Assembly: GCA_964361095.1 (NCBI GenBank)
Contig: CAYHZA010000002.1
Coordinates: 49,594-113,593, forward strand
Direction of reading: 5' to 3'
DNA: 64,000 nt
Source of the DNA: an uncultured Candidatus Saccharibacteria bacterium
Lineage (GTDB): Bacteria > Patescibacteriota > Minisyncoccia > UBA6257 > 2-01-FULL-56-20
Part shown: positions 1 through 64,000 of the stretch, in pieces
Numbering within the stretch: position 1 is the stretch's first letter
How the letters are laid out: each line of letters starts with the position of its first letter
Made by a program: the position numbers and the translations under genes
Notes under the pieces: model-generated
Database searches by the model: none
What the model was told of the DNA's origin: nothing
The model's input: the letters and a program-made list of their open reading frames with translations, nothing else

Positions 1-446
1 TGAGAAAAACAATAAATCAAGAAACTCGTTTTGATAGTACCAAAGAGCTAATCTCCAAAAGACTGAAGGAGTTTTTAAATTATACATCAATAAATAGTAT
101 ATGTCAAATAGCACTATAATCTATTATAAACCTTAATGCGGCAAATAATCCGGCAAAATAATGCGGCAATTGCCGCATGTAGGTTTTATGCGACTACCCG
201 ATAAGCGCATGAAACCTACACTTTTTATTTTTGATAAACATTTTGGCAATTATTCATTATTTTCTAAAACCCGATAAGCGCATGAAACCTACATTTCTTA
301 GTTTTTTTACTTTTAAAATGTTTCGCGCGAAACATTGTACATAAAGATTCGCGATAAACATGCATAAAGTCTACATTTTGTAAAAACAATGTTTCGCGCG
401 AAACAATTCAATTTCTAGTGTACATGTTTCGCGCGAAACAATGCAG

Positions 447-890
447 TTATGCCCTCTGAAAATTATTTTCGTAGAAACCCGAATTATAAAGTCTATGGAT
501 GAGTTTATAGCTTTTTGGCACAAGTGGATCCGAACCAATCCTTTCCAGCCATATATCAAACTGGACCGCCTTATATCCATTTAGTTTTTTATAGAATAAA
601 GGAACTATAATGTTTTTTATCTGACCTATGTCCCTGACTATAAGAATTGCCATTCCACCTCTTTTATAACCATCTTTTCTGATTCTTGGGGGATACTCAT
701 ATACTTTATTTCTAAGCCGAAGAAAATCTCTAACTTTTATAAGCAAGTCTTTATCTCTTCGGTTTAAGCCAAGGATAAAAGTTGGGAGCATCCTTTTGTC
801 ACCCTTATAATTTGCTGAACAAAAAGTGAAGCACCCTTCTCCCTCAACTAATCCCCTGATGTACTCGTAGGTGATTTCTTTTGGCATCAT
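447..890 (-). CDS. LAGLIDADG-family homing endonuclease (single-motif, 147 aa)
   Basis: Motif 'YIRGLVEGEGCFTF' matches the LAGLIDADG/GFxDGDGCF signature. A 147-aa single-motif form is typical of homodimeric homing endonucleases. No intron or rRNA context visible. Confidence 0.55.
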   Translation of the reverse strand: MMPKEITYEYIRGLVEGEGCFTFCSANYKGDKRMLPTFILGLNRRDKDLLIKVRDFLRLRNKVYEYPPRIRKDGYKRGGMAILIVRDIGQIKNIIVPLFYKKLNGYKAVQFDIWLERIGSDPLVPKSYKLIHRLYNSGFYENNFQRA

Positions 891-1342
891 TGTTTGTCAA
901 CAAACATTTATATGTGTTAGCGCATATACATTATATGCTAAAATTACAGCAAATGCTGGAAAGAAATGTTGGAAATATTGGAGAAAATATCGCCGAAAGA
1001 TTTTTAGCGGAAAAGAGATATAGGATAGTGGGGAAAAATTTTAGGCGCAAATTTGGGGAAATCGATATCATAGTTAAGGCGACGGACGGGATGCTTGTTT
1101 TCGTTGAAGTAAAGACCCTACGAAATTACGGCCCCGAAGGGTTAAAACCGGAAGACAATTTAAGTTCAGCGAAGCTAAAAAAATTCAAGCGGATCTGCGA
1201 GGGATATGTTGTGACTCACGGGGAGAACGTCAGGGAAGAAAAGGGGTGGAGAATGGATCTTGTTTGTGTTGAAATCCCTCGCGAAGAGAAATTGACATAT
1301 GAATTAAAAGATTGTATAATAAGACATTATGAAAATATTTAA
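881..1342 (+). CDS. yraN: YraN-family (UPF0102) endonuclease; true start probably an internal Met near 935-953
   Basis: 'GENIAERFLAEKRYRIVGKNFRRKFGEIDIIVKATDGMLVFVEVKT' matches the conserved YraN core. It overlaps the upstream minus-strand gene by 10 nt if the first ATG is used. Confidence 0.65.
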   Translation: MASLFVNKHLYVLAHIHYMLKLQQMLERNVGNIGENIAERFLAEKRYRIVGKNFRRKFGEIDIIVKATDGMLVFVEVKTLRNYGPEGLKPEDNLSSAKLKKFKRICEGYVVTHGENVREEKGWRMDLVCVEIPREEKLTYELKDCIIRHYENI

Positions 1343-1394
1343 GCTTTTAGGATTTGACACCGACTCAATTCGTTGTATGATAGTTTTGTAGATA

Positions 1395-1418
1395 GTCCGC
1401 ACCAGTGCGGATTTTTTA
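1395..1418 (+). terminator. rho-independent terminator after yraN
   Basis: Hairpin tccgca-ccag-tgcgga followed by TTTTTT. Confidence 0.55.
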
Positions 1419-1431
1419 AAAACAAATAATA

Positions 1432-2634
1432 ATGAATATAAACCTTAAAGAACTTTCCCGAGCAATCAATCAGGTGGCGGAAGAAAAGGGATTGGATCCG
1501 GAGAAAGTGTTGGAAGCAATCGAATCATCGATTGCCGCGGCGTATAAAAGAGAATATGGGCAACGCGGTGAAATTGTGAAAGCAAAGCTTGATACAAAAA
1601 GCGGGGCTTTGAAATTCTGGCAAGTTAAAACTGTTGTTGATGAAACGACAGTTCGTTTTGTTGATGAATCCGCGGAGGACGTCGGCGCTCCTTTTGAAAA
1701 GTTTTCGGAAGAAACGGCATTACCTCGCTTTAATTCCGAGCGGCACATTACGCTTGATGAAGCGAAAAAAATTGATTCCAAAGCTATCATAAGTGACGAG
1801 CTGTCGTTTCCTCTGGAAACTCATGAGAGTTTCGGAAGAATTGCTGCGCAGGCGGCGAAACAGGTAATCATACAAAAACTTCGGGAATCCGAGCGAACTT
1901 CTATTCTTTCCGAATGGCGCGACAAAGAAGGACAGATAGCGAGTGGTATTGTACAGCGTTTCGAACGAGGGCATATTTACATTGACCTTGGACGTACGGT
2001 GGGAGTGATGTTCGAGAATGAATCCGTTCCCGGAGAACATTATCGTCCCGGTGAGCGTCTCCGCTTTTTGGTTTTGGCCGTTCAAGAAGACACGCGACTT
2101 CCCGGAATTATTCTCTCGCGTTCCCATCCTAAATTCGTAAGCAAGCTTTTTGAAATGGAAGTTCCGGAGCTCGCGGACGGGGCTTGTGAAGTTAAGGTAA
2201 TCGCTCGCGAGCCGGGGAGCAGGACGAAAATCGCGATTGCTTCGAATGTGGCGGGCGTTGATCCGGTTGGCGCGTGCGTAGGGCAACGAGGGACGAGAGT
2301 CATGGCGGTGAATAATGAATTGGGACAAGAAAAAATAGATATTATTGAATGGTCCGAAGATGCGGCGAAGTTTATCGGAAACTCGTTGTCTCCCGCGAAG
2401 ACTCAATCGGTTGAGGTTTTGCCCCGCCGCGAAGCTCGGGTATATGTGGCCGAAGATCAATTAAGTCTTGCGATCGGAAAAGGCGGGCAAAACGTGCGCT
2501 TAGCCGCGAAACTTACGGGATGGAAAATAGATGTTCGTTCTCAAACGAGACCAGAGGAGGTCCAAGAGGGAGGCGTCGCGGTTGCATCCGAAGGAGAAGA
2601 GCCGGGTCCGGAACCGGCTAACCCGATTGAATAA
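1432..2634 (+). CDS. nusA: transcription termination/antitermination factor NusA
   Basis: 400 aa with an N-terminal NusA domain, an S1 region and KH-like regions ('IGKGGQNVRLAAKLTGWKIDV'). Confidence 0.9.
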   Translation: MNINLKELSRAINQVAEEKGLDPEKVLEAIESSIAAAYKREYGQRGEIVKAKLDTKSGALKFWQVKTVVDETTVRFVDESAEDVGAPFEKFSEETALPRFNSERHITLDEAKKIDSKAIISDELSFPLETHESFGRIAAQAAKQVIIQKLRESERTSILSEWRDKEGQIASGIVQRFERGHIYIDLGRTVGVMFENESVPGEHYRPGERLRFLVLAVQEDTRLPGIILSRSHPKFVSKLFEMEVPELADGACEVKVIAREPGSRTKIAIASNVAGVDPVGACVGQRGTRVMAVNNELGQEKIDIIEWSEDAAKFIGNSLSPAKTQSVEVLPRREARVYVAEDQLSLAIGKGGQNVRLAAKLTGWKIDVRSQTRPEEVQEGGVAVASEGEEPGPEPANPIE

Positions 2635-2673
2635 ATAAAAAGTCGTTCTATCGTTTTTAAAAAATAAAGGCAC

Positions 2674-4734
2674 ATGACACCAATTACGTTCGCTTTGTTG
2701 AGCAGTATCGTCGGAATTGTGGTCGCGTTAGGGCTTGCGTGGCAAATTTCCCGCAAACCTGCCGGCGACCACAAGATGCAGGAGATCGCAAAGGCGATTC
2801 AGATCGGAGCGCAAGCGTATTTGAATCGTCAGTATAAAGCAGTAAGCGTTGTCGCTCTTGTCGTTGCCATTCTTCTCTCTGTATTCGTAAATTGGAAGAC
2901 CATGGTTGCGTTTATTATCGGCGCGATCGCCTCGAGTATCGCGGGTTATATTGGAATGAGTGTTTCTGTGCGCGCAAATGTGCGTACCGCCGAAGCCGCG
3001 AAATCAGGAATAAAAGAAGCTCTCGATGTCGCGTTTAAGGGAGGTTCCGTAACCGGTCTTTTGGTGGTAGGACTGGCACTTCTCTCGGTAGCCGGATTCT
3101 ACGCGGCAACAAAAGATGTAACCGCGCTTATAGGATTGGGATTCGGGGGCAGTTTGATATCGGTTTTCGCGCGTCTTGGCGGAGGAATTTTTACAAAAGG
3201 CGCTGATGTGGGGGCTGATCTTGTGGGTAAAGTTGAGGCAGGAATTCCGGAGGATGATCCACGAAACCCCGCGGTGATTGCGGACAACGTAGGCGACAAC
3301 GTAGGCGATTGCGCCGGAATGGCGGCAGATCTTTTTGAAACATATGCCGTGACGGCAATCGCGGCAATGATTTTGGGCAATCTCGTTTTTCCGGGCTCCG
3401 AAATCGCGATCCTTTTACCGCTTATGATAGGAAGCGTCGCCATCATTGCTTCTATTATAGGTATATTTTTTGTGCGCCTGCCTGCTGGCAGGCAGGACTC
3501 GGCAGGAGATTCCAACATCATGGGAGCGCTTTACAAGGGGCTTATCGCATCAAGTGTTATTTCACTCCTTGGTTTTTGGTGGTTAGCTCAAAAATATGCC
3601 GGACGTATTATTGAATCCTTGGGTGGAGATATATACGTAGGGATGATGCCCGAAAGTCTCAGCGCGGGTCAAATTTTTATGCCCCTCCTTACGGGAATTT
3701 TAGTTACGGGACTCGTAGTAGTTATTACGGAATACTACACCTCGAAAAAATTTCGCCCCGTAAAATCTATCGCTCAATCTTCGGAAACAGGACACGGAAC
3801 GAATATTATCACGGGACTTTCCGTGGGAATGGAGTCAACTACGTTGCCTGCTATCGTTATCGCGATAGGAATTCTTGCCGCGTACGCGACCTCCGATCTT
3901 TATGGCATCGCGCTCGCGACGATGAGCATGCTTTCAATGGCGGGGATTATCGTCGCGATCGATGCCTACGGTCCCATTACGGATAACGCGGGCGGCATTG
4001 CGGAGATGGCGGGTTTGCCCAAGGAAGTGCGCGACGTGACCGATCCGTTGGACGCTGTGGGGAATACGACAAAAGCGGTAACCAAGGGATATGCCATCGG
4101 TTCGGCGGGACTTGCGTCCGTAGTACTCTTCGCTTCTTATGTACAGGATCTTCAAAGAGGAAATGAAACTGATTTTGTAACCGCGTTTGATCTAAGCAAT
4201 CCAAAGGTTATCGTTGGGCTCCTCTTGGGCGGGATGATCCCCTATCTCTTTGCTTCTATTTCGATGCGCGCGGTAAGTAAAGCGGCGGGAAGTGTTGTGA
4301 AAGAAGTGCGCCGGCAGTTTGCGGAAATTCCGGGGATTATGGCGGGCACTGCGAAGCCTGATTATGCGAAGTGTGTTGATATCGTAACGAAGGCGGCGAT
4401 TAAGGAGATGATTATTCCTGCGCTTTTACCCGTCGTGGCTCCGATAGTCGTTGCCTTTGCGCTTGGTGCCCAAGCGCTCGGCGGACTTTTGGTCGGTTCT
4501 ATTGTGACGGGTATTTTCGTTGCGATCTCAATGACGAACGGCGGCGCGGCATGGGACAACGCGAAGAAATATATCGAAGAAGGACATTTTGGAGGAAAAG
4601 GAAGCGAAGCGCACAAAGCGGCGGTCACGGGTGATACCGTCGGTGATCCTTATAAAGATACCGCCGGCCCGGCAATCAATCCGATGATAAAAATTATTAA
4701 TATTATTGCCCTCTTGCTTGTGCCGTTTCTCTAA
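2674..4734 (+). CDS. hppA: membrane-bound proton/sodium-translocating pyrophosphatase
   Basis: 686 aa polytopic membrane protein with the signature '[56 protein letters not shown]'. Confidence 0.9.
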
Positions 4735-4751
4735 TACATAATAAAGAAAAC

Positions 4752-5360
4752 ATGAGCCCATTTGAACGTATAGAAGGAAATAACTCGGAAGTAAATCCTA
4801 CAGAAGGAACGATAGAAAAGGAAGGTGCCAAAGAAATTCAAAGAGATGACCTTCTTCCCAAAACGCTTCACCTACTTCGCTCATATTTAGGATTAGAGAC
4901 CGAAGTGGAGGGATTTCCGAGAACACCCGAGGGGAAATTAGATTTTCAAAAGATAAACGAGAGAGAGCAAAGCAGAAAGAGTGAAGCCATTTTGAAATTG
5001 AAACCTCTTCTTGAAACATTCGGTGAGTCGTTGCCGGAAACACATGAGGGGATGCAAGCTCTCGAACAAAAGCTTAGTTTAGAAAATAATGCTCGATTGA
5101 GTAAAATAGCGGTCGAGGAAAAAGAACAACAACGCGTATTAATGCAAAGGTTAATTGAAGCCCGCAATAAAGATATTGCTACAGAAGACACAGAACAAAA
5201 AAAACGATTTGAAGAGTTACGCAAGCAGGGATTGATCAAAGATCCCCTACGGGGGGAAAACAAGGGAAACGTCATTTTTCCGCCGTTAGATGTAATCAAT
5301 GGAGGAAACCATGATCTTGGCGACGGTGATATAGATGGTGGTGATATCGGAGGACTTTAG
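4752..5360 (+). CDS. hypothetical charged coiled-coil protein with a Gly/Asp-rich C-terminus
   Basis: Intact 202-aa ORF in operon-like spacing between hppA and clpP. No recognisable domain. Confidence 0.4.
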   Translation: MSPFERIEGNNSEVNPTEGTIEKEGAKEIQRDDLLPKTLHLLRSYLGLETEVEGFPRTPEGKLDFQKINEREQSRKSEAILKLKPLLETFGESLPETHEGMQALEQKLSLENNARLSKIAVEEKEQQRVLMQRLIEARNKDIATEDTEQKKRFEELRKQGLIKDPLRGENKGNVIFPPLDVINGGNHDLGDGDIDGGDIGGL

Positions 5361-5372
5361 AAACTTAATACT

Positions 5373-5957
5373 ATGAACTTAATCCCCACAGTTATAGAAA
5401 AATCACAATACGGCGAGCGTGCGTACGACATCTACTCGCGGCTCCTCAAGGAACGCATTATCTTTTTAGGTGGGGCGATAAACGACGCGGTGGCAAACAA
5501 TGTAATCGCCCAGCTTCTTTTTTTGGAGCACGAAGATTCAAAAAAAGAAATAAAACTGTATCTGAATACTCCCGGAGGATCGGTAACGGCGGGGCTCGCT
5601 ATCTATGACACCATGCAGTACGTAAAGCCGGATGTTTCGACGATCTGCGTCGGTATGGCGGCTTCGATGGGAGCGGTATTGCTCGCGGCGGGCAAGAAGG
5701 GCAAGCGATTCGCACTCCCCAATTCGGAGATTTTGCTTCACCAAGTGATGGGCGGTGTTGAAGGACAGGCGATTGAAATTGAAATTACCGCGCGGCATAT
5801 CTTAAAGATCAAAGAAAAGATCAACCAGATCGTCGCGAAACACACGGGACAATCCGTCACGAAGATCGAAAAAGATACCGATCGCGATTTCTACATGACC
5901 CCGATTGAGGCGAAGGAGTACGGACTGGTGGACGAGATTATCAAGAACCACAAGTAA
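5373..5957 (+). CDS. clpP: ATP-dependent Clp protease proteolytic subunit ClpP
   Basis: '[45 protein letters not shown]...LLHQVMGG' places the catalytic Ser/His/Asp triad in the expected context. Confidence 0.9.
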
Positions 5958-6349
5958 GCTCAGGCAATCGCTTCTGGCGATACCGAGCGTTCTTTTTTGC
6001 TAAAAAGCCGCCCTGCGCTCTCGCGCCGACGCGCTCCCTGCCGGCCGTCAGGCGGGCGAGAGCTATCGCCAAAAGAATTGCCTTCGCCGTTGCGCTGATT
6101 AACTTGTTTAAAGAGCAAGCTTTTGTTATCTCTGATAGCTTCTCATAAAATGAAATTCTCCGCTTTGGGAAACCCCATCTGGGGGTTTCTTAAAAATCAA
6201 AAACTTCCGCCGCCGGAAATTTATAGTGAAAACTCCAATATATTGGTTTACAAAAGGAAAACTTTCGCGGTTGAAAAAACGACTCGTGTTGGAAATTTAA
6301 GGAAACTGCAGATTTGTATCACTTTTTCATTTTGTGATATATTTATCTC

Positions 6350-7288
6350 ATGAAAGAAGGAGGGATGGAAAATTTAGACGACCATATCACTAGGCGTATC
6401 GAAAGGGATAACGCCGAAACGGGGTCAAGAGAAAAAATTAAGAGTGATGAAGGGTACATAGATAAAGACGAAGCATTGGTGACTGCCCATGCGGAAAAGC
6501 CATTCCGCGATGCGGCGAGAAACGAGGAGTATGCGAAAGAAGCCCCAGCCGGAACGAAAGAGTTTCTTGATTGGGTTGCCTCGGAAGAGGGAGAAAAAGC
6601 GTTAGAGCTTTTTAGGACCCAATCGGGAGCCGAAAAAAGTAGAGCACGAGAAATTCTACTTAATAAAGCAGTTGACGGAATTTTCATTCCAAATCTTATA
6701 TGGTCTCTTGAACGAGAGAAGGAGCATTTGGATTTGGGTCCCAAGGAAGAAGAAGACAAGAAGCAAACTTTTTTGGGTTCTGTAGACGTGGGCAAAATCA
6801 TTGCCAAGCCGGAGATAGAAAAGATACTTGACGGGGAAGAAGCCGATAAGCCAAGCAAGGCGGCTTGCGCTGCGCGAATTTTTTCGAATGTTTTGAGGAA
6901 TGGTAAGTCCGTTAACCCCACAGAAATTTCCAATAATCTACTTATTGTCGGTGAAAAAAGATTAGAAAAGTATGAGAAAGAAGCTGATTTAGCAAGGCGC
7001 CTAGTGAGGGGACATTCGGTAGCTGACTGCCTTCGCGAGTTGGCGATGGGGACGTATGTCCGGACCGGATTTTTTCAAGACTCTGCGAAGGAAGCGGAAA
7101 TTAAGAAGGAAACTGTAAATTTAGTACGTAATTATCTGGGGCTTATTACCGACGTGCGAGAGGGGAAAATTGCCGGTGGCGTTTCGGAATCGTTTAAGAA
7201 AAAGCGGGCCTATGATCTTGACGTGGATTTGGAGCGGGCAGGGTTTGTCTTTGACGAAAAGAGCCGAAAATATATTGAAGTAAAATAA
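6350..7288 (+). CDS. hypothetical highly charged (Lys/Glu-rich) protein
   Basis: 312-aa ORF with no recognisable domain and coding-like composition. Confidence 0.4.
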   Translation: MKEGGMENLDDHITRRIERDNAETGSREKIKSDEGYIDKDEALVTAHAEKPFRDAARNEEYAKEAPAGTKEFLDWVASEEGEKALELFRTQSGAEKSRAREILLNKAVDGIFIPNLIWSLEREKEHLDLGPKEEEDKKQTFLGSVDVGKIIAKPEIEKILDGEEADKPSKAACAARIFSNVLRNGKSVNPTEISNNLLIVGEKRLEKYEKEADLARRLVRGHSVADCLRELAMGTYVRTGFFQDSAKEAEIKKETVNLVRNYLGLITDVREGKIAGGVSESFKKKRAYDLDVDLERAGFVFDEKSRKYIEVK

Positions 7289-7301
7289 GCCAGTTCGGGA
7301 G

Positions 7302-8558
7302 TTGCGGAGTAACGAAGCCGCTATTCCGAAGCGGCTTTTTCGTGATAGAATAGTTCTAATGTCCACGAAAGAAGATCAGATAAAAAATCTATTGACTCGC
7401 AACGTCGAGCAGATAATCGAGCGGGATTATTTCGAAAAAGCGCTCACGAGCGGGAAAAAGTTGCGCGTGAAGCTCGGCATTGATCCGACCTCTCCCGATC
7501 TCCACTTGGGGCACGCGGTGATTCTTCGGAAGCTCAAGGAGTTTCAGGATTTGGGGCATAAAATTGTTTTGATTATCGGCGACTTTACTGGGCAGATCGG
7601 TGATCCATCCGGAAGGACTGAGGCACGTAAAGTGCTCACTGAAAAAGAAGTGAAAGTGAATATGAAAAAGTATCTTGTGCAAGCGGCGAAAGTACTTGAT
7701 ATAAAAAAAGTTGAAATCATTTATAACAGTGCGTGGTTTAAGAAAGAAGGTATCGCGAAAATAGTTGAACTTTCGCGCGCCGGAAGCATCCAGCAAATAC
7801 TTCGACGCGCGGAATTCAAGAAACGCTTAGAAGAAGGAAACGACATCACGCTTCTCGAAGCGCTTTACCCGTTGTTTCAAGGATACGATTCGGTAATGGT
7901 GAAGGCTGATGTGGAAATCGGCGGGACCGATCAGACGTTCAACCTCCTGATGGGGCGGAGGGTCCAGCGCCATTTTGGAATGAAGGAACAGGACATTATT
8001 ACAACACCTCTCCTCGAGGGACTCGACGGCATAAAAAAAATGAGTAAGAGTTTGGGGAATTATATCGGGCTTACCGACACGCCCGATGATATGTTCGGGA
8101 AAATAATGTCTTTGCCCGACAATATGATGCGCCGTTATTTTTTGTTATGCACCGATCGTATGGAAAGCGAAGTGCAGAAGCTTGAAAAAGAACTTTCCCC
8201 GCGGGACCTAAAGGCGCGGCTCGCGTTTGAGATCGTAAAAATTTATCACGGAGAGAAAAAAGCGAAGGCCGCGGAGGAGAAATTTACGAAGATTTTTACG
8301 AAGAAAGATTTAAGCGCCGCCGAACTGCCGGAGTTCAAGGTCAAAACAAGAAAGCTTTCTGTGCTAGATTTGATTTTGTCTTCTCGGGTAGTCAATCACT
8401 CGTCTCTTAAAAGCAAAAGCGAAGCCCAACGGCTTATAAGCCAAGGTGCAATTCAAATAAACGGAGAAACCAAAAAAGATATGCGAGAAATAGTTGAATT
8501 AAAAGACGACGATATTTTAAAGATCGGAAAGAAGAATTTTTTCAGGATTAAAATATAG
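7302..8558 (+). CDS. tyrS: tyrosine--tRNA ligase (true start possibly at the 'MSTKED' Met, about 7359)
   Basis: HIGH motif 'HLGHAV', KMSKS motif 'KMSKSLGNYI', and a C-terminal S4-like domain. Confidence 0.9.
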   Translation: MRSNEAAIPKRLFRDRIVLMSTKEDQIKNLLTRNVEQIIERDYFEKALTSGKKLRVKLGIDPTSPDLHLGHAVILRKLKEFQDLGHKIVLIIGDFTGQIGDPSGRTEARKVLTEKEVKVNMKKYLVQAAKVLDIKKVEIIYNSAWFKKEGIAKIVELSRAGSIQQILRRAEFKKRLEEGNDITLLEALYPLFQGYDSVMVKADVEIGGTDQTFNLLMGRRVQRHFGMKEQDIITTPLLEGLDGIKKMSKSLGNYIGLTDTPDDMFGKIMSLPDNMMRRYFLLCTDRMESEVQKLEKELSPRDLKARLAFEIVKIYHGEKKAKAAEEKFTKIFTKKDLSAAELPEFKVKTRKLSVLDLILSSRVVNHSSLKSKSEAQRLISQGAIQINGETKKDMREIVELKDDDILKIGKKNFFRIKI

Positions 8559-8679
8559 GTAGCTCCTCGTTGTTCAACTCCGCCATTCGCCGACTGGCGG
8601 AGCGTTCACCCGAGACATTCTGGATTAATTTGCTTCATACCGCATTGCAGCGGTTGTTCGAGTCCTATATTTTTTTAGC

Positions 8680-9297
8680 TTAAACTGGATATTTCTTCCA
8701 ATATTTGTAGAGGATAGGGCTTTCTTTTTTTATTTTGATCGAAACGTCTGGTGATTTTAAATCCCTAAATCTTCCGAAGTAAAATTTCCAGATTTTATTT
8801 TTGGCAGGACGTGAAAGCAAAAATTTTACATGTTGCCAATGAAATTTTTGGAGAAAGACCAATATTGTTAGTGATTTTTTATCTTTATGGTTTTTAAGTA
8901 TTTTTTTAATATTTTCTGCCATAAATCTCTCGCGAAGATATATTCTTATCCACCAAAATAGATTAGTTGTTTTGTTGGGGTTTTTATTGTTGCATTGATA
9001 TACGTTAGCTTCATTTACTAAATCATAAGGGCCGTCAACGGCATAAAGGATAGTATGGTGATTCTCTCGTCTAATCTTCACGATGTTTGTCCACATATAT
9101 TTATCTGATCTTACCCACGGATTTTTCAAAAGTATCTCTTTAGTAATCTTCGGAGATTTTGTCCTTTGTTCATAAGAACCAGAAGTAGTTAGATATTCCA
9201 AAAGTATGATATCCGGCTTGTATTTTAAAACAGCTTTGGCTTGCCGTTTATCAATATATTTATCCTCTCTACAATTTACCTGGATTAAATTAATCAT
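8680..9297 (-). CDS. hypothetical protein, markedly AT-rich orphan gene
   Basis: 205-aa ORF rich in Lys/Asn/Ile, with much lower GC than its neighbours. It lies downstream of the tRNA-Gly 3' end next to a partial tRNA duplication. Confidence 0.45.
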   Translation of the reverse strand: MINLIQVNCREDKYIDKRQAKAVLKYKPDIILLEYLTTSGSYEQRTKSPKITKEILLKNPWVRSDKYMWTNIVKIRRENHHTILYAVDGPYDLVNEANVYQCNNKNPNKTTNLFWWIRIYLRERFMAENIKKILKNHKDKKSLTILVFLQKFHWQHVKFLLSRPAKNKIWKFYFGRFRDLKSPDVSIKIKKESPILYKYWKKYPV

Positions 9298-9348
9298 AAT
9301 TTGGCACTTGAAAATCTGCGCCTCGGATACTCGGCGCGATTTTCTAAG

Positions 9349-9367
9349 TGAGCGGGTAAGGGGAATC
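9349..9367 (-). repeat. 19-bp duplicate of the tRNA-Gly 3' end (att-like remnant)
   Basis: 'gagcgggtaaggggaatcg' is identical to 9497-9515 inside tRNA-Gly, in the same orientation, about 130 bp downstream of the tRNA 3' end. Confidence 0.5.
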
Positions 9368-9493
9368 GCCTCTCGTCTTTACTAAGACTTGAAACCTTCA
9401 CTCGCTCTTCGCGAGCTGCGGCCCGCGGTTCGATTTCCCCACTATTCTAATAAGACTCAAAAAGCGTATCTTACGATATGCCCTTGAGTCTTA

Positions 9494-9567
9494 TGGAGCG
9501 GGTAAGGGGAATCGAACCCCTGTCATCAGCTTGGAAAGCTGAGGTAATGCCATTATACGATACCCGC
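9494..9567 (-). tRNA. tRNA-Gly(TCC), CCA encoded
   Basis: Reverse complement GCGGGTATCGTATAATGGCATTACCTCAGCTTTCCAAGCTGATGACAGGGGTTCGATTCCCCTTACCCGCTCCA folds as a cloverleaf. Anticodon loop is TTTCCAA, giving anticodon UCC. Confidence 0.8.
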
Positions 9568-9689
9568 CTTTGCTCGCCGTAGCGAGCTCCGGCGAGCAAG
9601 CCTGCTGAGATCGCAAGGTGAGAACCTTGTAAATACTGTTTTAATCTACCATTGCCGCTTGCTAATTTCAATGAAATCGGGTAGAAATA

Positions 9690-10292
9690 ATGGAATCAAT
9701 GTTACATTTTTCCCGGCGCATAAAGCTTAGTATTGTATTTTTCGCGGTTGTTATCTCCGGCTATGTCGTTGTCCACTTGGTTGCAAGTTTGGGCGGCGTA
9801 CCGCAGGAATTTAACGAAGCGCGGCTCCAAGGGGCGCTTATTGCCCAGAATATCGTAGACCTTTCGAATAAATCGGCGAGCGATTTAGGGAAGATTAACG
9901 AACTTGACCGCCAGAGGAATTTTAACGAAGCGCTCGCGCTTACGACGCAGGTCATTGCGCAAAGCCAAGAAATTCGAAACCAGGCGGTAGCGCTTTCCTC
10001 GGAAATTGAAAAGATGACGAGGTCGCTTTCCGGCATCGGTTCGGATGAGGCGCGACAGGCGGCGCTTGAATCAATTACGAGCCGATTGGCGCTGATTAGC
10101 CGCCTCATTAACTACAGCGCGTCGCTTGAAAATCTTTTGAGCGTGTTGCGGAATCGTTTTGCCGGAGCGCCATCGAGCCATACGAAGGTTCAGGGAATGA
10201 TTGATCAGATCAATGCCGAGGTAACCGCGATCAATAGCTTCAACAATCAGGCTGTTCAGGCAATGGAGCGCTTTGACGCGTTGATAAAATAG
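9690..10292 (+). CDS. hypothetical membrane-anchored coiled-coil protein
   Basis: N-terminal TM helix 'LSIVFFAVVISGYVVVHLVASL' followed by heptad-like helical sequence. Confidence 0.45.
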   Translation: MESMLHFSRRIKLSIVFFAVVISGYVVVHLVASLGGVPQEFNEARLQGALIAQNIVDLSNKSASDLGKINELDRQRNFNEALALTTQVIAQSQEIRNQAVALSSEIEKMTRSLSGIGSDEARQAALESITSRLALISRLINYSASLENLLSVLRNRFAGAPSSHTKVQGMIDQINAEVTAINSFNNQAVQAMERFDALIK

Positions 10293-10320
10293 TTGAGGGA
10301 GGCGCAGGTCGTTATGGTAT

Positions 10321-10392
10321 GGGGGTGTAGCTCAACGGCAGAGCATTCGTCTTATACACGAACGGTTGGAGGTTCGAGTCCTCCCGCCCCCA
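10321..10392 (+). tRNA. tRNA with anticodon UAU (tRNA-Ile2-like, TAT)
   Basis: GGGGGTG-TA-GCTC-AACGGCA-GAGC-A-TTCGT-CTTATAC-ACGAA-CGGTT-GGAGG-TTCGAGT-CCTCC-CGCCCCC-A gives a clean cloverleaf. U33, A37 and anticodon TAT are present. No CCA is encoded. Confidence 0.7.
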
Positions 10393-10441
10393 CGATCTTA
10401 ATATGGAAAAGGTAAGGGACGCCTCGGCGGTTTCTGGCCAG

Positions 10442-10471
10442 CCCCGTTAGATATAGAATTATCTAACGGGG
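10442..10471. repeat. perfect 12-bp-stem palindrome in the tRNA/ftsH intergenic region
   Basis: ccccgttagata-tagaat-tatctaacgggg. Confidence 0.5.
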
Positions 10472-10503
10472 TGAAAGTCCAGGCGCACCCACTCAATTTT
10501 GCA

Positions 10504-10537
10504 CAAAAAATGCCCAAATAAATTGGGCATTTTTTTA
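10504..10537. terminator. bidirectional rho-independent terminator (ftsH on minus, tRNA on plus)
   Basis: AAAAAA-atgcccaa-ataaa-ttgggcat-TTTTTTT. Confidence 0.6.
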
Positions 10538-10566
10538 ACAGAGAGGCTACGATAAACTATTTTTTC

Positions 10567-12402
10567 CTATACCGCCATCGGTTTTATCTTAAAGGGCTTC
10601 AAGAGATTATAGAATTCGTCTTGTTCAAGCGTTTCTTTTTCCATAAGCGTCTTTGCTATTTTTTCGAGGGCGTTTTTGTTCACGCTGATAATCTTTTGCG
10701 CGGCTTTGTACGTGCGCTCAATGAAACTATGCACTTCGCTGTCGATTTCGGTCGCGACTTTTTCGGAGTAGTTTTTCTCCGTCGCGATTTCTCTGCCCAG
10801 AAATATCAGCTCCTCGGTTTTTCCGAAGGTCATGGGGCCCAATTTCTCGCTCATGCCGTATTTCGTAACGAGTCGTCGGGCGAGTTCTGAGGCTTCGCGC
10901 AGATCATTTGAGGCGCCGGTTGAAACATCGTTGAAAGTGAACTTTTCCGCGGCATATCCTCCCATCATGACGGCCATGTCATTTAAGAATTGATTTTTCG
11001 TTTTTAGGCGCTGTTCTTCAAGGGGAAGCTTCAAAGTATATCCGCCGGCCATTCCGCGGCTTATGATGGAGACTTTATGTACCGGGTCGGAATCTTTGAG
11101 CGATGCCGCGACAATCGCGTGGCCCGACTCGTGGTAGGCGGTGATCTCTTTCTCTCGCGTGGAAATGATGCGGCTTTTCCGCTCGGGTCCCAAGAGTACG
11201 CGCTCCACCGATTCCAAAAGGTCGTTTTCCGAAATCATTTTCGCCCCGCGTTTCGCGGCAAGGAGTGCCCCCTCGTTCATGAGATTCGCCAAGTCCGCGC
11301 CCGAAAATCCGGGTGTTCTCATTGATACTTTTTTGAAATCAATATTTTTTTCGATCGCTTTGCCGCGAGAGTGGATCTTGAGGATCGCTTCACGGTCGGC
11401 GAGATCGGGAAGGTCGAGCACGACGCGCCGATCAAAACGGCCCGGCCGAAGGAGCGCCGGATCGAGAATATCGGGGCGGTTCGTGGCGGCGAGGACTATC
11501 ACGCGCGTGTCGCGGTCGAAGCCGTCGAGTTCGACGAGGATCTGGTTCAAGGTTTGTTCGCGTTCATCGTTCCCTCCCCCGAGTCCTGCTCCCCGCTGGC
11601 GGCCCACCGCGTCAATTTCGTCCACGAATAGTATCGAGGGAGACGCTTTTTTCGCCGTGGCGAACGCGTCGCGTGTGCGAGCGGCGCCGACACCCACGAA
11701 CATTTCAACGAATTCGGACGCGGAGATGTGAAAAAAAGGAACATTGGCCTCTCCAGCGACGGCACGAGCAAGGAGCGTCTTCCCCGTTCCCGGCTGACCC
11801 ATAAGGAGCACGCCGCGCGGAATGCGCGCGCCAAGGTCGGTAAATTTCTTCGGGTTCTTCAAGAATTCCACGATTTCAATAAGATCATCCTTCGCTTCTT
11901 TGAGTCCCGCGACATCGCTAAACATGACTTTTTCTTTTCCGAGGTTCGAAAGACGGATGCTTGAGCGGCCGAAGTTAAACGCCTGATTGACGCCCGTTTT
12001 TGCCTGGCGCATCATAAGCCACAAAATAAAGCCGATAATAATAAGCGGAAGAAGTGTGGGAATCAAAATGCCTGCCCAAAATTGCCACCCCGACTGCTCT
12101 TCTATCGTCAAGGCCACCTTCTGGAGCGCCACGGAGTCAACGCCAAAGTTTTTAAGGGTTTCCGTAAGCCCCGCTTCCGCTTCTTTCTTCGAAACGGCTT
12201 TTACGCCATCGGCGAGCTTAATCTCGAGCGCGTCTCCGTTTATTTTGATTTCGGCTACCTGGCCGGCGTTGATCTGCTGGACGAGCTGATTGAGGGTAAA
12301 CACCTTTGGTGTTTCGCTGGTTTCAAGGAGAATCGAAAAGAAAAGCGAGATGAAGATTAAAGTCGCGATCGCCCACAGTACGTTTTTATAAAAGTGTGAC
12401 AT
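10567..12402 (-). CDS. ftsH: ATP-dependent zinc metalloprotease FtsH
   Basis: N-terminal TMs, AAA+ Walker A 'GQPGTGKT', SRH region, and zinc-binding 'HESGHAIV'. Confidence 0.9.
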
Positions 12403-12551
12403 AAATGTATTTAATTTTTCTTATATTCTAAAGGAAATTTTTTTATCGGTCAATATATATAGGTATGTACCGATGGTAATAGAGTTGCAAAATCCCCCAA
12501 GCCCGTGTAGATTTTCTAAGGAAAGCGGTGAGATTGAGCAGGAAGAAGCAT

Positions 12552-12627
12552 GGTGGGCGTAGCTCAATTGGTAGAGCTCCAGTTTGTGGCACTGGCGGTT
12601 GCGGGTTCAACTCCCGTCGCTCACCCA
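12552..12627 (+). tRNA. tRNA-His(GTG) with genome-encoded G-1
   Basis: G-GTGGGCG-TA-GCTC-AATTGGTA-GAGC-T-CCAGT-TTGTGGC-ACTGG-CGGTT-GCGGG-TTCAACT-CCCGT-CGCTCAC-C. Anticodon is GUG and the extra 5' G pairs with the discriminator C. Confidence 0.85.
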
Positions 12628-12667
12628 AAATACAAAGAACAGCGTATACGCTGTTCTTTGTATTTTG
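12626..12667 (+). terminator. rho-independent terminator after tRNA-His
   Basis: Perfect 19-bp stem caaaatacaaagaacagcg-tata-cgctgttctttgtattttg. Confidence 0.6.
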
Positions 12668-12799
12668 TCCTGAGCGTAGCGAGGGGCTACAATATGCATT
12701 GAAATGACGATGAACTATCTTAAATTTTCCACACTTACAAAAGAGAAAAAATGAAGATGCGGCAGGAACACGGTTGAGATTAGGGACAAATGTTTACAA

Positions 12800-13738
12800 A
12801 TGTTTACAAAATTTATCTCGCGTGGTAGATTAATAGTTATGAAAAAAGCATTACTTATTGGTTTTATTATTCTTATTTTGGGAGGAGGATATTCTATCGT
12901 AGTAGGTCTTCGTGGGTCAGATGATAAGAATGGAACTGCGCAAAAAATTGTGCCACAGAATACGTCTATTGATGAGAAATTATTCGCTCACTTCCTTATT
13001 GATGATGGTAAGTGCCGTGGGGTAAGAAATGATCTATATGCTATTGATGAGAAAGTGGTTGCTTGGATTGTTAACAAACCATGTCCGCCGGTTGTGTCCG
13101 AGGTAACACTTTGGGAAGGGAATCCATCTGCTGCTAATGGCCTACTTTGTACTTCTATTGCTACCAAACCAGATTTACCACAATGCCAAGATACACAATA
13201 CGAATCACTCTACGGCATTATTCGTGCAAACATCGACAAGAAAGATTTAGGGCTTGGTGCTTCTCATAGCATCAGGAAAATTACTTACAGCACCGAAGAG
13301 TTAGCTGTGGCGCGTGGGGATGTTAACCAACTATCATTTCGAGTGAGAGATTCAACGAGATTTTCTGATTTGGGTTCACTCAAGAGTGCCATTAATTTGT
13401 ACATATCAGAAGGCAACAAGCTCTCTGGATGCGGTTCGAGGACTCTCTATAAATCCAACATAGGGACTAAGGCATATGATGGAACTGGATGGCTACCGGT
13501 GAATTTGAAGAAAATCATATCAGGTTCTCCGTTCAATGAACTTCCTATCGATCCAGTGAATGATGCTAATTACTACTTTGTGTATGTTTGTAATTCCGCG
13601 ACGAACCAATATGAATTAAACGTGAACCTGCAGGGCGATCAATATGGGATGGGCGGGAGCCGCGATAAAGAATCAACCGATGGCGGAAATAACCCGGATG
13701 TATATGAATTGGGGACTGATTTAAGTCTTTTGCAATAG
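12800..13738 (+). CDS. hypothetical secreted/membrane-anchored Cys-containing protein
   Basis: 312 aa with N-terminal TM/signal 'KKALLIGFIILILGGGYSIVVGL'. No known domain. Lies directly downstream of tRNA-His. Confidence 0.5.
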   Translation: MFTKFISRGRLIVMKKALLIGFIILILGGGYSIVVGLRGSDDKNGTAQKIVPQNTSIDEKLFAHFLIDDGKCRGVRNDLYAIDEKVVAWIVNKPCPPVVSEVTLWEGNPSAANGLLCTSIATKPDLPQCQDTQYESLYGIIRANIDKKDLGLGASHSIRKITYSTEELAVARGDVNQLSFRVRDSTRFSDLGSLKSAINLYISEGNKLSGCGSRTLYKSNIGTKAYDGTGWLPVNLKKIISGSPFNELPIDPVNDANYYFVYVCNSATNQYELNVNLQGDQYGMGGSRDKESTDGGNNPDVYELGTDLSLLQ

Positions 13739-13905
13739 CAAAAAGAAGCTGCTTGTTCGAGTAGGAATCAGTTGCACCATTAGGCACCCCTGTTAAACAG
13801 TTTCTAATCCCATATGCCAGACGACCAAGGATAATTGACGCAAGATGCCAATTGTGCGACTCTTGCTATAGCTTTGACTAACCTCAATTCAATAAGGAGA
13901 GGAAG

Positions 13906-14229
13906 ATGGCAAAGAACGAAGACGATTTGCCTCCCTGCGACAGGAAGATTTTCAGGAAGGGGGAGCATATAGCGACCCTCGATGCCGAGCCGGAAGCTGC
14001 TGAGCGTTGGGTAAAAGCAATTGCCCAGAGAGCCAATGCGCGTGTGGATTGGCATTACTTCGGAGGACGCGCGTGCGTTAAGTTTTTGGGCAACGCGAAG
14101 TCTCGGAGTAGAGTCTTTCAGGCTATCGAAGAACTCGCCGATTTTCTCGATGGCCGCATACTTCGTAGCTTCGGGCCGAGCGATCCCCCGCCAAAAAGCT
14201 TCTTGCCCGTTTCTTCGTTCAATAAGTAG
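13906..14229 (+). CDS. hypothetical small protein (107 aa)
   Basis: Strong RBS 'aaggagaggaag' immediately upstream of the ATG and a terminator hairpin right after the stop. Preferred over the overlapping minus-strand ORF 13804..14253. Confidence 0.5.
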   Translation: MAKNEDDLPPCDRKIFRKGEHIATLDAEPEAAERWVKAIAQRANARVDWHYFGGRACVKFLGNAKSRSRVFQAIEELADFLDGRILRSFGPSDPPPKSFLPVSSFNK

Positions 14230-14258
14230 ACCGACTTGTCCGCGATGAGTCACATCTA

Positions 14259-14289
14259 GAACCCTTTGTTTAAAGGGTTCTTTTTTTTA
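14259..14289 (+). terminator. rho-independent terminator
   Basis: gaaccctttg-ttta-aagggttc followed by a T9 run. Confidence 0.6.
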
Positions 14290-14801
14290 CTTCAAGATTC
14301 GGTCAATCAAATTCTAATTCCATTCCATCGACTTTGCTCAGAGTAAAATGCCAGACAGTTTCCTAACTACCAATAATGAAGCCATTTCCTTCTTGAGAAG
14401 CTCTCGGAGGCAATTCGAGCTTGGTGTGCTTGGGCACTCGAATTGCCGAGAGGAAGCAGGCGCTTGCCGCTGGAGTAAGCGAACTGCGGTTTTCAAAAGA
14501 TAAAACCTAGAAGAAAGCCCGACGCTCCGCCTGCTCCGACCGAAGCGTCGGAGGTCGGGCTCCGACCCTGCCTTTGGAAGGCGTCGGAGTTATCCCCACC
14601 CCTCGTTTGACGCTTTCCTTCGGCACGCTACTATATAGGTATAGCTCTTTGTCATAATCCATAAGAAGAAAACATCAGTCGACCTAAAACGTCGGCACAC
14701 TCATCCACACAAGGGAAGGTTTCCTCGGAAACTCTTCCCTTTCGTATTTTTAATACCCTGTTTCCGAAGCCAATTTTATACATTGTGATATTCTTATACG
14801 C

Positions 14802-16439
14802 ATGGAACTTGCCGAAGAACTTAAGTCTTTTTTTACAGGGGATATTTTGCACGATGCCGAGACCATAAAAAAATACAGTCGCGACGCGAGTTTGTTCGAA
14901 ATCACGCCGGAGCTCGTTGTATTTCCCAAAGATGTCGCCGATCTAAAGAATCTCGTTCGTTTCGCCGCCGAGAAGAAGAAAGAAGGGAGGAAAATTTCGC
15001 TTACCGCGCGGTCTGCCGGCACGGACATGAGCGGCGGTTCTATCGGAGAATCGATCATCGTCGTATTTACAAAATACTTTACGCATACCGGCGAAGTAGA
15101 AGAGGGAACTCTTCGTTCCGAACCGGGCGTCTATTACCGTGATTTCGAAAAAATAACTTTGGAGAAGGGATATCTTTTCCCATCATACCCCGCGTCCAAA
15201 GAACTCTGCGCGATAGGGGGAATCGTAAACAATAACGCGGGCGGCGAGCGGTCGCTCGTGTACGGAAAAACCGAGGATTATATCGCTTCTATGAACGTGG
15301 TACTCGCGGATGGAAACGAATATACGTTGCGTGGCCTTTCTCGCGAAGAGCTTGACGAAAAATTGAGCGAGCCGGGATTTGAGGGAGAAGTATATCGCAA
15401 GATGTACAAGCTCTTGGAGGAAAATTATGACGTGGTAAAAGCGGCGAAGCCGAAGGTCTCCAAAAATTCGGCGGGGTTCAATGTGTGGGACGTGTGGGAC
15501 AAAAAAGAGTTCAATCTCGCGAAACTTTTCGTCGGTTCGCAGGGGACGCTTGGGCTGACGACCGAGGCGACCTTCCGACTCGTCAAAACAAAACCATATT
15601 CGGGAATGCTCGTCGTTTTTATGAAAGACCTTCGCCCACTCGTTGATCTCGTAAAAACAATCCTTCCTTTCGCGCCCACGAGCTTTGAATCTTTCGACGA
15701 TCACACGCTTCGTTTGGCGATGAGATTCCTTCCGGATTTTATTAAGCTTCTCGGATCAAAAAATATAATCTCCTTGGGATTGCAGTTTCTGCCGGAGTTC
15801 TGGCTCGTCTTAACGGAGGGAATGCCTAAGCTCGTTCTACTCGTTGAGTTTGAGGGCGATACGCAGGCGCAAGTGGATGAGAAGATAACGGCTCTGCGAA
15901 AACAGCTCAAAAATTTCCGCGTGAAGGTTCGGGTCGCGGGGACGAAAGAAGAGGCGAAGAAATATTGGGCTATCCGAAGGGAGAGTTTTAATCTTTTGCG
16001 CCATCGCGTCTTGAATAAACAGACCGCGCCGTTTATTGACGATGTAATCGTAGCACCGGAGAAGATGCCGGAATTTTTAACGGAGCTTTATAAAATTTTG
16101 GATCGCTATAAACTGCTCTACACTATTGCCGGACACGTGGGGAACGGCAATTTCCATATTATTCCCCTGATGTCGCTCGCGAAAGATGAGGACCGGCAAA
16201 AGATTCCTTTGGTTGCGGACGAAGTGTATGATCTCACCTTGAAGTACGGCGGATCCATTACCGCGGAGCATAATGACGGCTTGATTCGCGGGCCCTATTT
16301 GAAAAAAATGTACGGCGCGAAAGTATACGGAATTTTTAAAGAAATTAAGAGTATTTTTGATCCGGAAGACATCTTCAATCCCGGAAAGAAGATGGAGGCG
16401 GATTTGCAATACGCGCTCGCGCATATTAAGCGTTCATAG
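14802..16439 (+). CDS. FAD-binding oxidoreductase (GlcD/D-lactate dehydrogenase-like FAD-linked oxidase)
   Basis: 545 aa with an N-terminal FAD_binding_4-like region ('VVFPKDVADLKNLVRFAAE...SLTARSAGTDMSGGSIGE') and a C-terminal FAD-oxidase_C-like region. Confidence 0.75.
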   Translation: MELAEELKSFFTGDILHDAETIKKYSRDASLFEITPELVVFPKDVADLKNLVRFAAEKKKEGRKISLTARSAGTDMSGGSIGESIIVVFTKYFTHTGEVEEGTLRSEPGVYYRDFEKITLEKGYLFPSYPASKELCAIGGIVNNNAGGERSLVYGKTEDYIASMNVVLADGNEYTLRGLSREELDEKLSEPGFEGEVYRKMYKLLEENYDVVKAAKPKVSKNSAGFNVWDVWDKKEFNLAKLFVGSQGTLGLTTEATFRLVKTKPYSGMLVVFMKDLRPLVDLVKTILPFAPTSFESFDDHTLRLAMRFLPDFIKLLGSKNIISLGLQFLPEFWLVLTEGMPKLVLLVEFEGDTQAQVDEKITALRKQLKNFRVKVRVAGTKEEAKKYWAIRRESFNLLRHRVLNKQTAPFIDDVIVAPEKMPEFLTELYKILDRYKLLYTIAGHVGNGNFHIIPLMSLAKDEDRQKIPLVADEVYDLTLKYGGSITAEHNDGLIRGPYLKKMYGAKVYGIFKEIKSIFDPEDIFNPGKKMEADLQYALAHIKRS

Positions 16440-16456
16440 TTCACTGCTTTCAAAGA

Positions 16457-16485
16457 TTGACAAGGGCTAAAAATTCGGTTAAAAT
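16457..16485 (+). promoter_or_regulatory. near-consensus sigma70-type promoter (TTGACA-17 nt-TAAAAT)
   Basis: ttgaca at 16457-16462, a 17-nt spacer, and taaaat at 16480-16485. It sits in the 290-bp gap upstream of dcd. Confidence 0.4.
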
Positions 16486-16731
16486 GTTAATTCAGTCTGC
16501 TTTTTCGGCGTATCTTGAGCATCGTCTGCATCCTCCCGATGTCTCAAGGCAACCCTACTTCGAGAAAGCCGATAAAACTTGCGAAACGCCTTGTAGGGGC
16601 CTCCTCCTCTCGGCGTTTCGTAAGCCATTTCATGCAGGGGCCATTCGCTTGGTCCCTTTTTTATTTGAGTCCTTATTGTAAAAATAACTGCTTCGGTTTA
16701 TCCTCTTAAGAACAACCTTTTTACTTTTCCC

Positions 16732-17418
16732 ATGCTTCTTTCGCAAAACCAGATTTTGAAACACATGAAGAATGGAACGATCATTATCGATCCGTTCGAC
16801 GAGAGAAAATTGAAGACGGTAAGCTATGACATCACGCTCGGCGAGTGGTATTGGAAAGAACGGGCGCCCGGAGGCCGCGCGACAGTGCATAATGTGTACG
16901 ATGAAAAATCCACGGAGCTGATCTGGGAAGGACCGCTTAAGGCGCAATCAGTTGAAGCCGTTGAAGAACACCTCGGGAAGCAGTTCAAAAATATTCCTCC
17001 GGGTTCCAAGATAATCTTGCTTGAGCCGGGAGAAACGGTTTTGGGGCATACGGTTGAATTTATCGGCGGCAGGGATATCTGCGTCGCGAAAATGTACGCG
17101 CGTTCTTCGCTCGGCAGAAATTTTATCGAAGTGTGTAAAGACGCCGGATGGGGCGACGTCGGTTATTTTAACCGGTGGACGATGGAGATTACGAATAACT
17201 CCCGTTACTTTTCGATTCCGCTCGTGGTTGACCGCCGGATCGGACAGATGGTTTTTTACGAAGTGGCGCCGCTCGATAAAAAAAATGTTGACTACGTTGG
17301 TGAAGGAGGAAAATATCAAAGCTCGCAAGACGTGGAAGAGGTAAAGGCATCGTGGAAGCCCGAGATGATGATTCCCCGAATGCACTTGGATTGGGAGGTA
17401 AATACGCACAAGGCATAG
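16732..17418 (+). CDS. dcd: dCTP deaminase / dUTPase-superfamily protein
   Basis: N-terminus 'ILSQNQILKHMKNGTIIIDPFDERKLKTVSYDITLGEWY' resembles the Dcd 'ILSD.EI......G.I.I.P.......NSYDLRLG' pattern. Confidence 0.65.
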   Translation: MLLSQNQILKHMKNGTIIIDPFDERKLKTVSYDITLGEWYWKERAPGGRATVHNVYDEKSTELIWEGPLKAQSVEAVEEHLGKQFKNIPPGSKIILLEPGETVLGHTVEFIGGRDICVAKMYARSSLGRNFIEVCKDAGWGDVGYFNRWTMEITNNSRYFSIPLVVDRRIGQMVFYEVAPLDKKNVDYVGEGGKYQSSQDVEEVKASWKPEMMIPRMHLDWEVNTHKA

Positions 17419-17426
17419 CACTCCCG

Positions 17427-18647
17427 ATGCGCGATAAGGAAATCCAAAAACTTATTCACGGAGAGACGAAGCGTCAGAACGAAACACTGGATCTTATTCC
17501 GTCGGAAAATTTTGTCTCCGACGATGTCCTGCGCGCGCTCGGCTCTCCTCTTACGAACAAATATGCCGAAGGATATCCTTCGGCCCGCTATTACGGAGGG
17601 AACGAGTATATCGATAAGATAGAAAGTCTTTGCAAGGCTCGCGCTTTGAAACTTTTTGGTCTCAAAGAAGACGCGTGGCACGTAAACGTCCAGCCCTATT
17701 CAGGTTCTCCCGCAAATCTGGCAGTCTACGTGGCGCTGGTCCCCTTGGGCGAAAAGATTATGGGTCTTCAACTCGATATGGGTGGGCATTTAACGCACGG
17801 TCACAAGGTAAGTTTTACCGGAAAGGCGTGGCAGGCGGTGCCCTATGTGCTCGACAAGAAGACGGAACGGCTTGATTATGACGCGGTTTTACGCCTCGCG
17901 AAAAAAGAGAAGCCCAAGATTATCGTTGCGGGATACACCGCCTATCCTCGCGTCGTAGATTTTGCGAAGTTCCGAAAGATTGCCGATGCGGTGGGGGCGT
18001 ATTTGATGATTGATATGTCGCATATCGCAGGACTTATCGCCGGAGGCGCTTATCCCTCACCCTTCAAGTACGCGGATATCGTAACGACGACGGCGCATAA
18101 GACACTGCGCGGTCCGCGTTCGGCGCTTATCTTTTGTAAAAAAGAGTTTTCTCGCGCAATTGACCGCGCGATTTTCCCCGGACTTCAGGGCGGCCCGCAC
18201 GCGAATCAGATCGCGGCTGTCGCAGTCGCGCTTGGCGAAGCGCGTACGCCGGCTTTTAAAAAATACGCGAAACAAATCGTGCGGAACGCCAAAGCGCTCG
18301 CGGAGGCGCTCCGGAAAAATGGCTGGCGGATTGTTTCCGGCGGAACCGATTCGCACCTGCTTTTGGTGGATGTCGCCGCGCGCGGCATAGGCGGTAAAGA
18401 GGCGAGCGACAAACTCGAAGCGAGCGGCATTATCGTCAATAAAAATACGATTCCTTATGATCCGCGTCCGCCGATGGATCCGTCGGGTATTCGCTTGGGC
18501 ACGCCGGCACTCACTACCCGAGGGATGAAAGAAAAAGAAATGACTGTGGTTGCTCGAATGATTTCCGATGTATTACTTACGAATAAAAATATAAACCGTG
18601 AGGTGAAAAAACTGTGCCGCCGTTTTCCGCTATTGTATAAAATTTAG
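17427..18647 (+). CDS. glyA: serine hydroxymethyltransferase (start taken at the 'MRDKEIQKL' Met; upstream ATG at 17352 is unlikely)
   Basis: 'LIPSENFVSDDVLRALGSPLTNKYAEGYPSARYYGGNEYIDKIE' and the PLP-lysine context 'TTTAHKTLRGPR'. Confidence 0.9.
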   Translation: MRDKEIQKLIHGETKRQNETLDLIPSENFVSDDVLRALGSPLTNKYAEGYPSARYYGGNEYIDKIESLCKARALKLFGLKEDAWHVNVQPYSGSPANLAVYVALVPLGEKIMGLQLDMGGHLTHGHKVSFTGKAWQAVPYVLDKKTERLDYDAVLRLAKKEKPKIIVAGYTAYPRVVDFAKFRKIADAVGAYLMIDMSHIAGLIAGGAYPSPFKYADIVTTTAHKTLRGPRSALIFCKKEFSRAIDRAIFPGLQGGPHANQIAAVAVALGEARTPAFKKYAKQIVRNAKALAEALRKNGWRIVSGGTDSHLLLVDVAARGIGGKEASDKLEASGIIVNKNTIPYDPRPPMDPSGIRLGTPALTTRGMKEKEMTVVARMISDVLLTNKNINREVKKLCRRFPLLYKI

Positions 18648-18650
18648 AAA

Positions 18651-19466
18651 ATGATCATTGACGGGAAATTGATCGCCGATAAAATCGTCGGGGACTTAAA
18701 AGTTCGGCCACGCGTCGAGAAGTTCTTCGGCGCGGTTTTAGTAGGAGAGGATCCCGCCTCCGTTAATTTTTTGCGCCAAAAAGAAAAAGTCGCGAAGGAG
18801 CTCGGTATTGATTTTCGGCTTTATACATTGCCTGCGAGTATAACGACGGATGAGTTGCGCCGCGAGATTGGGCGTCTCGCCCAGCCGAAAAATTGCGGAG
18901 GGTTTATTGTTCAGCTTCCGCTTCCTGAGGCGTTGAATAAACACTATGTCTTAAATGCCATTCCGAAAGAAAAAGATATTGACGTATTGAGCGAAGCCGC
19001 GCTTGGTTCATTCTATTCCGGTCGGAACACTATCGTTCCTCCGTCGGTTGGGACCGTCAAGGAGATTTTAGGGATGCAGACGCGTGATCTTCGGGAACTC
19101 AAAGCAGTAATGGTGGGCGCGGGATTTTTAATCGGGAAGCCCGTCGGGTTCTGGCTTCAGAATCGCGTGGGAGAACTTACGGTCTTGGATAGTGAGGTGA
19201 AGGACCTTGAGGCGCGGCTCCGGGACGCCGATATCGTGATAAGCGGCGCCGGCCACCCCAAATTGTTTAGCGCGAAACATTTGAAGGAAGGAGCGACCGT
19301 CATCGACTTCGGATTTAACAAGATCAATGGGAAAATCGTGGGGGACTTTGACTCTGATGGCGCGGAGGAAAAGAATATTGCTTATACCAAAACACCCGGC
19401 GGTACCGGGCCGATTTTAGTCGCAGAATTGTTCAATAATTTTTATATACTCAATTCAAGATCCTGA
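18651..19466 (+). CDS. folD: bifunctional methylenetetrahydrofolate dehydrogenase/cyclohydrolase FolD
   Basis: 'IIDGKLIADKI...VLVGEDPASVNFLRQKEKVAKELGI' and the C-terminal NAD-binding 'VVGAGFLIGKPV'. Confidence 0.9.
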   Translation: MIIDGKLIADKIVGDLKVRPRVEKFFGAVLVGEDPASVNFLRQKEKVAKELGIDFRLYTLPASITTDELRREIGRLAQPKNCGGFIVQLPLPEALNKHYVLNAIPKEKDIDVLSEAALGSFYSGRNTIVPPSVGTVKEILGMQTRDLRELKAVMVGAGFLIGKPVGFWLQNRVGELTVLDSEVKDLEARLRDADIVISGAGHPKLFSAKHLKEGATVIDFGFNKINGKIVGDFDSDGAEEKNIAYTKTPGGTGPILVAELFNNFYILNSRS

Positions 19467-19569
19467 GCTATGCCGAAGGATGGCGAAACTTTTATCGCCT
19501 AAACGGCGTACGCTGAGCAAAGTCGAAATGTGGCGAAACTTTTTGAAAATTTCTATACGTTGAATTCAT

Positions 19570-19605
19570 AAAAAAATGCCCAGACGTCGATGTCTGGGCA
19601 TTAAA
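19570..19605. terminator. bidirectional terminator between folD and the minus-strand gene
   Basis: AAAAAAA-tgcccagacgtcgatgtctgggca hairpin. Confidence 0.55.
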
Positions 19606-19607
19606 AC

Positions 19608-20300
19608 TTAGAGTGGAATATCGTTCTCGGAGGAGATTGAAGCGTCCCCTCTCCTTACCACGAGAAGCTCTGTCTCGAGGCGTTTGTTCTCCTTTTTTTC
19701 GGCACCGATTTTTTCTTTCATTGATGAGAAAACCTGAGACCAGGTACCGCCACAGCATAGGCTACGATCGGCAACACGGAGCGCGTCCGGGAGCGGTAAG
19801 GTGACGCGGTCGCCGGAGTCATCGGTAAGCTGAACCCTCCATCTGCCGGAATCACTCCAATCTTTCCATGCAGCGGCCTTGATTTTTCTTCTGGTTCCTC
19901 GTGAGCAGAGGGCGGATTTACGGAACCAACCTCCCAAACGAATGATGAGATTTGTATCCACCAGCGAATAGATACCAGGGGCATCTTCCCTGTTTAAGTA
20001 GGGACCGTCTCGACAGACTTCATCGCTCTTGAGTTGGTAGCGGACGTAGTATCCGATCGCGTTCCGCCGCGCGTAGTGATAAATCCACCGGAAAGGATCG
20101 AGTCGGAAAGTGAGACCCCAGATGACGAGAAGACAGGTGAGCCACGTGAGGTATCCCCACCGCTCGGCGATACTGTATGTGAAGAACGTGAAGAGCGCGA
20201 ACCAGATGACCTTGAGTCCCCCATAATGAAGGGGCTCCTCTTCGAACACCAGGGACTTTTCGCTTTCTGGATCAATTCGCTTCAGCCCTGTAGTCTCCAT
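19608..20300 (-). CDS. hypothetical membrane protein
   Basis: 230 aa with two TM helices and coding composition. GC-rich relative to the window average. Confidence 0.45.
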   Translation of the reverse strand: METTGLKRIDPESEKSLVFEEEPLHYGGLKVIWFALFTFFTYSIAERWGYLTWLTCLLVIWGLTFRLDPFRWIYHYARRNAIGYYVRYQLKSDEVCRDGPYLNREDAPGIYSLVDTNLIIRLGGWFRKSALCSRGTRRKIKAAAWKDWSDSGRWRVQLTDDSGDRVTLPLPDALRVADRSLCCGGTWSQVFSSMKEKIGAEKKENKRLETELLVVRRGDASISSENDIPL

Positions 20301-20396
20301 AGCTCTTCTCCCTTAAGGGTAGGGTTTAGCGCTGGCACAGGTAAAAAATCTAAACGAGCTTTCTTTGGTATACACCACATAGGGGCATTGAGTCAA

Positions 20397-20428
20397 TAAA
20401 AAATGAGGCAGGACATGTTGTCCTGCCT
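20397..20428 (-). terminator. rho-independent terminator for gene 20458..21045
   Basis: On the minus strand: gaggcaggac-aaca-gtcctgcctc then TTTTTTATT. Confidence 0.55.
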
Positions 20429-20457
20429 CGGGTTTTATTGTTCGTGTTCAATCAAGT

Positions 20458-21045
20458 TCAGGATGGTGATGGTGGATGCGCTTCTGTTTTCTTTATTGCT
20501 ATCTCCTTCTCGCGGTAGGCGATCACGCCGGCTTTGACTTCTTCAAGATAAGGCGAGATCCCTTTCTGGAGTCGAGGGTCTGCGAAGAGTCCCCACGGAG
20601 AGTCGCCTATTGTGAACTTCCGCAGATGATCATCGAGTTCCTCGAGGGGAATGTAGTTGCTCATGCGATCCCCTCTTTGATTGTTCCAGAAGAGGAAAAC
20701 AGTGTTGGTTGCGAGAGCCTCCAACACAGGGTCTCGGTGAATATTGCGTCCCGGCAATTTGTCGAAATTTGTGTCGGGGCAACTCCACATTTCAAGACCG
20801 GTCCTCATCTTTATCGTCGCATCGAGATAGGGGCTGACCATCTCGACCGTCACCTTCTCAATCTCGACCGAACCTTGCTCCTGGGTCGTAGACGCGTGCG
20901 TGATCGTCACTGGAGCCAGCGTGTTGGCAGCCGCTTCCTCGATTATCAGAGGAGGCGGCTCCTTTATGGTGGGGAGAATTTCGATTGCAAACACACCGAG
21001 TGTGACGATCGAAATGAGTCCCCAGAGAAAAAATCTGATTCTCAT
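20458..21045 (-). CDS. hypothetical secreted/membrane-anchored protein
   Basis: N-terminal TM 'FFLWGLISIVTLGVFAIEIL'. 195 aa with no known domain. Confidence 0.45.
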   Translation of the reverse strand: MRIRFFLWGLISIVTLGVFAIEILPTIKEPPPLIIEEAAANTLAPVTITHASTTQEQGSVEIEKVTVEMVSPYLDATIKMRTGLEMWSCPDTNFDKLPGRNIHRDPVLEALATNTVFLFWNNQRGDRMSNYIPLEELDDHLRKFTIGDSPWGLFADPRLQKGISPYLEEVKAGVIAYREKEIAIKKTEAHPPSPS

Positions 21046-21054
21046 CGTCTTCTC

Positions 21055-21615
21055 CTACTTGGGGATAGTCCCGCAGTCCATGCAGGTCAGATCAACGAAG
21101 CAGTAGTTAGGTAGTCCTGGTAGCTTCGTTCCGCAACTCCCGCCAGGACACGGCTGACCCCATGTGCAACTCCCGCCAGTATCGTAGACTGGAGTCCTAA
21201 GAGAGAGATTCGTCGTACCATCGAAGTCGCCGACGAAGAGGTCCGTCATGTCTTTCTTCGTCTGCATGGTGAGCGGAAAATCCGCGAGCGCGGATTCGGC
21301 AATGCGTCTCGCGTTCTCGGGAGTACCGATCGACCCATACATCTCGGCCGCGAGCTTCTCGAGGCGGTCACGTGTATCGGGATTCGAGACATCGGCAAGT
21401 CTCTTGCCGACATCCTGCTTGTCCATCACGACGGGCATGGTGTTCATCGGGAAGTAGAGGACTCCGCCCCCGAGATCGATGGTCGGTCCGATTTCCATCA
21501 CGACACGGTCCTTTTCCTTGGTCTGCTTCGTCTTCGTCGCAGCAAGGGCGGTCGAGGGGACGAATATCGCGAAAAACGCGAGCAAAGCTGCGATCGCAAA
21601 CAGAACGCGCTTCAT
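21055..21615 (-). CDS. hypothetical secreted protein with a Cys-rich C-terminus
   Basis: Signal peptide 'MKRVLFAIAALLAFFAIFVPSTALA', then a C-terminal 'GGSCTWGQPCPGGSCGT...CFVDLTCMDCG' region. Confidence 0.5.
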   Translation of the reverse strand: MKRVLFAIAALLAFFAIFVPSTALAATKTKQTKEKDRVVMEIGPTIDLGGGVLYFPMNTMPVVMDKQDVGKRLADVSNPDTRDRLEKLAAEMYGSIGTPENARRIAESALADFPLTMQTKKDMTDLFVGDFDGTTNLSLRTPVYDTGGSCTWGQPCPGGSCGTKLPGLPNYCFVDLTCMDCGTIPK

Positions 21616-21736
21616 ATCTTTTCCATCCTTTCTGGGCTTAAGCCCACGAGTTGTGGCTCTCTTTGCTTATGCGGAGAGAGCGGTTCTGTAAATACACTAA
21701 CCCCTAAACGGTTAAATTGTCAACCTCTTGTAATAG

Positions 21737-21836
21737 TGGGCACTGGGGGGATCGAACCCTCGGCCTACTCGGTGTCCCGCACAAAGTGGACGGTGCAGGG
21801 ATTGAACCTGCGGCCCCCTCGGTGTCCCGCTCTGTG
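21737..21836 (-). repeat. two tandem degenerate copies of a tRNA 3' half (anticodon-arm-like, variable, T-arm, acceptor 3' strand), most similar to tRNA-Val
   Basis: Minus-strand units GACACCGAGGGGGCCGCAGGTTCAATCCCTGCACCGTCCA and GACACCGAGTAGGCCGAGGGTTCGATCCCCCCAGTGCCCA compare with tRNA-Val ACACCGAGTAGGCCGCTGGTTCGATCCCAGCATTGCCCA. Neither unit has a D-arm or a 5' acceptor strand. Confidence 0.55.
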
Positions 21837-21937
21837 CGGGATTGCGGTTTGTTCCTAAAAATTCTACGTGCACTCGAATTTTTAGACAAACCGGGAATAA
21901 ACGAGGTGCTCTGCATCACCCCATTACATTTGGGCAG

Positions 21938-22009
21938 TGGGCAATGCTGGGATCGAACCAGCGGCCTACTCGGTGTAAACGAGTCGCTCTACCACTGAGC
22001 TAATTGCCC
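21938..22009 (-). tRNA. tRNA-Val(TAC)
   Basis: Reverse complement GGGCAAT-TA-GCTC-AGTGGTA-GAGC-G-ACTCG-TTTACAC-CGAGT-AGGCC-GCTGG-TTCGATC-CCAGC-ATTGCCC-A. Flanked by a 13-bp inverted repeat, ccccattacattt / aaatgtaatgggg. Confidence 0.8.
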
Positions 22010-22061
22010 AAATGTAATGGGGCAGGCTGTCTGCCCGCCAAAACCCTGTCGTCGGCGGGAG

Positions 22062-22316
22062 CTAGCCGTCCACTTTAAGCGGGATTGAGATTTTTGCTGT
22101 TTCGGTGGCGCCCATCTTTCGCGCCGAAAAGAGCGTTATCAATACTCCCACAAAGTTTATCAAAAATCCAACGAAGATAATTCCGTGATTCCACGTTAAA
22201 AGCCCCTCGGGCGTTTCGATGCCGATATTCAAGTGGTGCAAAATATCAAGCACAATGCCAACCGCTTCAATAAGCGTTCCGAGAAGACTTATTTTGATTC
22301 CGATTTTGAAGTTCAT
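22062..22316 (-). CDS. hypothetical small membrane protein (84 aa, two TM helices)
   Basis: Hydrophobic helices 'ISLLGTLIEAVGIVLDILH' and 'GIIFVGFLINFVGVLITLF'. Lies between two tRNA genes. Confidence 0.4.
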   Translation of the reverse strand: MNFKIGIKISLLGTLIEAVGIVLDILHHLNIGIETPEGLLTWNHGIIFVGFLINFVGVLITLFSARKMGATETAKISIPLKVDG

Positions 22317-22353
22317 TGTTCAATTGTACCAAAACTGATTGTTTTTTCCTTTC

Positions 22354-22428
<75 letters not shown>

Positions 22429-22506
22429 GAATCGGATTGATTCTAATCTAAAAGTGGGATAATTTAAAGCACTTGCCACTCAACAGGTGTAGTGTATAAT
22501 TAGATT

Positions 22507-22920
22507 ATGAAATATAATCTTCGCCAAATTGTCGGATCTACTATTTGGTGGACGGAAGGCACTAAGACGTATAAGGACAAAAGATGGAAAAATGTCTGGG
22601 TTTACAATGTGGATGTCACAAACACAAATCCCAAAATTATTAATGCATTCTTATCTTTCTTGAGAAAAGATATAGGCATCGAAGAACCAAGACTCAAACT
22701 CCAATTACAGATTCACGAAGGTGACGACAAGGAGAAGTTTGAGATGTATTGGTCTAAAGAAACTGCCATTCCAAGAAGTCGTTTCACCAAAACAATTATC
22801 CGACCAACGGGCAACAAGATAGGCAAAAGCCGAGGCACTTGTAAGGTAAGGTATTCCGACAAAATGACATACAACAAGATCAAGGATTTGTCAGAGAGAA
22901 TATTAAGCGGTATAAAGTAA
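22507..22920 (+). CDS. hypothetical AT-rich orphan protein (137 aa)
   Basis: Lys/Asn-rich ORF with low GC, wedged between tRNA-Arg and tRNA-Pro. Confidence 0.4.
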   Translation: MKYNLRQIVGSTIWWTEGTKTYKDKRWKNVWVYNVDVTNTNPKIINAFLSFLRKDIGIEEPRLKLQLQIHEGDDKEKFEMYWSKETAIPRSRFTKTIIRPTGNKIGKSRGTCKVRYSDKMTYNKIKDLSERILSGIK

Positions 22921-22930
22921 GGAATTACTT

Positions 22931-23004
22931 CGGGCTGTAGTGTATCGGTTGCACGAGTCCTTTGGGAGGATTTAGGCTGGGTTCGACTCCCAGCAGCCCG
23001 ACCA
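22931..23004 (+). tRNA. tRNA-Pro(TGG), CCA encoded
   Basis: CGGGCTG-TA-GTGT...-AGTCC-TTTGGGA-GGATT-TAGG-CTGGG-TTCGACT-CCCAG-CAGCCCG-A-CCA. Anticodon is UGG. Confidence 0.75.
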
Positions 23005-23435
23005 TGATAAAAGGAGTAGATTACATCGGAGTGTACGTTGTTTTCTTCTGTCACGACGGCAAGGGAAACTTTGTGATGGCAAAACGGAGCGCTCTCGCGC
23101 GAGATGAACAGGGGAGATGGGACATCGGCGGCGGGGGACTTGAGCACGGGCAGACGGCAGAAGAGACGCTCAAAAAAGAAATTCAAGAAGAGTATGGCAC
23201 GCAAGCAATTTCGTATGAGTTCTTAGGTTTTCGTGATGTGCATCGAGAACAGGACGAAAAGCGAACTCACTGGATTGCGCTTGATTTTAAAGTGCTTGTG
23301 GATCCTTTGAGTGTAAGACTAAATGAGCCTCATAAATTTGATGGGCTCTCATGGTTTACGCTCAGCAATATTCCTGAAAATTCTCATTCACAGTTTTCGG
23401 TTTTTTTAGAAAAATACCGCGAGCGACTTTCTTGA
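23004..23435 (+). CDS. Nudix hydrolase
   Basis: Nudix box 'GGGGLEHGQTAEETLKKEIQEEYG' (GX5EX7REUXEEXGU). The likely start ATG overlaps the terminal A of the tRNA-Pro CCA. The ORF-track start at 22962 lies inside the tRNA. Confidence 0.7.
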   Translation: MIKGVDYIGVYVVFFCHDGKGNFVMAKRSALARDEQGRWDIGGGGLEHGQTAEETLKKEIQEEYGTQAISYEFLGFRDVHREQDEKRTHWIALDFKVLVDPLSVRLNEPHKFDGLSWFTLSNIPENSHSQFSVFLEKYRERLS

Positions 23436-23474
23436 AGAAGATAGGGAATTTATGTACACTAAGTCCGGTCATTT

Positions 23475-23546
23475 GCCGCGGTAGCTCAGTGGCAGAGCGC
23501 GGCCCTGAAGAGGCCGGCGTCGGGTGTTCGATTCACCCCCGCGGCA
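23475..23546 (+). tRNA. tRNA-Phe(GAA)
   Basis: GCCGCGG-TA-GCTC-AGTGGCA-GAGC-G-CGGCC-CTGAAGA-GGCCG-GCGTC-GGGTG-TTCGATT-CACCC-CCGCGGC-A. Confidence 0.85.
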
Positions 23547-23570
23547 CATCAGAACGCAAGCGTCGTGACA

Positions 23571-23899
23571 TGGAGAAGCACCGAATCCATCGGTGTTTTT
23601 TTCATCTCTTCGATCGGTTCGTCCGACCGAGCCCCGGGGGGAATCGAAAACCCTCATGTAGTTATGGCTGTTCCGCGGGATGCAGACCGCTCCGTCTTCG
23701 GCTTCCGAAGATTCCGATCTGGGTCATGTAGGCCAGAATCGGCACGGCGCAGGGTACGCAGAGTTCAGCTTCGGCACTCGTTCCATACTCGACGAGCGTC
23801 GTCTGATCGTACATCCCGAACTCTATGCCACAACCACTACACAAACCTTCAATCATGGCGTTGTGATGTGATGAGTGTTTTCGACCTTTCGAAGATCAT
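23571..23899. repeat. 329-bp direct repeat, copy 1 (the same 329 bp recur at 24847..25175)
   Basis: All overlapping ORF-track translations are residue-for-residue identical between the copies. These include a 106-aa plus frame and the 64-aa and 63-aa small ORFs. Copy 1 starts 24 bp after the tRNA-Phe 3' end. Confidence 0.85.
23662..23856 (-). CDS. candidate small Cys4 zinc-ribbon protein encoded inside the repeat (second copy at 24938..25132)
   Basis: 64 aa 'MIEGLCSGCGIEFG...AELCVPCAVP' with CxxC-x22-CxxC spacing. No clear RBS, and the alternative antisense ORFs are Arg/Ser-rich, so coding status is uncertain. Confidence 0.3.
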   Translation of the reverse strand: MIEGLCSGCGIEFGMYDQTTLVEYGTSAEAELCVPCAVPILAYMTQIGIFGSRRRSGLHPAEQP

Positions 23900-24039
23900 G
23901 ATGGATCGAGAAAGGTGGTTGCGGTAGGAGGGAGATTCTGCCGGAGACGGCAAAGTAGCACGCCTTTACAACCCAAAGGAAGCTCGTTCAAAAAACGCCG
24001 GCTCTATCGCCGGTGTCTCAGGTTTAAGTCTCACGCGGG

Positions 24040-24267
24040 TTACGAATATTTTATTCCTGCACCGAACTCGTTCATGGCCATCACAACAGCGCGGGCAGTT
24101 TCTCGCTTCAGACGGTTTTTCCTCGGGATCATGGTCACGAAATGACCATCGGTCGTCTTCACCTTACAGTGCTTTCTTCCCTCGTAAATCTGAAAGCCAG
24201 CTCGCTTCGCGATCCGTTGGAGTTCTTCATACGAGCAATCGGCAGTCTTAACGTGGAGCTCCCGCAC
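24040..24267 (-). CDS. hicA: HicA-family mRNA interferase toxin
   Basis: 'GFQIYEGRKHCKVKTTDGHFVTMIPRKNRLKRETARAVVMAMNEFG' matches the HicA/YcfA-like pattern G.......GSH......G..VT.IP.......GT.RAIL. Confidence 0.65.
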   Translation of the reverse strand: MRELHVKTADCSYEELQRIAKRAGFQIYEGRKHCKVKTTDGHFVTMIPRKNRLKRETARAVVMAMNEFGAGIKYS

Positions 24268-24595
24268 GAGGGATGAGAAGTGTTAGTTTCTGGTCACGGC
24301 TCGGTGCGGGATAGGCATCCAAATGTTGAGCCGTCTCGACGGTTGGCAAGTAGGTAGGAACATAGGAAATGTACCTCTCGGGCACCTCAAGAAAAGTGCG
24401 CGCTGCATCATTGATCATCTCGATGAGTTCGGAGAAGGAATCAGCTTCGGTTCGACAACCGGCGAAGACTAGAATCTCTGCGCAGAAGCCCCCATCCTCG
24501 GATCGTTGCACCTGCACGGTGATTTCATGAGGAAACAAGGCGCGCAGCTTGCGGATTTCTTTTTTGTCTTTTTCTGTAAGTTTCTTTGCTCTCAT
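24248..24595 (-). CDS. hicB: HicB-family antitoxin (RNase-H-like fold N-domain)
   Basis: 'VQRSEDGGFCAEILVFAGCRTEADSFSELIEMINDAARTFLE' matches the HicB signature EDGG(Y/F)...P.LPGC.T.GDT.EEA. The gene overlaps hicA by 20 nt. Confidence 0.6.
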   Translation of the reverse strand: MRAKKLTEKDKKEIRKLRALFPHEITVQVQRSEDGGFCAEILVFAGCRTEADSFSELIEMINDAARTFLEVPERYISYVPTYLPTVETAQHLDAYPAPSRDQKLTLLIPRAGAPR

Positions 24596-24791
24596 ATTTT
24601 CATCGTACGCAAGAACAGCGGAAAGTCAATGTGCAAGCAAAGAACTCTGACTCACGCGGCAGCTATGCCCTCCTTTCCACCTTCGCCCGCTATGGTCCTA
24701 TGAGTTTTCAGCCTTGGGACCCTGGGACGCCCAGTATTTTCGGGACCTCGTTTGCCGTAAACCATGCGAGGAGATTCTCCAAAAGCTCCGT

Positions 24792-24826
24792 CAATGTTCG
24801 AGGTGTCCCACGATACGCGGCACCAC
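24792..24826 (+). repeat. 35-bp degenerate mimic of the tRNA-Phe 3' end (copy 1; copy 2 at 25984..26018)
   Basis: 'caatgttcgaggtgtcccacgatacgcggcaccac' is identical in both copies and shares 'tgttcga' and 'gcggcac' with the tRNA-Phe 3' end (gtgttcgattcacccccgcggcaca). Each copy is followed within about 20 bp by the 329-bp module or by the array end. Confidence 0.6.
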
Positions 24827-24846
24827 CTCGAACACGCTCGCTGTGG

Positions 24847-25175
24847 TGGAGAAGCACCGAATCCATCGGTGTTTTTTTCATCTCTTCGATCGGTTCGTCC
24901 GACCGAGCCCCGGGGGGAATCGAAAACCCTCATGTAGTTATGGCTGTTCCGCGGGATGCAGACCGCTCCGTCTTCGGCTTCCGAAGATTCCGATCTGGGT
25001 CATGTAGGCCAGAATCGGCACGGCGCAGGGTACGCAGAGTTCAGCTTCGGCACTCGTTCCATACTCGACGAGCGTCGTCTGATCGTACATCCCGAACTCT
25101 ATGCCACAACCACTACACAAACCTTCAATCATGGCGTTGTGATGTGATGAGTGTTTTCGACCTTTCGAAGATCAT
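24847..25175. repeat. 329-bp direct repeat, copy 2
   Basis: See copy 1. Begins 20 bp after tRNA-Phe mimic 1. Confidence 0.85.
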
Positions 25176-25272
25176 CATCGGGCAAGAACATCATCTGCGG
25201 TAGGAGGCTTAATTTGCCTTATTGGTAACAATTGACAGCCTTAGTCCCTTCTCGTAGGATTAAAGAATTACT

Positions 25273-25482
25273 ATGGTTAATGTAAACAATATCGATTTGA
25301 GAAAGATTAGCCAGGATCTTCGTAGCTTCGAGAATCAGTGGGTAGCGATTACCGAAGATACTCGCATCGTGGCATCCGGCCCTACCTATGGCGAAACCGT
25401 GCGCCAAGTGAAAGAGGGCAGCGACGTTGTCCTGCTTAAGGTACCATCCTTCGACGCTTCCCTCGCTCCTGTGGAGGCATGA
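25273..25482 (+). CDS. DUF5678-like small protein (69 aa)
   Basis: 'NQWVAITEDTRIVASGPTYGETVRQVK' resembles the DUF5678 core that typically precedes retropepsin-like proteases. Its stop overlaps the next gene's start (ATGA). Confidence 0.45.
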   Translation: MVNVNNIDLRKISQDLRSFENQWVAITEDTRIVASGPTYGETVRQVKEGSDVVLLKVPSFDASLAPVEA

Positions 25483-25898
25483 AGTTTGAGTATCAAAAAT
25501 TTATCCTCGGTAGTCACGACCCTCGAAAGCCGCTGGTGGCACGGCCGCTCATACCGGTCTCGCTCCATGGGAATGGAATGAAAACCCGGAGTCCCTATTT
25601 TGCTCTCCTTGATTCCGGAGCGGATCGAGTTATCTTCCCGGCCGATCTTGCCGCAGAGGTTGGTATCCCGGACATCGAGAAAGGAGAGCTCGAACCTGCG
25701 GTTGGTATCGCTGGCCAACGGGCCGATGTCTACTATCATAACCTTGCGCTTCAAGTTCTTGGGGACACACGGGTCCTTCCCACGGCCGTGGGATTCTCCC
25801 GGACAGTGTCATTGCCTATTCTCGGTCGGTCGTTTTTCAAGCATTTCAAAGTAGTTACCTTCTCAGAATCCAAGGAGGAAGTAGAGCTCAAGAATTAA
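25479..25898 (+). CDS. retropepsin-like (clan AA) aspartic protease
   Basis: Catalytic 'ALLDSGADRVIFPADLAAEVGI' (D-S-G-A motif) in a 139-aa protein. Confidence 0.6.
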   Translation: MKFEYQKFILGSHDPRKPLVARPLIPVSLHGNGMKTRSPYFALLDSGADRVIFPADLAAEVGIPDIEKGELEPAVGIAGQRADVYYHNLALQVLGDTRVLPTAVGFSRTVSLPILGRSFFKHFKVVTFSESKEEVELKN

Positions 25899-26022
25899 GA
25901 GGATGCACGGTATATTGTAACCACTACTGCGACTTCTGCGGATTCCCCACAATCCACTTCACGAGTTCCCTCAAAAGCCGATCCAATGTTCGAGGTGTCC
26001 CACGATACGCGGCACCACAACT

Positions 26023-26048
26023 AAAAAACAGCCGACTGGCTGTTTTTT
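26023..26048. terminator. bidirectional terminator (rpsA on minus; end of the cassette array)
   Basis: AAAAAA-cagcc-gact-ggctg-TTTTTT. Confidence 0.6.
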
Positions 26049-26054
26049 AGTTAC

Positions 26055-27158
26055 CTATTTCTTGAGCTTCAGGATCAATCGTTTCTCTTCCGGCCGTATC
26101 GAGTCGATGATGAACGTATAAGTTTGACCGGCGATAAGCGCTTTTTTCATTTCTTCGATGCCTCCGAATTCGGATACGTGGATGATTCCTTGAAGACCGT
26201 CTTGGAGATTCACAACACTCCCGAAGGGATTAAACTTGTACACCTCTCCTTTAACTTCCTGACCCGCCTTGTAGATGTCTTGGACGGTATTCCATGGATC
26301 GGTTTGAAGCGCCTTCAACGAGAGAAAAACGCGTCCCTCGCGAATGTCGATGATTTTAACCTTCAACACTTCATTTATTTTTACTACTTCTTTGGGGTTT
26401 GAGATAAGGCGGTGATTGAGCTCCGAAACATGCACCATACCTTCGATTTGCGGGTTGTCGACGAATCGGACGAAAACGCCGAAGTCGGCGATTCCCGAAA
26501 CCATAACGTCAACTTCTTGGCCTACCTGATACTGCGTAAGAAGTTCTTTGATGTTCGGGGCGAGGATCTCTCGTTCGGAGACGATAAGTTTTTTCGTACG
26601 CGGATTTACGTCAATGATTTTTACGCTCAACTCCTCCCCGATGAATTTTTTGAGCTCGTCGGTAAGTTTTTGCCGGTCATTTTGGTCGATCTTCGGATAG
26701 TGATCGTTTGAAAGGCGGGAGACGGGCAAAAATGCCTTAAGATCGATAATAGTAGTCATAAGTCCGCCCGAGTTCGCGCCAACGATCTTTACCTTGATAA
26801 CCTCGCCGGATTCTTGGAGTTCTTTTATCTGTTGCCAAAGGCGCTGTTGGTCGGCCTCGGTCAAAGAGAGCTCGACATACCCGTCGTCATTTTCGAGGCA
26901 TACCACCTTCGCGGCGATACGTCCCCCGATCTCCAGCTTCTTTACGAGCTCCCGCGCGTTCAAAAGTTCCTGACCATAGACAACTCCGGTGCCATACGGA
27001 CCGAGATCAAAAAAAGCCGTTCGCGGAGCCTTGCGAATGAGTTCGGCTTCCACGACGTCGCCCTCTCTTACGTAGGAGTCGTCCCGAAGGCGCTCCTTCA
27101 AGATCTGGGCAAAAGGAGGAAGAATGGGCGTTTTTATATTGGGAATATCGTTTGGCAT
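26055..27158 (-). CDS. rpsA: 30S ribosomal protein S1-like protein (four S1 domains)
   Basis: 367 aa with repeated S1-fold motifs ('GDVVEAELIRKAPRTAFFDLGPYGTGVVYGQEL', 'VGQEVDVMVSGIADFGVFVRF...EGMVHVSEL'). Confidence 0.75.
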   Translation of the reverse strand: MPNDIPNIKTPILPPFAQILKERLRDDSYVREGDVVEAELIRKAPRTAFFDLGPYGTGVVYGQELLNARELVKKLEIGGRIAAKVVCLENDDGYVELSLTEADQQRLWQQIKELQESGEVIKVKIVGANSGGLMTTIIDLKAFLPVSRLSNDHYPKIDQNDRQKLTDELKKFIGEELSVKIIDVNPRTKKLIVSEREILAPNIKELLTQYQVGQEVDVMVSGIADFGVFVRFVDNPQIEGMVHVSELNHRLISNPKEVVKINEVLKVKIIDIREGRVFLSLKALQTDPWNTVQDIYKAGQEVKGEVYKFNPFGSVVNLQDGLQGIIHVSEFGGIEEMKKALIAGQTYTFIIDSIRPEEKRLILKLKK

Positions 27159-27189
27159 ACCAAGGGATTATAGGGAAAGAGCTTTTGAA

Positions 27190-27807
27190 ATGCAAATGCG
27201 ACTGGAAATTCCTCAAAATTTCTGGTATCATAGTACTGCCCTAATGATTATCCAGTACTTCGGAGAAGGATGTTTTCGCTTGCAGAGCGGTGATACCGTG
27301 CTTCTTGTCGACCCCGTGAACAATCGACAAAAAGCCGATGTCGTTCTTTCGACGCTCACCTCGACTGCCCTTCCGGATGTCGGGCAAAACGAGATCCGTT
27401 TTCCGGGCGAGTACGAAATGAAGGGAATCGAAGTATGGGGGTTTCCCGTTGCGGCAGAATCCACGGAAAAATTTTTGAAGACGATTTACTTAGTGCATTG
27501 GGAGGGAATGTCCTTTGTCTTTCTCGGGCATCTTTCGAAGGGGATGGAGCCCGAAGCTCTTGAGAAAATGAGCGAATCCGATGTGCTTTTTTTCCCGTTT
27601 GACGGAGAACATTTTTTAACCGCCGAGGCGGCCGCGAAATTAGTGAAGCAACTCGGGCCCCATGTCGCCATTCCCAGCTTTTCCAAGAACCCTTCTGAAA
27701 TCCTCAAGGCCTTTGGACAGAAAATTGCCCCGCAAGAAAAGTTGGTGTTCAAGAAAAAGGATCTCGCGGCGGATCAGGACAAAATCGTTATTTTAGAAAC
27801 AAGCTAA
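27190..27807 (+). CDS. probable MBL-fold metal-dependent hydrolase (start uncertain; could be 27244)
   Basis: 'GEGCFRLQSGDTVLLVDPVN' and 'FLGHLSKG...VLFFPFDGEHFLTAEAA' fit a beta-lactamase-fold hydrolase. The ORF-track start at 27124 overlaps the rpsA 5' end. Confidence 0.45.
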   Translation: MQMRLEIPQNFWYHSTALMIIQYFGEGCFRLQSGDTVLLVDPVNNRQKADVVLSTLTSTALPDVGQNEIRFPGEYEMKGIEVWGFPVAAESTEKFLKTIYLVHWEGMSFVFLGHLSKGMEPEALEKMSESDVLFFPFDGEHFLTAEAAAKLVKQLGPHVAIPSFSKNPSEILKAFGQKIAPQEKLVFKKKDLAADQDKIVILETS

Positions 27808-27812
27808 TCGTT

Positions 27813-28121
27813 ATGCGTCAAAAAACATTTCTCGAACGTTTGCAGGAGGCGCCCGAATCCGCCAAGCGGAAAACGACGGTTCTCGTAAGCGCCATCGTTA
27901 TGGTCGCTGTAATTTTTGTTTGGCTCACTTATTTTAATAATCTTTTGAGAGATACGAAGAGTCAGCCCGTGCCGGAAATTCAAGGGAGTGAGAGTTTTAC
28001 GTTCTTCCATACGATGCAAAACGGCCTCGCGGTTATTCTGGACAGTTTTGTTTCCGGTATCCGCGGCATCGGTAACGTATTCGTCGGCGGAAGAAGTTCA
28101 ACGGTAACTCCGGAACATTAG
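27813..28121 (+). CDS. hypothetical small membrane protein
   Basis: 102 aa with a single TM helix 'VLVSAIVMVAVIFVWLTYF', 5 bp after the previous stop. Confidence 0.4.
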   Translation: MRQKTFLERLQEAPESAKRKTTVLVSAIVMVAVIFVWLTYFNNLLRDTKSQPVPEIQGSESFTFFHTMQNGLAVILDSFVSGIRGIGNVFVGGRSSTVTPEH

Positions 28122-28137
28122 ATTTTTAATCGAACCA

Positions 28138-30612
28138 ATGGATAACATTGAAAAACGTGAAATTACCAGCGAGCTCCAAGAGGCGTACATCGACTATGCG
28201 ATGTCGGTCATTGTTTCGCGCGCTCTCCCGGATGTGCGCGACGGTTTGAAGCCCGTGCATCGACGTATCTTGTGGGGTATGTGGGACTCGGGTTCAACTG
28301 CCGACGCGAAGCTTAAAAAATCCGCAAATATTGTTGGTGAGGTAATGGGCAAGTACCATCCTCACGGCGATCTTTCTATCTATGACGCGCTGGTTCGGAT
28401 GGCGCAGGATTTTTCTCTGCGGTATCCCTTGGTGCAAGGTCAGGGAAATTTCGGTTCTGTTGACGGCGACAACGCCGCCGCGATGCGGTACACGGAGGTG
28501 CGTCTTGCGCGCATTGCCGACGAACTTTTGCTTGATATAGAAAAAGAAACGGTTGACTGGCAGCCGAACTACGACGGCATTCGCCTTGAGCCAAAGGTGC
28601 TCACCGCAAAGCTTCCTAATCTTCTCTTGGGCGGGAGCGTGGGAATTGCCGTGGGTATGACGACAAATATTCCTCCGCATAATTTAAGCGAAGTGGCGGA
28701 TGCGATCCTTTATTTGGTGGACAATCCGAAGGCGGGGAACGACGATCTTCTTAAATTTATAAAAGGACCCGACTTTCCCACCGGAGGGATTATTTTCGAT
28801 CGTAAGGCGATCGCGCAGGTATACGAGACTGGCCGGGGCACGATAACCATACGGGCAAAAGCGGAGATAGAAGAACGGCATGGTCGTGAAGGCAGTCGCG
28901 CGAGAGGATTCAATATTGTCGCGACCGAAATTCCTTACCAAGTGAACAAAGCCGAGTTGATCGTGAGGATCGCCGAACTGGTACAAAACAAAAAAATAGA
29001 AGGCATCCATGATTTGCGCGATGAATCCGACAAAGACGGTCTTCGCATCGTTATTGAACTTAAAAATGACGCTCCGCCTCAGAAGATCTTAAATCAGCTT
29101 TACCGCCAAACGGATCTCCAGAAAGATTTCCACGCGAATATGATCGCGTTAGTCGGCGGGATTCAGCCGCAGCTGCTCTCCTTGAAAGATATCCTCGTAT
29201 ATTATCTCGAGCATCGCACGGAGGTGGTGCGTCGGCGCGCGCAATTTGATCTGAAGAAAGCCGAAGAGCGCGCTCATATCTTGGAAGGACTCGTCAAAGC
29301 CCTTTCGGTTATTGATCGCATTATCGCGACGATCAAAAAATCAAAAGATCGCGACGAAGCGCATAAAAATTTAGTGAAGAATTTTAAGCTCAGCGATATT
29401 CAAGCGACGGCAATCCTCGAGATGCGCCTTCAGTCTCTCGCGAATCTTGAGCGGCAGAAAATCGAAGATGAACTCAAGGAAAAACTCGCCTTGATCAAAG
29501 AGTTGAATATTATTTTAAAAAACCCAGCGCGTATTTTAAAGATTATTAAAGATGAAGTGAAAGAATTAAAAGATAACTATGGCGACGAGCGAAAAACAAA
29601 GGTGGTGGCGACGGGGCTTACCGAATTCAAAGACGAGGATTTGATTCCCGAAGAGGAGGCGATCATCGCGCTCTCTTCCGGCGGCTACGTAAAGCGTCTC
29701 GCGCCGGATTCGTTTAAGAGCCAGCGCCGCGGCGGCAAGGGGCTTGTCGGTTCGGATGTTGCCGACGAGGATTTCATTACGCATTTTTTGAGCACAAAGA
29801 CGCACGACCAACTTTTGTTCTTCACGGACAGGGGAAGAGTGTTCCAAATCAAAGCGCACGAGATTCCTGCCGCAAGCCGTACCGCGAAGGGGAAAGCGAT
29901 CCACAACTTTCTCGAGCTTCCCACGAACGAGAACATAAGTGCGATTGTAAATTCTCCGAAGCTTGCTTCCGGAGATAAAAGTTCGGAGTATCTCGTCATG
30001 GTGACCCAAGATGGACTGATCAAAAAAACACCGATCGGCGAATTCCAAAATATTCGACGCTCGGGTATTATCGCCCTGGATCTTAAAAAGAATGATCTCT
30101 TGAAATGGGTCGGCATCTCGCACGGGAAAGACGAGGTGGTGCTCACGACGCGAGGCGGTCAGGCGATCCGATTCAAAGAAACACAGATTCGTTCCATGGG
30201 CCGGAGCGCCGCCGGCGTGCGCGCGATTCGTCTTCGAAGTGGCGATCATGTTGCCGGGTTTGATATAATAAAAGATAAGAAGTCGGAAAAGCAGGAAGAG
30301 CAGCCAAAGGGCGTGAACCGCTTGGTAGTGGTGATGGAAAATGGCTTCGCGAAGCAGACGGCTCTTACGCAGTATAAAGTACAGAATCGCGGCGGTTCCG
30401 GAATCAAGACTGCGAAGATTACGAAGAAAACAGGTTCCATTATTTCGAGCAAGGTAGTGCGCGAAGAAACCGAGATTTTCGCTCTCTCGGCAAAAGGCCA
30501 GGTAATTCGGACGGAACTCTCAAGTGTGCGCATGACGGGTCGCGCCGCGCAGGGTGTGCGGATCATGAATCTTAAGAGCGGTGATCGGCTGGCGGGAATC
30601 GTAATCGTTTAG
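28138..30612 (+). CDS. gyrA: DNA gyrase subunit A
   Basis: 'YAMSVIVSRALPDVRDGLKPVHRRILW', active-site region 'AAAMRYTE', and C-terminal beta-pinwheel repeats. Confidence 0.9.
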   Translation: MDNIEKREITSELQEAYIDYAMSVIVSRALPDVRDGLKPVHRRILWGMWDSGSTADAKLKKSANIVGEVMGKYHPHGDLSIYDALVRMAQDFSLRYPLVQGQGNFGSVDGDNAAAMRYTEVRLARIADELLLDIEKETVDWQPNYDGIRLEPKVLTAKLPNLLLGGSVGIAVGMTTNIPPHNLSEVADAILYLVDNPKAGNDDLLKFIKGPDFPTGGIIFDRKAIAQVYETGRGTITIRAKAEIEERHGREGSRARGFNIVATEIPYQVNKAELIVRIAELVQNKKIEGIHDLRDESDKDGLRIVIELKNDAPPQKILNQLYRQTDLQKDFHANMIALVGGIQPQLLSLKDILVYYLEHRTEVVRRRAQFDLKKAEERAHILEGLVKALSVIDRIIATIKKSKDRDEAHKNLVKNFKLSDIQATAILEMRLQSLANLERQKIEDELKEKLALIKELNIILKNPARILKIIKDEVKELKDNYGDERKTKVVATGLTEFKDEDLIPEEEAIIALSSGGYVKRLAPDSFKSQRRGGKGLVGSDVADEDFITHFLSTKTHDQLLFFTDRGRVFQIKAHEIPAASRTAKGKAIHNFLELPTNENISAIVNSPKLASGDKSSEYLVMVTQDGLIKKTPIGEFQNIRRSGIIALDLKKNDLLKWVGISHGKDEVVLTTRGGQAIRFKETQIRSMGRSAAGVRAIRLRSGDHVAGFDIIKDKKSEKQEEQPKGVNRLVVVMENGFAKQTALTQYKVQNRGGSGIKTAKITKKTGSIISSKVVREETEIFALSAKGQVIRTELSSVRMTGRAAQGVRIMNLKSGDRLAGIVIV

Positions 30613-30638
30613 AAGAATACAAGTAATATTTTTTTTAA

Positions 30639-31964
30639 ATGCCAACACTTCCGGATCTCTCGAACATTCCCCGACGGCAGGTATTTATTGTTGGAACATT
30701 TTTCGCCGCCATCATTCTTGGCGTTCTCTTGTGGTTTGGTCTTCGTCCTCCTGCCATCGACCCGAACACACAGGGAGATCTTACGATGTGGGGTGTTCTC
30801 GACGCGAATCAGATGAAAAGTTTTATCGACGAAGTACAGAGGAGTTTACCGGGCATCAAGGTGCAGTATCGAGAAGTTGATAAGGAGAGCTATGATGCAA
30901 CATTAGTGGATGCTTTAGCCGCGGGCGAGGGTCCGGATATTTTTATGGTTTCCGATCGCGATTTGCCCCGACAGATCGGGAAAATCCAGCCCCTCCTTCC
31001 CGAACAATTCGGCATTCCGCGATTGCGGGAGTTTTTCCCGGCGGTGGTAGAGGAGCAGTTCGCGGATAAGGACGGCAAGATATACGGCCTTCCTTTGTAT
31101 CTCGACACGCTTCTCCTGCTCTATAACAAAGAACTTTTTGATCAGGCCGGTATCGTGGGGCCGCCGAAGACGTGGAGCGCGTTTGAAAAAATCGTGCCGA
31201 GTTTACGTTCGGTCGGACAGAACGGAAATATCTTGCAATCGGCGGCGGCGATCGGCGGAACCAAAGAATCCATCGCGACCGCGGTTGATCTTTTAAATCT
31301 TTTAATGATCCAAGGCGGCGCTCCGATGACAAGCTTGGATCGAAGGAGGGCGCTTTTTTCCAATATGACGAGCGAAGGGGGATCAGGTCAGGCCGCTTTT
31401 GATTTTTACACAAAATTTGGCACGACGGCATCGCCGGTTTATACATGGAACGACGCGCAAGGTGACTCCATCGAAAGCTTTACCGCCGGAAAGACCGCGA
31501 TGATTTTTGACTATTGGGAGAGGATATTCGAAATTCAAAAAAAGGCGCCCTTTTTGAAGATGCGTGCTGCTTCCATGCCCCAGCTTTCAAGCACGCAATC
31601 GATAAATTATCCCCATTACTGGGCACTTACGGTATCGCGTCAGAGCCGCAAACAGATTCCGGCATGGAATTTTATTATTAAGGCGACAACCGATTCGACG
31701 CTCGCGTATAATTTTTTCAAAGTTTCTAAACTTCCTCCGGCATTAAACAGTATCATCGCTTCGGTTCCTGCGTCGTCGGAATACTACGTGCCCGTACGAC
31801 AGGCACTCACGGCGCGTTCGTGGTACGAAGTGAGCGGCCGCGAGATAGACAATATTTTTTCTCGCGCCATCTCCCGCGCCGTAACGGGGCAAGCGACTCA
31901 GTCGAAGGCGCTCAAAGAGGCCGAAGATCAAATCTCGGAATTAATGAGGACACGACGACAATAA
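30639..31964 (+). CDS. extracellular solute-binding protein (ABC-type, family 1) with an N-terminal membrane anchor
   Basis: 441 aa with an N-terminal TM then SBP_bac_1-like 'YGLPLYLDTLLLLYNKELFDQAGIVGPPKTWSAF'. No adjacent permease or ATPase. Confidence 0.65.
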   Translation: MPTLPDLSNIPRRQVFIVGTFFAAIILGVLLWFGLRPPAIDPNTQGDLTMWGVLDANQMKSFIDEVQRSLPGIKVQYREVDKESYDATLVDALAAGEGPDIFMVSDRDLPRQIGKIQPLLPEQFGIPRLREFFPAVVEEQFADKDGKIYGLPLYLDTLLLLYNKELFDQAGIVGPPKTWSAFEKIVPSLRSVGQNGNILQSAAAIGGTKESIATAVDLLNLLMIQGGAPMTSLDRRRALFSNMTSEGGSGQAAFDFYTKFGTTASPVYTWNDAQGDSIESFTAGKTAMIFDYWERIFEIQKKAPFLKMRAASMPQLSSTQSINYPHYWALTVSRQSRKQIPAWNFIIKATTDSTLAYNFFKVSKLPPALNSIIASVPASSEYYVPVRQALTARSWYEVSGREIDNIFSRAISRAVTGQATQSKALKEAEDQISELMRTRRQ

Positions 31965-31968
31965 CGCA

Positions 31969-32952
31969 ATGAACCGCCACACGCGATACTTCATTTTTTT
32001 CTTCGCGATTCTTCTCTTCTTTTTTGTTGTGCCGTTTGCGGCAGAGGCCGTGGGCTTTCCCTATTGGGGTACGAATCCCCCGATTCTTCCCTGCGGCTAT
32101 AGCGGTGGGCCTCCCTGTACGGATCTCTGTCAGATGGTTCAGCTAGGACAGAATGTTGTGTTTTTCGGTATGACGCTTGTTGTCTTTGCTCTCGCGCCGA
32201 TATTTATCGCGTGGGGAGGCATTGAGCTCATGATCGGAGCATCTTCTTTGGTGGATATCGGCGGTGGATCAAAAGAAAAAGTAAGTCATGGAAAAAAGAC
32301 GATCAAAAGCGCGATTGTGGGGCTCGTGCTCGCGCTTGGCGCGTTTGTAATCGTAAATACCTTTATAACATTTTTGGGAATATCGATCGGCGGAGCGGGC
32401 GGGTGGGCAAGTTTTCAATGTACCGTTCTCGAGCTTCCTCCGCCTCCCGCGCCCATAGTGCCCCCTGGGGGAATAACACCTCCTCCCGGTGTTTCTCTGG
32501 GAACCGGATGGTCGGGAGCGGTTATCCCTCCGGGAACATTGGATGACGCGACGGCACGGAATCAATTGAGGGCTGCCGGCATTGAGGTGACAAGTTCTAA
32601 CGGTTCTAATAGCAACTGCACGAGTGCGGGTCAGACGAACTGCACAAGCTTGAGCGGTTTGCCGCAATTGGCTGTTGATAACCTTATCGCTTTGAAGAGC
32701 GACTGCAAATGCGCGCTTACTGTAACCGCGGGCACCGAGGCGGGGCACGCAACACACGGCATGGGAAAGAGCATCGTTGACGTGCGCGCGGACAATAAGG
32801 TTACGTCCTATCTTCAGAATGAAATTCGTGCCGCGAATCCACATATTTCGGCGATCCTTCCCGATACGTATTATTCGATAGGCAATGAACGCTATCGTTA
32901 CGAACCCCCCGATAAGCCCGGCGAGGGACCGCACTGGCATGTCGAATTCTGA
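31969..32952 (+). CDS. pilin-like (VirB2/TrbC-like T4SS-pilin fold) N-domain fused to a Pro-rich linker and a C-terminal Cys-containing globular domain
   Basis: The N-terminal 110 aa are paralogous to the three downstream small proteins (TM, 'IAWGGIELMIG', second TM). Then comes 'PPPPAPIVPPGGITPPPG' and about 170 aa ending 'GEGPHWHVEF'. Confidence 0.5.
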   Translation: MNRHTRYFIFFFAILLFFFVVPFAAEAVGFPYWGTNPPILPCGYSGGPPCTDLCQMVQLGQNVVFFGMTLVVFALAPIFIAWGGIELMIGASSLVDIGGGSKEKVSHGKKTIKSAIVGLVLALGAFVIVNTFITFLGISIGGAGGWASFQCTVLELPPPPAPIVPPGGITPPPGVSLGTGWSGAVIPPGTLDDATARNQLRAAGIEVTSSNGSNSNCTSAGQTNCTSLSGLPQLAVDNLIALKSDCKCALTVTAGTEAGHATHGMGKSIVDVRADNKVTSYLQNEIRAANPHISAILPDTYYSIGNERYRYEPPDKPGEGPHWHVEF

Positions 32953-32994
32953 TTCCCCGCGTGGAAGGGCATATGATAGAATATAGATACGATT

Positions 32995-33372
32995 ATGTAT
33001 AAATTATTTTTTACGATTGCCTCAGGAGTTCTTCCTTTCACCTCTCGCGTGTTTGCGAGTAGTTCCAGCGGACCGACTTCCGGCGGACCGGTTGGAGGAG
33101 GTAGTAATACGGAAATTACAATTCCAAACCCCTTAGGAAGCGAAAGTTTTCTCGATATTGCCCAGCGAATAATTGATGCATTATTTCGCATCTCCATTCC
33201 CATCGCGGCGATTATGGTTCTCGTGGGTGGGTTTCAGATCATGACCGCGGGTGGAGATCCAAAAAAAGTTACGAACGGCAGAAACACGCTCATTTACGCC
33301 GCGATCGGTTTCGCGGTGGTTTTGCTCGCGAGCTCGGTTGCCGCGGTTGTTCAGAGTGTGTTAAAACCATAG
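32995..33372 (+). CDS. T4SS-pilin-like small membrane protein (VirB2/TrbC-like; CPR 'T4SS pilin' family)
   Basis: Signal/TM, 'PIAAIMVLVGGFQIMTAGGDPKKVTNGRNTLIYAAIGFAVVLLA'. Paralog 1 of 3. Confidence 0.55.
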   Translation: MYKLFFTIASGVLPFTSRVFASSSSGPTSGGPVGGGSNTEITIPNPLGSESFLDIAQRIIDALFRISIPIAAIMVLVGGFQIMTAGGDPKKVTNGRNTLIYAAIGFAVVLLASSVAAVVQSVLKP

Positions 33373-33378
33373 AAACCT

Positions 33379-33741
33379 ATGAGAGAAAATTTTTTGAAAT
33401 ATTCACCGGAGCTCATCGCTGTTTTATTTGTGCTCTTCACCTTCGCGCGTTTCGTGGGAGCGGCGCCGCTTTTGAATGATGTTACTGATGTAGAGAAACT
33501 CCTCTGCCGGATTTTTGGCTATGTATTCACCATCTTCATAATTTTGAGTTTGATTATGACGCTCTGGGCGGCGTTTCTTTATCTTACCGCCGGAGGCGAG
33601 CCGGAAAAGATAAAAACCGCGGGGAGGACGCTTATGTATGTCGCGGTCGCCGTTGCGGTCGCTTTAATTGCGAGGGGATTCCCGCGGATTATTTTGAGTT
33701 TATTCCCTAGCGGCAATCCTCAGCAGTTGATTGGGTGTTAG
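33379..33741 (+). CDS. T4SS-pilin-like small membrane protein, paralog 2
   Basis: 'IFIILSLIMTLWAAFLYLTAGGEPEKIKTAGRTLMYVAVAVAVALIA'. Confidence 0.55.
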   Translation: MRENFLKYSPELIAVLFVLFTFARFVGAAPLLNDVTDVEKLLCRIFGYVFTIFIILSLIMTLWAAFLYLTAGGEPEKIKTAGRTLMYVAVAVAVALIARGFPRIILSLFPSGNPQQLIGC

Positions 33742-33808
33742 CGTTTTTTATGGAATATCGTATAATGAAGCCAAGCTTAAAAGGTCGAAATTATAACTTT
33801 TTTGAAGC

Positions 33809-34201
33809 ATGTATACTATGAAAAAACGACTCATTCAAATTGCCGGTCCGGTTATCGCAACAATGATCGGGCTTTCACCGGTTTTATCGAGCGCGCAAAC
33901 GCAAGACGTACCTCAGGCTCCTATTACCGATGTGCGTGGTGTTTTTGACTTTCTCTGTGGAATATTCGGATTGTTTTTCACGCTCTTTATTATCGCCTCG
34001 ATTATTTTGGTGCTTTGGGCGGCATTTAAGTATTTGACCGCAGGTGGAGATCCGGAAAAGGTAAAGAGCGCAAACCATTCGTTAATTTATGCCGCGGTAG
34101 CGGTTGTGGTGGCGCTTTTGTCTCGTGGATTTCCATTTATCATCAACTCCCTTTTCTCGGGAGGCGGTGGAGGCGGTGGTCTGACGAGTGCGTGTTCTTA
34201 A
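33809..34201 (+). CDS. T4SS-pilin-like small membrane protein, paralog 3, Gly-rich C-terminal tail
   Basis: 'LFIIASIILVLWAAFKYLTAGGDPEKVKSANHSLIYAAVAVVVALLS...GGGGGGGLTSACS'. Confidence 0.55.
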   Translation: MYTMKKRLIQIAGPVIATMIGLSPVLSSAQTQDVPQAPITDVRGVFDFLCGIFGLFFTLFIIASIILVLWAAFKYLTAGGDPEKVKSANHSLIYAAVAVVVALLSRGFPFIINSLFSGGGGGGGLTSACS

Positions 34202-34304
34202 ATTTATTTTAGGTTTTTGACAAAGAAAAAAGACCCTCGGGAGATGTTCTTCCCGGGGGTCTTTTGCTTGACCCTTTTACATTACTCCACAAGGAGACGC
34301 CGGG

Positions 34305-35570
34305 TCATGAGCTTCTCCTCATTGAGGTTTGAGAGGGGTTGTCTCCCAAGAGATCGTCGCGGAGTCCGCGGATCTCCACATCTTCGGGTCCCAGGTTCAA
34401 AATAGAAAACTCAGGACCTATATCCTTCCCGTTTTCCGGAAAGTCGATGTAGTCGGTGCCCTTCGCACCTCTTATTCTTATGGTCGCGTTGGGCTTAACT
34501 CCTCCTTCCTCGCTTACTTTTACAAAGAACAAATGGCTTCCCCCGTTGAAGCGCAGGCACTCGCCGGCGCGCACGGTGAAAAGAATTTCCGGACGCATTG
34601 ATATATCCGTGTCTTCGGAATCGTCGCAGTTTCGCTTCTCCGAATCTTCCAAGGTTACTGTCGGATGCGCTCTCCGGTCTCGGAGTACGTCAGACATCAT
34701 CAGAGGAGATTCTCCAAAAGAAGCATTTTCTTCTGGAGCTTCGAGTGAGACTATCGCAGTAATGGGTACATCACCCAACGGACAAATGCGGAATTCACTA
34801 AGAGGAATTCCGACACGTGTTTCTCGAGCTGTTCTTCCGGGTTTTTCTTCCCAGAGAGTATCGTGCGGACCCACGTATCTTTTCCGCCCGTTCCAATACC
34901 ACTCGACGTATCCCACTCGCGGCTCCACCTTGATTTTAAGGTAAGGGCGCGCATTGGGATGAGATGCATCGTGGTAGAGAAGCGATATTGTGCCACTACA
35001 CGTGAAGGGAGAAACATTGATTGTCTTTGTTTCGTTCACGGCAATCAAGGTGTTCGTTTCTCCTGTGGGCCACTTTTCGAGATCGCGTCCTCTCCACTCG
35101 AGCTTCACCCACTCGGGAATGATTGTGCCGCCGAGCGCCGCATAGCCCAGAAGAGCTATGACGCACGCGACGAACGCAATCTTTCCCCAGCTGAAGTTCC
35201 AGCTTATGACACCTCTCTTTTCTTTCCCGTCCTCCGCCTTTCCCTCTTCGGCAAGGAGCTTTGCGCGCCTATATCGAAAGAGTATCGTGCCGACGAAGAG
35301 GAAAAGAATAATCCCACCGAACAAAAATCCCAAGACCCAAGAGAGCACATTGTATCTCCAAACAAAGAAGATGATGCTTATCGCTCCCGCGATAAGAAAA
35401 AAAATCATCCCTTTTGACGTCCCCGCTGGTTTCGCCTTTTGCTGTGGTTTGGCAGTACTCTGCTGTTGGGTTTTGCTCTGACGTTGAATGACGCGATATA
35501 TCCACGTCACGGAGAACATGATGATTGTCACCGAAATGACAATCCCCGTAATCCACATGAAATTATTCAC
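34305..35570 (-). CDS. hypothetical polytopic membrane protein with a large extracytoplasmic domain
   Basis: 421 aa with multiple TM helices. Its start overlaps the stop of the upstream SPFH gene (ATGA), suggesting an operon. Confidence 0.5.
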   Translation of the reverse strand: MNNFMWITGIVISVTIIMFSVTWIYRVIQRQSKTQQQSTAKPQQKAKPAGTSKGMIFFLIAGAISIIFFVWRYNVLSWVLGFLFGGIILFLFVGTILFRYRRAKLLAEEGKAEDGKEKRGVISWNFSWGKIAFVACVIALLGYAALGGTIIPEWVKLEWRGRDLEKWPTGETNTLIAVNETKTINVSPFTCSGTISLLYHDASHPNARPYLKIKVEPRVGYVEWYWNGRKRYVGPHDTLWEEKPGRTARETRVGIPLSEFRICPLGDVPITAIVSLEAPEENASFGESPLMMSDVLRDRRAHPTVTLEDSEKRNCDDSEDTDISMRPEILFTVRAGECLRFNGGSHLFFVKVSEEGGVKPNATIRIRGAKGTDYIDFPENGKDIGPEFSILNLGPEDVEIRGLRDDLLGDNPSQTSMRRSS

Positions 35571-36586
35571 GATTTGTTTCCTCCAAGGAGAGACTTCAGG
35601 ATGTCACCGATAGGAGATGAAACAAGAACGGTGTTCCCCGCGCCTGCGGCTGTTTTTTCAAGTGCCTCGGCGGCGAGGTTCTCTTGCTCCTGTCCCGGTT
35701 TCCAGATTACATCTCTGCGCTTACGTTCCGCATCGGCCTTGAGCTGCATCGCCTCGGCTATTCCCTCGGCTTCGATGATGGTTCGTCTTTTTTCTTGTTT
35801 AGTCTTGAATTCGAGAGTCGCGGCTTCTTCGTGTTCTTTGGCAAGTTTGCCCGAGAGCGCATAGTCCCGCACCTCGAGTTTGACCACCTCGACGCCGTAA
35901 TCTCTTTTGAATTCATCGAAGATCGCTGCGAGAGACGGATTCGCGGCGCTGATGTCCCCTTTCTGGGTTTCATCATAGCTGTTGGATTTGACGTAGTCTC
36001 GTATGATCGGCTGGGTTCGAAGGAGAACTGCGTCAAGCCATCGGTGTACCTTGAAAAGCGCCTTGTGGGGATTCACGATGCGAATCGTGAGGACATATTT
36101 TACGTCTACTTGAAGCAGGTCTGATGTTTCGGCACCCGTTAATACGTCCGTGTACGGGGTGTGCTTCACGTAAACATGCCGCAACATCTCGTTGTGATAT
36201 TCGTCCACGTCTTGGAGTATGCCCCCTACCTCTTTCTTTTTTGTGGTGACCCACGTGAAACGGTAAGCGTACACTTCATGGAATGGAGGAAAACCAATCC
36301 ATCTGATGTGTTCGAGCCATCCCCCAAAGAGATGATGCTTCAATTTAGTGGTCAGTGTTGATGGGGAGCTTGTGCATACAACTTCCCCATCTTTATCGAG
36401 CTCGAATCCCTGGTAGTTCATGATGGCCCTCAAGAACTTGCCGTTCTTGAGGATTGCTCTCGCGCTCCCTTCCTGGACTGTTGTCCAGAACATGTGAACG
36501 CTTGCGAGTGCCGCGATGAGCAATGCCGAACCGTAGAGAAGAACGATCATGGTGACCGCAACAACTACTACAATAGCGATGAACAT
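35567..36586 (-). CDS. SPFH/band-7 (stomatin/HflK-C-like) domain membrane protein
   Basis: N-terminal TM, band-7 core, and a C-terminal coiled coil 'EFKTKQEKRRTIIEAEGIAEAMQLKADAERKRRD'. Confidence 0.65.
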   Translation of the reverse strand: MFIAIVVVVAVTMIVLLYGSALLIAALASVHMFWTTVQEGSARAILKNGKFLRAIMNYQGFELDKDGEVVCTSSPSTLTTKLKHHLFGGWLEHIRWIGFPPFHEVYAYRFTWVTTKKKEVGGILQDVDEYHNEMLRHVYVKHTPYTDVLTGAETSDLLQVDVKYVLTIRIVNPHKALFKVHRWLDAVLLRTQPIIRDYVKSNSYDETQKGDISAANPSLAAIFDEFKRDYGVEVVKLEVRDYALSGKLAKEHEEAATLEFKTKQEKRRTIIEAEGIAEAMQLKADAERKRRDVIWKPGQEQENLAAEALEKTAAGAGNTVLVSSPIGDILKSLLGGNKS

Positions 36587-36741
36587 CTCTGCTCCTTATG
36601 TGAAAGTTATTCGTTCCGATATTCGGTTATAAATGAGCTTTGGCGTCGAGACCTATTCTCGGCCAATTGTGAATAAACTACCATAAATACTACTCTTTGT
36701 CAAATCAAAAAAAGCTGGTATACTAGGTATATGTCAGGTCT

Positions 36742-36822
36742 GGGCAGGTGGCGAAATGGCAAACGCACTAGCTTTAGGAGCTAGCGCCGCAAGGCTTGTG
36801 GGTTCAAGTCCCACCCTGCCCA
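36742..36822 (+). tRNA. tRNA-Leu(TAG), class II with a long variable arm
   Basis: GGGCAGG-TG-GCG-AAATGGCAAA-CGC-A-CTAGC-TTTAGGA-GCTAG-CGCCGCAAGGCTT-GTGGG-TTCAAGT-CCCAC-CCTGCCC-A. Confidence 0.8.
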
Positions 36823-36846
36823 CAAAAAGAGACCCCCAATTCGTTC

Positions 36847-37896
36847 TTATTTTCCCCCTCTTCTGCGTCCGTGAAATGATTTGTGGATTTCCCGCAGTTC
36901 TTTATTGGTAATGTGGGTGTAGATCTGCGTTGTGTTTATATTCGCGTGGCCCAAAAGTTCTTGGACCGAACGGAGATCGGCTCCGTTTATCAAAAGATCC
37001 GTCGCAAAGCTATGCCGGAGTTGGTGAGGATGTATTTTTTTTGGTATTCCCGACGCGATGGCGCGGTAATTCATAAGTCGTTGCACCGAGCGCGGTGTAA
37101 TTCTGCCGAGAATATTTTTTTCGTTTTTCGCGAGACTCACGAAAAGCGCCGATTCGGTGTCGCCGCGTTTTTCGAGATATTCTTTTATCGTTTTTTTTGC
37201 CCGATCCGAGAGAAAGACGACGCGTAATTTGTCGCCTTTTCCGCGGACGGTAAGTTCTCCTCGATTGAGATCGACATAGCGGTCGAGCGAGCAGAGCTCC
37301 GAGAGACGCAAACCGGTCGAGAAAAATGTTTCGAGTATCGCTTGATCACGCAACGCGCGAAAGTTCATTTTGGTCGGCCGCGCGAGGAGGCGTTCGAGGT
37401 CTTCGTAGTCGAGAACCTCGATTTGCCGACTCGGCACTTTAGGGAGTTCTATTTTTTCCGGCGCGAGAACTTTCATGTCGCGCCGCGTGAGATACTTCAA
37501 GAAATTGCGAAGCGCGATGACGTAATATCCTTGGGTAACTTTTTTAAGCGATTGGCGTATTTCGTCGGAGTTCCTTACGGCAACGGGGCGGGCAAGATGA
37601 AGTCGAAAGGCGCGGACGATCGTTTCGGTGATCTGTGAAGGAGAAGATATCTTTGCGAACTTAAGGAACTCCTTCAGATAGCGTTCATAATTTTCCCGCG
37701 TTTTCGGTGAACGGTTTTTTTCGATCTCCAAATAATTCAAATATTCTTCAAGGTAGGCTTCAATCGAGGATGCCATAACATCATTGTACTCCGTGGCTGA
37801 GGGAAGCGACAATGACATCTTTTGCGTTGAATAAGTATCATAGTAAATGGGCATCATCTTCGAGAACCGCCCCTTTATTTTCCCTATTCCTTGCAT
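36847..37896 (-). CDS. tyrosine site-specific recombinase, XerC/XerD family (or integrase)
   Basis: C-terminal catalytic 'HQLRHSFATDLLINGADLRSVQELLGHANINTTQIYTHI' and an N-terminal SAM-like core-binding domain. It sits 25 bp downstream of the tRNA-Leu 3' end. Confidence 0.8.
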   Translation of the reverse strand: MQGIGKIKGRFSKMMPIYYDTYSTQKMSLSLPSATEYNDVMASSIEAYLEEYLNYLEIEKNRSPKTRENYERYLKEFLKFAKISSPSQITETIVRAFRLHLARPVAVRNSDEIRQSLKKVTQGYYVIALRNFLKYLTRRDMKVLAPEKIELPKVPSRQIEVLDYEDLERLLARPTKMNFRALRDQAILETFFSTGLRLSELCSLDRYVDLNRGELTVRGKGDKLRVVFLSDRAKKTIKEYLEKRGDTESALFVSLAKNEKNILGRITPRSVQRLMNYRAIASGIPKKIHPHQLRHSFATDLLINGADLRSVQELLGHANINTTQIYTHITNKELREIHKSFHGRRRGGK

Positions 37897-37928
37897 TTTG
37901 GCTTTAAAAGCTGTATACTTTCCAAACT

Positions 37929-38195
37929 ATGCTTACGAAACGCGTGAAGGCGAGAATCGTCGGTGAGGTGCAAAAGCACAAAACCGACACGGGTTCAGCC
38001 GAGGTGCAGGTGGGGATTTTAAGCCGTCAGATAGATGAGCTCGCCACGCATCTTAAAAAGAATCCCAAAGACAATCACTCTCGGCGGGGACTCTTAAAAA
38101 TGGTGAGCCACCGGAGGAAACTCCTCCTCTACATAAAGAAAAAAGAGCCGAAGAGCTACGACAAGCTTATAAAAAAGCTCGATCTTAAAAAATAG
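37929..38195 (+). CDS. rpsO: 30S ribosomal protein S15
   Basis: 'GSAEVQVGILSRQIDELATHLKKNPKDNHSRRGLLKMVSHRRKLLLY' is the conserved S15 core. rpsO-pnp neighbourhood. Confidence 0.9.
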   Translation: MLTKRVKARIVGEVQKHKTDTGSAEVQVGILSRQIDELATHLKKNPKDNHSRRGLLKMVSHRRKLLLYIKKKEPKSYDKLIKKLDLKK

Positions 38196-38202
38196 ACCAC
38201 GT

Positions 38203-38793
38203 ATGAGACAGGCGAGTAGCGTATATGCGAATCAGCGCGTCGGTATTTTTATCGATGTACAAAATCTTTATCATTCGGCGAAAAATCTTTATCACGCGCG
38301 GGTAAATTATCGCGAGCTTATCAAGCACTTGGTCGCCGGACGTCAGCCCATTCGTTCGCTCGCCTACGTAGTGAAAAGCGAGGGAGTTGAGGGCGCGGCG
38401 CCTCGGGATGGTGCCCAGCACGTTGTGAAAGAGGTTTATCGGAGCGATGATACGCGCTCGGTTTCCTCTGAAGCCGCGTTTTTTGAAGCGCTCGAGAAGG
38501 CGGGGCTTGAACTGCGGCTCAAGGATCTGCAGATCTATGCCGATGGGCTGAAGAAGGCGGACTGGGATGTGGGAATGGCGGTGGATGCCATTCGGATGTC
38601 TTCGTTCCTTGATGTGGTAATATTGGTAACCGGCGACGGAGATTTTCTCCCCCTTATCGACTATTTAAAGTGGGGAGTAGGGAGATTTGTTGAAGTTGCC
38701 GCGTTTCACCGGAGCGCCTCTTCAAAGCTCCGCGAAGCGGCCGATAAGTTTATTAATATAGAAGAGATCCCTCGGGTACTCATAAAAAGATGA
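38203..38793 (+). CDS. NYN-domain (LabA-like) putative RNase
   Basis: 'RVGIFIDVQNLYHSA' and 'ILVTGDGDFLPLIDYLKWGVGRFVEVAAF' are NYN/LabA signatures. Confidence 0.65.
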   Translation: MRQASSVYANQRVGIFIDVQNLYHSAKNLYHARVNYRELIKHLVAGRQPIRSLAYVVKSEGVEGAAPRDGAQHVVKEVYRSDDTRSVSSEAAFFEALEKAGLELRLKDLQIYADGLKKADWDVGMAVDAIRMSSFLDVVILVTGDGDFLPLIDYLKWGVGRFVEVAAFHRSASSKLREAADKFINIEEIPRVLIKR

Positions 38794-40904
38794 AATTTGA
38801 AAGAAAAAAATTTTCTATTGAAGTCGGCGGAAGACCTCTCACGTTAGAGTTTTCTCCGCTTGCCGGAAAGGCGAACGCCGCGGTGCTTGGGAAATACGGC
38901 GAGACAATCGTCTTAGTGAGCGTGGTAATGAGCCCTACCGAATCAAGCGCGAATTATATGCCCCTGAAGGTTGACTACGAGGAGCGTTTTTACGCCGCCG
39001 GAAAGATTATCGGAAGCAGATTCATCCGTCGCGAGGGCCGTCCGTCCGAAGATGCGATTTTGACCGGGCGACTCGTGGATCGCGTGATCCGGCCGCTCTT
39101 TGACCAACGTCTGCGACACGAAGTGCAGGTCGTGGTAACGGTGCTTTCGTACGATGAAGAAAACGATCCTGATTTCGTCGGGCTTATCGCCGCCTCCGCC
39201 GCGCTTTCGATTTCCGATGTGCCGTGGCAGGGACCGATTGCCGCCGTGCGAATCGCAAAGATCGGAGAGACATTTCGGGTAAATCCGACGAATGCCGAAC
39301 TTCAATCACCCGAACTTTTATTTGAAACATTTGTCGCCGGTTCAAAAGGCGCGATTAATATGATAGAACTCGCGGGCAAAGAAGCCGGTGAGTCAGAAGT
39401 TTTGAAGGCGTTCGAATGGGCGGAACAAGAGTTCGCGCGCCTCGTTGATTTCCAATCGGAAATAGTAAAAGAAATCGGAAAGCCCAAAGCCGACATAAAG
39501 ATGGCCGAGGCAGAATCGGCATTGAAGAATGCGGTTAAGAAATTCCTCGCGGATCGGCTTGAAGATGCGATCTATGACGCGCCGAAAGACGGAAGAAATA
39601 CAAAGCTCGCGGCGCTCAAAGAAGAACTTTACGCGCATCTCAAGGAAACATTTGTGGCGAGCGAAAGCGGAGGAGCTCCCGATTTTAAAGCGGTTGAATT
39701 TTTAATCGAGGATATGGTTGACGCGTTGGTGCATAAAAATATTCTCGAAGACGGACGGCGTCCGGACGGACGGAAATTGGACGAAGTGCGCGCGCTTCAC
39801 GCCGAAACGCATCTTTTTGAGCGCACGCACGGTTCGGGATTGTTTATACGCGGCAACACTCAGGCGCTCGCGGTTACGACATTGGCGGCGCCGGGAGCGG
39901 AACAGCTTATCGAAACGATGGAAATAACGACGAAGCGTCGCTTTATGCTCCACTATAATTTCCCCGCATACTCCGTGGGAGAGATCGGCTCTTTCCGCGG
40001 ACCGGGACGTCGCGAGATCGGACACGGCGCTTTGGCGGAAAAGGCGATCCGCTGGATGATCCCAAGCGTGGAGCAATTTCCTTATACGATACGCGTCGTT
40101 TCGGAGATTCTCTCGTCAAACGGTTCTTCTTCGATGGCGACAACCTGCGCGGCAACACTATCGCTTCTTGACGCCGGCGTGCCGATCAAAAAGCCGGTCG
40201 CGGGAATTGCGATGGGGCTTATGATCGACGATAAAGGGAACTATAAAGTACTTACGGATATTCAGGGGCCTGAAGATCACTATGGGGATATGGACCTGAA
40301 GGTTGCCGGAACGGATGCGGGCGTGAACGCCATTCAGATGGATATCAAAGTGAACGGATTAAAACGTGAAATTTTGGAGGACGCGTTGCGTGAGGCAAAG
40401 AAGGCGCGGTTGCATATTTTGGATCATATGAAAAAAGTGATCGCGACGCACCGTCCGGAACTTTCGCCGTACGCGCCTAAAATAATCGTCTTGAAGATCA
40501 ATCCGGAAAAGATCGGTCTTGTGATCGGCCCCGGTGGAAAGATGATCAACGGACTTATTAAAAAAACGGGCGTCATTACCATCGATATCGAAGAGGACGG
40601 CAGTATATTTATTGCCGCCGATGATCCGAAGAAGGCAGAAGAGGCGGCGAACGACATTCGCGCGCTTACGCGAGAGTATAAAGTGGGTGAAGTCGTGGAG
40701 GGGCCTATCGTGCGTGTCCTTGATTTTGGAGCGATTGTGGATTTGGGAGGCGGTAAGGACGGAATGATACACGTTTCCGAGCTTCAGAACGGTTTCGTAA
40801 AGAATGTCGGTGACGTGGTGAAAGTTGGCGATTTTGTTCGCGCGAAGATTATCCGCGTTGATACGGACGGGCACATCGGTTTGTCCTTGAAACAGCTCGA
40901 GTAA
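38790..40904 (+). CDS. pnp: polyribonucleotide nucleotidyltransferase (PNPase)
   Basis: Two RNase PH domains, a KH domain ('IGLVIGPGGKMINGLIKKTG') and a C-terminal S1 domain ('VGEVVEGPIVRVLDFGAIVDL'). Confidence 0.9.
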   Translation: MKFERKKFSIEVGGRPLTLEFSPLAGKANAAVLGKYGETIVLVSVVMSPTESSANYMPLKVDYEERFYAAGKIIGSRFIRREGRPSEDAILTGRLVDRVIRPLFDQRLRHEVQVVVTVLSYDEENDPDFVGLIAASAALSISDVPWQGPIAAVRIAKIGETFRVNPTNAELQSPELLFETFVAGSKGAINMIELAGKEAGESEVLKAFEWAEQEFARLVDFQSEIVKEIGKPKADIKMAEAESALKNAVKKFLADRLEDAIYDAPKDGRNTKLAALKEELYAHLKETFVASESGGAPDFKAVEFLIEDMVDALVHKNILEDGRRPDGRKLDEVRALHAETHLFERTHGSGLFIRGNTQALAVTTLAAPGAEQLIETMEITTKRRFMLHYNFPAYSVGEIGSFRGPGRREIGHGALAEKAIRWMIPSVEQFPYTIRVVSEILSSNGSSSMATTCAATLSLLDAGVPIKKPVAGIAMGLMIDDKGNYKVLTDIQGPEDHYGDMDLKVAGTDAGVNAIQMDIKVNGLKREILEDALREAKKARLHILDHMKKVIATHRPELSPYAPKIIVLKINPEKIGLVIGPGGKMINGLIKKTGVITIDIEEDGSIFIAADDPKKAEEAANDIRALTREYKVGEVVEGPIVRVLDFGAIVDLGGGKDGMIHVSELQNGFVKNVGDVVKVGDFVRAKIIRVDTDGHIGLSLKQLE

Positions 40905-41050
40905 GCCCCGTTAGAGAATAATGATTCTCTGCGTTTCTTTGTAAGTGCCCTTGTTTTTCCAACGGGGTAAAACAAGTACCTTTTCTCTCGACGGGCGACG
41001 GAGTACAATAGAAAGAGTCGCCTGTTTTTTATTATAGAAAATAATTTTTC

Positions 41051-42070
41051 ATGGAAGAATCTCAAGTCGCGAGTAATCCCTCGTCCATTCCGGCTCCGCC
41101 GGAGGTGAGCGTGAGGACGATGACTTCGGATATTGAGGCGATGACGCGGGGCGGGGGTACCTCGATTATCCCCGACGGCGTAGGTAGCTCCGAGTCTGAT
41201 GTCGCCTATGCCCCGCCACGTCCCGAAACATTCACCTTAAGCGGAGAACCATACAAGGAACCTTTTGCGACGTATGTGAGTCCTCGCGCCGTGATTGTGG
41301 TGGGAATTATTGCCATACTTATCATGGCGATTTTGATAGGGTATTTTTTTGTATATCCATTTTTTATAAAATTGACCGTTCCGCCCTTTAATGCGAATCC
41401 AGGATCATTGACTCCCGCGCCGACAGGCATTGTGCTTCCGCCTTCGTCTCCGCCGAGCGTCGTAACGCATGAAACTTTTTTCCGCATTCTGGCAGACCGA
41501 ACGATTCCCTTTGTGGTTGTGAAGTCTCCCGTTTCGAGCGTGGTTGATCTGCAGACGTACGCGCAGAAATTAACGGGAGTGATTAATGCGACTGGTGGAA
41601 CCACGGGTTTTTATGAACTTGGCCTTGCGGATGATGCCGGAAAGCCTTTAGCCGCCTCGCGATTTTTTGATCATATCAGCGTTCATCTTTTTGAACCGAG
41701 TTTTCTCGACGCCAATTTCAATCCCGATTTTACGGCGTTCGTGTATAAGGACAGAAAGGGAATTTGGCCCGGATATGTGTTGGGAATAAAACGCGGCAAA
41801 ACGTTATCCGTTGTTCAGAATCAGATAGCAAAAGAAATTGAAAATTCTGGAGATATTACGAGTGCGTTTTTGACTTCACCGGGGAAACCCTCGCCGGGCG
41901 TTTTTCGTGACGCGCTGTTTCTTGATCACACGGTGCGGTATTTTACCTTCGATGTTCCGGGCAGTGTTGCGCAGACAGAGTTCAGCTACTCTTGGTTTAA
42001 TGATAAATTTCTGGTGATTTCGACATCGCGCGGAGGACTCGAGAAGGCATTCGAGCATTTGGGGAGGTAG
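41051..42070 (+). CDS. hypothetical membrane-anchored protein with a Pro-rich N-terminus
   Basis: 339 aa with a single TM 'VIVVGIIAILIMAILIGYFFVYPFF'. No domain recognised. Confidence 0.45.
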   Translation: MEESQVASNPSSIPAPPEVSVRTMTSDIEAMTRGGGTSIIPDGVGSSESDVAYAPPRPETFTLSGEPYKEPFATYVSPRAVIVVGIIAILIMAILIGYFFVYPFFIKLTVPPFNANPGSLTPAPTGIVLPPSSPPSVVTHETFFRILADRTIPFVVVKSPVSSVVDLQTYAQKLTGVINATGGTTGFYELGLADDAGKPLAASRFFDHISVHLFEPSFLDANFNPDFTAFVYKDRKGIWPGYVLGIKRGKTLSVVQNQIAKEIENSGDITSAFLTSPGKPSPGVFRDALFLDHTVRYFTFDVPGSVAQTEFSYSWFNDKFLVISTSRGGLEKAFEHLGR

Positions 42071-42383
42071 TTTTTTCTTTGGGTTTTCGAAGTCGCCCGC
42101 CTTTCTTTTGTGTAACCCGCTCAGGTTACAGAAATAGGATTCGCTCCGTTTGATTTTTTGAATAAATTTTGCGGTTCCCGTCATACTTCCGACCGTAAAA
42201 TTTATAATCAAAAAATCTACACTTCGCTCGGCTATTTCTCTCTAGCCTTCACTTATGGTTAACACAAAAGAAAGGCAGACGGATATCGGTTTTTGCAAAA
42301 ACTTATCAAACCCAAAGAAAAAACTATTCTTGAGATTGAGTTGGAGGAAAAGGAAAGCCGCTCTGATGGGAGCGGCTAGGTGT

Positions 42384-42839
42384 TTACTCGGAGGAGATTG
42401 GGAAATTGAAGAGTTTCTCGAGAGCGGTTCCCTCTGCCACGACATAGGCACCATCTTCTTCGAAGGTACCTATGTTAATTTTAATAACGAGAACCCCCTC
42501 TTTTTGACTGAGGACGAGTCTTCCCTCTTTGGCAAGAATTTTTTCGAATCCACTGAGGCAGACTTCTTCGAGTGTATCCGATCCATCATTGAAGAAAATA
42601 TCCTGAATATCTATGGCGCATGGCGGAATATCTTTGAGAGCCAAACGTTGTTGTATCTCGATCTCTTCCGCGACATCACTATCCGGCCATATTAGAAGGG
42701 TGAGGTGGAAGGAGTGGGAAACGAAGTCGAACTCCGTCAGGCTAAACGAGAATTCCACGTGGTCCGCCATCTCGAAATCTTGCAAGGTGACGTTTTTGGG
42801 GTCGAGAGTGTAGTCGTTCTTAGAAGATACGATTCGCAT
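42384..42839 (-). CDS. hypothetical acidic protein (start set at 'MRIVSS' after an AGGAGG RBS)
   Basis: A perfect 'aggagg' lies 7 nt upstream of the internal ATG at 42839 on the minus strand. Preferred over the antisense ORF 42255..42695. Confidence 0.45.
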   Translation of the reverse strand: MRIVSSKNDYTLDPKNVTLQDFEMADHVEFSFSLTEFDFVSHSFHLTLLIWPDSDVAEEIEIQQRLALKDIPPCAIDIQDIFFNDGSDTLEEVCLSGFEKILAKEGRLVLSQKEGVLVIKINIGTFEEDGAYVVAEGTALEKLFNFPISSE

Positions 42840-42962
42840 TGCGCACCTCCTCATAAATGAAAAGTTTCTGGTTTGAGTATATGTTAGTGAGTCTTATTTG
42901 TCGATAGTGGGGCTCCTTTTGAAAGTTTTAAAACGACCCTCTCCGAATTTAAAAAAGACCGC

Positions 42963-43982
42963 TTACGCGGTCTCCAGTTTTATTTTCTTTATTACGCCCT
43001 CTTGGATTGTTTTCAATGTCTTTTTATCTTCTTTTAACTTCTCGCGCACATTGTCGAATCCAACCCCTAATTTTTCGCCGTCCAAACTGTAGGTGGAGGC
43101 GGTTTTTATAACGATGCCATGTTTTAGCCCCGAGTTCAGCACATCCGCTTCATAGGAAATTCCTTGGCCATACATAATGTCGAATTCCGCGAGTTTGAAG
43201 GGCGCCGCGACTTTATTTTTGACTACCTTTGCTTTGACGCGACTACCGACGACATCCTCTCCTTTTTTGACTTGCGCGATGCGGCGGACATCGATGCGGA
43301 CCGAGGCGTAGAATTTCAACGCTTTTCCGCCCGGGGTTGTTTCGGGATTTCCGAACATCACCGTGTTGATTTGCATGCGGATTTGGTTGATGAAAATAAT
43401 CATCGTTTGGCTCTTCGCGGAGATGGCGGTGAGCTTTCGAAGCGCCTGTGACATCATCCGTGCTTGAAGGCCGATAAATTGAGCGCCCATTTCTCCCTCG
43501 ATTTCCGCGCGCGGCGTAAGCGCCGCCACGGAATCAACGACGATGACGGAGATCATATTCGAGCGCACCAAGCTTTCTAAAATATTCAGCGCCTGTTCGC
43601 CGTTGTCCGGTTGTGAGATGAGGAGATCATTTATTTTTACTCCTAAGCGCGAGGCGTATTCCGGATCCAGTGCGTGCTCGGCATCAATGAAGGCGGCTTT
43701 CCCTCCTTGTTTTTGCGCTTGCGCGACGACGTTCAATGCCAATGTTGTTTTACCGCTTCCTTCGGGACCGTACACTTCGATGATTCTTCCCCGAGGAAGC
43801 CCTCCGACACCCAGCGCGAGGTCCAAAGAAAAAGACCCCGTGGGAATGACGGCGACATCTACCTTGCGCACATCGCCGAGTTTCATGATCGCTCCCTCTC
43901 CGTATTTATCGCGAAGCGATGAAAGAAGGCCGTTTAATTCGTCCTGGTTCTCCTCATTCGTTTTTTTCTGCGGTATAGGCAT
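42963..43982 (-). CDS. recA: recombinase RecA
   Basis: '[19 protein letters not shown]' Walker A and the full RecA core. Confidence 0.9.
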
Positions 43983-44130
43983 GTTTAAAGGTAAAATTTT
44001 TGACTTACGACAGCAAGATTTCGACGATTGATTTCAGTTCTTTCATAATAGCTTAAGTTTAGAATGTCGGGCGCGAGTGTCAACTTTAGGGCTATCTTAT
44101 GGATAGGGGTATTTTTATATATCTAAGCCG

Positions 44131-44811
44131 TTATTCCGAAAGGGGCGCTGAGGTCGGTGCTGTGCTGGTAGCTCCTGTTTTCGGAGGTGTTTGATAGATA
44201 ATTTCGCGGCTTACTTCGGTTTGTCGTCCAAGAAACTTTTTTGCGATAATACTTACCGGATTACGCCCGGGCTGGAGAAGGATATTCTTTTCCCAACGTC
44301 CGATGGCGTCTATCGCGACAGGCTCTCCGTTTACCTTCAACTCGTCGCTTCCGCTTACTTCTCCTTGTATGATAATTCGGTCATCGTGCACGGTGATCAA
44401 ATCTTCTGCCGGATAAGAAATAGTAAGCATGGGTTTTCCGAGTATTTTTGAAAAACGAAAACCAAAATAAACGACAAGAAGAATGACAATCGTTCCGATA
44501 ATTATTTTTTTACCCATGGGTTCTTTCGCGAAACGATTCTTGGGAAGCGCATCGGTTGGACCCGATCCTTTAATGAGCCCTTCTTCTTTAAGATGTTCCC
44601 ACCATGCCTCGCCGTTGAAGTCGAGGATTGTCCCGAGCTTCAGGAGATAGCCGCGGAGATAAGGAGCCGGAGGGAGAAGTTCAAAGCGGCCCGCGGCTAA
44701 ACTCTCGATGTGTTTCGCCGAGATGCCGCTCAATTCGGAAAGCTTGCGGAGCGTAAACCCTCGCTCCTTAAGTTTGTCCGCAAAAAGAGTTTGAAATTCG
44801 ATTGAGTCCAT
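44131..44811 (-). CDS. RodZ-like HTH (XRE-type) membrane protein
   Basis: N-terminal HTH 'FTLRKLSELSGISAKHIESLAAG', a single TM 'KIIIGTIVILLVVYFGF', and a C-terminal domain. Confidence 0.55.
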   Translation of the reverse strand: MDSIEFQTLFADKLKERGFTLRKLSELSGISAKHIESLAAGRFELLPPAPYLRGYLLKLGTILDFNGEAWWEHLKEEGLIKGSGPTDALPKNRFAKEPMGKKIIIGTIVILLVVYFGFRFSKILGKPMLTISYPAEDLITVHDDRIIIQGEVSGSDELKVNGEPVAIDAIGRWEKNILLQPGRNPVSIIAKKFLGRQTEVSREIIYQTPPKTGATSTAPTSAPLSE

Positions 44812-44816
44812 GGTTT

Positions 44817-46937
44817 TTATGAAAGCCCTTCTTCGGGGTTGTCTATATAGACTTCGCGCGGTTTCGCGCCTTCGCCCGGACCGATAACGTTTCGAGCTTC
44901 CATGATATCAAGAAGTCGGGCGGCCCGCGCGTATCCAACTCTGAGTCTTCTTTGGAGAAGTGAAGCGGAGGCTTTCTTCGCCTCGACAACTACGCGAACG
45001 GCTTCATCATAGATCTCATCGTCGTCATCTTCAAGCGCTTGGTCAAAGATACTGCCGCCAGCCGCTCCGGAAGATTCTCCTGCTCCGGCAAACCCCTCGG
45101 TGCCCTCTTCTTCGGTCATTTCGATGGGATTATTTTCTCTCACGAAATCCGCCACCGCGTGTATCTCTTCTTCGGTAATGTAAGCGCCCTGGATGCGCTT
45201 TGGCTTTGAGAGCTCGGAAGAGATAAAGAGCAGATCGCCGCCGCCCAAAAGTTTTTCCGCGCCTCCGGTATCAAGAATGGTTCGGGAGTCGATCTGGCTC
45301 GCCACTTGAAGCGCGATGCGGCTTGTGATGTTCGCTTTGATGAGTCCGGTAATAATTTCAACCGACGGACGTTGGGTTGAAAGGACAAGATGGAGGCCGG
45401 TGGCGCGCGCCATCTGCGCGAGGCGCACAATTGAACCTTCCACTTCGCGGCCATAGGAGGTCATAAGATCGGCAAGTTCGTCTACGACAATCAAGATATA
45501 CGGTAACGGTTCATCTTTCCCGCCGTTTGTGTTGTAGCTCTTGATATCTCGGCTTCCCGCCTTAAGGAGAACGTCGTATCGTCGATCCATTTCTTTGAGC
45601 GCCCACCGAAAAACATTGATGGCTTTTTTGCTCTCAATAATTACGGGTGAGACGAGATGGGGAATATGTTCATAAATAGAAAGCTCAACGCGTTTCGGAT
45701 CGATCAGAATAAGTTTCAGTGTGTCGGGAGAGTTTTTATAGAGAAGAGAAAGAATAATAGAGTGGATCATAACGCTCTTTCCGCTTCCTGTTGAGCCCGC
45801 AACCAAAAGATGCGGCATGCGTTCGATATCGGCAAAAATTGGATCGCCGTTTACATCCCTGCCCAACGTAAATCCAAGGGGACCTGATTTTTGGAAATCC
45901 TGATAGCTCATCAAGCTCCCGAGGCGAACGAGCGCCGCGGTTTTATTCGGGACCTCGATGCCCACGAGGGACTTTCCCGGGATAGGAGCCTCGATGCGGA
46001 TAGGATGCGCCGCGAGCGCGAGGGAGATGTCTTGGTGCAAGGCCATGATGCGCGAAAGCTTTACTCCTTCGGCGGGCTTTAACGTATAGCGTGTTACTTT
46101 TGGCCCGATATTAATTTCTCCCATTTCGACCGCGATGCCGAAACTTTCAAGAGTTCGCCTGATGATGTTCGCGTTTGCGCGCAGATCGCCCGTTGTCGGT
46201 TTTTCAACCGTTGATTTTAAGAGCGAGAGGGGAGGAGGAACATAATTCCTAAACTTTCTGATGGACGGCTTTTTCATTTTTTCCGGAGCATTTTCCGATC
46301 CGTCGCTTACCTTGAGGTGCTCTTCTCCTGTTACGGCTGTTCCTTCTTTCTCTTTTGGCTTTTCTTTTAGGTCATTAAGGATTACGGTTTCAACGTGGCC
46401 TTCGCCGGTCGTAACCGGAACTTCAATCGGCTTTTCCTTTCTTTGGGGCAGCCGGATTTTCAAAGGCGCGTCCAGCGTAATAAGTCCGGCGATAAAAAGG
46501 ATAACTATATTAATAATAACGGCGGCTGTTTGACCGAAAGGAACTCGCAAGGATCCGAAAAGAAGGCCAAGCCAGCCTCCGTGGGTTGGCGCGAAGAGTT
46601 CGGTGAGACCGAGGATCGAAAGAAGGAGAAGCAATGCTCCGAAAAAAGCCACGCCCATAGTTATCTCTCGTTCCGAGAAGAGGAATACACCCGCGACGAT
46701 AAAAAGCGAAAGCGGGAGCGCGAGGTATCCCCACCCGAGAACAACCGAAAGCATTTTATAAACAAATCCTCCGAGGGGACCCGCGTATTCAAGGTTTGCG
46801 AGAATAAGGACAATCGATACGCCAATAAGCCCGATTGCCCAGATGCTTTTTTTTGTATCGGGTTTTAGGCGGTAAGACGTGCTCGTTTCCGGGGTGCCGT
46901 TCCGTTTGTGTTTCTTGCTCATGAGGTTCGTATCCAT
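44817..46937 (-). CDS. ftsK: DNA translocase FtsK/SpoIIIE
   Basis: N-terminal TMs, motor domain 'HLLVAGSTGSGKSVMIHSIILSLL' and 'ILIVVDELADLM', and a C-terminal gamma-like winged-helix domain. Confidence 0.9.
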   Translation of the reverse strand: MDTNLMSKKHKRNGTPETSTSYRLKPDTKKSIWAIGLIGVSIVLILANLEYAGPLGGFVYKMLSVVLGWGYLALPLSLFIVAGVFLFSEREITMGVAFFGALLLLLSILGLTELFAPTHGGWLGLLFGSLRVPFGQTAAVIINIVILFIAGLITLDAPLKIRLPQRKEKPIEVPVTTGEGHVETVILNDLKEKPKEKEGTAVTGEEHLKVSDGSENAPEKMKKPSIRKFRNYVPPPLSLLKSTVEKPTTGDLRANANIIRRTLESFGIAVEMGEINIGPKVTRYTLKPAEGVKLSRIMALHQDISLALAAHPIRIEAPIPGKSLVGIEVPNKTAALVRLGSLMSYQDFQKSGPLGFTLGRDVNGDPIFADIERMPHLLVAGSTGSGKSVMIHSIILSLLYKNSPDTLKLILIDPKRVELSIYEHIPHLVSPVIIESKKAINVFRWALKEMDRRYDVLLKAGSRDIKSYNTNGGKDEPLPYILIVVDELADLMTSYGREVEGSIVRLAQMARATGLHLVLSTQRPSVEIITGLIKANITSRIALQVASQIDSRTILDTGGAEKLLGGGDLLFISSELSKPKRIQGAYITEEEIHAVADFVRENNPIEMTEEEGTEGFAGAGESSGAAGGSIFDQALEDDDDEIYDEAVRVVVEAKKASASLLQRRLRVGYARAARLLDIMEARNVIGPGEGAKPREVYIDNPEEGLS

Positions 46938-47030
46938 TCATTTTCCTACGAAGTGGGATATAATTCAAATTGCGATGCGAAGTCGCATAGTATCGGAAAA
47001 TAATTTTCCGACCATTTCCTCAATTACTCA

Positions 47031-47816
47031 ATGAAAACATCACTTACAGGAGGAGAGCTTTCGGTTTTGAAAGAGAAAAAACTTATTGTTTTTGATCTCG
47101 ACGGAACGTTAGCCGAGAGTAAATCGGGCATGGACTCCCAAATGGCGGGACTTATGAGGCGGCTTTTAAATGAGAAAATGGTAGCGGTGATCTCCGGAGG
47201 GCGTTACGAGCAGTTCGAGCGGCAGTTTTTGAAGAGTCTTAAGTGTCCAAAGTCGTTTTACGCGCGGCTTTTTCTTTTTCCCACCTCTTCGACGTCATTT
47301 TATCGGTATTTGAACGGCTGGAAGAAAGTTTATGCGGAAAATTTAACGTCCGCGGAAAAGCGTAAAATTTTATCCGCGTTCAAGGGGGTTTTCGCGAAGG
47401 TTCGGTACGCGGAGCCTTCGCGTACGTACGGTGTTGTTATCGAAGACCGCGAAACACAAATCACTTTTTCGGCGCTTGGCCAGAAGGCGCCCGTCGGGGA
47501 GAAAAAAAAGTGGCACGAAAAAAATAATCGTTTGCGGCTCCGCATGATGAACATATTAAAAAAATCACTTCCCGAGTTTGAAGTGCGCGTTGGGGGACTT
47601 ACGTCGATCGATGTTACGCGTAAGGGAATCGATAAGGCGTATGGCATACGACAAATCGAAAAACATCTCGGTGTGTCCCGTAAGGAGATGCTTTTTGTGG
47701 GGGATGCTCTCTATCCGGGCGGCAATGACTACGCGGCGGTAAAAACAGGAGTGGATTGGGTCCAAGTGTCGGGGCCGGGCGAAACGAAAAAGGTGATACA
47801 AAAGATCATTCGTTGA
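47031..47816 (+). CDS. HAD-superfamily hydrolase (IIB-like)
   Basis: Motif I 'LIVFDLDGTLAES' and motif IV-like 'FVGDALYPGGNDY'. Confidence 0.65.
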   Translation: MKTSLTGGELSVLKEKKLIVFDLDGTLAESKSGMDSQMAGLMRRLLNEKMVAVISGGRYEQFERQFLKSLKCPKSFYARLFLFPTSSTSFYRYLNGWKKVYAENLTSAEKRKILSAFKGVFAKVRYAEPSRTYGVVIEDRETQITFSALGQKAPVGEKKKWHEKNNRLRLRMMNILKKSLPEFEVRVGGLTSIDVTRKGIDKAYGIRQIEKHLGVSRKEMLFVGDALYPGGNDYAAVKTGVDWVQVSGPGETKKVIQKIIR

Positions 47817-48237
47817 CTTCGATTATGCGGGGAAGTATAGTAGACGCAGACTCTTGGAGGATGTGAATCATGAAAAGCGAAGCGAAGGAACCGACCACGC
47901 TTGCAGACCTTTTCTCGCGATGTATTTTGAAAAAGCTTTCTCCCGAAGAGGGCACGCGCCTTTTTCTTGAGGAAGTAGTCCTTCGATACAATGCCCACCC
48001 CGTAATTACAGAGGAGTCCCGACGGAGTGTTCTCAGGACGTTTCGAGAGGTTAGCCGCGGAGAAACTCCCATGATGTCGGGTGAGGATGAGGTTATTGTG
48101 GCGCTCAAGATGTCGCGCGGATGGTAAGCACCGGCTCCCCTAAAAAGGAGCCATTTTTTTGACAAAAATCCCTTTTGTAATTAGATTGTAAGCAGATCTT
48201 CCCTTTGGGGAAATATACATAAGGAAGGAGGTGAGAT

Positions 48238-48509
48238 TGGTGATTCTCTCTGTGCTGATAAAGGATGTAAGAGTCGACCTTCCGGGGTTCTTTTCCCGGT
48301 TACGCGTCGGCGGCTACTTCAACCCCGAGGAGGCCGTTCAAGCATTAAAAACGGCGGCTCTCGGCGAAGGTATCGTCGTCGAAGAGGAAGCGGTACGCGA
48401 TCTGGTTGACCAGATAGTGACAGGAGAACTGAAGCTGTTCGATGATTTCAAGGAGCGGCTCCATGAGATCGAAAAACCTTCCCCATCGACCTCAAAAAAA
48501 AGAGCGTAA
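48238..48509 (+). CDS. hypothetical small protein
   Basis: A GTG start 7 nt after 'aaggaaggagg', and a terminator hairpin after the stop. Confidence 0.35.
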
Positions 48510-48520
48510 CGTTTCATAAA

Positions 48521-48558
48521 AGACCCCTGCGCGTGGAGAATGCAGGGGTCTTATCTTA
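48521..48558 (+). terminator. rho-independent terminator
   Basis: agacccctgc-gcgtggagaat-gcaggggtct followed by a T-rich tract. Confidence 0.55.
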
Positions 48559-48600
48559 TTTATAAAGACGCGCTAAAAAGTTTTATTACTATGGGGTTGA

Positions 48601-48735
48601 TCCCCACACCTACACGAGAGAGGCATTCCCCTAAAGCCAGAGTTCTATTTTTAAAACCATGTTTGGAGAAATTATCATATTCTACGGTTATACCACAGAA
48701 TGCGATTGTTCCCCACTCTCGTGTAGGTGTGGGGA
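48601..48735. repeat. 135-bp element bounded by perfect 20-bp inverted repeats (tccccacacctacacgagag / ctctcgtgtaggtgtgggga)
   Basis: Arms at 48601-48620 and 48716-48735 with a 95-nt AT-rich spacer and no ORF. Located between a terminator and the next gene. Confidence 0.5.
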
Positions 48736-48783
48736 TTGACAGTCAAGAATGATTAGACCTATAGTAGTTTTAAAATCACGCAT

Positions 48784-49275
48784 ATGCAGGAATTTTTCTC
48801 GAGCTCGCTCGGTTTAACGTTGGACGTTGATCAGACCGTTTTGGAAATTATTCGGTTTATGGAGGCGGAACCGAAGCGAAAATATAAGGTAACGATCGGA
48901 ACCGATTCGGAACGTCTTCAGGATGGACGCGCCGATTTTGTGACGGCAATCGTCGTGCATCGCGTCGGAAACGGCGGCCGTTATTTTTGGAGGCGCCTTG
49001 AATTGGGAAAATTCCACACGCTTCGTGACCGCATTATAAAAGAAGTATTGATGTCGCTTGAAGTCGCGAAAAAAGTTCTCCTGCTTTTAGAGGAGAAGGT
49101 GCGCGCGGAGAGCGATCTCGAATGGGAATTTGAAGTGCATGCCGATATCGGAGAGAACGGAGAAACGAAGGTAATGATCCAAGAGGTGGTGGGCATGATT
49201 CGCGCCTATAACTTTGAGCCCAAGACAAAGCCCTCGAGTTATGCCGCTTCGAATGTCGCGGACCGCCACGTGTAA
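48784..49275 (+). CDS. RNase-H-like YkuK/DUF458-family protein (tentative)
   Basis: 'KVTIGTDSERLQDGRADFVTAIVVHRVGNGGRYFW' resembles the DUF458 'GSDSQ...TVFVTVVV.H' core. Confidence 0.45.
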   Translation: MQEFFSSSLGLTLDVDQTVLEIIRFMEAEPKRKYKVTIGTDSERLQDGRADFVTAIVVHRVGNGGRYFWRRLELGKFHTLRDRIIKEVLMSLEVAKKVLLLLEEKVRAESDLEWEFEVHADIGENGETKVMIQEVVGMIRAYNFEPKTKPSSYAASNVADRHV

Positions 49276-49472
49276 CCAATGTATATAGACTTAATTCCAT
49301 TTTTTATTTTCGGACTTGTTGGCCTTGTTTTTACTGTTTTTCACAAAGCAATGGGATCTCTCAGTTATAAATTGCAGGAGAGTTATTATCGGACTGAAGA
49401 GATGCATCAACGATGGGCTTTAATAATTGGGGTCGTACTACTATTTGCGTCGATTCTTGCTTTTTTTCTTTG

Positions 49473-50060
49473 ATGGACACCCTTGTATTCGACATTGAAA
49501 CGCAGAATTTTTTCACCGATCCCGATGTCGGGTGGAATAATTATGACGCCCTAAAAATTTCGGTCGTCGGCGTTTATTCATACGAGAAAGATCAATACTT
49601 AGCCTTCGACGAATTCGAAATGGAAGCGCTTGCCTCCCTTTTTCGAAACGCGAGCCAGCTTGTGGGATTTAGCATGAATCGATATGACATTCCCGTTCTC
49701 CACCGCTATTTTCAGGCGCTTCAAGACGTAAACGGTCTTGATCTATGGGGCAAGGAGCGCGTTGATCTTCTCTCGGAGATTGAAATGGCGACCGGAGATC
49801 GCATAAGCTTGGACAAGCTTGCGCTCGCGAATCTTGGAGTCGGGAAGACGGGTCACGGCTCGGAAGCGATTACGATGTATAAAAATGGAGAAATGGAAAA
49901 GTTAAAAAGTTATTGCTTGATGGATGTTGAGCTTACGAGAAAACTTTATGATCTCTATCGAGAAAACAAATCACTTTTGGTCCCCGATAAAAAAACAGGA
50001 GCGGTTGTAACGGTAAATTTTTCCAAAGGACAAGATGTTCAGAAACCGGCTCTATTTTGA
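49473..50060 (+). CDS. DEDD-type 3'-5' exonuclease (PolB-exonuclease-like / RNase-H-like)
   Basis: Exo motif I 'LVFDIETQNF' and motif II-like 'LVGFSMNRYDIPVL'. Start taken at the 'MDTLVFDIET' Met. Confidence 0.55.
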   Translation: MDTLVFDIETQNFFTDPDVGWNNYDALKISVVGVYSYEKDQYLAFDEFEMEALASLFRNASQLVGFSMNRYDIPVLHRYFQALQDVNGLDLWGKERVDLLSEIEMATGDRISLDKLALANLGVGKTGHGSEAITMYKNGEMEKLKSYCLMDVELTRKLYDLYRENKSLLVPDKKTGAVVTVNFSKGQDVQKPALF

Positions 50061-51216
50061 TTATGCCGCGGGAACTCCCGTAGCTCCGAGCGTTATGCGC
50101 GCGATGCGTCCTTATTTTTCGGGCGCTTTCGGAAACCCCGGTTCGCTTCATTCGTACGGGCAGGAAGCTCTTGCCGCTCTTGATCTGGCGCGGGAGAGAG
50201 TCGCGTCCGCGCTGGGGGCACAGTTTCGGGAGATTATTTTTACCGGTTCGGCGACCGAGGCGAACAATATTGCGCTCAGGGGCGCTTTGGGAAAATTTAC
50301 CGCGGAGCGGGGGCGAGCAATAATTCCGCGCATTATCGTTTCGGCGATCGAACACGAATCCGTTCTGGAGACCGCGAAAGAATTAAAACGTGACGGAGCG
50401 GATGTGGTAATTCTTCCCGTGTCCCAGAACGGCGTTCTCGACCCCCTAACCTTAAAAGAGTTTTTAAACGATCGAACCGCCCTTGTCTCGATCCAATACG
50501 CTAACAATGAGGTGGGCGTCGTTCAACCTATTGCCGAAATTGCCGAACGTATAAACGAGCAAAGAGGAGATCGTTCGCCGTTTCCGCTTTTTCATACCGA
50601 CGCCGCGCAAGCGTTTCAGTTTCTTAATTGTACGGCGGGTAGTCTTCGGGTTGATTTAATGACACTTTCCGCGCATAAGTTCTACGGCCCTAAGGGTGTC
50701 GGCGCGTTGTATGTGCGCGGTGAAGCTTCTCGTTCGGGATTTCCTTCTTTTATTACGGGAGGCGGGCAGGAGTTTATGTTGCGCTCCGGGACGGAAAACG
50801 TACCACTTATCGTGGGGTTCGGCGAAGCGGTTCGTCTTGTTTTGCGAAACAGAGAATCGGAATCAAAACGGATAGGGGAGCTCGCGGAGTATTTTAAAAA
50901 GAAGCTTGCCGTTATTGCCCAGGATGTTCGGTTCAATGCGAGCGAAGGAAATACGCCCAAGATCCCTAATATAATAAGCGTATATTTTCCCGGACGTTCG
51001 GTAAGTAGTGACCTCCTTCTGAAATTTGACCTTCGGGGACTTGCGGTTTCCGCGGGATCCGCGTGTCGGGCGCGATCCGCGGAGCCCTCTTATGTGCTTC
51101 AGGCGTTGGGATATCCGCGGGAACGCGTAGAGCGGAGTGTGCGTTTTAGCCTTGGGCGCCCAACCACAAAATCACAAATTGACAAAGCTCTCCGAATTAT
51201 TAAAATGTCGTTATAA
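50035..51216 (+). CDS. cysteine desulfurase (NifS/IscS class-V aminotransferase)
   Basis: 'LYFDYAAGTPVAPSVMRAM' and the PLP-Lys 'SAHKFYGPKGVGALYVR'. An active-site Cys is present near 'SAGSACRA'. Confidence 0.85.
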   Translation: MFRNRLYFDYAAGTPVAPSVMRAMRPYFSGAFGNPGSLHSYGQEALAALDLARERVASALGAQFREIIFTGSATEANNIALRGALGKFTAERGRAIIPRIIVSAIEHESVLETAKELKRDGADVVILPVSQNGVLDPLTLKEFLNDRTALVSIQYANNEVGVVQPIAEIAERINEQRGDRSPFPLFHTDAAQAFQFLNCTAGSLRVDLMTLSAHKFYGPKGVGALYVRGEASRSGFPSFITGGGQEFMLRSGTENVPLIVGFGEAVRLVLRNRESESKRIGELAEYFKKKLAVIAQDVRFNASEGNTPKIPNIISVYFPGRSVSSDLLLKFDLRGLAVSAGSACRARSAEPSYVLQALGYPRERVERSVRFSLGRPTTKSQIDKALRIIKMSL

Positions 51217-51236
51217 AAGAAATATTTTAAAAACAA

Positions 51237-52502
51237 ATGCCTACACATCGTAAGTACGTTTTCTATATCATTTTGGGAATTATAATCGGCGGGATTATTA
51301 TCATCCCTCGTGTTACGCCTTTCGCGCGCGCGAATGTGTTTGGTGATTTTTTTAAGAATTTTACGAACCCCTTCGGAGGCAATAAGGCAACCACGACTTT
51401 TAACGGAGGAACTCAAAATCTTCCCGTGGCGCTCTATAAACCGGCACTTGAATATGAGCAGGCGGTGGTAACGGCGGTAAAGCGCGCCGCGCCGGCAGTC
51501 GTCTCCATTACAATCTCAAAGAATGTTCCCGTAATCGAGCGCTGTCCCTCAAATCCCTTCTCGGATCTTCCTCCCGAATTCCAAGATTTTTTTGGCGGTC
51601 AGTTTCCGGAATTTTACGCGCCTTGCGAGAAGGGAGCAAAATTTCAGGAGATAGGAAGCGGGAGCGGTTTTATTGTCTCTCCGAACGGAATGATTCTCAC
51701 GAATAAACACGTGGTAAGCGATAAGTCCGCTTCGTATACGGTATTTACGAATGATGGAAAGAAATATAGCGCGAGGGTACTAGCTCGGGATCCCGTACAG
51801 GACTTGGCAGTCTTAAAGATCGACGTGGTAGGCAGCCCTGCCGTTACGCTTGGCGATTCCGACGGATTGGAACTCGGACAAACCGCTATCGCGATCGGTA
51901 ACGCTCTCGGAGAATTTCGAAATACCGTTTCGGTAGGTGTTATCTCCGGTCTCGCGAGAGATGTGACTGCTTCGGGCGGAGGAACAACGGAAAATATTCG
52001 GGGCGTGATCCAGACGGACGCGGCTATTAACCCAGGTAATTCCGGAGGCCCTCTTTTGAATCTTCGCGGTGAGGTAATCGGTATCAATACCGCGGTTGTC
52101 TCGGGAGCGCAAAGCATCGGGTTTGCTATTCCCATCAACAAAGCGAAGCGCGACATTGAATCGGTGAGAACAAAGGGAGAAATCCAAGCGCCGTTTTTGG
52201 GCGTGCGGTATCTTACGCTTACTCCCGATCACGCGAAAAAACAGAAGGTGTCGATCGGTCATGGCGCGCTGGTTCGCGAGAGTGACGAAGGGGCCGCGGT
52301 AGAACCCGCATCGCCCGCGGCAAAAGCGGGGATTCAAGCCGAAGATATTATTATTGAAGTAAACGGAAAAAAAGTAGAAGAGGAAAATCCCTTAGGGAAA
52401 CTTATCGCCGATTTCAATGTTGGCCAAACCGTCGTTTTGAAAATTATTCGAAGCGGTAAGGAAATGACGGTGAGCGTAACATTAGGAAAGCGCCCCGAGT
52501 AG
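51237..52502 (+). CDS. htrA: HtrA/DegP-family serine protease with a C-terminal PDZ domain
   Basis: N-terminal TM, catalytic 'GNSGGPLLNLRGEVIGINTAV', and a PDZ domain ('IIIEVNGKKVEE'). Confidence 0.85.
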   Translation: MPTHRKYVFYIILGIIIGGIIIIPRVTPFARANVFGDFFKNFTNPFGGNKATTTFNGGTQNLPVALYKPALEYEQAVVTAVKRAAPAVVSITISKNVPVIERCPSNPFSDLPPEFQDFFGGQFPEFYAPCEKGAKFQEIGSGSGFIVSPNGMILTNKHVVSDKSASYTVFTNDGKKYSARVLARDPVQDLAVLKIDVVGSPAVTLGDSDGLELGQTAIAIGNALGEFRNTVSVGVISGLARDVTASGGGTTENIRGVIQTDAAINPGNSGGPLLNLRGEVIGINTAVVSGAQSIGFAIPINKAKRDIESVRTKGEIQAPFLGVRYLTLTPDHAKKQKVSIGHGALVRESDEGAAVEPASPAAKAGIQAEDIIIEVNGKKVEEENPLGKLIADFNVGQTVVLKIIRSGKEMTVSVTLGKRPE

Positions 52503-52613
52503 TATATTGAGCGCGCGTGAATGATTTTTCTTATGCCCCCGATGATTCATCTCGGGGCTACCGAACAAGTTGACAGCCGTGATATACTCTCTATAGAGTA
52601 ACCTCAATAATCC

Positions 52614-55271
52614 ATGCCAAATAACTTTCATCGTTTCACTATTAAAGCCCAGGAAGCCCTTCAGAACGCCCAAGAACTTGCGGCGGAGCGAAGCCATGGC
52701 GAATTAAAGGCGCTTCATCTCCTTGCATCGCTCATCGAGGATTCTCAATCTTTGATTCAGCCGGTTCTCATGCGTTCGGGAGTGAGCTTGGAAAAACTTC
52801 ACGAACAACTTGAAGCCGAGCTTGATCGTTTGCCGAAGATCGTAACGAATTCCACGGTTGGCCAGCTCTATCTCTCGCAGGGATTGATGCACATTCTTGA
52901 CCAGGCGGCGAAGGTCGCTTCGCAACAAAAAGATGAATTTGTCTCGTGTGAGCATCTTCTTCTCGCGCTTCTCGAGGTGCCGTCTCCGGCGCAGACGATG
53001 CTCCAGCAATTCGGCCTTCGGCGCGAGGGCGCGTTTCGTATTCTCGCGCAACTTCGCGGTTCGGTGCGGATTACCGATGAGACGCCCGAATCAAAGTTCC
53101 AAGTGCTCGAAAAGTATGCGATTAACATGACCGAAAAAGCAAAAGCGGGCGAGCTCGATCCGGTGATTGGCCGCGAAGCGGAATTACGTAGGGTAATTCA
53201 GGTTCTTTCCCGCCGAACGAAGAATAATCCGGTTTTAATCGGCGAGTCGGGAGTGGGGAAAACTGCCATCGTTGAAGGGCTTGCCCAGAGGATCGTTTCC
53301 GGAGATGTTCCCGAGCCGCTTAAGGGGAAACAGATTATTATGCTCGACTTAGGATCTTTGATCGCGGGGACAAAATTCCGCGGTGAGTTTGAGGATCGTC
53401 TTAAGGCTTTCGTGAAAGAAATTAAAAGTTCGGCGGGCCAGCTCATCCTTTTTATAGACGAGATTCATATGATCGTTGGCGCGGGAGCCGCCGAAGGCGC
53501 CGTAGACGCTTCAAACCTTTTAAAACCAGCCTTATCGCGCGGGGAGTTGCATACGATCGGCGCGACGACGATTCGGGAGTACCAGCGTTACATAGAAAAA
53601 GATCCCGCTCTCGAGCGGCGCTTCCAGCCGATTATCGTTGATGAGCCTTCGATCGAAGATAGCATCTCCATTTTGCGCGGATTGAAGGAAAAATATGAGA
53701 TTCATCACGGGCTTCGCATTAGCGACGAGGCGATTATCGCGGCGGTAAATCTTTCCGCCCGTTATATTACCGACCGTTTTTTGCCCGACAAGGCCGTTGA
53801 TCTTATCGACGAAGCCGCCGCCGCCCGCCGCCTCGAGAGCGAAAGCTTGCCGACCGAGATCGACAAAGTGCGGAGGGACATCACCCGATTTGAGATAGAA
53901 AAGCAGGCGATTTCTAAAGAGAACGGCAAAGGCAAGCCACGATATAAGGAGATCGAAAAAGAGCTGAAGAAGTTAAAGCAGGTAAACGATGAGCTTTCCG
54001 CGCGTTGGCATACGGAGAAGATTACGTTTGAAAATTTACATCAACTGCGCCAAAAGATAGAAAATTTGAAACGAGAGGCGGAAACCGTCGAGCGCGAGGG
54101 AAATCTTGAGCGTGTCGCGGAAATCATGTATGGCCAATTGCCGCAAGCGCAGAAAGATTATGAAATTTTTGAGAAGAAGCATTTTGCGCCGGCAGGGGAA
54201 GCGAAGAAAGGAAAGAAAGTTCCGAAAGCCGAAGAAAAGTTCCTCAAGGAATCGGTAGATAAGGAAGACGTGGCATCCGTAGTAGCCATGTGGACGGGCA
54301 TTCCGCTTCAGCGGATGCTTGAGTCGGAAAGCGAAAAATTCGTGCACATCGAAGAAGTTCTACAAAATCGTGTCGTTGGTCAAGCGGAGGCGGTTAAGGG
54401 TGTCGCGAGCGCCTTGCGCCGCGCCCGCGCCGGATTGGCGGACGAAAACCGTCCTCTCGGGTCGTTTATGTTTCTTGGCCCTACGGGCGTGGGAAAGACG
54501 GAGCTCGCGAAGGCGCTCGCCGAGTTTATGTTTAACGACGAAAAGGCGCTGATACGCATCGATATGTCCGAATATATGGAGCGCCACGCTACCTCGCGCT
54601 TGGTCGGTTCGCCGCCCGGCTACGTCGGGCATGAAGAGGGCGGACAGCTTACGGAGAGCGTGCGGCACCGGCCATATAGCCTGATTCTCTTCGATGAGAT
54701 CGAAAAGGCGCATCCCGAAGTATTTAACTTGCTCCTGCAGATTTTGGATAATGGGCGCTTGACCGACAGCAAAGGAAAGGTAGTGAACTTCAAAAACTCG
54801 ATTATTATAATGACTTCGAATGTCGGAAGTCGTTACTTGCGCGCGATGTCGAGTCTCGGTTTCCGCGCTTCGGGAAAAGAATCGACAACGCGCGAAACAG
54901 GCGATTATCGCGAAAAAGTAATGACTTCGCTCCGCGAAAACTTCCGCCCCGAATTCTTGAATCGTATTGATGAAATTACGATCTTTAATCCGTTGCACGA
55001 ACAGGATATCGAGAAAATTGTTGATATTCAGATCGCGCTTATCGAAAAACGGCTTACGGAACACCGCATTAAGATTAGCGTTGAACCGGCGGCGCGGGAG
55101 CATTTGGCGCGGGAGGGTTTCGATCCGGAATTCGGCGCTCGGCCGTTGCGAAGGCTGATTCAAAAGGTAATCTTGGATGAACTTGCGGATAAAATTATTC
55201 GTGGTGAATTAAAAGACGGTGGCAAAGTTAAAGTTAATTTTAAGGCGAATTCCTTGGTCTTTACTAGCTAA
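52614..55271 (+). CDS. clpB: ATP-dependent chaperone ClpB
   Basis: Two AAA+ modules ('[15 protein letters not shown]', '[17 protein letters not shown]') separated by a long middle coiled coil. 885 aa. Confidence 0.9.
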
Positions 55272-55923
55272 GGCGGCTCTCTTTGGGCTTGGCTGGCTAG
55301 TTTTGCCGTTTTGGATTTTTTTGATTCTGTCTTTCTATCTTTACTCCCGACCCTTATTCCAGCCGGCTCGTCTTATGGCGCCGTTTATGGCGCTCGTCGT
55401 CATCGCGGCGTTTGCCGAGCCGACCGTGGGGATGGCTCTTTTTTTCGCGATTGCGTTTTTCGTGATCGCCGGAATAAAAGATCTTTGGTTCATCAATCGG
55501 GCGGCGGCTTACAAGGTGCTTATCTTTCTCCTTTTTTTTCTTTCGTCCCTCCTTTTCTTTAGGGCGCACCGTGAATGGCATGGTCTTCAGGTATTCGCTT
55601 CCGCCCTTTCTTTGGGGGTTCTCTTTTTTGTTCTCGTCAAGAGTTTTCTTTCGTATGGAGGCGGGGACGGAGGGCGGCGGCGCGTTGTTTTGACGTTAGG
55701 GGTAATGTCTCTTATGCTCTGGCAGTTAGTAATCGTCCTTCTTTTTTTGCCGCTCAGCTTCCTGAGCCAGACCGCTCTTCTTTTTCTTACCTCTGCTGTT
55801 TTTGTGGAGTACGCAGAGGCATACTTCGGCGATCGCTTAAGTCGGGAAAAAATTTTGAGCCAAACCGTTATATTCGCGATACTTGCCCTCCTGATTTTTT
55901 TGACGGGAGAATGGCGTCTCTAA
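55219..55923 (+). CDS. hypothetical polytopic membrane protein (the annotated start overlaps the clpB 3' end; true start may be downstream)
   Basis: Six or more hydrophobic helices. Confidence 0.4.
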   Translation: MAKLKLILRRIPWSLLAKAALFGLGWLVLPFWIFLILSFYLYSRPLFQPARLMAPFMALVVIAAFAEPTVGMALFFAIAFFVIAGIKDLWFINRAAAYKVLIFLLFFLSSLLFFRAHREWHGLQVFASALSLGVLFFVLVKSFLSYGGGDGGRRRVVLTLGVMSLMLWQLVIVLLFLPLSFLSQTALLFLTSAVFVEYAEAYFGDRLSREKILSQTVIFAILALLIFLTGEWRL

Positions 55924-55938
55924 TATAATAAGCAACGC

Positions 55939-56739
55939 ATGGAGAATATAACAAAATTAGTACTACCGATGGCCGGCATGGGAAAGCGCTTACGGCCTCT
56001 TACGTTAAAGATGCCCAAGGCGTTGGTTCCTTTGGCGGGGCGTCCGCTCCTCAGCCACATTTTAGAGGAGGCGACCGAGAGCGGTATCAAAAAAGTTTTT
56101 TTTATTATCAGCCCCCAGCATGCGCCGCATTTTAGAGAATACATGAAGATTGCCGCTTCCCTGTTTCCCTCGCTCGATATTGCCACGCGTTTTCAGGAGC
56201 GCGCCTACGGAAATGGCCATGCGATCCTTGAAGCCGCGTCATATCTTCACGAACCGTTTGCTGTTCGTTATTGCGACGATGTTCTTCTCGACGATGAGCC
56301 GGTTTTAAAATCTCTGGTTAGCCGTTTCGCGCGTTATCGAGCGCCGATTATTACTCTGCTCCGTATTCCTCGCCGTGATATTTCGCGTTATGGCGTTGTA
56401 GCGGTAGAGAAATCTATTGGAGATTCGATTCATAAACTTAGGGGAATAATCGAAAAACCGAATGTTCTGGAGGCGGAGCGTAATAGAGAGAAGCTTTCTA
56501 ATCTCGCGGTAATGGGAGCGTATATTGTAACCCCAAAAATTATCGGTCATCTGAAGAATATCTCACCCTACGCGCCGGAGCTCGATGACGCGCTTACGCT
56601 CACCGCGGGGTTTCACGAAGAACTTATGGCGGGGGGCTCGGTGTATGGTTGGGAATTTTCGGGAAAGAGATTGGACTGTGGAACACTTGAGGGATTTCTT
56701 GAGGCGGAAGAGCACCTCACGCTTGGGGGTTCTCGGTAA
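55939..56739 (+). CDS. sugar-phosphate nucleotidyltransferase (UTP-glucose-1-phosphate uridylyltransferase-like)
   Basis: 'KLVLPMAGMGKRLRPLTLKMPKALVPLAGRPLL' is the NTP_transferase G-rich loop. Confidence 0.75.
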   Translation: MENITKLVLPMAGMGKRLRPLTLKMPKALVPLAGRPLLSHILEEATESGIKKVFFIISPQHAPHFREYMKIAASLFPSLDIATRFQERAYGNGHAILEAASYLHEPFAVRYCDDVLLDDEPVLKSLVSRFARYRAPIITLLRIPRRDISRYGVVAVEKSIGDSIHKLRGIIEKPNVLEAERNREKLSNLAVMGAYIVTPKIIGHLKNISPYAPELDDALTLTAGFHEELMAGGSVYGWEFSGKRLDCGTLEGFLEAEEHLTLGGSR

Positions 56740-56791
56740 AGAAGGGTCCGTTTGACATACCCGTCGTTCCCGTTATACTTCAGCTCGTCAT

Positions 56792-57478
56792 ATGGATGAG
56801 GTTCATTTTATCAATTTTTGCGTGAAAAAAGGGTTCGAGATAAGCTATGCCCTTTTTCGGGTGGCGGGAACTTTAAAGAAGAAGAGTTTTGAAGACGCCC
56901 TCGAAAGCCACGCCCTCGCCCTTTTAAGCTCTACGACGGGAGGGAACTATGAAGATGCCCAAAGGGAACTTCGGGTACTTGAAAATATGATCCACCTCGG
57001 CGCGGAGTTCAACTTGGTAAGCTTTGGGAATAGTGAGCTTATGTTAAGCGAGATGAGGGCATTGAATGCGGCAATTGCCGAATACGGCAATGCGGCAAAA
57101 TTGCCGGATTTAGATTTGAAACTTGAGGAGGTTTTTAAGAAAGAAGAGATAATGCAGCCTTTGTTTGAAGATAAGATTGACGAGAGAACAGAAGGACAAT
57201 CTTTGCATAGGAATGCGGCAATCGGACATGCGGCAGAAATGCGGCAATCGGCAATTCTTGAAAAAATAAGAGAAGTTGAAAAATGCCGACTAAAGGATAT
57301 ACAGGAGTTTTTGCCGCATATGAGCGAGAGAACGATACGGTATGATCTCCAAGGGTTGGTTGAGCGGGAGCTTATTGAACGGATTGGTCCCGGGGGCCCC
57401 GCTACCTTCTATAAGGTAAAGAGAGAAGAGGTGGCGGTGGAGCATTTGGGCCAAAACTCATTTGCGGCCGACTTGTAA
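56792..57478 (+). CDS. hypothetical protein with a C-terminal winged-helix DNA-binding domain
   Basis: C-terminus 'MSERTIRYDLQGLVERELIERIGPGGPATFYKV' is DeoR/wHTH-like. Contains internal 'NAAI/NAAK' peptide repeats encoded by an 'atgcggcaa' DNA repeat. Confidence 0.5.
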   Translation: MDEVHFINFCVKKGFEISYALFRVAGTLKKKSFEDALESHALALLSSTTGGNYEDAQRELRVLENMIHLGAEFNLVSFGNSELMLSEMRALNAAIAEYGNAAKLPDLDLKLEEVFKKEEIMQPLFEDKIDERTEGQSLHRNAAIGHAAEMRQSAILEKIREVEKCRLKDIQEFLPHMSERTIRYDLQGLVERELIERIGPGGPATFYKVKREEVAVEHLGQNSFAADL

Positions 57479-57868
57479 CTTTTCCCCTACAATCCCGTTT
57501 TCTTTAGTATATCTTGGCTAAGAGATGGTATGGGTTTTCCCCATGCTTTTTTGATTAGGCCATGATAGAATTGAACCAATAAGTTTACGTTCAGTGTTCC
57601 GCTTCGTCGGGACAAGTGAGGCTGGACGGGAAGTCGTGATGTGGGTTTTTTGCCCGCACTCCGTTCTCGCCTCGCTTCTCAAGCGAGTTTTTTAATTTAG
57701 ATATTAAAGTTATTCCTTTATTCCTTTCCGCTCTAATCCTCACTTAGATTAGCGGTGGGTCGAAAATAAGGGCAGTAACTTATTCCAGAAAAAAGCAAAA
57801 AGGTCGATGATCCTAATATATTTAGGTCGATAACAAAAAAATTAAGTCGAAATTAAAAGTAAATATAA

Positions 57869-60800
57869 ATGAGTAAATTCAGTACGAAATTTTTGGTAGG
57901 AACACTCGCTGTGATTACGATCATGGGAGTGTTTCCTTACGCTCCGGCCGCTCAAGCGCAGTCAACGTCTGATCTTCAGGCGCAGATTGCCGCTCTCCTT
58001 GCTCAAATCACCGCATTGCAAGCGCAATTGAACATGAATACGACTACGCCAAACACTTCCTTTACCCGCAACCTCACTGTGGGCAGTAAGGGAGCTGACG
58101 TAACCGCTCTCCAGCAGATTTTGATCAATGGTGGCTACTTGAAAATTACGACGGCAACTGCCTACTTTGGTTCTTTGACCAAAGCGGCTTTGGCCGCGTG
58201 GCAGAGCGCGAATGGAATCTCTCCGGCGGTTGGCTACTTCGGCCCTATAAGCCGAGCGGCTATCGGAGGATCAGTAGTAGTTACTCCGGGTACGCCTCCG
58301 GGTCCTCCAGTTGTTGTTCCTGGTTCCGGCTTGAGAGTTAGTCTTTCAAGCAGTAACCCCGCGACCGGCTCTTTGATCTCATCGACCGGTTCAGCGGCGG
58401 CGCGAGTTCCAGTTTTATCCGTGAATCTCACGGCCGGCAGTGCCGGTGGAGTAACGGTAAACGATTTGAAGTTCACGAAAGCAGGCGTTTTGTCTGACAC
58501 CTCGATCTCTTCCGCGTATCTCGTGGAGAGCGGCAAGGTGATTGGGCAGTACAGTTCGCTCTCGGGAGGTGTCATCACTTTTACGGGAATGAACTTGAGC
58601 GTAAACGCCGGTCAGACGAGAACGGTAACCCTGGCTATTGATCCGGCAACGGGTCTTTTGGCAGGAAACACCGTCTCCTTCACGATTGCGAATGCCGCCG
58701 ACGTAGTTGCGGTTGATAATACAAACGCGACCGCGGCTATTTCCGGCATCTTCCCCGTGAGCGGGAACATCTTCACGGTTACCACGGTTTCAAACCCGAG
58801 TATCGCCTCTTTGACGATTTCTTCGTCTTCGGTCGGTACTTCTATCTACGCGGGAACCCAGAATGTCTTGGTTTCGCAGTGGACGTTAACCGGCGCAAGT
58901 AGTCCCGTGAACCTTAGCTCTCTTAACTTTAAGGTAGTTGGTTCCGCGAATAAGAATGACATTAAGAATGTCAAACTCTTCATTAACGGAACGCAGGTTG
59001 GCCCGACGTTGGCGCAGGTTGCTGGCGACGGAAGCGCCTACTTTGACCTCACGTCAAGTCCGGCGAAGATCAATACAGGAAGCGGCAACATGCAGGTCTA
59101 CGCGGATGTCACGGGTTCTCCGAGCTTTAACTTTCAGTTTGAGCTCTTGAATACCTATGACGTCTACGCGATCGACACGCAATACAATGTTCCGGTTTCT
59201 ATAACGATCACGGGCGGTTCCGGCGTGCAGATCACGATTCTCCAAGGAGCTCTTACGGTCTCCCTCGCGAGCGATACTCCGACGAGTAACGTCGCAAAGG
59301 GCGGATCAGGATCCGCTTTGGCGAAATTCACGATCTACGCGGCGGGCGAGCCGGTAAAAGTGAAGTTCTTAACCTTCCGGTTGGATTTCACGGGTACCAC
59401 AACCACGCTTTCAAGCATGGTCAAGAATATGGTCATGGTTGATGACGCGGGTAATCAGGTTGGTACTACGATTAACACGCCTCCTACATCCAATAGTTGC
59501 GATGTAAGCGGCACGGGAACAACGGCCGGATATAATACCGCTGGTACACAGTACACGGATTGTTTCGGCACGAGCTCCTCGAACATCAACTACATTATTC
59601 CGGCGAACACGACTCGAGTTTTGACCCTTCGGTCAGACATTCAGTCGACAGCCGGTTTCTCAACCATCACCGCGAATTTGCTTGCGAGCACCAGCAACTT
59701 GCAGGGTCAAACCTCAAGTCAGTTGGCTTCAAGCGGTTCGGTGACCGGCGCGGCGCTTACCCTCGCGGGGAGCTCCTTAACGGCTTCATTGAACAGCGGC
59801 GTTGGTGCGCAGACGGTTTCGAAGGGCGCGACGAATGTAAGAATCGGATCGTACTCGCTTACCGCTTCTACGGCGGAAGGCGTGAACTTAAACACGATTA
59901 CGATTTTGACCTCGGCAAGCTCATCGAACTTCCAGAACCTCAAACTTAAGGATGGTACTACCCAGATCGGTATTACACAGCCCACGCTTTCTAATAGCGC
60001 GAGCTATACCTTCTCGGGTAACATCAATGTTGCGGCGGGTCAGACAAAGATCATAGATATGTACGCCGATGTGCTCTCGGGCACGGTTGCGGCGACATAT
60101 ACCGCGGTAACGAGCATCAGCTCCTGCTCCGGTTCCGGTTCAATGACCTTTACCTCGGTAACCTGCGGCGCAGTAACCGGCCAAAGCTTGGTGGTTGCCG
60201 GTCAGGCGACTATCGCCGTAACGGCGGACAACTCGCTTGCTCCGGTTGGCACGCAGATCGTGATGGGTGGAACGGGCATCTCGTTGGCGGCTTTCCGCTT
60301 TACGGAAAACACCAACATTGAAGATGTGAAGGTCACCGACCTTAATATCTTCGATCAAGTTGCCTCAACAACTACATCAAAGTCCGGGTTTACGAACTTA
60401 GGGATTTGGAATGGCAGCACGCTTCTTGCGACGACTGGCGCCGCGAGCACATCTGCTTCAAGCTCCAATCCTGGTTCTGGTTACTTCTACCAGTTCCACT
60501 TCGCTAGCCCACTTATCGTTCCGAAGGCCGGCTCGATTTCATTGGTCTTGAAGGGCGACGTGTCTTCGTACACCTCAAGCGGTGCGACGGATAACACGAC
60601 GCATGTCTTTAAGATCTCGACCTCGACCGACAGCGTGAACGATACGGTAGCCGAAACGGTTGTGGCGCTCGGCTCAACCTCAAACGCGACTTCAGCGGTT
60701 ACGCTTTCTTCTGCGACCGGCAATACTATGACGGTATTGAGGACTCGCGCGAGAGTGACGGCTGCTGCAATTGGTTTGACATCGGCGCGCTCAAAAGGAA

Positions 60801-61282
60801 CGAATGACGATATTGGAACCTTAACCTTCGCGGCTGATTCGGCCGGGGCGGTTTCGTTAAACACTATCGTTATCACCTTCAGCGGCACAGCTCCTTCGTC
60901 CTCGAGTTTCTTGGCCAATGTTGATCTCTTGGATCAAAACGGCAACTCGGTGATGAATACATCTGGTGTCGCGAGTAGCACGTCCGCCGCGTGTAGTGGC
61001 GCGAATACTTGTACGAAGACGTACAACTTCGGCAACACGACAGCCGGTTGGACGATATCCGGAGGCAGTTCATACACCTTTAAGATTAGGGTGAATAACA
61101 GCCTTACGGGTACCTTTGCCGCTGGGACTGGTGTGTCTGCTGGTCTCTCCGCGACGATTAATGCTGCTACCGATGTACGGTATACCGACGGTCTCGATTC
61201 GTCAGCGACGTCTAATGTGTCGTTGCCGTCGAACGAGATACCGATTAATGTCAATTCGGTATCCTACGTATCCGGTACATAG
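57869..61282 (+). CDS. large secreted surface protein with a peptidoglycan-binding domain and long Ser/Thr-rich repeat region
   Basis: N-terminal signal/TM, coiled coil 'LQAQIAALLAQITALQAQL', PG_binding_1-like 'LTVGSKGADVTALQQILINGGYL...LTKAALAAWQSANGI', then about 1000 aa of low-complexity S/T/G/A-rich repeats. Confidence 0.6.
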   Translation: MSKFSTKFLVGTLAVITIMGVFPYAPAAQAQSTSDLQAQIAALLAQITALQAQLNMNTTTPNTSFTRNLTVGSKGADVTALQQILINGGYLKITTATAYFGSLTKAALAAWQSANGISPAVGYFGPISRAAIGGSVVVTPGTPPGPPVVVPGSGLRVSLSSSNPATGSLISSTGSAAARVPVLSVNLTAGSAGGVTVNDLKFTKAGVLSDTSISSAYLVESGKVIGQYSSLSGGVITFTGMNLSVNAGQTRTVTLAIDPATGLLAGNTVSFTIANAADVVAVDNTNATAAISGIFPVSGNIFTVTTVSNPSIASLTISSSSVGTSIYAGTQNVLVSQWTLTGASSPVNLSSLNFKVVGSANKNDIKNVKLFINGTQVGPTLAQVAGDGSAYFDLTSSPAKINTGSGNMQVYADVTGSPSFNFQFELLNTYDVYAIDTQYNVPVSITITGGSGVQITILQGALTVSLASDTPTSNVAKGGSGSALAKFTIYAAGEPVKVKFLTFRLDFTGTTTTLSSMVKNMVMVDDAGNQVGTTINTPPTSNSCDVSGTGTTAGYNTAGTQYTDCFGTSSSNINYIIPANTTRVLTLRSDIQSTAGFSTITANLLASTSNLQGQTSSQLASSGSVTGAALTLAGSSLTASLNSGVGAQTVSKGATNVRIGSYSLTASTAEGVNLNTITILTSASSSNFQNLKLKDGTTQIGITQPTLSNSASYTFSGNINVAAGQTKIIDMYADVLSGTVAATYTAVTSISSCSGSGSMTFTSVTCGAVTGQSLVVAGQATIAVTADNSLAPVGTQIVMGGTGISLAAFRFTENTNIEDVKVTDLNIFDQVASTTTSKSGFTNLGIWNGSTLLATTGAASTSASSSNPGSGYFYQFHFASPLIVPKAGSISLVLKGDVSSYTSSGATDNTTHVFKISTSTDSVNDTVAETVVALGSTSNATSAVTLSSATGNTMTVLRTRARVTAAAIGLTSARSKGTNDDIGTLTFAADSAGAVSLNTIVITFSGTAPSSSSFLANVDLLDQNGNSVMNTSGVASSTSAACSGANTCTKTYNFGNTTAGWTISGGSSYTFKIRVNNSLTGTFAAGTGVSAGLSATINAATDVRYTDGLDSSATSNVSLPSNEIPINVNSVSYVSGT

Positions 61283-61334
61283 CATACGACTGGATGAAGA
61301 CGTGACGGGAGTTTATCCCGTAGCACGTTTAGAA

Positions 61335-61370
61335 ACACCCCCCGCCGAAGGCGGGGGGTGTTTTGTTTTT
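61335..61370 (+). terminator. rho-independent terminator
   Basis: acaccccccgcc-gaag-ggcggggggtgt followed by TTTTGTTTTT. Confidence 0.65.
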
Positions 61371-61409
61371 CTTGCCTTTCTAGAAAAGAATGCGTAAGAT
61401 TTTTTATAA

Positions 61410-63773
61410 ATGACTTCAAAGACGCTTCTTGCGCTTATTACGTTTTTACTTTTTGCCGCGATAATCGGCACGCCGCTTTTTTATCTTCGGACAAACGTAT
61501 ATCCCCAGGTTCTTCCTAAAACGGGGTATTTCCAGATCGTTGTTGAGATTATGTTCGCGCTCTGGCTGTATCTTGTATTGCTCGACAAGAAATATCGCCC
61601 CAAGCTTACGCCGCTTACCGTTTCTCTTTTTGTTTTTTTAGGCGTCCTTTTTTTAACGGCGCTTACGGGCGTCGATTTCTCGAAAAGCTTATGGTCGCTC
61701 CAAGGGCGGGCGATCGGGATCTTCGCATTCCTGCATTTCGGCGCGCTCTTTCTGGTCGTTGCCTCGCTGAAGCGGGAGCTCGCGTGGCAAAAGCTTTGGT
61801 ATGCCTCGCTTGCGACGAGCATCGTTGTGTGCGTTATCGGTTTTATCCAGCTTAAAATTCCCACCATTCTTTTTCCGACGGAGGGCAGTATCGGCGGCCG
61901 TCCCGGATCAACGTTCGGAAACCCGACCTTTATGGCGGGGTATCTGCTTTTTAACGCCTTTATCGCGGGATGGTTGATCGTGGAAGAGTGGCGCCGCGGT
62001 ATTCGCGGTGATCAAAAAACGAGGCGGCGTGCGGGGTCTCCGTCTTTTATCTTTCTTATCACCGCGTTCCTTGTTACCGCTCTTGGTCTTTTGGTTGCTC
62101 AAACAAGAGGTACGTTTGCCGGAGTCGGGCTTGGATTTTTGGGGCTCATGATCTATGGGAGTTTGAACGGCTGGAGAGAGAAAAAAATACAGCGGATTTC
62201 AGTCGCTTTGCTTATTATTCTTTTTATGTTTGGCGGATTTTTCTTCCTGACGAGAGGAAGCGGCATATGGGCTTCAGTCCCGCTTTTGAACAGGCTTCAA
62301 AATGTTTCGTTCTCATCTCCTGATTTTTTGCCGCGCCTGGTGGCGCTTAAGGCCGCGTGGAGCGGTTTTATCGAGCGGCCGGTTTTCGGGTGGGGATGGG
62401 AAAATTTTAATATTGTATTCAATAAATTTTACGATCCGAAGGTACTCACGATAAGTTACGGGGAAACTCGCTTTGATAAGCCGCACAACGTTGTTTTTGA
62501 ATACTTGGTGAGCGGCGGCATAACCCTTCTCCTCGCCTATCTCGCCCTTATTGCTTCCGCGATCTACGAAGTTTTTTTCGTAAGACGATGGGCGAAAGAA
62601 GAAAAAGATCGCGGCGCGGCGCCGTGGATTGTCGCGCTTATTATCGCCTACATCGTGCACGATTTTTTTGTGTTCGATACCCTGGGACCGCTTCTTATGT
62701 TTTTTCTTATCCTTGGATGGCTCGAGGGATCTTACGTGGATGCACGCCAAGCGGCGCGTACTACTCCGCGCGAAGAGAAAAAAAATACTTACGTGCGAGA
62801 ACAAGGAGTTTTAAAGCATGGCATAGGTTACGGATTGCTATGCGCCGCGCTTATTATGGCGTATATGGTGAACGTACGCGCGCTTTCCGCGGGATACTAC
62901 CAAGCGCTTGGATTTGTGACGACCGGTAAGAACCCATTGCAGGGGATTCATTTTTTTGAAAAAGCGGTCAGCATCAGAGAGCCGTATCAATGGAATATTG
63001 AGCGTGATTTCGCGACGGTAACTTCCGAAGCGTATTTTTATAATCCGGGAAAGATTTCCCGCGATGTGGCATTCCGTGGTTTGGCGCTTATGGAGAAAGT
63101 TGCCGCGGAGCACCCGCTCGATGCCTATAATCATTATGCGTTGGTTGATATGTATAACCAGGTTTTCAATCCGGACGACGAAACAATTCTTACTCTTCCC
63201 GCGGCGGAAAAAGAAAGAATTTTAAAAGAAGAATTTGCGCTTTTGGATAAAGCGGAAAAAGAAGCCGCGATTGCCCTTACGTTAAGCCCGAATCGCCAGG
63301 AGGTGTATTTTTCTCTCTCGAAGACGAAGACATTGCGCGGCGATTATGCCGGAGCCCTCAAGATTTTGGAAAAAACCATAGCGTTGAATCCCGAAGTTCC
63401 CGACGCGCATTTTTACTACGGCTTAGTTGCCTTCGCGAGCGACAAGCTGCAGCTGGGCTATGTTGAAGTTAAGAAGGCGATCGCGCTGGGTCGGAAATGG
63501 AAAAAATACCAGGAACCCCGGGTTGTCGCGGGTTATTTTGCCGACGCCGGGTACCTCGATGAAGCGATTGAGCTCTATAAAACCTCGCTTTCCATGGAGC
63601 CCGGAGAGCTGGAAACGAAAATTAAGCTTGGAGTTGCCTATTATTACGGTAACCAACGCGCCCTAGCGAAGCAGTATCTTACGGAAGTCGCCGCCGCCGT
63701 TGATCTCTCGCGTAGCATCGGATATGCGAGTATAAAGCCGATCCTTATGGATCTAGGAATTCCAGTAGAATGA
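61410..63773 (+). CDS. O-antigen ligase-like (Wzy_C) polytopic membrane protein fused to C-terminal TPR repeats
   Basis: About 12 TM helices, 'FGWGWENFNIVFNKFYDPKVLTISYGETRFDKPHNVVFEYLVSGGI' (O-antigen ligase/PglL-like loop), and a C-terminal 300 aa of TPR-like repeats. Confidence 0.7.
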   Translation: MTSKTLLALITFLLFAAIIGTPLFYLRTNVYPQVLPKTGYFQIVVEIMFALWLYLVLLDKKYRPKLTPLTVSLFVFLGVLFLTALTGVDFSKSLWSLQGRAIGIFAFLHFGALFLVVASLKRELAWQKLWYASLATSIVVCVIGFIQLKIPTILFPTEGSIGGRPGSTFGNPTFMAGYLLFNAFIAGWLIVEEWRRGIRGDQKTRRRAGSPSFIFLITAFLVTALGLLVAQTRGTFAGVGLGFLGLMIYGSLNGWREKKIQRISVALLIILFMFGGFFFLTRGSGIWASVPLLNRLQNVSFSSPDFLPRLVALKAAWSGFIERPVFGWGWENFNIVFNKFYDPKVLTISYGETRFDKPHNVVFEYLVSGGITLLLAYLALIASAIYEVFFVRRWAKEEKDRGAAPWIVALIIAYIVHDFFVFDTLGPLLMFFLILGWLEGSYVDARQAARTTPREEKKNTYVREQGVLKHGIGYGLLCAALIMAYMVNVRALSAGYYQALGFVTTGKNPLQGIHFFEKAVSIREPYQWNIERDFATVTSEAYFYNPGKISRDVAFRGLALMEKVAAEHPLDAYNHYALVDMYNQVFNPDDETILTLPAAEKERILKEEFALLDKAEKEAAIALTLSPNRQEVYFSLSKTKTLRGDYAGALKILEKTIALNPEVPDAHFYYGLVAFASDKLQLGYVEVKKAIALGRKWKKYQEPRVVAGYFADAGYLDEAIELYKTSLSMEPGELETKIKLGVAYYYGNQRALAKQYLTEVAAAVDLSRSIGYASIKPILMDLGIPVE

Positions 63774-63899
63774 TGGGTAATATTGAATTTGCGTGCCAAT
63801 ATGCTACAATAAACCATACATAAAGCGCAAAGGTCGAGAATATAACATACTTAAATACTTGTAACGTTGATTCCATTGGGAAGCGTTAAAATAAAAATA

Positions 63900-64000
63900 T
63901 GACAAAAGAAGGATTAATTGAGGCCGTTATGAAAGAGGCCAATATTGAGGTAAAGACTCATGCCAAGCAAGTCGTAGAGGCGGTCTTTGATTCTATCGTA
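63900..64000 (+). CDS. HU/IHF-family DNA-binding protein (5' partial; continues past the window end)
   Basis: 'MTKEGLIEAVMKEANIEVKTHAKQVVEAVFDSIV' is a typical HU N-terminal helix. Confidence 0.55.

Follow-up and report, generated by a model that had tools for sequence, protein, structure and literature searches.

Two recombinase-less units behind a Patescibacteria tRNA-Phe gene, probably degenerate derivatives of large serine recombinase islands

Two small cassettes lie in series behind the tRNA-Phe gene of a groundwater Patescibacteria genome, and this array probably consists of two degenerate, recombinase-less derivatives of the Patescibacteria large serine recombinase (LSR) islands that occupy the extreme 3' ends of tRNA and tmRNA genes. 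LSR islands are an already known kind of element, and the form encountered here is an unusually minimal one. By sequence comparison, the unit ends share homology with the att region of a Pfam-verified LSR element: the right and left ends read as the two halves of a split LSR gene 3' end, which would make the units degenerate or non-autonomous derivatives of LSR islands, and we infer that they were inserted by an LSR. It is established that both ends are homologous to an LSR 3' end, that the core is target-specific, that the locus carries an insertion when compared with related genomes, and that relatives have same-family LSRs at tRNA 3' ends.

The window, that is, the whole 64,000-nucleotide stretch of DNA analyzed, carries the integration target, tRNA-Phe(GAA), on the plus strand at 23475-23547 (ARAGORN; Rfam tRNA, 64.9 bits). 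The gap between this gene and rpsA is 2,507 bp here versus 57-205 bp in relatives with the same convergent gene order, a comparison that points to the 2.5 kb between tRNA-Phe and rpsA as an insertion. The array reads attL, unit 1 (HicAB-like), an attP-like junction, unit 2 (DUF5678 and aspartyl protease), attR and the native terminator. This bidirectional terminator (26019-26052; 15-bp stem, by folding), common to tRNA-Phe and rpsA, is the chromosomal flank of the insertion site; it is located directly 3' of the second copy of a 35-nt segment and just before the rpsA (S1) stop codon at 26055, and in the relative L034 the tRNA is directly followed by a similar hairpin. On the attL side, the core CGCGGCAC comprises the last 8 nt of the tRNA (23540-23547, by register) and is common to both right ends, where it recurs in the junction (24816-24823) and at the end of unit 2 (26008-26015); the chance of an 8/8 match in a fixed register is 1.5e-5. 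A 23-nt variable spacer, J1 (23548-23570, plus strand, frame read from the sequence), leads from the core to the first copy of a 329-bp module, and 23 nt likewise separate the core in the first 35-nt segment from the second copy. This layout is the geometry of successive site-specific insertions at a tRNA 3' end, as proposed in the first-pass annotation of the locus, and the constant module spacing, the repeated 35-nt segment and the final terminator described there are all present. The statement that neither unit encodes a recombinase holds as well: no such ORF, and specifically no LSR ORF, is found in 23475-26051, and an autonomous LSR element was rejected on the absence from the units of an ORF combining Resolvase, Recombinase and Zn_ribbon_recom domains.

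The same 35 nt occupy 24792-24826 and 25984-26018 (a 34-mer of the segment has two exact occurrences in 64 kb, with none expected), and the likeness widens to 56 nt at 84%. The segment had been taken for a mimic of the tRNA-Phe 3' end. A similarity does exist, with ungapped local alignment recovering the 8-mer only (shuffle p ~0.03) and gapped alignment adding TGTTCGA (p ~0.002), and the att core expected from such an alignment emerged as the 8 nt shared by the tRNA end and both right ends; the resemblance is thin, however, and structurally the segment is no tRNA mimic. It appears to be coding sequence for the motif AYRG(T/R)PRT followed by 5-8 nt of target core, and to form the minus-strand start of a frameshifted LSR C-terminal tail remnant. 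Both right ends are matched by LSR tails of three different origins (E 2e-5 to 2e-9), with a frameshift in each. The putative remnant in unit 1 (24652-24823, minus strand; tblastn, HMM and ORFs) takes in most of the first 35-nt segment, reads AAYRGTPRTLTELLENLLAWF and continues in another frame to a C-terminal part that ends in GIAAA and a stop codon; it is matched by the tails of L078, L066 and L071 in tblastn searches (E 2e-5 to 6e-8) and by the right-end HMM (24659-24823, 2e-30). Its counterpart in unit 2, on the attR side (25895-26018, minus strand; tblastn and HMM), reads AAYRGTPRTLDRLLRELVKWIVGNP and then SAEVA in another frame, with an HMM match at 25913-26015 (2e-20).

The attP-like junction between the units (24795-24846; fold and tblastn) comprises the core, the spacer J2 (24824-24846) and an 11-bp perfect inverted repeat, TGTTCGAGGTG / CACCTCGAACA (24795-24805 and 24824-24834). 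Its minus-strand frame, LLHHSERVRGGA-AYRGTPRT, runs through as an LSR 3' end without interruption: the window reads VRGGA-AYRGTPRT across the junction, and the intact LSR of the related contig L078 ends in SHGG-AYRGTCRT...AEAA. The C-terminus of the L078 LSR matches the junction (24854-24759, E 0.003) and the second right end (E 0.017) in tblastn. Since GGCACCA is complemented by the codons GGT GGT GCC, the attP core seems to sit within the 3' end of the LSR gene, and the crossover could fall anywhere within the 8 nt common to the three sites. GTTCGA stands 22 nt from the core end in the tRNA, and in the attP-left arm this distance is 28 nt; in LSR systems, the outer binding motif is reportedly shifted by ~5 bp between attB and attP half-sites. 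The core and 27 further nt are identical at the right ends of both recombinase-less units, and the core is also present at the tRNA; these 35 identical nt correspond in length to roughly one attP half-site with the core, and the tail sequence beyond them has decayed. Two features of the junctions count against derivation from LSR islands. The center of the inverted repeat is displaced ~2 nt to the left of the shared 8-mer, and J1, probably what is left in degenerate form of the final LSR codons at attL, is only ~50% similar to J2 although the adjoining modules are identical, whereas the two spacers would be expected to be equivalent arms of the element.

In relatives, elements with intact LSRs hold equivalent sites at tRNA 3' ends: a complete 532-aa LSR has its stop codon inside tRNA-His (L021), LSRs of the same family read into tRNA-Pro (L025; 60% identity over 50 aa, E 2.5e-12) and tRNA-Arg (L012), and in L042 an LSR abuts tRNA-Phe. 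The L078 LSR, intact with the Pfam domains Resolvase, Recombinase and Zn_ribbon_recom, ends in ITLAIPFRLISEREKLSHGG-AYRGTCRTWEQILKQLITHFEPEAGLAEAA and a stop codon and lies directly upstream of a DUF5678-protease pair. In the mechanism that we propose, the attP core would be located within the 3' end of the LSR gene, with codons for (S/R)-(H/G)-G-(G/A) complementing the tRNA end GGCACCA, so that integration would split the gene. The LSR body would then adjoin the tRNA and read toward it (attL), and the last 30-55 LSR codons, from AYRG(R/T)PRT to AA and the stop, would be carried to the far end of the island (attR); between two units, an LSR-tail remnant, the core and J2 would form an attP-like junction, as between tandem integrants. 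In both units the LSR body would have been lost save for ~25 codons, its place being taken by the 329-bp module with its palindromic left end and a 64-aa zinc-ribbon ORF; all that can be read of an LSR in the units is the ~25 codons preceding the core, together with the tail that follows. Outside this genome, an array behind the tmRNA gene in a Ca. Liptonbacteria MAG contains the right end GTTCGAGGTnTnCCnCGATACGC twice, each time ahead of 5-6 nt that match the 3' end of the target itself (TCCAC there, GGCAC here), and its last right-end copy is also followed by a terminator.

The module copies at 23571-23899 and 24847-25175 form an exact repeat with no mismatches and sharp edges, in agreement with the first-pass annotation; beyond the edge, a weaker likeness extends up to ~23942/25218 and includes the box TGCGGTAGGAGG. 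Within copy 1, whose left end is matched by an HMM at 23549-23664 (2e-25), folding shows a hairpin with T7 after it (~23577-23602) and the right arm of a large, imperfect palindrome; this copy also holds the small zinc-ribbon ORF and an inverted tRNA-Phe 3'-end copy. The inverted copy (T arm and acceptor strand; 23631-23653, minus strand, and 24907-24929 in copy 2) is identical to the tRNA in 21 of 24 alignment columns, with an alignment score of 31 versus a shuffle maximum of 20 and at most 16 for non-cognate targets, and it pairs with 23522-23545 to give a long hairpin (-34.3 kcal/mol, z -3.5). The 64-aa zinc-ribbon ORF (four-cysteine, CxGCG...ELCxxC; 23662-23856 and 24938-25132, minus strand) represents a real yet very rare protein family, with relatives P0001, P0042, P0043 and P0044. 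The ORF itself has no family in Pfam, NCBIfam, PADLOC or PHROGs, its relatives have weak PHROGs matches to families of unknown function, and no significant fold match was found for its AF2 model (pLDDT 64). Modules homologous to those of the window, likewise devoid of an LSR, are found at a tRNA-Leu and in the array behind the tmRNA gene; at the tRNA-Leu, the homologous left end and zinc-ribbon ORF start 24 nt after the tRNA, and this left end reads NTLGFPVFLRHVECPSHGA in the LSR frame, where the L078 counterpart is ITLAIPFRLISEREKLSHGGA.

That they are inert scars, left by two old LSR integrations that lost their recombinase genes by deletion, became fixed and immobile and had their repeats homogenized by gene conversion, is a reasonable possibility that falls short of probable. 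Both LSR tails are frameshifted, and since both are apparent pseudogenes the units may be dead relics; tblastn searches with three LSRs found no LSR gene in the 64-kb window, which counts against the derivation from LSR islands as well and makes any helper LSR hypothetical. The cargo departs only mildly from typical codon usage. In the available contigs covering the locus, neither presence/absence polymorphism nor an empty site nor a circle junction was seen, which again counts against the derivation from LSR islands; an empty site should produce a branch in the Logan contig L002, which extends from rpsA into the second 35-nt segment, and none is present there. Against fixed scars, the same LSR-less module and deletion architecture recurs at tRNA-Phe, tRNA-Leu and tmRNA in three organisms, which would require movement after the loss of the LSR, and the att half-site with core (35 nt) has been kept perfectly while neighboring sequence has decayed. 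Mobilization in trans, also suggested in the first-pass annotation, is consistent with the homologous modules and right ends at tRNA-Leu and tmRNA, and excision or insertion could still occur given a cognate LSR and a directionality factor supplied in trans. It is a more speculative and unlikely extension that the LSR-less units are self-propagating minimal satellites of the tRNA-targeting LSR islands, that they move from one tRNA or tmRNA gene to another with the aid of helper recombinases, and that their left end or zinc-ribbon protein is active. Were it true, the palindromic left end would carry an inverted copy of the occupied RNA-gene 3' end, and the left end or the zinc-ribbon protein would hijack the helper as a folded recombination substrate, a directionality factor or a target chooser. 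The LSR of the parent island would then bear its -AA C-terminal tail in the excised state only, attP being inside the LSR gene, and the tail could switch recombinase stability or direction according to integration.

Both the tandem order and the lack of any mismatch between the 329-bp modules could themselves be assembly effects. In independent assemblies of the same population, contig L001 skips unit 1 and joins tRNA, J1 and module to the unit 2 cargo, and contig L003 (1,057 bp) covers unit 1 with a 55-bp module overlap at each end, their coverages being 3x and 2x; order and identity are for this reason inseparable from the handling of repeats by the assembler. The tandem order rests on a repeat beyond the resolution of short-read assemblers, a further point against the derivation from LSR islands as stated, and a tandem and a loop yield one and the same graph once the repeat exceeds the k-mer. 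The chromosome might accordingly hold a single unit (tRNA, J1, module, DUF5678-protease pair and right end), with unit 1, as a 1,276-bp circle (module, hicBA-like pair, right end and J2) or an allele of another strain, threaded through the repeat. We regard this as unlikely: the similar coverages of L001 and L003 are as expected for a single integrated copy in each genome, a 1.3-kb circle would not be expected to last without replication genes, the contig of the window resolves the region as a tandem, and the Ca. Liptonbacteria array is a real tandem of the family with unequal unit lengths and without a long internal repeat. The nature of the ends is the same even then, but the module identity, earlier read as a sign of recent mobilization, is unsafe evidence for it, being possibly an assembly effect.

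Movement of the units by a tyrosine recombinase, either a host Xer-like enzyme in the IMEX/pdif manner or a tRNA-anchored cassette system of the integron type, is highly improbable. Integron cassettes and pdif modules typically carry toxin-antitoxin genes, an 8-bp common core would suit an overlap region, and an Xer-type gene is present in the window at 36847-37896 (Phage_integrase, E 2.5e-40; XerA model above cutoff). This gene, earlier put forward as the possible cognate recombinase, stands alone between tRNA-Leu and rpsO and looks like a housekeeping Xer; it is the sole tyrosine recombinase, lies 11 kb away and scores far under the cutoff of the integron-integrase models (114.8 vs 265). The ends are homologous to an LSR gene and not to dif or attC sites, and no 28-bp XerC/XerD site with an 11-6-11 palindrome can be read at the junctions, where the sites appear to be LSR coding sequence. 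In the junction inverted repeat GTT precedes AAC, whereas in attC the R''/R' order is the opposite, with RYYYAAC ahead of GTTRRRY; the Ca. Liptonbacteria array does not conserve this repeat. The integron-like alternative of the first-pass annotation is thereby left with no IntI, attI or attC architecture. Non-autonomous transposons, whether mobile insertion cassettes that duplicate 5-6 bp of the target site or IS200/IS605-like elements inserted 3' of a pentanucleotide, are very doubtful too: target and element ends have just 5-8 nt in common, which border every unit in the manner of a duplication, an imperfect subterminal hairpin can form at the right end ~8-11 nt from its terminus, and a Y1 transposase gene is found near a related cargo pair in L051-L054, but the left termini show no conservation over 23-36 nt, terminal inverted repeats common to the family are absent, the 64-kb window yielded no homologue of a DDE or Y1 transposase, and LSR coding sequence would account for the right end.

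Derivation from LSR islands also places the units among described systems, and the earlier view that they belong to no known element type gives way to ends that look like a split LSR gene 3' end and to stacked tRNA insertions that have already been reported. With LSR elements and prophages (phiC31, Bxb1 and A118 type; SCCmec Ccr; Tn5397 TndX) they share LSR-gene-derived ends, a short core, imperfect inverted repeats, an outer motif shifted between attP and attB half-sites and, in relatives of the window, same-family LSRs at the junctions. They differ in that they encode no LSR, in that the attP core lies in the recombinase's own 3' coding region, so that the enzyme C-termini would differ between the free and integrated states, and in their target, the last nucleotides of tRNA and tmRNA genes; protein-coding genes are the usual targets of LSRs. 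Cis-mobilizable elements (CIMEs), which are said to derive from ICESt1/ICESt3 by loss of integration and conjugation genes, likewise keep att sites, lack the recombinase, accrete in tandem at one site and may be mobilized by a related integrase; they differ in employing tyrosine integrases at the fda locus and in that experiments have reportedly demonstrated their mobilization. Mycobacterial integration-dependent immunity phages reportedly carry attP inside a gene and alter the protein C-terminus on integration. The likeness lies in an attP within a coding region and in a longer C-terminal tail that would be present in the free form and lost on integration (free-form LSR tails of the present family end in -AA: AEAA, EVAA, KLAA), but in those phages the split gene is a repressor and the integrase a tyrosine recombinase. 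Integron cassettes and CALINs, as well as pdif modules and IMEX, are similarly small, recombinase-less, often toxin-antitoxin-bearing and arrayed, with the enzyme encoded elsewhere, but the window has no attC, dif, IntI or attI and its sites seem LSR-derived. In tycheposons and Islander islands, successive integrations at one tRNA similarly push older elements outward, leaving degenerate remnants and fragmented integrases, with defense- or addiction-like cargo (10.1101/2020.12.28.424599; PMC4383910). Stacked insertions with fragmented integrases at tRNA genes have been described for tycheposons, a minority of which use LSRs (10.1101/2020.12.28.424599); these islands mostly employ tyrosine recombinases and measure 10-20 kb with long partial tRNA copies as flanks, in contrast to a tRNA repeat of just 5-8 nt and units of 1.2-1.3 kb in the window.

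The cargo of unit 1 consists of two small overlapping genes on the minus strand, HicB-like (24248-24595) and HicA-like (24040-24267), with a terminator on the same strand just outside the pair (23998-24013). For the earlier hicB-hicA call, both family matches fall below the Pfam thresholds (HicA_toxin, E 0.0026, 18.2 bits, cutoff 27; HicB_lk_antitox, E 0.064, 13.9 bits, cutoff 27). The cargo also has one weak match to the structure TTHA1756 (E 0.11), which we take to be HicB-like. In unit 2, a promoter-like site (TTGACA, 17 nt, TAGGAT; 25232-25260, plus strand) precedes a DUF5678 gene (25273-25482, plus strand; Pfam E 5e-10, 39.5 bits, cutoff 23.2) and a retropepsin-like aspartyl protease gene (25479-25898, plus strand; Asp_protease_2, E 6e-5, a borderline 24.1 bits against a cutoff of 24.3), as first annotated. 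The two form a conserved gene pair in Patescibacteria (39 homologues, paired in every context examined), which is also present in the LSR islands L051-L053, L058 and L078.

The tRNA-Phe(GAA) gene (23475-23547), which serves as the integration target, is followed by two units, each composed of a 329-bp module and a pair of cargo genes, and the repeats and layout described in the first-pass annotation (the 329-bp copies, two 35-nt segments, the cargo and a terminator) were all confirmed. The module copies (23571-23899 and 24847-25175) are identical, with zero mismatches and sharp boundaries at both edges, and to their right similarity continues more weakly for about 45 nt that include the box TGCGGTAGGAGG. 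The 35-nt segments (24792-24826 and 25984-26018) are likewise identical, the similarity reaching 56 nt at 84%, and a 34-mer from them occurs exactly twice in the window (0 expected). The last 8 nt of tRNA-Phe, CGCGGCAC, lie 23 nt ahead of module copy 1, and the same 8-mer is found 23 nt ahead of module copy 2 and at the end of the second 35-nt segment; an 8/8 match in a single fixed register has a chance probability of 1.5e-5. Unit 1 carries a HicB-like/HicA-like pair, both Pfam matches being under threshold, and the cargo of unit 2, genes for a DUF5678 protein and a retropepsin-like aspartyl protease, has a promoter-like site of its own. The junction of the units bears a perfect 11-bp inverted repeat (TGTTCGAGGTG / CACCTCGAACA), and the second 35-nt segment is directly followed by a bidirectional terminator with a 15-bp stem and then by the stop codon of rpsA, on the other strand. 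A comparison with Rfam yielded no family in the region besides the tRNAs.

The flanking S1 protein and the protease had matches in assemblies from Hainich groundwater and in a Patescibacteria MAG at NCBI, the nearest GTDB genomes being Paceibacteria-type MAGs with an S1 identity of 57-76%. The gene order S1, tRNA-Phe, tRNA-Pro/Arg, tRNA-Val, tRNA-His is kept across 46 related loci. In four relatives (L007, L024, L028 and L034) tRNA-Phe and S1 are convergent as in the window and only 57-205 bp apart, compared with 2,507 bp here, which identifies the 2.5 kb as an insertion; in L034, a terminator hairpin lies directly 3' of tRNA-Phe. The original reading of the locus as successive site-specific insertions without a recombinase of their own is broadly right, and no large serine recombinase (LSR) was found in the 64-kb window. 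Among the relatives, the space 3' of tRNA-Phe varies from 14 bp up to 6 kb, and in L042 it holds an LSR island. At L046 (830-5918), a CBASS-like island (SMODS nucleotidyltransferase and SAVED effector) is located directly 3' of tRNA-Phe, which makes the site a hotspot for defence cargo. In L011, L012, L014, L022 and L026, the tRNA-Phe gene is interrupted at the anticodon loop by about 200-240 bp and was missed by ARAGORN (for example, L022 3185-3217 and 3420-3461), a pattern that fits the group I introns described in tRNA genes of Patescibacteria (PMC13011429).

The 35-nt segment, initially taken for a mimic of the tRNA 3' end, proved to be recombinase coding sequence. The minus strand of the right end codes for AYRG(R/T)PRT..LL..L..WF..NPT..F...AA*, which is conserved at the protein level; the terminal copies have no start codon. 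In L078, a related contig, an LSR with Resolvase, Recombinase and Zn_ribbon_recom domains lies directly upstream of a DUF5678-protease pair and has the C-terminal end ...ITLAIPFRLISEREKLSHGG-AYRGTCRTWEQILKQLITHFEPEAGLAEAA*, so that the right-end ORF can be recognized as the C-terminal tail of an LSR and the element, at first assigned to no described type, is identifiable by its ends as derived from the 3' end of an LSR gene. The notion that this ORF is an independent small gene split by attP was dropped because the L078 LSR shows it to be a recombinase tail; the ORF was assigned to no family of Pfam or PHROGs and matched nothing from plasmids or phages. The resemblance to the tRNA itself is confined, in ungapped alignment of the 35-mer with the tRNA 3' end, to the 8-mer, to which a gapped alignment adds TGTTCGA. 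Both LSR tails of the window are frameshifted pseudogenes, and the LSR body is absent from both units save for about 25 codons.

In one frame, the junction between units 1 and 2 reads ...LLHHSERVRGGA-AYRGTPRTLTELLENLLAWF... and aligns with the L078 C-terminus through the core; in the LSR frame, the left end of a homologous unit at tRNA-Leu reads NTLGFPVFLRHVECPSHGA. GGT GGT GCC of the window is the complement of GGCACCA, the tRNA-Phe 3' end with CCA, and CAT GGT GGA of L078 is the complement of CTCCACCA, the tmRNA 3' end with CCA. This complementarity between codons and RNA ends suggests that the attP core sits inside the 3' end of the LSR gene. Integration would then place the body of the LSR gene beside the tRNA and pointing at it, with the tail left at the opposite end of the insertion. 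We read the order in the window as attL (tRNA, core and the 23-nt spacer J1, 23548-23570), unit 1, an attP-like junction (tail remnant, core and the 23-nt spacer J2, 24824-24846), unit 2 and attR (tail remnant, core and native terminator), the attP-like junction being what separates tandem integrants of one family. The predicted empty site is ...CACCCCCGCGGCAC|CACAACTAAAAAACAGCC, and the putative attB would comprise the tRNA-Phe 3' end and CACAACTAAA.... GTTCGA and the end of the core are 22 nt apart in the tRNA, as against 28 nt for the attP-left arm. In LSR sites, the outer binding motif is shifted by about 5 bp between the attB and attP half-sites, and the offset observed here may be a shift of this kind; the counts of GTTCGA in the array are raised only mildly. 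Overall, we regard the LSR-derived origin and the att architecture of the array as fairly likely.

LSR genes that read into tRNA 3' ends were also detected among the relatives. The last codons and the stop of a complete 532-aa LSR in L021 (13059-14657) are located inside tRNA-His, LSRs of the same family run into tRNA-Pro in L025 (10434-10583; 60% identity over 50 aa, E 2.5e-12) and into tRNA-Arg in L012 (10323-10481), and a further LSR gene, in L017 (6482-6586), has a C-terminus homologous to that of the L078 LSR. The LSR of L042 (~9246-10776) abuts tRNA-Phe, and its C-terminus has no match to the L078 LSR. The LSR family of L078 and L021 seems to accept many different tRNA genes. Intact LSR tails (L078 1-1302; L066 10228-10449 and 896-1192; L071; L068 3029-3223) end with -AA or similar (AEAA, EVAA, KLAA), like ssrA-type degradation tags. 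With the gene split by integration, the enzyme would carry the tail in the excised element only. This suggests to us that the recombinase is controlled in an integration-dependent manner, and offers a testable idea on the control of integration direction or of enzyme level.

Homologs of the 64-aa four-cysteine ORF of the module (hereafter, the zinc-ribbon ORF) are found beside other RNA genes. P0042 adjoins tRNA-Leu, and the left end there starts 24 nt after the tRNA and is about 80% identical to that of the window, the two proteins being only about 40% identical. In L061-L063, an rve-type (IS481/IS3-like) transposase is encoded about 100 nt upstream of the P0042 ORF and L064 has a different sequence, which may be an IS insertion polymorphism inside the tRNA-Leu unit. 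P0044, from a Ca. Liptonbacteria MAG, is encoded beside a DUF5678-protease pair in an array (L066, reverse complement, ~7875-19360) in which a tmRNA gene is followed by two units, the first of 2 kb and the second of 9.3 kb, each with a right-end site behind it, and then by a terminator. The 9.3-kb unit contains XRE and IrrE-like, Prok-E2_E, JAB, ThiF and PHP-ATPase genes and no Pfam-recognisable recombinase; about 170 bp beyond the two units, the tmRNA 3' end recurs as a genuine copy of 22 nt. The right-end sites of this array read GTTCGAGGTCTGCC(A/C)CGATACGC followed by TCCAC, the tmRNA end, and the window has these conserved 23 nt as well (21/23 identical), there with GGCAC, the tRNA-Phe end, behind them. 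Since the same 23 nt precede different target ends, the conserved part is a family sequence and only the last 5-8 nt are target-specific. Exact scans of JGI metagenomes and IMG/VR gave no match to the 29-nt right-end sequence. A degenerate right-end motif matched 8 JGI metagenome loci, five of them true relatives (L068, L069, L071, L074 and L075) and the others (L070, L072 and L073) chance matches, and none in IMG/VR, where both matches of a left-end 19-mer were also due to chance.

The left end of the module forms a large imperfect palindrome, at the centre of which is a hairpin with T7 behind it (~23577-23602); this hairpin is absent from the consensus terminator scan but visible in folds, and it probably ends tRNA transcription. 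The outer arms are the tRNA-Phe 3' end and an inverted copy at 23631-23653 (21/24 alignment columns identical), and the whole arm including J1 scores 41 against its mirror, compared with a shuffle maximum of 24. In 3/3 homologous modules, the inverted copy corresponds to the cognate target (tRNA-Phe here, tRNA-Leu in L064 and tmRNA in Ca. Liptonbacteria), and scores against non-cognate targets are at background. In the simplest account, a fold-back deletion would have taken out the LSR body, and the arms would have been corrected against each other after retargeting. The inverted copy may act in transcription termination or insulation, may fold into a recombination substrate or may take part in the choice of target; IS200/IS605-like, Tn7-like, bridge-RNA and guide-RNA systems were dropped as primary explanations because the left end turned out to be what is left, in palindromic form, of the attL junction. 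The zinc-ribbon ORF represents a genuine, conserved gene, for which an exhaustive phmmer search retrieved 4 database relatives only. It matched no family, except that two of its relatives weakly matched PHROGs families of unknown function; its AF2 model was poor and Foldseek returned nothing significant. We do not claim it as an LSR fragment (hhalign probability of 1% against the LSR zinc ribbon), and a role of its product as a directionality factor would be a guess.

A different assembly of this population contains a contig, L001, in which the tRNA, J1 and module are joined straight to the unit 2 cargo, and unit 1 forms a separate 1,057-bp contig, L003, with a 55-bp overlap into the module at both ends. 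This is the assembly graph expected from a 329-bp repeat, in which a tandem array and an integrated unit plus loop are not separated, so that the perfect identity of the module copies may be a collapsed consensus and is unreliable as the sign of recent movement for which it had been taken. The single-unit structure of L001 was rejected as unproven evidence of polymorphism because L003 covers unit 1; L003 also gives physical backing to the J2 junction, from cargo 1 through the right end and J2 into the module. Relative to the window, the L001 module has three substitutions in a cluster, with S replaced by M in the small ORF. L001 also diverges upstream of tRNA-Phe (L001 4539-4701, H51 sample, versus window 23300-23474), where it presumably encodes a GIY-YIG-type C-terminus in place of the NUDIX gene. 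Either a strain difference or a chimeric contig accounts for these two differences.

If the array derives from LSR islands, its units could be relics or could still be moved in trans. The same LSR-less architecture at three targets in three organisms speaks for continued movement, as does the perfect preservation of the 35 nt (one half-site plus core) next to decayed tail sequence. However, the LSR tails are pseudogenes, no helper is in view, neither empty-site nor circle evidence was found, and a Logan contig enters the second right end from rpsA without an empty-site branch. We consider it rather improbable that the units are mobilisable at present. The Xer-like gene at 36847, which had been put forward as a possible cognate recombinase, stands alone between tRNA-Leu and rpsO and is housekeeping-like; a search of the window turned up no second copy of the tRNA-Leu 3' end, which also makes a housekeeping role probable. 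Within 36742-37896, this XerC/D-type tyrosine recombinase gene starts 24 bp after tRNA-Leu(TAG), in convergent orientation, and is followed by rpsO. The integron-like alternative can be set aside, the array being neither integron-like nor IMEX.

Recombinase-less derivatives that retain att sites are known as CIMEs. It is already well described that integrative elements stack at tRNA genes, where degenerate remnants occur and integrases are fragmented, for example in tycheposons, a minority of which use LSRs (10.1101/2020.12.28.424599), and tDNA islands are mapped by Islander (PMC4383910). In contrast to the known stacked elements, the LSR family described here targets the very end of many Patescibacteria tRNA and tmRNA genes, its attP core appears to lie in the 3' coding part of the recombinase gene itself, the derivatives, at 1.2-1.3 kb and with two cargo genes only, are unusually small, and the left end is palindromic, with a cognate inverted copy of the target end. 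Patescibacteria genomes are tiny, and to our knowledge gene exchange in this group is little described. The locus and its relatives suggest that the last nucleotides of many tRNA and tmRNA genes serve LSR islands as landing sites in these bacteria, and that the islands decay to 1.2-kb units, made up of att sites and a toxin-antitoxin-like or protease pair, that stack in arrays. Should the units still be moved in trans, few site-specific integrative cassettes known to us would be smaller. An LSR family able to use the generic T-loop/acceptor end of tRNA genes would have short, defined att sites (~24795-24834 here), which would interest those searching for recombinases for genome engineering.

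The window contains probable traces of integration at two other tRNA genes. Downstream of tRNA-Val (21937-22009), two tandem fragments resembling tRNA 3' halves (21736-21850, minus strand) lie on the same strand and comprise the remainder of the anticodon stem, the T arm and the acceptor, the classical signature of att fragments that were displaced when elements integrated earlier by crossover in the anticodon loop. Located 146 bp downstream of tRNA-Gly (9494-9567), at 9348-9367 (minus strand), is a direct copy (18/20 nt) of the 3' end of this gene, probably left behind by an integrated element that was small or has been deleted.

Follow-up and report, generated by a model that had tools for sequence, protein, structure and literature searches.

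Patescibacteria (CPR) have tiny genomes, and the gain and loss of their accessory genes is poorly understood. Several described systems bear on the locus analysed here. Tycheposons, which occur together with degraded remnants in islands of Prochlorococcus, are tRNA-targeting cargo elements; in these streamlined genomes they build up tandem arrays that contain partial tRNA repeats, and integrases and replicative genes are their defining features. We know of no Cys4 micro-protein module described for them. Integrons carry arrays of small, often toxin-antitoxin cassettes, each of which ends in a repeated recombination element (attC). In CTXphi the folded attP(+) is a forked hairpin formed by two target-like sites in inverted orientation, with about 90 nt between them; IMEX use the host Xer recombination system, and XafT of TLCphi is a small activator. 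Excisionases and recombination directionality factors (RDFs) of the Xis, AlpA and Cox families are winged-helix or HTH proteins. Cis-mobilizable elements (CIMEs) and the tandem accretion of integrative elements at tRNA genes have been reviewed (PMC5704250; ICEberg 2.0 catalogue, PMC6323972); tycheposons are the subject of bioRxiv 10.1101/2020.12.28.424599.

The window, i.e. the whole 64,000-nucleotide (64-kb) stretch of DNA that was analysed, comes from a groundwater Patescibacteria genome. Behind its tRNA-Phe gene lies inserted DNA that has the tRNA 3' end directly repeated at its borders and contains neither recombinase nor transfer genes. Like CIMEs, islands of this kind have no integrase, carry att-type tRNA 3'-end repeats at their borders, are stacked in tandem and could presumably be moved only by a recombinase in trans. 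Unlike CIMEs, the units are tiny (about 1.2 kb) and have in common a conserved end-module that carries both a micro-protein gene and an inverted target copy; they have no known parental ICE/IME or cognate integrase, and they reside in a Patescibacteria genome. Tycheposons and their degraded remnants are likewise tandem, tRNA-targeting cargo islands with partial tRNA repeats, but the present islands lack integrase and replicative genes. The resemblance to integrons lies in the array of small cassettes and in a possible reliance on folded-strand structure rather than on sequence; however, there is no IntI integrase, the array is anchored on a tRNA end and not on attI, and the cargos lie on opposite strands, whereas integron cassettes are co-oriented. 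The island repeat also differs from attC sites, which are imperfect palindromes of 60-140 bp, in being ~400 bp long, in containing a gene and in showing no R''/R' GTTRRRY boxes. The locus resembles CTXphi and IMEX in having two inverted target-like sites (here tRNA-end sites, 85 nt apart) that may fold into a forked hairpin, in the absence of its own recombinase, in a conceivable small helper protein and in a Xer-type recombinase in the genome; its target, however, is the 3' end of tRNA-Phe or tRNA-Leu instead of dif, the host tRNA itself supplies one of the stem arms, filamentous-phage genes are absent and the micro-protein is not similar to HTH proteins of the XafT type.

That 23548-26018 is an insert follows from the ancestral order tRNA-Phe(CCA)-terminator-S1 seen in a close relative. 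In this relative (L029, S1 79% identical) tRNA-Phe is followed by an insert of 190 nt, the direct repeat ACCCCCGCGGCACCA and a homologous S1 terminator, and the junction between CGCGGCACCAC and the terminator at 26018/26019 in the window is the same as in the relative. The motif CGCGGCAC(CA) is present at 23540-47, 24816-25 and 26008-17. A look-up of the flanking S1 and NUDIX genes revealed no empty site in near-identical strains. The insert consists of two tandem units, each with a module, a two-gene cargo and an att-like core, without an integrase (Table 1). Since both cargos have promoter-like sites of their own and cargo A also has its own terminator, the module can be regarded as a separate unit. 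Cargo A scored 18.2 against Pfam HicA_toxin and 13.9 against HicB, both below the gathering threshold of 27, and had no match in NCBIfam or PADLOC; its apparent likeness to HicAB toxin-antitoxin systems is a resemblance only. The D3 regions (Table 1) resemble tRNA-Phe through TGTTCGA and CGCGGCAC(CA) alone, and we rejected D3 as a decayed 3' half of tRNA-Phe because the similarity taken as a whole does not reach significance. No match to the D3 core was found in IMG/VR. At D3a, TGTTCGAGGTG (24795-24805) and CACCTCGAACA (24824-24834) form an 11-bp perfect inverted repeat.

Table 1. Features of the tRNA-Phe island (coordinates are positions in the window; a point marks features without an assigned strand)
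Feature	Coordinates	Strand	Evidence or remarks
tRNA-Phe(GAA), putative integration target	23475-23547	+	ARAGORN and Rfam
Spacer A, tRNA end to identical block	23548-23570	+	loosely like spacer B and the L002 spacer
Module copy 1	23571-23899	.	100% identical to copy 2
H1, intrinsic-terminator-like hairpin	23572-23602	+ (tRNA direction)	CACCGA-ATCCA-TCGGTG plus T7; z -4.0; kept in L002
H2, hairpin	23612-23628	.	GATCGG-TTCGT-CCGACC; core TCGGTCGGACGARCCGATC (ORF strand) invariant, window vs L002
Inverted pseudo-tRNA segment	23631-23653	-	copy of tRNA-Phe T-arm and 3' acceptor strand, one extra T in loop
64-aa Cys4 micro-protein gene, copy 1	23662-23856	-	ORF call, homologues, dN/dS
Conserved ORF-upstream region	23857-23943	-	72% identity to L002; no Shine-Dalgarno
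Cargo A	23998-24629	-	Pfam matches below threshold, promoter/terminator scan
Cargo A, promoter-like site	24629-24602	-	
Cargo A, HicB-like gene	24248-24595	-	
Cargo A, HicA-like gene	24040-24267	-	
Cargo A, terminator	24013-23998	-	
D3a, att-like core region	24771-24826	+	contains TGTTCGA and CGCGGCACCA (core 24816-23)
Spacer B	24827-24846	+	
Module copy 2	24847-25175	.	homology on to about 25218; ORF copy 2 inside
64-aa Cys4 micro-protein gene, copy 2	24938-25132	-	ORF call
Cargo B	25232-25898	+	Pfam, promoter/terminator scan
Cargo B, promoter-like site	25232-25260	+	
Cargo B, DUF5678 gene	25273-25482	+	
Cargo B, retropepsin-like aspartyl protease gene	25479-25898	+	
D3b, attR-like island end	25963-26018	+	CGCGGCACCAC, directly followed by host bidirectional terminator (26019-26052) and S1 gene

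The two copies of the module agree at 329 of 329 positions, as the first-pass annotation of this DNA had reported, and there is no third copy of the block in the 64-kb window. Homology of lower identity carries the repeat on to 23931/25207, giving 361 bp at 96.7%. DNA homology to two further contigs (L002 and L005) sets the natural homologous unit of copy 1 at 23572-23943, which overshoots the 329-bp block by about 44 bp, an extension that had been overlooked. In both contigs P0003, a homologue of the 64-aa protein described below, lies in the same geometry beside tRNA-Leu(GAG), and the fixed position next to an att-like core that had been claimed for the module holds at the tRNA 3' end in two very distant lineages. 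L005 offered an attR candidate of 7 nt, which was not significant.

The 64-aa minus-strand ORF inside the block is currently unannotated and is very probably a real gene. The first-pass annotation had the ORF and its coordinates right but gave the spacing between the CxxC pairs as x22, whereas the pattern is C6-x2-C9-x23-C33-x2-C36. A phmmer search of 1.84 billion representatives returned two distant small homologues at 38-43% identity, P0003 (67 aa, E 1.6e-9) and P0004 (83 aa, E 3.8e-7), i.e. the family is only three sequence clusters, and a profile search gave the same three. In their alignment (A1) M1, C6, C9, C33 and C36 are invariant, and both CxxC knuckles are kept in every homologue. 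The proposed check for homologues with lost CxxC codons or out-of-frame indels found the cysteines retained and the first 50 codons free of indels. With pN of 0.34 against pS of 0.67 (dN/dS about 0.26-0.36), the gene appears to be under purifying selection, and what had been listed as a candidate Cys4 micro-protein behaves as a real conserved gene. As had been noted, there is no obvious ribosome-binding site: a Shine-Dalgarno sequence was seen in none of the three lineages, and no promoter was recognisable for the ORF. The homologue on L006 lies on a contig of 1,089 nt that runs about 750 nt past the ORF stop and carries no tRNA. The 1597-aa protein P0002 was discarded as a repetitive false positive, and the plus-strand ORFs of 120 and 205 aa were rejected as genes, as Pfam gives no match to them and no frame stays open in L002. 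Scanning GTDB genomes, JGI metagenomes and IMG/VR for peptide patterns yielded no further homologues, and tblastn against PLSDB and INPHARED gave nothing relevant.

The 64-aa protein had no match in Pfam, NCBIfam, PHROG, PADLOC or PDB, and none to a DNA-binding family. Among described zinc-ribbon families the best hit was a ZZ finger (E 0.56) in one member only, and AlphaFold on the four-sequence alignment was uninformative (pLDDT 52), giving no confident zinc-ribbon fold. The suggested comparison with zinc-ribbon and Xis/RDF profiles thus returned no family match, and the idea that the protein is an excisionase or RDF gained nothing from Pfam, PHROGs or NCBIfam, where it resembles no Xis/RDF family; an excisionase/RDF function is a guess because there is no likeness to these or other families. 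The C-terminal tail of the micro-protein is basic. With Xis, AlpA and Cox proteins it has in common such a tail and a small gene that sits beside an att site and reads towards it; it differs from them in being a Cys4 protein, in having no sequence match to them and in lacking an adjacent integrase. The gene adjoins the att-like site of an island that itself has no integrase. We consider the product probably to be a small DNA-binding accessory or regulatory factor, either RDF-like or an autoregulator, and a role in recombination itself as rather unlikely.

The non-coding part of the module contains a T-arm-like stretch that, as had been suspected, is tRNA-derived, being an inverted copy of the 3' end of the cognate tRNA. 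This segment starts 9 nt past the stop codon of the ORF, and its inverted-repeat partner is the T-arm and acceptor strand of tRNA-Phe at 23522-23545; against the reverse complement of the tRNA-Phe 3' end it matches in 21 of 24 aligned columns, and none of 2000 shuffles was as good. At the same place L002 has a tRNA-Leu version of the inverted segment. The inverted-arm scores are 32 for the window against tRNA-Phe and 31 for L002 against tRNA-Leu, each above all 2000 of 2000 shuffles, while the comparisons of either arm with the other lineage's tRNA are not significant. This indicates that the pseudo-T-arm co-varies with the target tRNA, Phe in the window and Leu in L002, which had been overlooked. 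When a downstream inverted copy was sought for the 8 tRNAs of the window, tRNA-Phe was the clear outlier and tRNA-Gly gave a weaker signal. The insert of L029 was rejected as a miniature module, as it matches through the inverted T-arm alone (p about 0.04).

The non-coding flanks are better conserved than the coding sequence, a point that the first-pass annotation overlooked: relative to the L002 homologue beside tRNA-Leu, the flanks are 72% and 70% identical and the CDS 59%. The terminator-like hairpin H1, which a simple terminator scan did not list, is also conserved in L002, where 2 of its base pairs show compensatory changes. Upstream of the ORF, AAAGGTCGAAAAC (23877-23889) is conserved in all three lineages; CCTCCTACCGCA (23920-23931) and GGCAGA (to 23943) are common to the window and L002 but not recognisably present in L006. 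The GC-rich cttcgg hairpin reported earlier does exist (cttcgg-ctt-ccgaag, 23697-23711), but it is not conserved: it lies within the variable C-terminal tail of the ORF, 3 substitutions disrupt it in L001, and L002 lacks it. In Rfam searches the gathering threshold was passed by tRNA genes alone, and up to an E value of 10 the remainder were weak sub-threshold snoRNA/miRNA chance matches. Structure prediction, which had been recommended for homologues of the module, was unremarkable for the whole module (z -1.3 and -2.1), and with neither an Rfam match nor a conserved GC hairpin the proposed structured RNA gene is not supported. DNA motif scans with TCGGTCGGACGANCCGATC and with GGTTTTCGA...TCGGTCGGACGA gave chance matches alone, within unrelated coding genes.

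No integrase was found in the island or in its near flanks. The sole recombinase found in the 64-kb window (36847-37896, 13 kb away) is of Xer type and falls far below the integron-integrase cut-offs (115 vs 265). It was rejected as the island integrase, being Xer-type and with the attR repeat of tRNA-Leu absent from the window, and no cognate recombinase for the islands was identified in the 64-kb window.

The explanation that we favour, with a probability of roughly 55%, is that the module is the tRNA-proximal end of integrase-less, retargetable mini-islands, and that it combines the micro-protein gene with an attachment-site arm. The 329-bp repeat would then be the identical core of a module of ~400 bp (spacer plus 23571-23943, and again 24827-~25218) that ends small mobile or formerly mobile islands at the 3' ends of tRNA genes. 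Behind tRNA-Phe there would be two such units in tandem, each made up of its module, a self-contained cargo of two toxin-antitoxin-like genes and an att-like core with CGCGGCACCA at its end. Once insertion is done, the terminator of the module would re-terminate the tRNA; the inverted tRNA copy could pair with the real tRNA end in an interrupted stem of ~24 bp with an 85-nt loop; and on the opposite strand the 64-aa Cys4 (zinc-ribbon-type) gene reads towards the tRNA, behind the conserved upstream region, its putative control region. We infer that the non-coding part serves as the attachment-site arm of an element moved by a recombinase supplied in trans. The reading of the module as an element end and att arm is, taken by itself, likely.

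That the tandem duplicate is an assembly artefact, made from a single module or from a chromosome plus a free 1,276-bp circle, is extremely unlikely. De Bruijn graphs cannot distinguish a tandem arrangement from one copy with a separate circle, and L001, which covers tRNA-Phe, the module and the DUF5678 cargo, passes the module once. However, collapse of the 329-bp repeat by the assembler can account for this single-module appearance, because the independent Hainich H51 contig L007, which corresponds to window 23845-24901 and spans the module end, the HicAB-like cargo, D3a and the module start, is exactly the collapsed-repeat loop plus 55-nt overlaps; L001 was accordingly rejected as proof of an empty site or polymorphism. 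L008 (Logan) corresponds to window 23870-24821. Both junction types occur in two further independent datasets with similar coverages (3x, 2x), so the arrangement is not a private assembly artefact, and since the module adjoins both cargos in either case the finding is unaffected. The identity between the copies drops abruptly from 100% to ~60% at both edges of the 329-bp block. Such a profile resembles a conversion tract, as expected if the ORF were an ordinary small host or cargo gene (a regulator or zinc-binding protein unrelated to mobility) flanked by its promoter and terminator, with the identity arising from recent gene conversion or unequal crossing-over between old paralogues. The L006 gene on its short contig without a tRNA and the missing linkage to a recombinase would fit such a gene too, but we consider it unlikely: flanks that beat the CDS in conservation across 38%-identity homologues, a tRNA-end geometry repeated in two distant lineages and the placement in inserted DNA bounded by tRNA-end repeats speak against it, and a promoter and terminator would leave the target-matched inverted tRNA copy unaccounted for.

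The module might instead act mainly at the RNA level. The ORF mRNA, which meets no terminator on the minus strand, would run into tRNA antisense sequence, and its tRNA-mimicking 3' UTR, the mimic being so close to the stop codon (9 nt), would fold back on it, which could make the transcript more stable, end it or neutralise the antisense RNA; another version is that the module encodes a structured non-coding RNA. The outer stem around H2 is kept through G-U pairs of the plus strand only, and the minus-strand fold (z -2.1) agrees with this as well. Nevertheless, with no matching Rfam family, the cttcgg hairpin not conserved, the plus-strand terminator H1 upstream of the pairing partner, the inverted arm retained in inserts that have no ORF and a covariation testable on two sequences only, action at the RNA level is very unlikely. 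Pairing in DNA is what the remaining alternative proposes, i.e. that the module is a structure-dependent, folded-strand attachment site, in which the tRNA 3' end (or a copy of it) and the inverted pseudo-T-arm anneal in single-stranded DNA to form a forked hairpin recombined by a host enzyme, e.g. of Xer type; the micro-protein would be the only factor encoded by the element, and a new tRNA target would need just a new complementary arm. The attL region as a single strand folds with z of -3.7 in the window and -4.8 in L002, the arms of the inverted repeat lie 85 nt apart with three small hairpins enclosed, and the arm both co-varies with the target (Phe and Leu) and recurs in short ORF-less inserts (that of L029 at tRNA-Phe, that of the window at tRNA-Gly), all in islands without an integrase and with a Xer-type enzyme as the only recombinase in 64 kb. 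On the other hand, the attP-like junction (D3a plus module 2) forms no such long stem and folds into a different 11-bp hairpin, genes for single-strand replication or transfer are absent, the targets are tRNA ends and not dif sites, and the covariation, seen in two informative lineages, could just as well reflect a copying mechanism or pairing at the RNA level. A folded-strand site of this kind seems to us improbable.

Under the favoured element-end reading, the end-module marks cassette-sized islands at tRNA genes and offers a handle for finding them and for asking how movement without an integrase works; the target-matched pseudo-tRNA arm suggests that the choice of site is encoded in the DNA of the element and not in a protein. 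A further gain is a family of conserved micro-proteins, for the most part overlooked by gene callers and databases. Should the module be merely a decayed element end next to a small regulator gene, the gain is a modest one in annotation. A long shot is that these are an undescribed class of minimal tRNA-targeting Patescibacteria cassettes, with the 64-aa zinc-ribbon protein as the sole conserved gene and a reprogrammable inverted arm, which would be recombined at a folded or base-paired site by a host Xer-type enzyme and so build up integron-like toxin-antitoxin arrays. Arm-type TCGA/TTCGA sites are ~3-fold enriched (top 2% of windows), a signal that is too weak to interpret, with few such sites in L002. 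The GC content is 53% in the module and 48.5% in the window.

A 329-bp module, which the first-pass annotation had described as apparently identical in its two copies, does match at 329/329 positions, and the feature that carries it is real and reproducible. The module is best read as the tRNA-proximal end-piece shared by a group of tiny integrative cassettes that lack an integrase. Its non-coding part looks like an attachment-site arm (a restored tRNA terminator, symmetric sites and an inverted arm matched to the target), and it encodes one conserved Cys4 micro-protein. Sensitive self-comparison showed that homology runs on to 23931/25207 (361 bp at 96.7%), and no third copy was found in the window. 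The 100% block has sharp edges, with ~60% identity immediately outside on both sides, which suggests recent conversion or recombination inside the module.

Layout of the tRNA-Phe island (window coordinates)
Feature	Position	Strand	Remarks
tRNA-Phe(GAA)	23475-23547		23-nt spacer next, then module 1
Module 1	23571-23899		64-aa ORF on minus strand, 23662-23856
HicB/HicA-like pair (cargo A)		minus	own promoter-like site and terminator; Pfam matches below threshold
D3a (56-nt att-like repeat)	24771-24826		terminates in CGCGGCACCAC; 20-nt spacer, then module 2
Module 2	24847-25175		64-aa ORF on minus strand, 24938-25132
DUF5678 gene and retropepsin-like protease gene (cargo B)		plus	3' of module 2
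D3b (att-like repeat)	25963-26018		followed by bidirectional terminator (26019-52), then ribosomal protein S1 gene

The S1 relatives of the source Patescibacteria MAG belong to Liptonbacteria/Paceibacterota. L029 (S1 79% identical) is the nearest relative whose contig could be used. There tRNA-Phe is followed by a terminator hairpin and a short inverted pseudo-T-arm, then by ~190 nt without an ORF; the direct repeat ACCCCCGCGGCACCA comes next, ahead of a homologous terminator and S1. A CGCGGCACCAC/terminator junction of this type is also present in the window, at 26018/26019; the ancestral order was therefore tRNA-Phe(CCA)-terminator-S1, relative to which 23548-26018 is an insertion at the tRNA-Phe acceptor end. 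In more distant relatives (L025-L028) tRNA-Phe is inverted and the island behind it is another one, carrying a large serine recombinase; in L025, one of the 74%-S1 relatives with tRNA-Phe inverted relative to S1, this island (7567-13107) contains the recombinase gene and inverted repeats of 149 nt and 90 nt and ends at a tRNA-Pro. The site is therefore a hot spot.

There is no recombinase gene inside the window's island. The junction between its two units contains a perfect 11-bp inverted repeat, TGTTCGAGGTG...CACCTCGAACA, flanking an 18-nt segment that holds the CGCGGCAC core also present in the tRNA, and looks like a recombinase core site. The sole recombinase found in the window is Xer-type (36847-37896), and no attR partner for it was found there. 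This tyrosine recombinase gene (349 aa; region 36742-37896) scores above the NCBIfam cut-off for XerA and below those for XerC and XerD. Between its end and the 3' end of tRNA-Leu(TAG) lie 24 nt, the two being arranged tail-to-tail like the micro-protein gene and tRNA-Phe, and that tRNA end was not found repeated elsewhere in the window. Separately, tRNA-Val (21937-22009, minus strand) has two extra 41-nt copies of its 3' half (21735-21775 and 21785-21825; 88% and 76% identical) that break precisely in the anticodon loop; these look like attR-type scars of elements using an anticodon-loop crossover.

A word-indexed search with the 64-aa ORF returned only a 98%-identical copy. Exhaustive phmmer searching added two distant homologues, P0003 (67 aa, E 1.6e-9) and P0004 (83 aa, E 3.8e-7); one further match was a repetitive false positive. 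The alignment retains M1, C6, G8, C9, G10, E12, F13, D17, G25, E29, E31, L32, C33 and C36, among others, and has no indels over residues 1-50, while the C-terminal tails vary. Differences between the window and L002, a contig carrying the P0003 gene, are distributed 25/11/25 over the codon positions (Nei-Gojobori pN 0.34, pS 0.67, dN/dS ~0.26), dN/dS for the remaining two pairs is 0.26 and 0.36, and the plus-strand frames across the ORF are interrupted in L002. The minus-strand ORF is thus a real protein-coding gene, and the proposed Cys4 micro-protein stands, with all four cysteines kept. No lineage examined has a Shine-Dalgarno sequence ahead of it.

The first-pass suggestion of Xis/RDF membership gained no support, as the product had no matches in Pfam, NCBIfam, PHROGs, PADLOC or PDB sequences; the AlphaFold model is poor (pLDDT 52). 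The family comprises three clusters among 5.8 billion proteins, and no member was found in GTDB representative genomes, JGI metagenomes, IMG/VR, PLSDB or INPHARED. Going by position, size and cysteine pattern, the only basis for a functional assignment, the micro-protein would most probably be an accessory or regulatory factor that binds DNA.

The P0003 gene of L002 and L005 adjoins tRNA-Leu(GAG) in the same geometry as in the window, tail-to-tail, with the ORF 3' end facing the tRNA 3' end and ~110 nt between. Homology at the DNA level covers window 23572-23943, and conservation is higher in the non-coding flanks (72% identity upstream, 70% downstream) than over codons 1-50 of the ORF (59%). 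Directly behind the spacer lies a hairpin with a T-run (H1), oriented to terminate the tRNA and showing two compensatory pairs (C-G to U-A, A-U to G-C); a second hairpin, H2, is invariant (GGTCGG-ACGAR-CCGATC, ORF strand). The motif AAAGGTCGRAAAC occurs ~20-33 nt upstream of the ORF ATG; the two window copies and L002 have it unchanged, and the homologous contig L006 differs by one substitution; farther upstream is a conserved element, GGCAR-N5-CCTCCTASCGC. L002 also has an IS481-like insertion sequence (545-1536; rve transposase, inverted repeats GTGCACACACATATGGCGGACT) just beyond the module homologue on its distal side; L005 does not have this insertion.

On the ORF strand of the window, 9 nt past the stop codon, lies the pseudo-T-arm GGGTTTTCGATTCCCCCCGGGGC, which matches its tRNA-Phe counterpart GGGTGTTCGATTCACCCCCGCGGC in 21/24 aligned columns (0/2000 shuffles score as high), so the T-arm-like segment seen at first pass is tRNA-derived. 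The equivalent position in L002 has GAGGTTTTCGAATCCTCTCCCGG, matching its own tRNA-Leu GAGGTTCGAATCCTCTCCTGG (again 0/2000), and cross-comparisons with the other lineage's tRNA gave no significance. Each module thus carries an inverted, target-matched copy of the 3' part of the adjacent tRNA, its T-loop enlarged by 1-2 T. This copy and the real tRNA end form an interrupted ~24-bp stem enclosing 85 nt, and single-strand folding of the tRNA-module junction gave z of -3.7 (window) and -4.8 (L002). The L002 copy continues into the variable arm, where it covers the final seven ORF codons; this helps to account for the divergent C-terminal tails of the lineages. Among eight window tRNAs tested for an inverted copy, tRNA-Phe was a clear outlier and tRNA-Gly weaker. 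The earlier micro-protein and att-arm ideas are largely borne out; the structured-RNA proposal is not, and a test for membership of Rfam families was negative.

Most unusual of all is that the inverted arm covaries with its target tRNA. By analogy with CTXphi attP and integron attC, this covariation could reflect recognition of the site through a folded or base-paired structure. It could instead operate at the RNA level, the ORF transcript folding back on antisense tRNA, or it could be a copying footprint left by the integration mechanism.

Downstream of tRNA-Gly (9494-9567, minus strand) there is a ~140-nt mini-insert (9350-9493) with a terminator-like hairpin, an inverted pseudo-T-arm (9427-9440; 13/14 matches, 2/500 shuffles) and, after it, 18 nt that directly repeat the 3' end of the tRNA (GATTCCCCTTACCCGCTC, 9350-9367). 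L029 shows the same architecture in its 190-nt insert at tRNA-Phe, which has no ORF.

Closest in behaviour to the tRNA-Phe island are CIMEs and tandem accretion at tRNA genes (PMC5704250), together with degraded tycheposons (bioRxiv 10.1101/2020.12.28.424599); with CIMEs the island shares the bounding repeats and the absence of an integrase. Xer-exploiting elements and integron cassettes are looser analogies, and a test for integron membership was negative, as was one for HicAB family membership of the cargo A pair. Small tRNA-associated islands without their own integrase are already known; what is new is a conserved module with an orphan zinc-ribbon gene and a retargeted inverted tRNA arm. 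The mechanism is putative and the family tiny.

Contigs from other datasets independently contain each junction type, consistent with the tandem layout: window 23845-24901 recurs as L007 (Hainich groundwater, ERZ1292641) and 23870-24821 as L008 (Logan, ERR3858113), and L001 spans tRNA-Phe, module and DUF5678 cargo. L007, from the same sample as L001, consists of exactly the 947 bp between the modules and a further 55 nt of module sequence per side, the product expected of a k=55 graph collapsing the 329-bp repeat. L001, which at first sight looks like a one-module strain without the HicAB unit, is therefore no proof of polymorphism; the assembly graph is identical for a tandem and for a single copy plus free circle. 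Between L001 and the window (99.9%-identical strains) the module differs solely by three clustered substitutions at 23697-23705 (CTTCGGCTT vs CTCCGCATT), a region forming a perfect hairpin in the window version, a pattern typical of quasi-palindrome template-switch mutation.

Other features were seen around the island. The promoter-like site of the HicB-like gene (24595-24629) has a -10 hexamer ending 7 nt before the ATG and no Shine-Dalgarno is present there, so the cargo A mRNA may be leaderless. At the tRNA-Phe 5' end, a small ORF of putative GIY-YIG type, judged by eye from its translation, is found in L001 (4536-4701, reverse strand) and in the 74%-S1 relative L025 (7163-7493), where a 14-nt duplication of the tRNA-Phe 5' end accompanies it; a NUDIX gene occupies this position in the window. 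Directly past a folD-like gene, at 19463-19543, the 31-nt sequence CTGAGCTATGCCGAAGGATGGCGAAACTTTT is directly repeated with a spacing of 50 nt (81% identical).

Follow-up and report, generated by a model that had tools for sequence, protein, structure and literature searches.

The locus studied here lies in a 64-kb stretch of DNA (the window, meaning the whole stretch analysed) from a groundwater member of the Patescibacteria (CPR). It consists of a gene for a solute-binding protein (SBP) followed by four VirB2-like pilin genes, all on the + strand. This arrangement raises the question as to what these pilins may build, and with which machinery. VirB4, VirD4 and VirB6 were found neither in the window nor in the 10 kb past either end, and no ATPase or channel gene of a T4SS (type IV secretion system) was found in the same region. 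The initial annotation had noted the lack of these three genes next to the array.

The SBP gene (30639-31964, 441 aa) matches PF13416 (8.1e-24, 85.3 bits) and PF01547 (1.3e-19, 71.8 bits). The pilin genes code for proteins of 327 aa (31969-32952), 125 aa (32995-33372), 120 aa (33379-33741) and 130 aa (33809-34201), and the intergenic gaps measure 4, 42, 6 and 67 nt in order. The last protein would have 127 residues if translation starts from the second ATG at 33818, which is the start chosen in the gene calls of an identical contig. All five open reading frames lie at the positions that had been given before. A hairpin with an A-run on one side and a T-run on the other (34228-34265) forms a bidirectional intrinsic terminator (MFE -28.4 kcal/mol, z = -6.1; none of 200 shuffled sequences was equally stable). 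This element closes the locus and separates the gyrA-SBP-pilin direction from a convergent gene for a 421-aa protein.

The assignment of these proteins as VirB2/TrbC-like pilins is well founded. All four exceed the gathering score of the T4SS_pilin profile PF18895 (26.6 bits), with 27.2, 48.4, 29.3 and 30.6 bits in gene order and E values from 4e-6 to 1e-12. Four adjacent matches above threshold cannot be due to chance. The second profile proposed by the initial annotation, PF04956, gave a less complete result: the best match, to the 125-aa protein only, scores 21.1 bits (E 3.6e-4) and stays below the gathering threshold of 27.9 bits. The 130-aa protein also matches the NCBIfam profile for Mbov_0395 pilin-like proteins from a mycoplasma ICE with 30.1 bits, under the cutoff of 40. 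When the window and its flanks were translated in all six frames, an HMM built from the four pilins matched exactly these four open reading frames. Pairwise identity is 62% between the 120- and 130-aa proteins, 37% between the 125-aa protein and either of these, and 22-27% between the 327-aa protein and the others. The motif TAGGDP(E/K)K(V/I), previously described as common to all four, is literally present in the three small proteins; the 327-aa protein reads ..GGGSKEKV at this place, following an 8-residue insertion. At NCBI, a protein identical to the 327-aa one carries the name "MAG: pilin [Patescibacteria group bacterium]".

Hydropathy analysis assigns to each of the four proteins an N-terminal signal-type segment and then two hydrophobic helices of about 19 residues. 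An AlphaFold2 (AF2) model of the full 327-aa protein (pLDDT 78) contains the corresponding hairpin. Hydropathy and this model are consistent with the predicted two-TM pilin topology. A Foldseek search with the full-length model returned no match to solved conjugative pilins. The best matches of this model were histidine kinases with E>0.03, which are meaningless. The architecture has much in common with VirB2 from Agrobacterium, TrbC from RP4 and TraA from F (PF04956), which share the long signal peptide, two helices, a basic loop and small size. Differences from these pilins are the monoderm host and the profile score, since only the 125-aa protein reaches PF04956, below threshold. Furthermore, there is no sign of head-to-tail cyclization or acetylation in this array.

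VirB2-like pilin arrays in Patescibacteria were published in 2023 (Wang et al., PMC10633639) and 2025 (Quinonero-Coronel et al., PMC12102498). The latter survey lists 441 arrays with 2-11 pilin genes each, VirB4 in 2417 of 3035 assemblies, and pilins close to virB4 in no more than 1135 of 1948 assemblies (PMC12102498). The array in the window resembles the roughly 40% in which the pilins lie away from virB4. It also consists of the same kind of tandem, divergent, PF18895/VirB2-like chromosomal genes as SEML1_0006-0019 of S. epibionticum, where the pilin arrays are essential (PMC10633639; PMC12857230). Identity within the array ranges from 22 to 62%, whereas the published values are 25% on average and 54% at most. 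Hence, the array itself is not new, but a further example of a published arrangement. What sets it apart is its position in a conserved gyrA-SBP block instead of a T4SS cluster, its composition from three orthologous classes, and the fusion of its first member to an enzyme-like domain. None of these three features is mentioned in PMC10633639 or PMC12102498.

The connection to type IV secretion comes from relatives of the 327-aa protein, which we call class A. On four contigs such homologues adjoin genes for a VirB4-like ATPase (PF19044/PF12846), a TraC-like protein (PF26593) and PrgI/VirB3 (PF12666), near yidC/rnpA/dnaA. Another homologue is located 5 kb from a VirD4-like protein. Because these relatives sit beside a CPR VirB4/PrgI/TraC-like cluster, we consider the family tied to type IV secretion.

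Sequence comparison between genomes resolves the array into three old, orthologous pilin classes, A (327 aa), B (125 aa) and C (120 and 130 aa). The gene order gyrA-SBP-A-B-C(n) is kept in five genomes, including L016, L017, L018 and L019. BLAST scores between members of the same class from different genomes exceed those between different classes within one genome, and the classes are therefore separate and conserved. Class B is a conserved single-copy pilin with orthologues in L016 (2047-2496, 44% identity), L019 (12267-12626) and L017 (7914-8315). Class C orthologues are present in L016, L017, L018 and L019. Lineage-specific duplication is limited to this class, and its members differ mainly in their exposed N- and C-termini, a pattern to be expected of a major, host-facing subunit. 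The initial annotation had read the array as a sign of antigenic or functional diversification. The antigenic part may apply to the lineage-specific class C duplicates, but not to the split between A, B and C. This old split is shared between the genomes and so indicates a division of labour. With three conserved classes, a heteromeric structure is suggested in preference to simple antigenic variation.

The position of the SBP gene, between gyrA and the pilin genes, allows a different view of the locus. The pilins and an orphan SBP could form a device that takes up or senses molecules from the host, independent of any T4SS. The stop codon of this membrane-anchored SBP lies 4 nt ahead of the first pilin start, the SBP-pilin order recurs in the five genomes, and neither an ABC permease nor a T4SS gene is nearby; none of the best 25 of 36 families from a scan of the window ORFs was an ABC permease or ATPase. 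However, gyrA belongs to the same conserved block, so that the synteny may reflect inherited gene order instead of function. Distant homologues of the fusion protein have no SBP neighbour and occur in virB4 clusters instead, flanked by genes that are unrelated to this SBP. We also know of no transporter with a core made of two-helix hairpins. An uptake device therefore appears very improbable. The SBP, co-oriented and syntenic with the pilins, is yet most simply explained as an unrelated uptake receptor.

The less ordinary part of the locus is the class A pilin, which is fused to an unannotated and probably wall-cutting extracellular domain. The protein begins with a predicted Sec signal peptide (residues 1-27, 31969-32049; ...FAAEA|VGF, hydropathy peak at residues 7-25), with the A-x-A site assigned by reading the sequence. 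The VirB2-like two-helix hairpin follows at residues ~50-135 (32116-32373). It includes the Pfam match (67-132), hydrophobic segments at 63-81 and 115-133, AF2 helices at 53-93 and 102-135, and the basic loop GGGSKEKVSHGKK. A Pro-rich linker at residues ~155-185 (32431-32523; LPPPPAPIVPPGGITPPPG), likewise read from the sequence, coincides with pLDDT values below 50 at residues 163-180. The remaining 142 residues (186-327, 32524-32949) make up a putative LAS-like metallopeptidase domain, for which a separate AF2 model reached a pLDDT of 92.5. This conserved domain is absent from the initial annotation.

The C-terminal domain has no match in Pfam, NCBIfam, PHROG or PDB sequences, and belongs to a family of 2,376 cluster representatives at E<=1e-3. 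Among 139 family representatives, Cys217, Glu257, His260, Asp271 and His322 are invariant, and Cys225, Cys246, Cys248, His263 and His324 (His or Asp) are more than 90% conserved. PF18895 is fused to the domain in 115 of these 139, and 13 match PF04956 at E<=0.01. Distant members adjoin the CPR virB4 cluster, an arrangement seen in many CPR genomes, and in Liptonbacteria the domain is encoded by a separate gene within the pilin array.

What may this domain do? Its contexts are those of cell wall enzymes. Cell-wall proteins of Streptomyces contain the domain in abundance, with architectures such as GH25 followed by two PG_binding_1 repeats and the domain, or two PG_binding_1 repeats and the domain. 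A neighbouring Streptomyces paralogue has YkuD in the slot of the C-terminal domain. At a CPR locus, the gene for a pilin with this domain is directly followed by one for a pilin with SLT; as a separate module, SLT occurs in two family members and in the L020 neighbour. The actinobacterial branch contains S-H-x-x-G-x-K-x-D (H-x6-D), then H-W-D, in the pattern and order of LAS enzymes such as E. coli MepK (S-Y-H-T-K-G-Q-A-M-D ... H-I-D). In the CPR branch, which includes the protein from the window, the corresponding residues are His263-x7-Asp271, with a spacing one residue above the canonical x3-6, and His322-Trp-His324.

The order of the LAS-like motifs and their placement on strands and loops fit the domain model: a strand with I-T-G-G-T-E (compare S-G-Y-R), H-x6/7-D, and a C-terminal H-x-H/D strand. 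A small alpha/beta sandwich like that of LAS/M15 enzymes (1LBU, VanX, VanY/LdcB, MepK; PF08291) is also predicted for the domain, and the association with PG_binding_1 is common to the family and the Streptomyces albus DD-carboxypeptidase 1LBU. In contrast to these enzymes, it has an additional invariant Glu-x-x-His before the H..D motif as well as two pairs of conserved Cys, and it falls under every sequence and profile threshold tested. The M15 profiles PF08291, PF05951, PF01427, PF02557 and PF13539 do not match the window domain, and PF08291 weakly matches only one of 59 family members (E 0.03). Comparison of the domain profile with single MepK, DdpX and M23 proteins by hhalign found nothing. 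Foldseek matches of the domain are weak throughout (all E >1e-3, TM 0.3-0.4). The best match in BFVD is named Sonic hedgehog (E 4.2e-3, prob 1.0, TM 0.41), and among the best 33 are several entries for "Peptidase M15A C-terminal" and DD-carboxypeptidase. In the PDB, ranks 4, 5, 11 and 17 are taken by VanY-like LdcB (E 0.3-0.7, TM 0.33-0.39), with scores no better than those of histidine-kinase CA (ATP-binding) domains.

Given that neither a profile nor a significant fold match leads to any peptidase family, the domain could instead be a module that binds the wall, a glycan or a metal, or serve as an adhesin head shown to the host. A further binding module is conceivable C-terminal to PG_binding_1 repeats, and a springtail homologue contains Gln in place of His322. 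We regard this function as rather unlikely. Invariance of a Glu/His/His/Asp/His set in 139 representatives that share about 30% identity is a typical sign of a catalytic metal site, the domain fills the slot of YkuD or SLT catalytic domains in sister proteins, and the best fold matches are enriched in enzymes with a DD-peptidase fold. We infer that the C-terminal domain is a putative pilin-tethered peptidoglycan peptidase and a VirB1 analogue. The more specific proposal, that it represents an unrecognised, divergent branch of LAS peptidoglycan metallopeptidases carried on a VirB2-like pilin, and thereby the "missing VirB1" of CPR, is a tentative one. A VirB1-type wall hydrolase was not found for most genomes in the published survey (PMC12102498). 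The proposed role in local wall opening for a T4SS would be common to the SLT protein VirB1, PrgK, and TraG/TrsG with SLT and CHAP. Unlike these hydrolases, the class A domain has no SLT, GH or CHAP (Pfam found neither an SLT/GH23 nor a CHAP catalytic domain in the 327-aa protein), differs in fold and residues, and is anchored by a pilin hairpin instead of a single TM helix or being a free periplasmic protein.

Taken whole, the explanation that we favour and hold to be probable is that this locus provides a Patescibacteria-type T4SS with its pilin set, with the ATPase and channel encoded elsewhere and class A as a wall peptidase. Such a system would derive from the monoderm MPF-FATA class. The four proteins would be exported by Sec, lose their signal peptides, and stay inserted in the membrane as two-helix hairpins, of which both termini lie outside and the short basic loop inside; this step is based on profile, hydropathy and model, and matches the VirB2/TrbC architecture. 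By analogy, a VirB4 ATPase would extract the pilins to form a pilus or stalk in contact with the host bacterium, with class C as the major, host-facing subunit. A VirB5-type tip protein was not found. On its Pro-rich tether, class A would present a disulphide-stabilised domain with conserved His, Asp and Glu, and this domain, as a LAS- or Hedgehog/DD-peptidase-type peptidoglycan peptidase, may open the wall of the symbiont or the host for the apparatus. In other systems, this job is done by VirB1-type hydrolases.

The same hairpins could also function without an extended pilus, as parts of a channel or stalk, or as membrane anchors for extracellular enzymes at the T4SS. Indeed, at least three different extracellular modules occur in fusion with the hairpin, namely the C-terminal domain, SLT (L020) and a 601-aa protein (L004). 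To our knowledge, a pilus of this type has never been observed in any Patescibacterium. Pili are generally missing from Gram-positive T4SSs (PMC10633639; PMC12102498). On the other hand, short, fusion-free hairpins that have basic loops, fall into three conserved classes and are duplicated within lineages look like structural subunits, and the pilin array of S. epibionticum is essential. The C-terminus of F-type pilins faces outward, and C-terminal additions are compatible with such an orientation. On balance we find a role without a pilus unlikely.

To the published arrays, this analysis adds the three pilin classes, the unannotated class A domain family, and its wall-enzyme-like contexts. 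The fusion of pilin and enzyme is a testable candidate for how CPR cells pass an apparatus through their own wall or that of the host. If true, a pilin-tethered or pilus-displayed wall-cutting enzyme would supply the "missing VirB1" of the CPR T4SS, and since the pilin C-terminus would face outward, this enzyme could also breach the wall of the host bacterium at the contact site. The PF18895 hairpin would then be a general display module for extracellular enzymes, including the C-terminal domain, SLT and others. Finally, because the domain is abundant in cell-wall proteins from Streptomyces, assigning its biochemical function would provide an annotation for thousands of proteins.

The window comes from the chromosome of a groundwater Patescibacterium, and the same region is contained in groundwater assemblies from Hainich well H51. 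The initial annotation had described a solute-binding protein followed by four VirB2/TrbC-like pilin paralogues, and this arrangement proved to be real and far beyond chance. Downstream of gyrA (28138-30612) lies the gene for a membrane-anchored solute-binding protein (SBP; 30639-31964, + strand; PF13416, PF01547), followed on the same strand by ORFs of 327 aa (31969-32952), 125 aa (32995-33372), 120 aa (33379-33741) and 130 aa (33809-34201). When checked against the PF18895 and PF04956 profiles, all four products exceeded the Pfam gathering score of T4SS_pilin (PF18895, 26.6 bits) with 27.2, 48.4, 29.3 and 30.6 bits, respectively, and the 125-aa protein came close to the TrbC/VirB2 profile (21.1 bits). 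All four also gave sub-threshold matches to a pilin-like family of mycoplasma ICEs (NF045849), and an HMM made from these and related pilins matched these four ORFs and no others across the window and its flanks. The NCBI entry identical to the 327-aa protein is named 'MAG: pilin [Patescibacteria group bacterium]'.

The predicted two-TM architecture was borne out as well. Each protein has two hydrophobic helices by hydropathy, preceded by a signal-type N-terminus in which an A-x-A-like site can be read. A short basic loop joins these helices in the short proteins (TAGGDPKKV, TAGGEPEKI, TAGGDPEKV), and the corresponding loop of the 327-aa protein reads GGGSKEKV. In the AF2 model of this larger protein, helices 53-93 and 102-135 form a hairpin. 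A Foldseek search of the PDB with the full-length model returned only histidine-kinase and BAR-domain matches, which we judged meaningless because they reflect the geometry of a hairpin plus an alpha/beta domain. A kinase-like or ATP-binding reading was also rejected, since the C-terminal domain of this protein would be exported and disulphide-bearing.

As judged from sequence comparison, the four genes of the array are better described as members of three conserved classes than as loose paralogues: class A (327 aa), class B (125 aa) and class C (120 and 130 aa). The same gene order recurs in four other contigs, as gyrA-SBP-A-fusion-B-C-C-C in L017 (GyrA 70% identical), gyrA-SBP-A-...-B-C-C-C in L019 (Candidatus Liptonbacteria; GyrA 66% identical), SBP-A-B-C in L016 and SBP-A-B-C-C in L018. 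BLAST scores within a class across genomes are higher than those between classes inside one genome. For instance, the counterparts of the 125-aa protein in L016 and L019 match it with 98 and 85 bits, whereas its own 120- and 130-aa neighbours reach 48-49 bits. Independent duplication is seen only in class C: L017 and L019 have three copies apiece, and the window has two (62% identity). The suggestion that the array reflects antigenic or functional diversification thus holds in part: one class varies, and we infer that a division of labour among classes combined with variation of this one fits better than general antigenic variation. Each class C pilin carries one cysteine immediately ahead of its first hydrophobic helix (C43 and C50, respectively) and another in the C-terminal tail (C120, the last residue of the 120-aa protein, and C129 of the 130-aa protein). 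A disulphide between the two cysteines could staple the N- to the C-terminal region, which recalls how TrbC/VirB2 pilins are cyclised head to tail. The pair is not universal, since the class C copies of L017 lack cysteines. The 130-aa protein ends in a run of seven glycines. The fusion orthologue of L018 (716-2098; GTDB label 'uncultured Candidatus Saccharibacteria') is broken into pieces in three reading frames (154, 196 and 118 aa), which reflects pseudogenisation or else a frameshift in the assembly.

The 327-aa protein contains a feature absent from the initial annotation. A proline-rich linker of low pLDDT (aa ~155-185) connects the hairpin to a 142-aa C-terminal domain (aa 186-327) which, modelled alone, reaches a pLDDT of 92.5 and a pTM of 0.87. 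This domain has no Pfam, NCBIfam, PHROG or PDB sequence match and no usable match in phage genomes. A profile of nine homologues retrieved 2,376 cluster representatives at E<=1e-3 and 1,583 at E<=1e-10 among 1.84 billion proteins. In the best 139 representatives, 115 carry PF18895 N-terminally and two carry an SLT domain; C217, E257, H260, D271 and H322 are invariant. Conservation in these representatives exceeds 90% at C225, C246, C248, H263 and H324 (His or Asp), giving an enzyme-like set of conserved residues. Family members also occur in the springtail Folsomia candida (P0054, P0058), the rotifer Rotaria (P0283) and the fungus Humicola (P0258), presumably by horizontal transfer from Actinobacteria. 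In the springtail copy P0054, glutamine replaces the otherwise invariant His322.

The actinobacterial branch of this family (2,507 matches at E<=1) points to the cell wall. In Streptomyces proteins the domain follows two PG_binding_1 repeats, which are themselves preceded by GH25 in one of two architectures. The version without GH25 adjoins a paralogue in which a YkuD L,D-transpeptidase takes the place of the domain, so the domain occupies a slot typical of catalytic cell-wall modules. Its motifs in this branch (I-T-G-G-T-E-A-G-H ... S-H-x-x-G-x-K-x-D ... H-W-D) share their order and the H-x6-D spacing with LAS peptidases such as E. coli MepK (I-S-G-Y-R-S ... S-Y-H-T-K-G-Q-A-M-D ... H-I-D), whereas the 327-aa protein has H-x7-D. 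In a Foldseek search of viral models, the best match was a Hedgehog-annotated protein (E 4.2e-3, probability 1.0, TM 0.41), and several 'Peptidase M15A C-terminal' and DD-carboxypeptidase entries were found in the top 33. In the Foldseek search of the PDB, VanY-like LdcB recurred at E 0.3-0.7, no better than histidine-kinase ATP-binding domains. Aligning the domain profile with E. coli MepK, DdpX and a CPR M23 protein by hhalign gave no local or global signal, a weak test because the targets were single sequences. An attempted bridge to PDB 1LBU through the Streptomyces PG_binding_1 proteins aligned only the PG-binding repeats. We read the domain as a putative, divergent LAS-like peptidoglycan metallopeptidase, which we hold slightly more likely than not; the main alternative is that it is a binding module rather than a hydrolase.

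Gene neighbourhoods tie the fusion family to type IV secretion. A fusion homologue in each of four distinct contigs directly adjoins a 602-612-aa VirB4-like ATPase (PF19044, PF12846), together with a TraC-like protein (PF26593), PrgI/VirB3 (PF12666) and an ~800-aa protein beside the fusion. These clusters adjoin yidC, rnpA and dnaA, an origin-proximal T4SS location described previously (PMC12102498). In a fifth contig (L020), the fusion is immediately followed by a 326-aa pilin-SLT lytic transglycosylase fusion (4482-5462; PF18895 hairpin plus SLT), with a VirD4-like protein 5 kb away. The T4SS context of the fusions was read from these five contigs; a GTDB genome scan with the fusion family returned only two loci. 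Another contig (L004, 1-101, the gene edge) encodes a 601-aa protein with a PF18895 hairpin and a faint dockerin match. Judging by such fusions, the hairpin seems to be an all-purpose carrier of surface domains. In Liptonbacteria, the C-terminal domain is encoded by a separate membrane-anchored gene within the array. Its occurrence in fused and separate form indicates a functional link to the pilins. The SBP is syntenic with the array, and any part it plays in the pilin system is hypothetical. Kinship of the SBP with the 416-457-aa genes flanking the fusion in virB4-adjacent loci was rejected, as BLAST and hhalign showed them to be unrelated.

As initially reported, no VirB4, VirB6 or VirD4 gene is adjacent: tblastn with CPR VirB4, VirD4, PrgI, TraC-like and VirB6-sized queries found no match in the window and 10 kb past each end. 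The ten largest ORFs of the window are housekeeping genes (H+-PPase, FtsH, PNPase, RecA, FtsK, ClpB and others), and no T4SS family was found among the top 25 of 36 Pfam families from 39 further ORFs. FtsK (44817-46937) was rejected as a TcpA-type coupling protein, because its alpha and gamma domains identify it as the chromosomal translocase. VirB4 is present in 2417 of 3035 Patescibacteria assemblies, and pilin genes lie near virB4 in only 1135 of 1948 (PMC12102498). Arrays remote from virB4 are thus common.

A strong bidirectional terminator hairpin (34228-34265; -28.4 kcal/mol, z -6.1) closes the gyrA-SBP-pilin block. Beyond it lie, convergently, genes for a 421-aa multi-TM protein without Pfam match (34305-35570, - strand) and, overlapping it by 4 nt from upstream, an SPFH/Band-7 protein (35567-36586, - strand). 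The two may be an NfeD-like partner pair; BLAST against the syntenic contig L017 found no conserved counterpart of the 421-aa protein. Within the first 2 kb of the window, which are low in GC (0.379), lies a 147-aa LAGLIDADG homing-endonuclease ORF (447-890, - strand; PF00961, E 2e-7), with no rRNA or intron RNA around it in Rfam. A tRNA-Ile at 10321-10393 (+ strand) has the anticodon TAT (UAU), which is unusual in bacteria, where AUA is normally read by a lysidine-modified CAU tRNA. Large surface or cell-wall proteins are encoded on the + strand by a 1137-aa ORF in which nothing but an N-terminal PG_binding_1 domain is recognisable (57869-61282) and, downstream, a 787-aa Wzy_C (O-antigen ligase-like) and TPR ORF (61410-63773). 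About 5-10 kb past the right end (L006, 16852-22364), we found a 497-aa large serine recombinase along with the first genes of a type IV pilus operon (PilM-like, PilO-like), a second, different filament system near the pilin array.

The T4SS-pilin interpretation is supported, and the array adds one more case to a phenomenon already in print. In S. epibionticum, the T4SS locus contains an essential series of predicted pilins (Wang et al. 2023, PMC10633639). According to a 2025 review, this locus encodes six divergent VirB2-like pilins, and a Gram-positive-type T4SS that elaborates pili is a possibility (PMC12857230). Quinonero-Coronel et al. (2025, PMC12102498) reported 441 arrays of 2-11 pilin genes each with a mean identity of 25%, proposed them as an adaptation to different hosts, and did not find VirB1 function in most genomes. 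We surmise that the pilins would be exported by Sec, cleaved at the signal, and extracted and polymerised by a VirB4 encoded elsewhere. An ends-out hairpin would place the C-terminal domain of class A outside, where this protein may serve as a tethered wall-opening enzyme supplying VirB1 function, with class C as the probable major variable subunit. The literature searched makes no mention of a pilin-enzyme fusion or of the three-class structure, and these two features give the locus a clear experimental handle.
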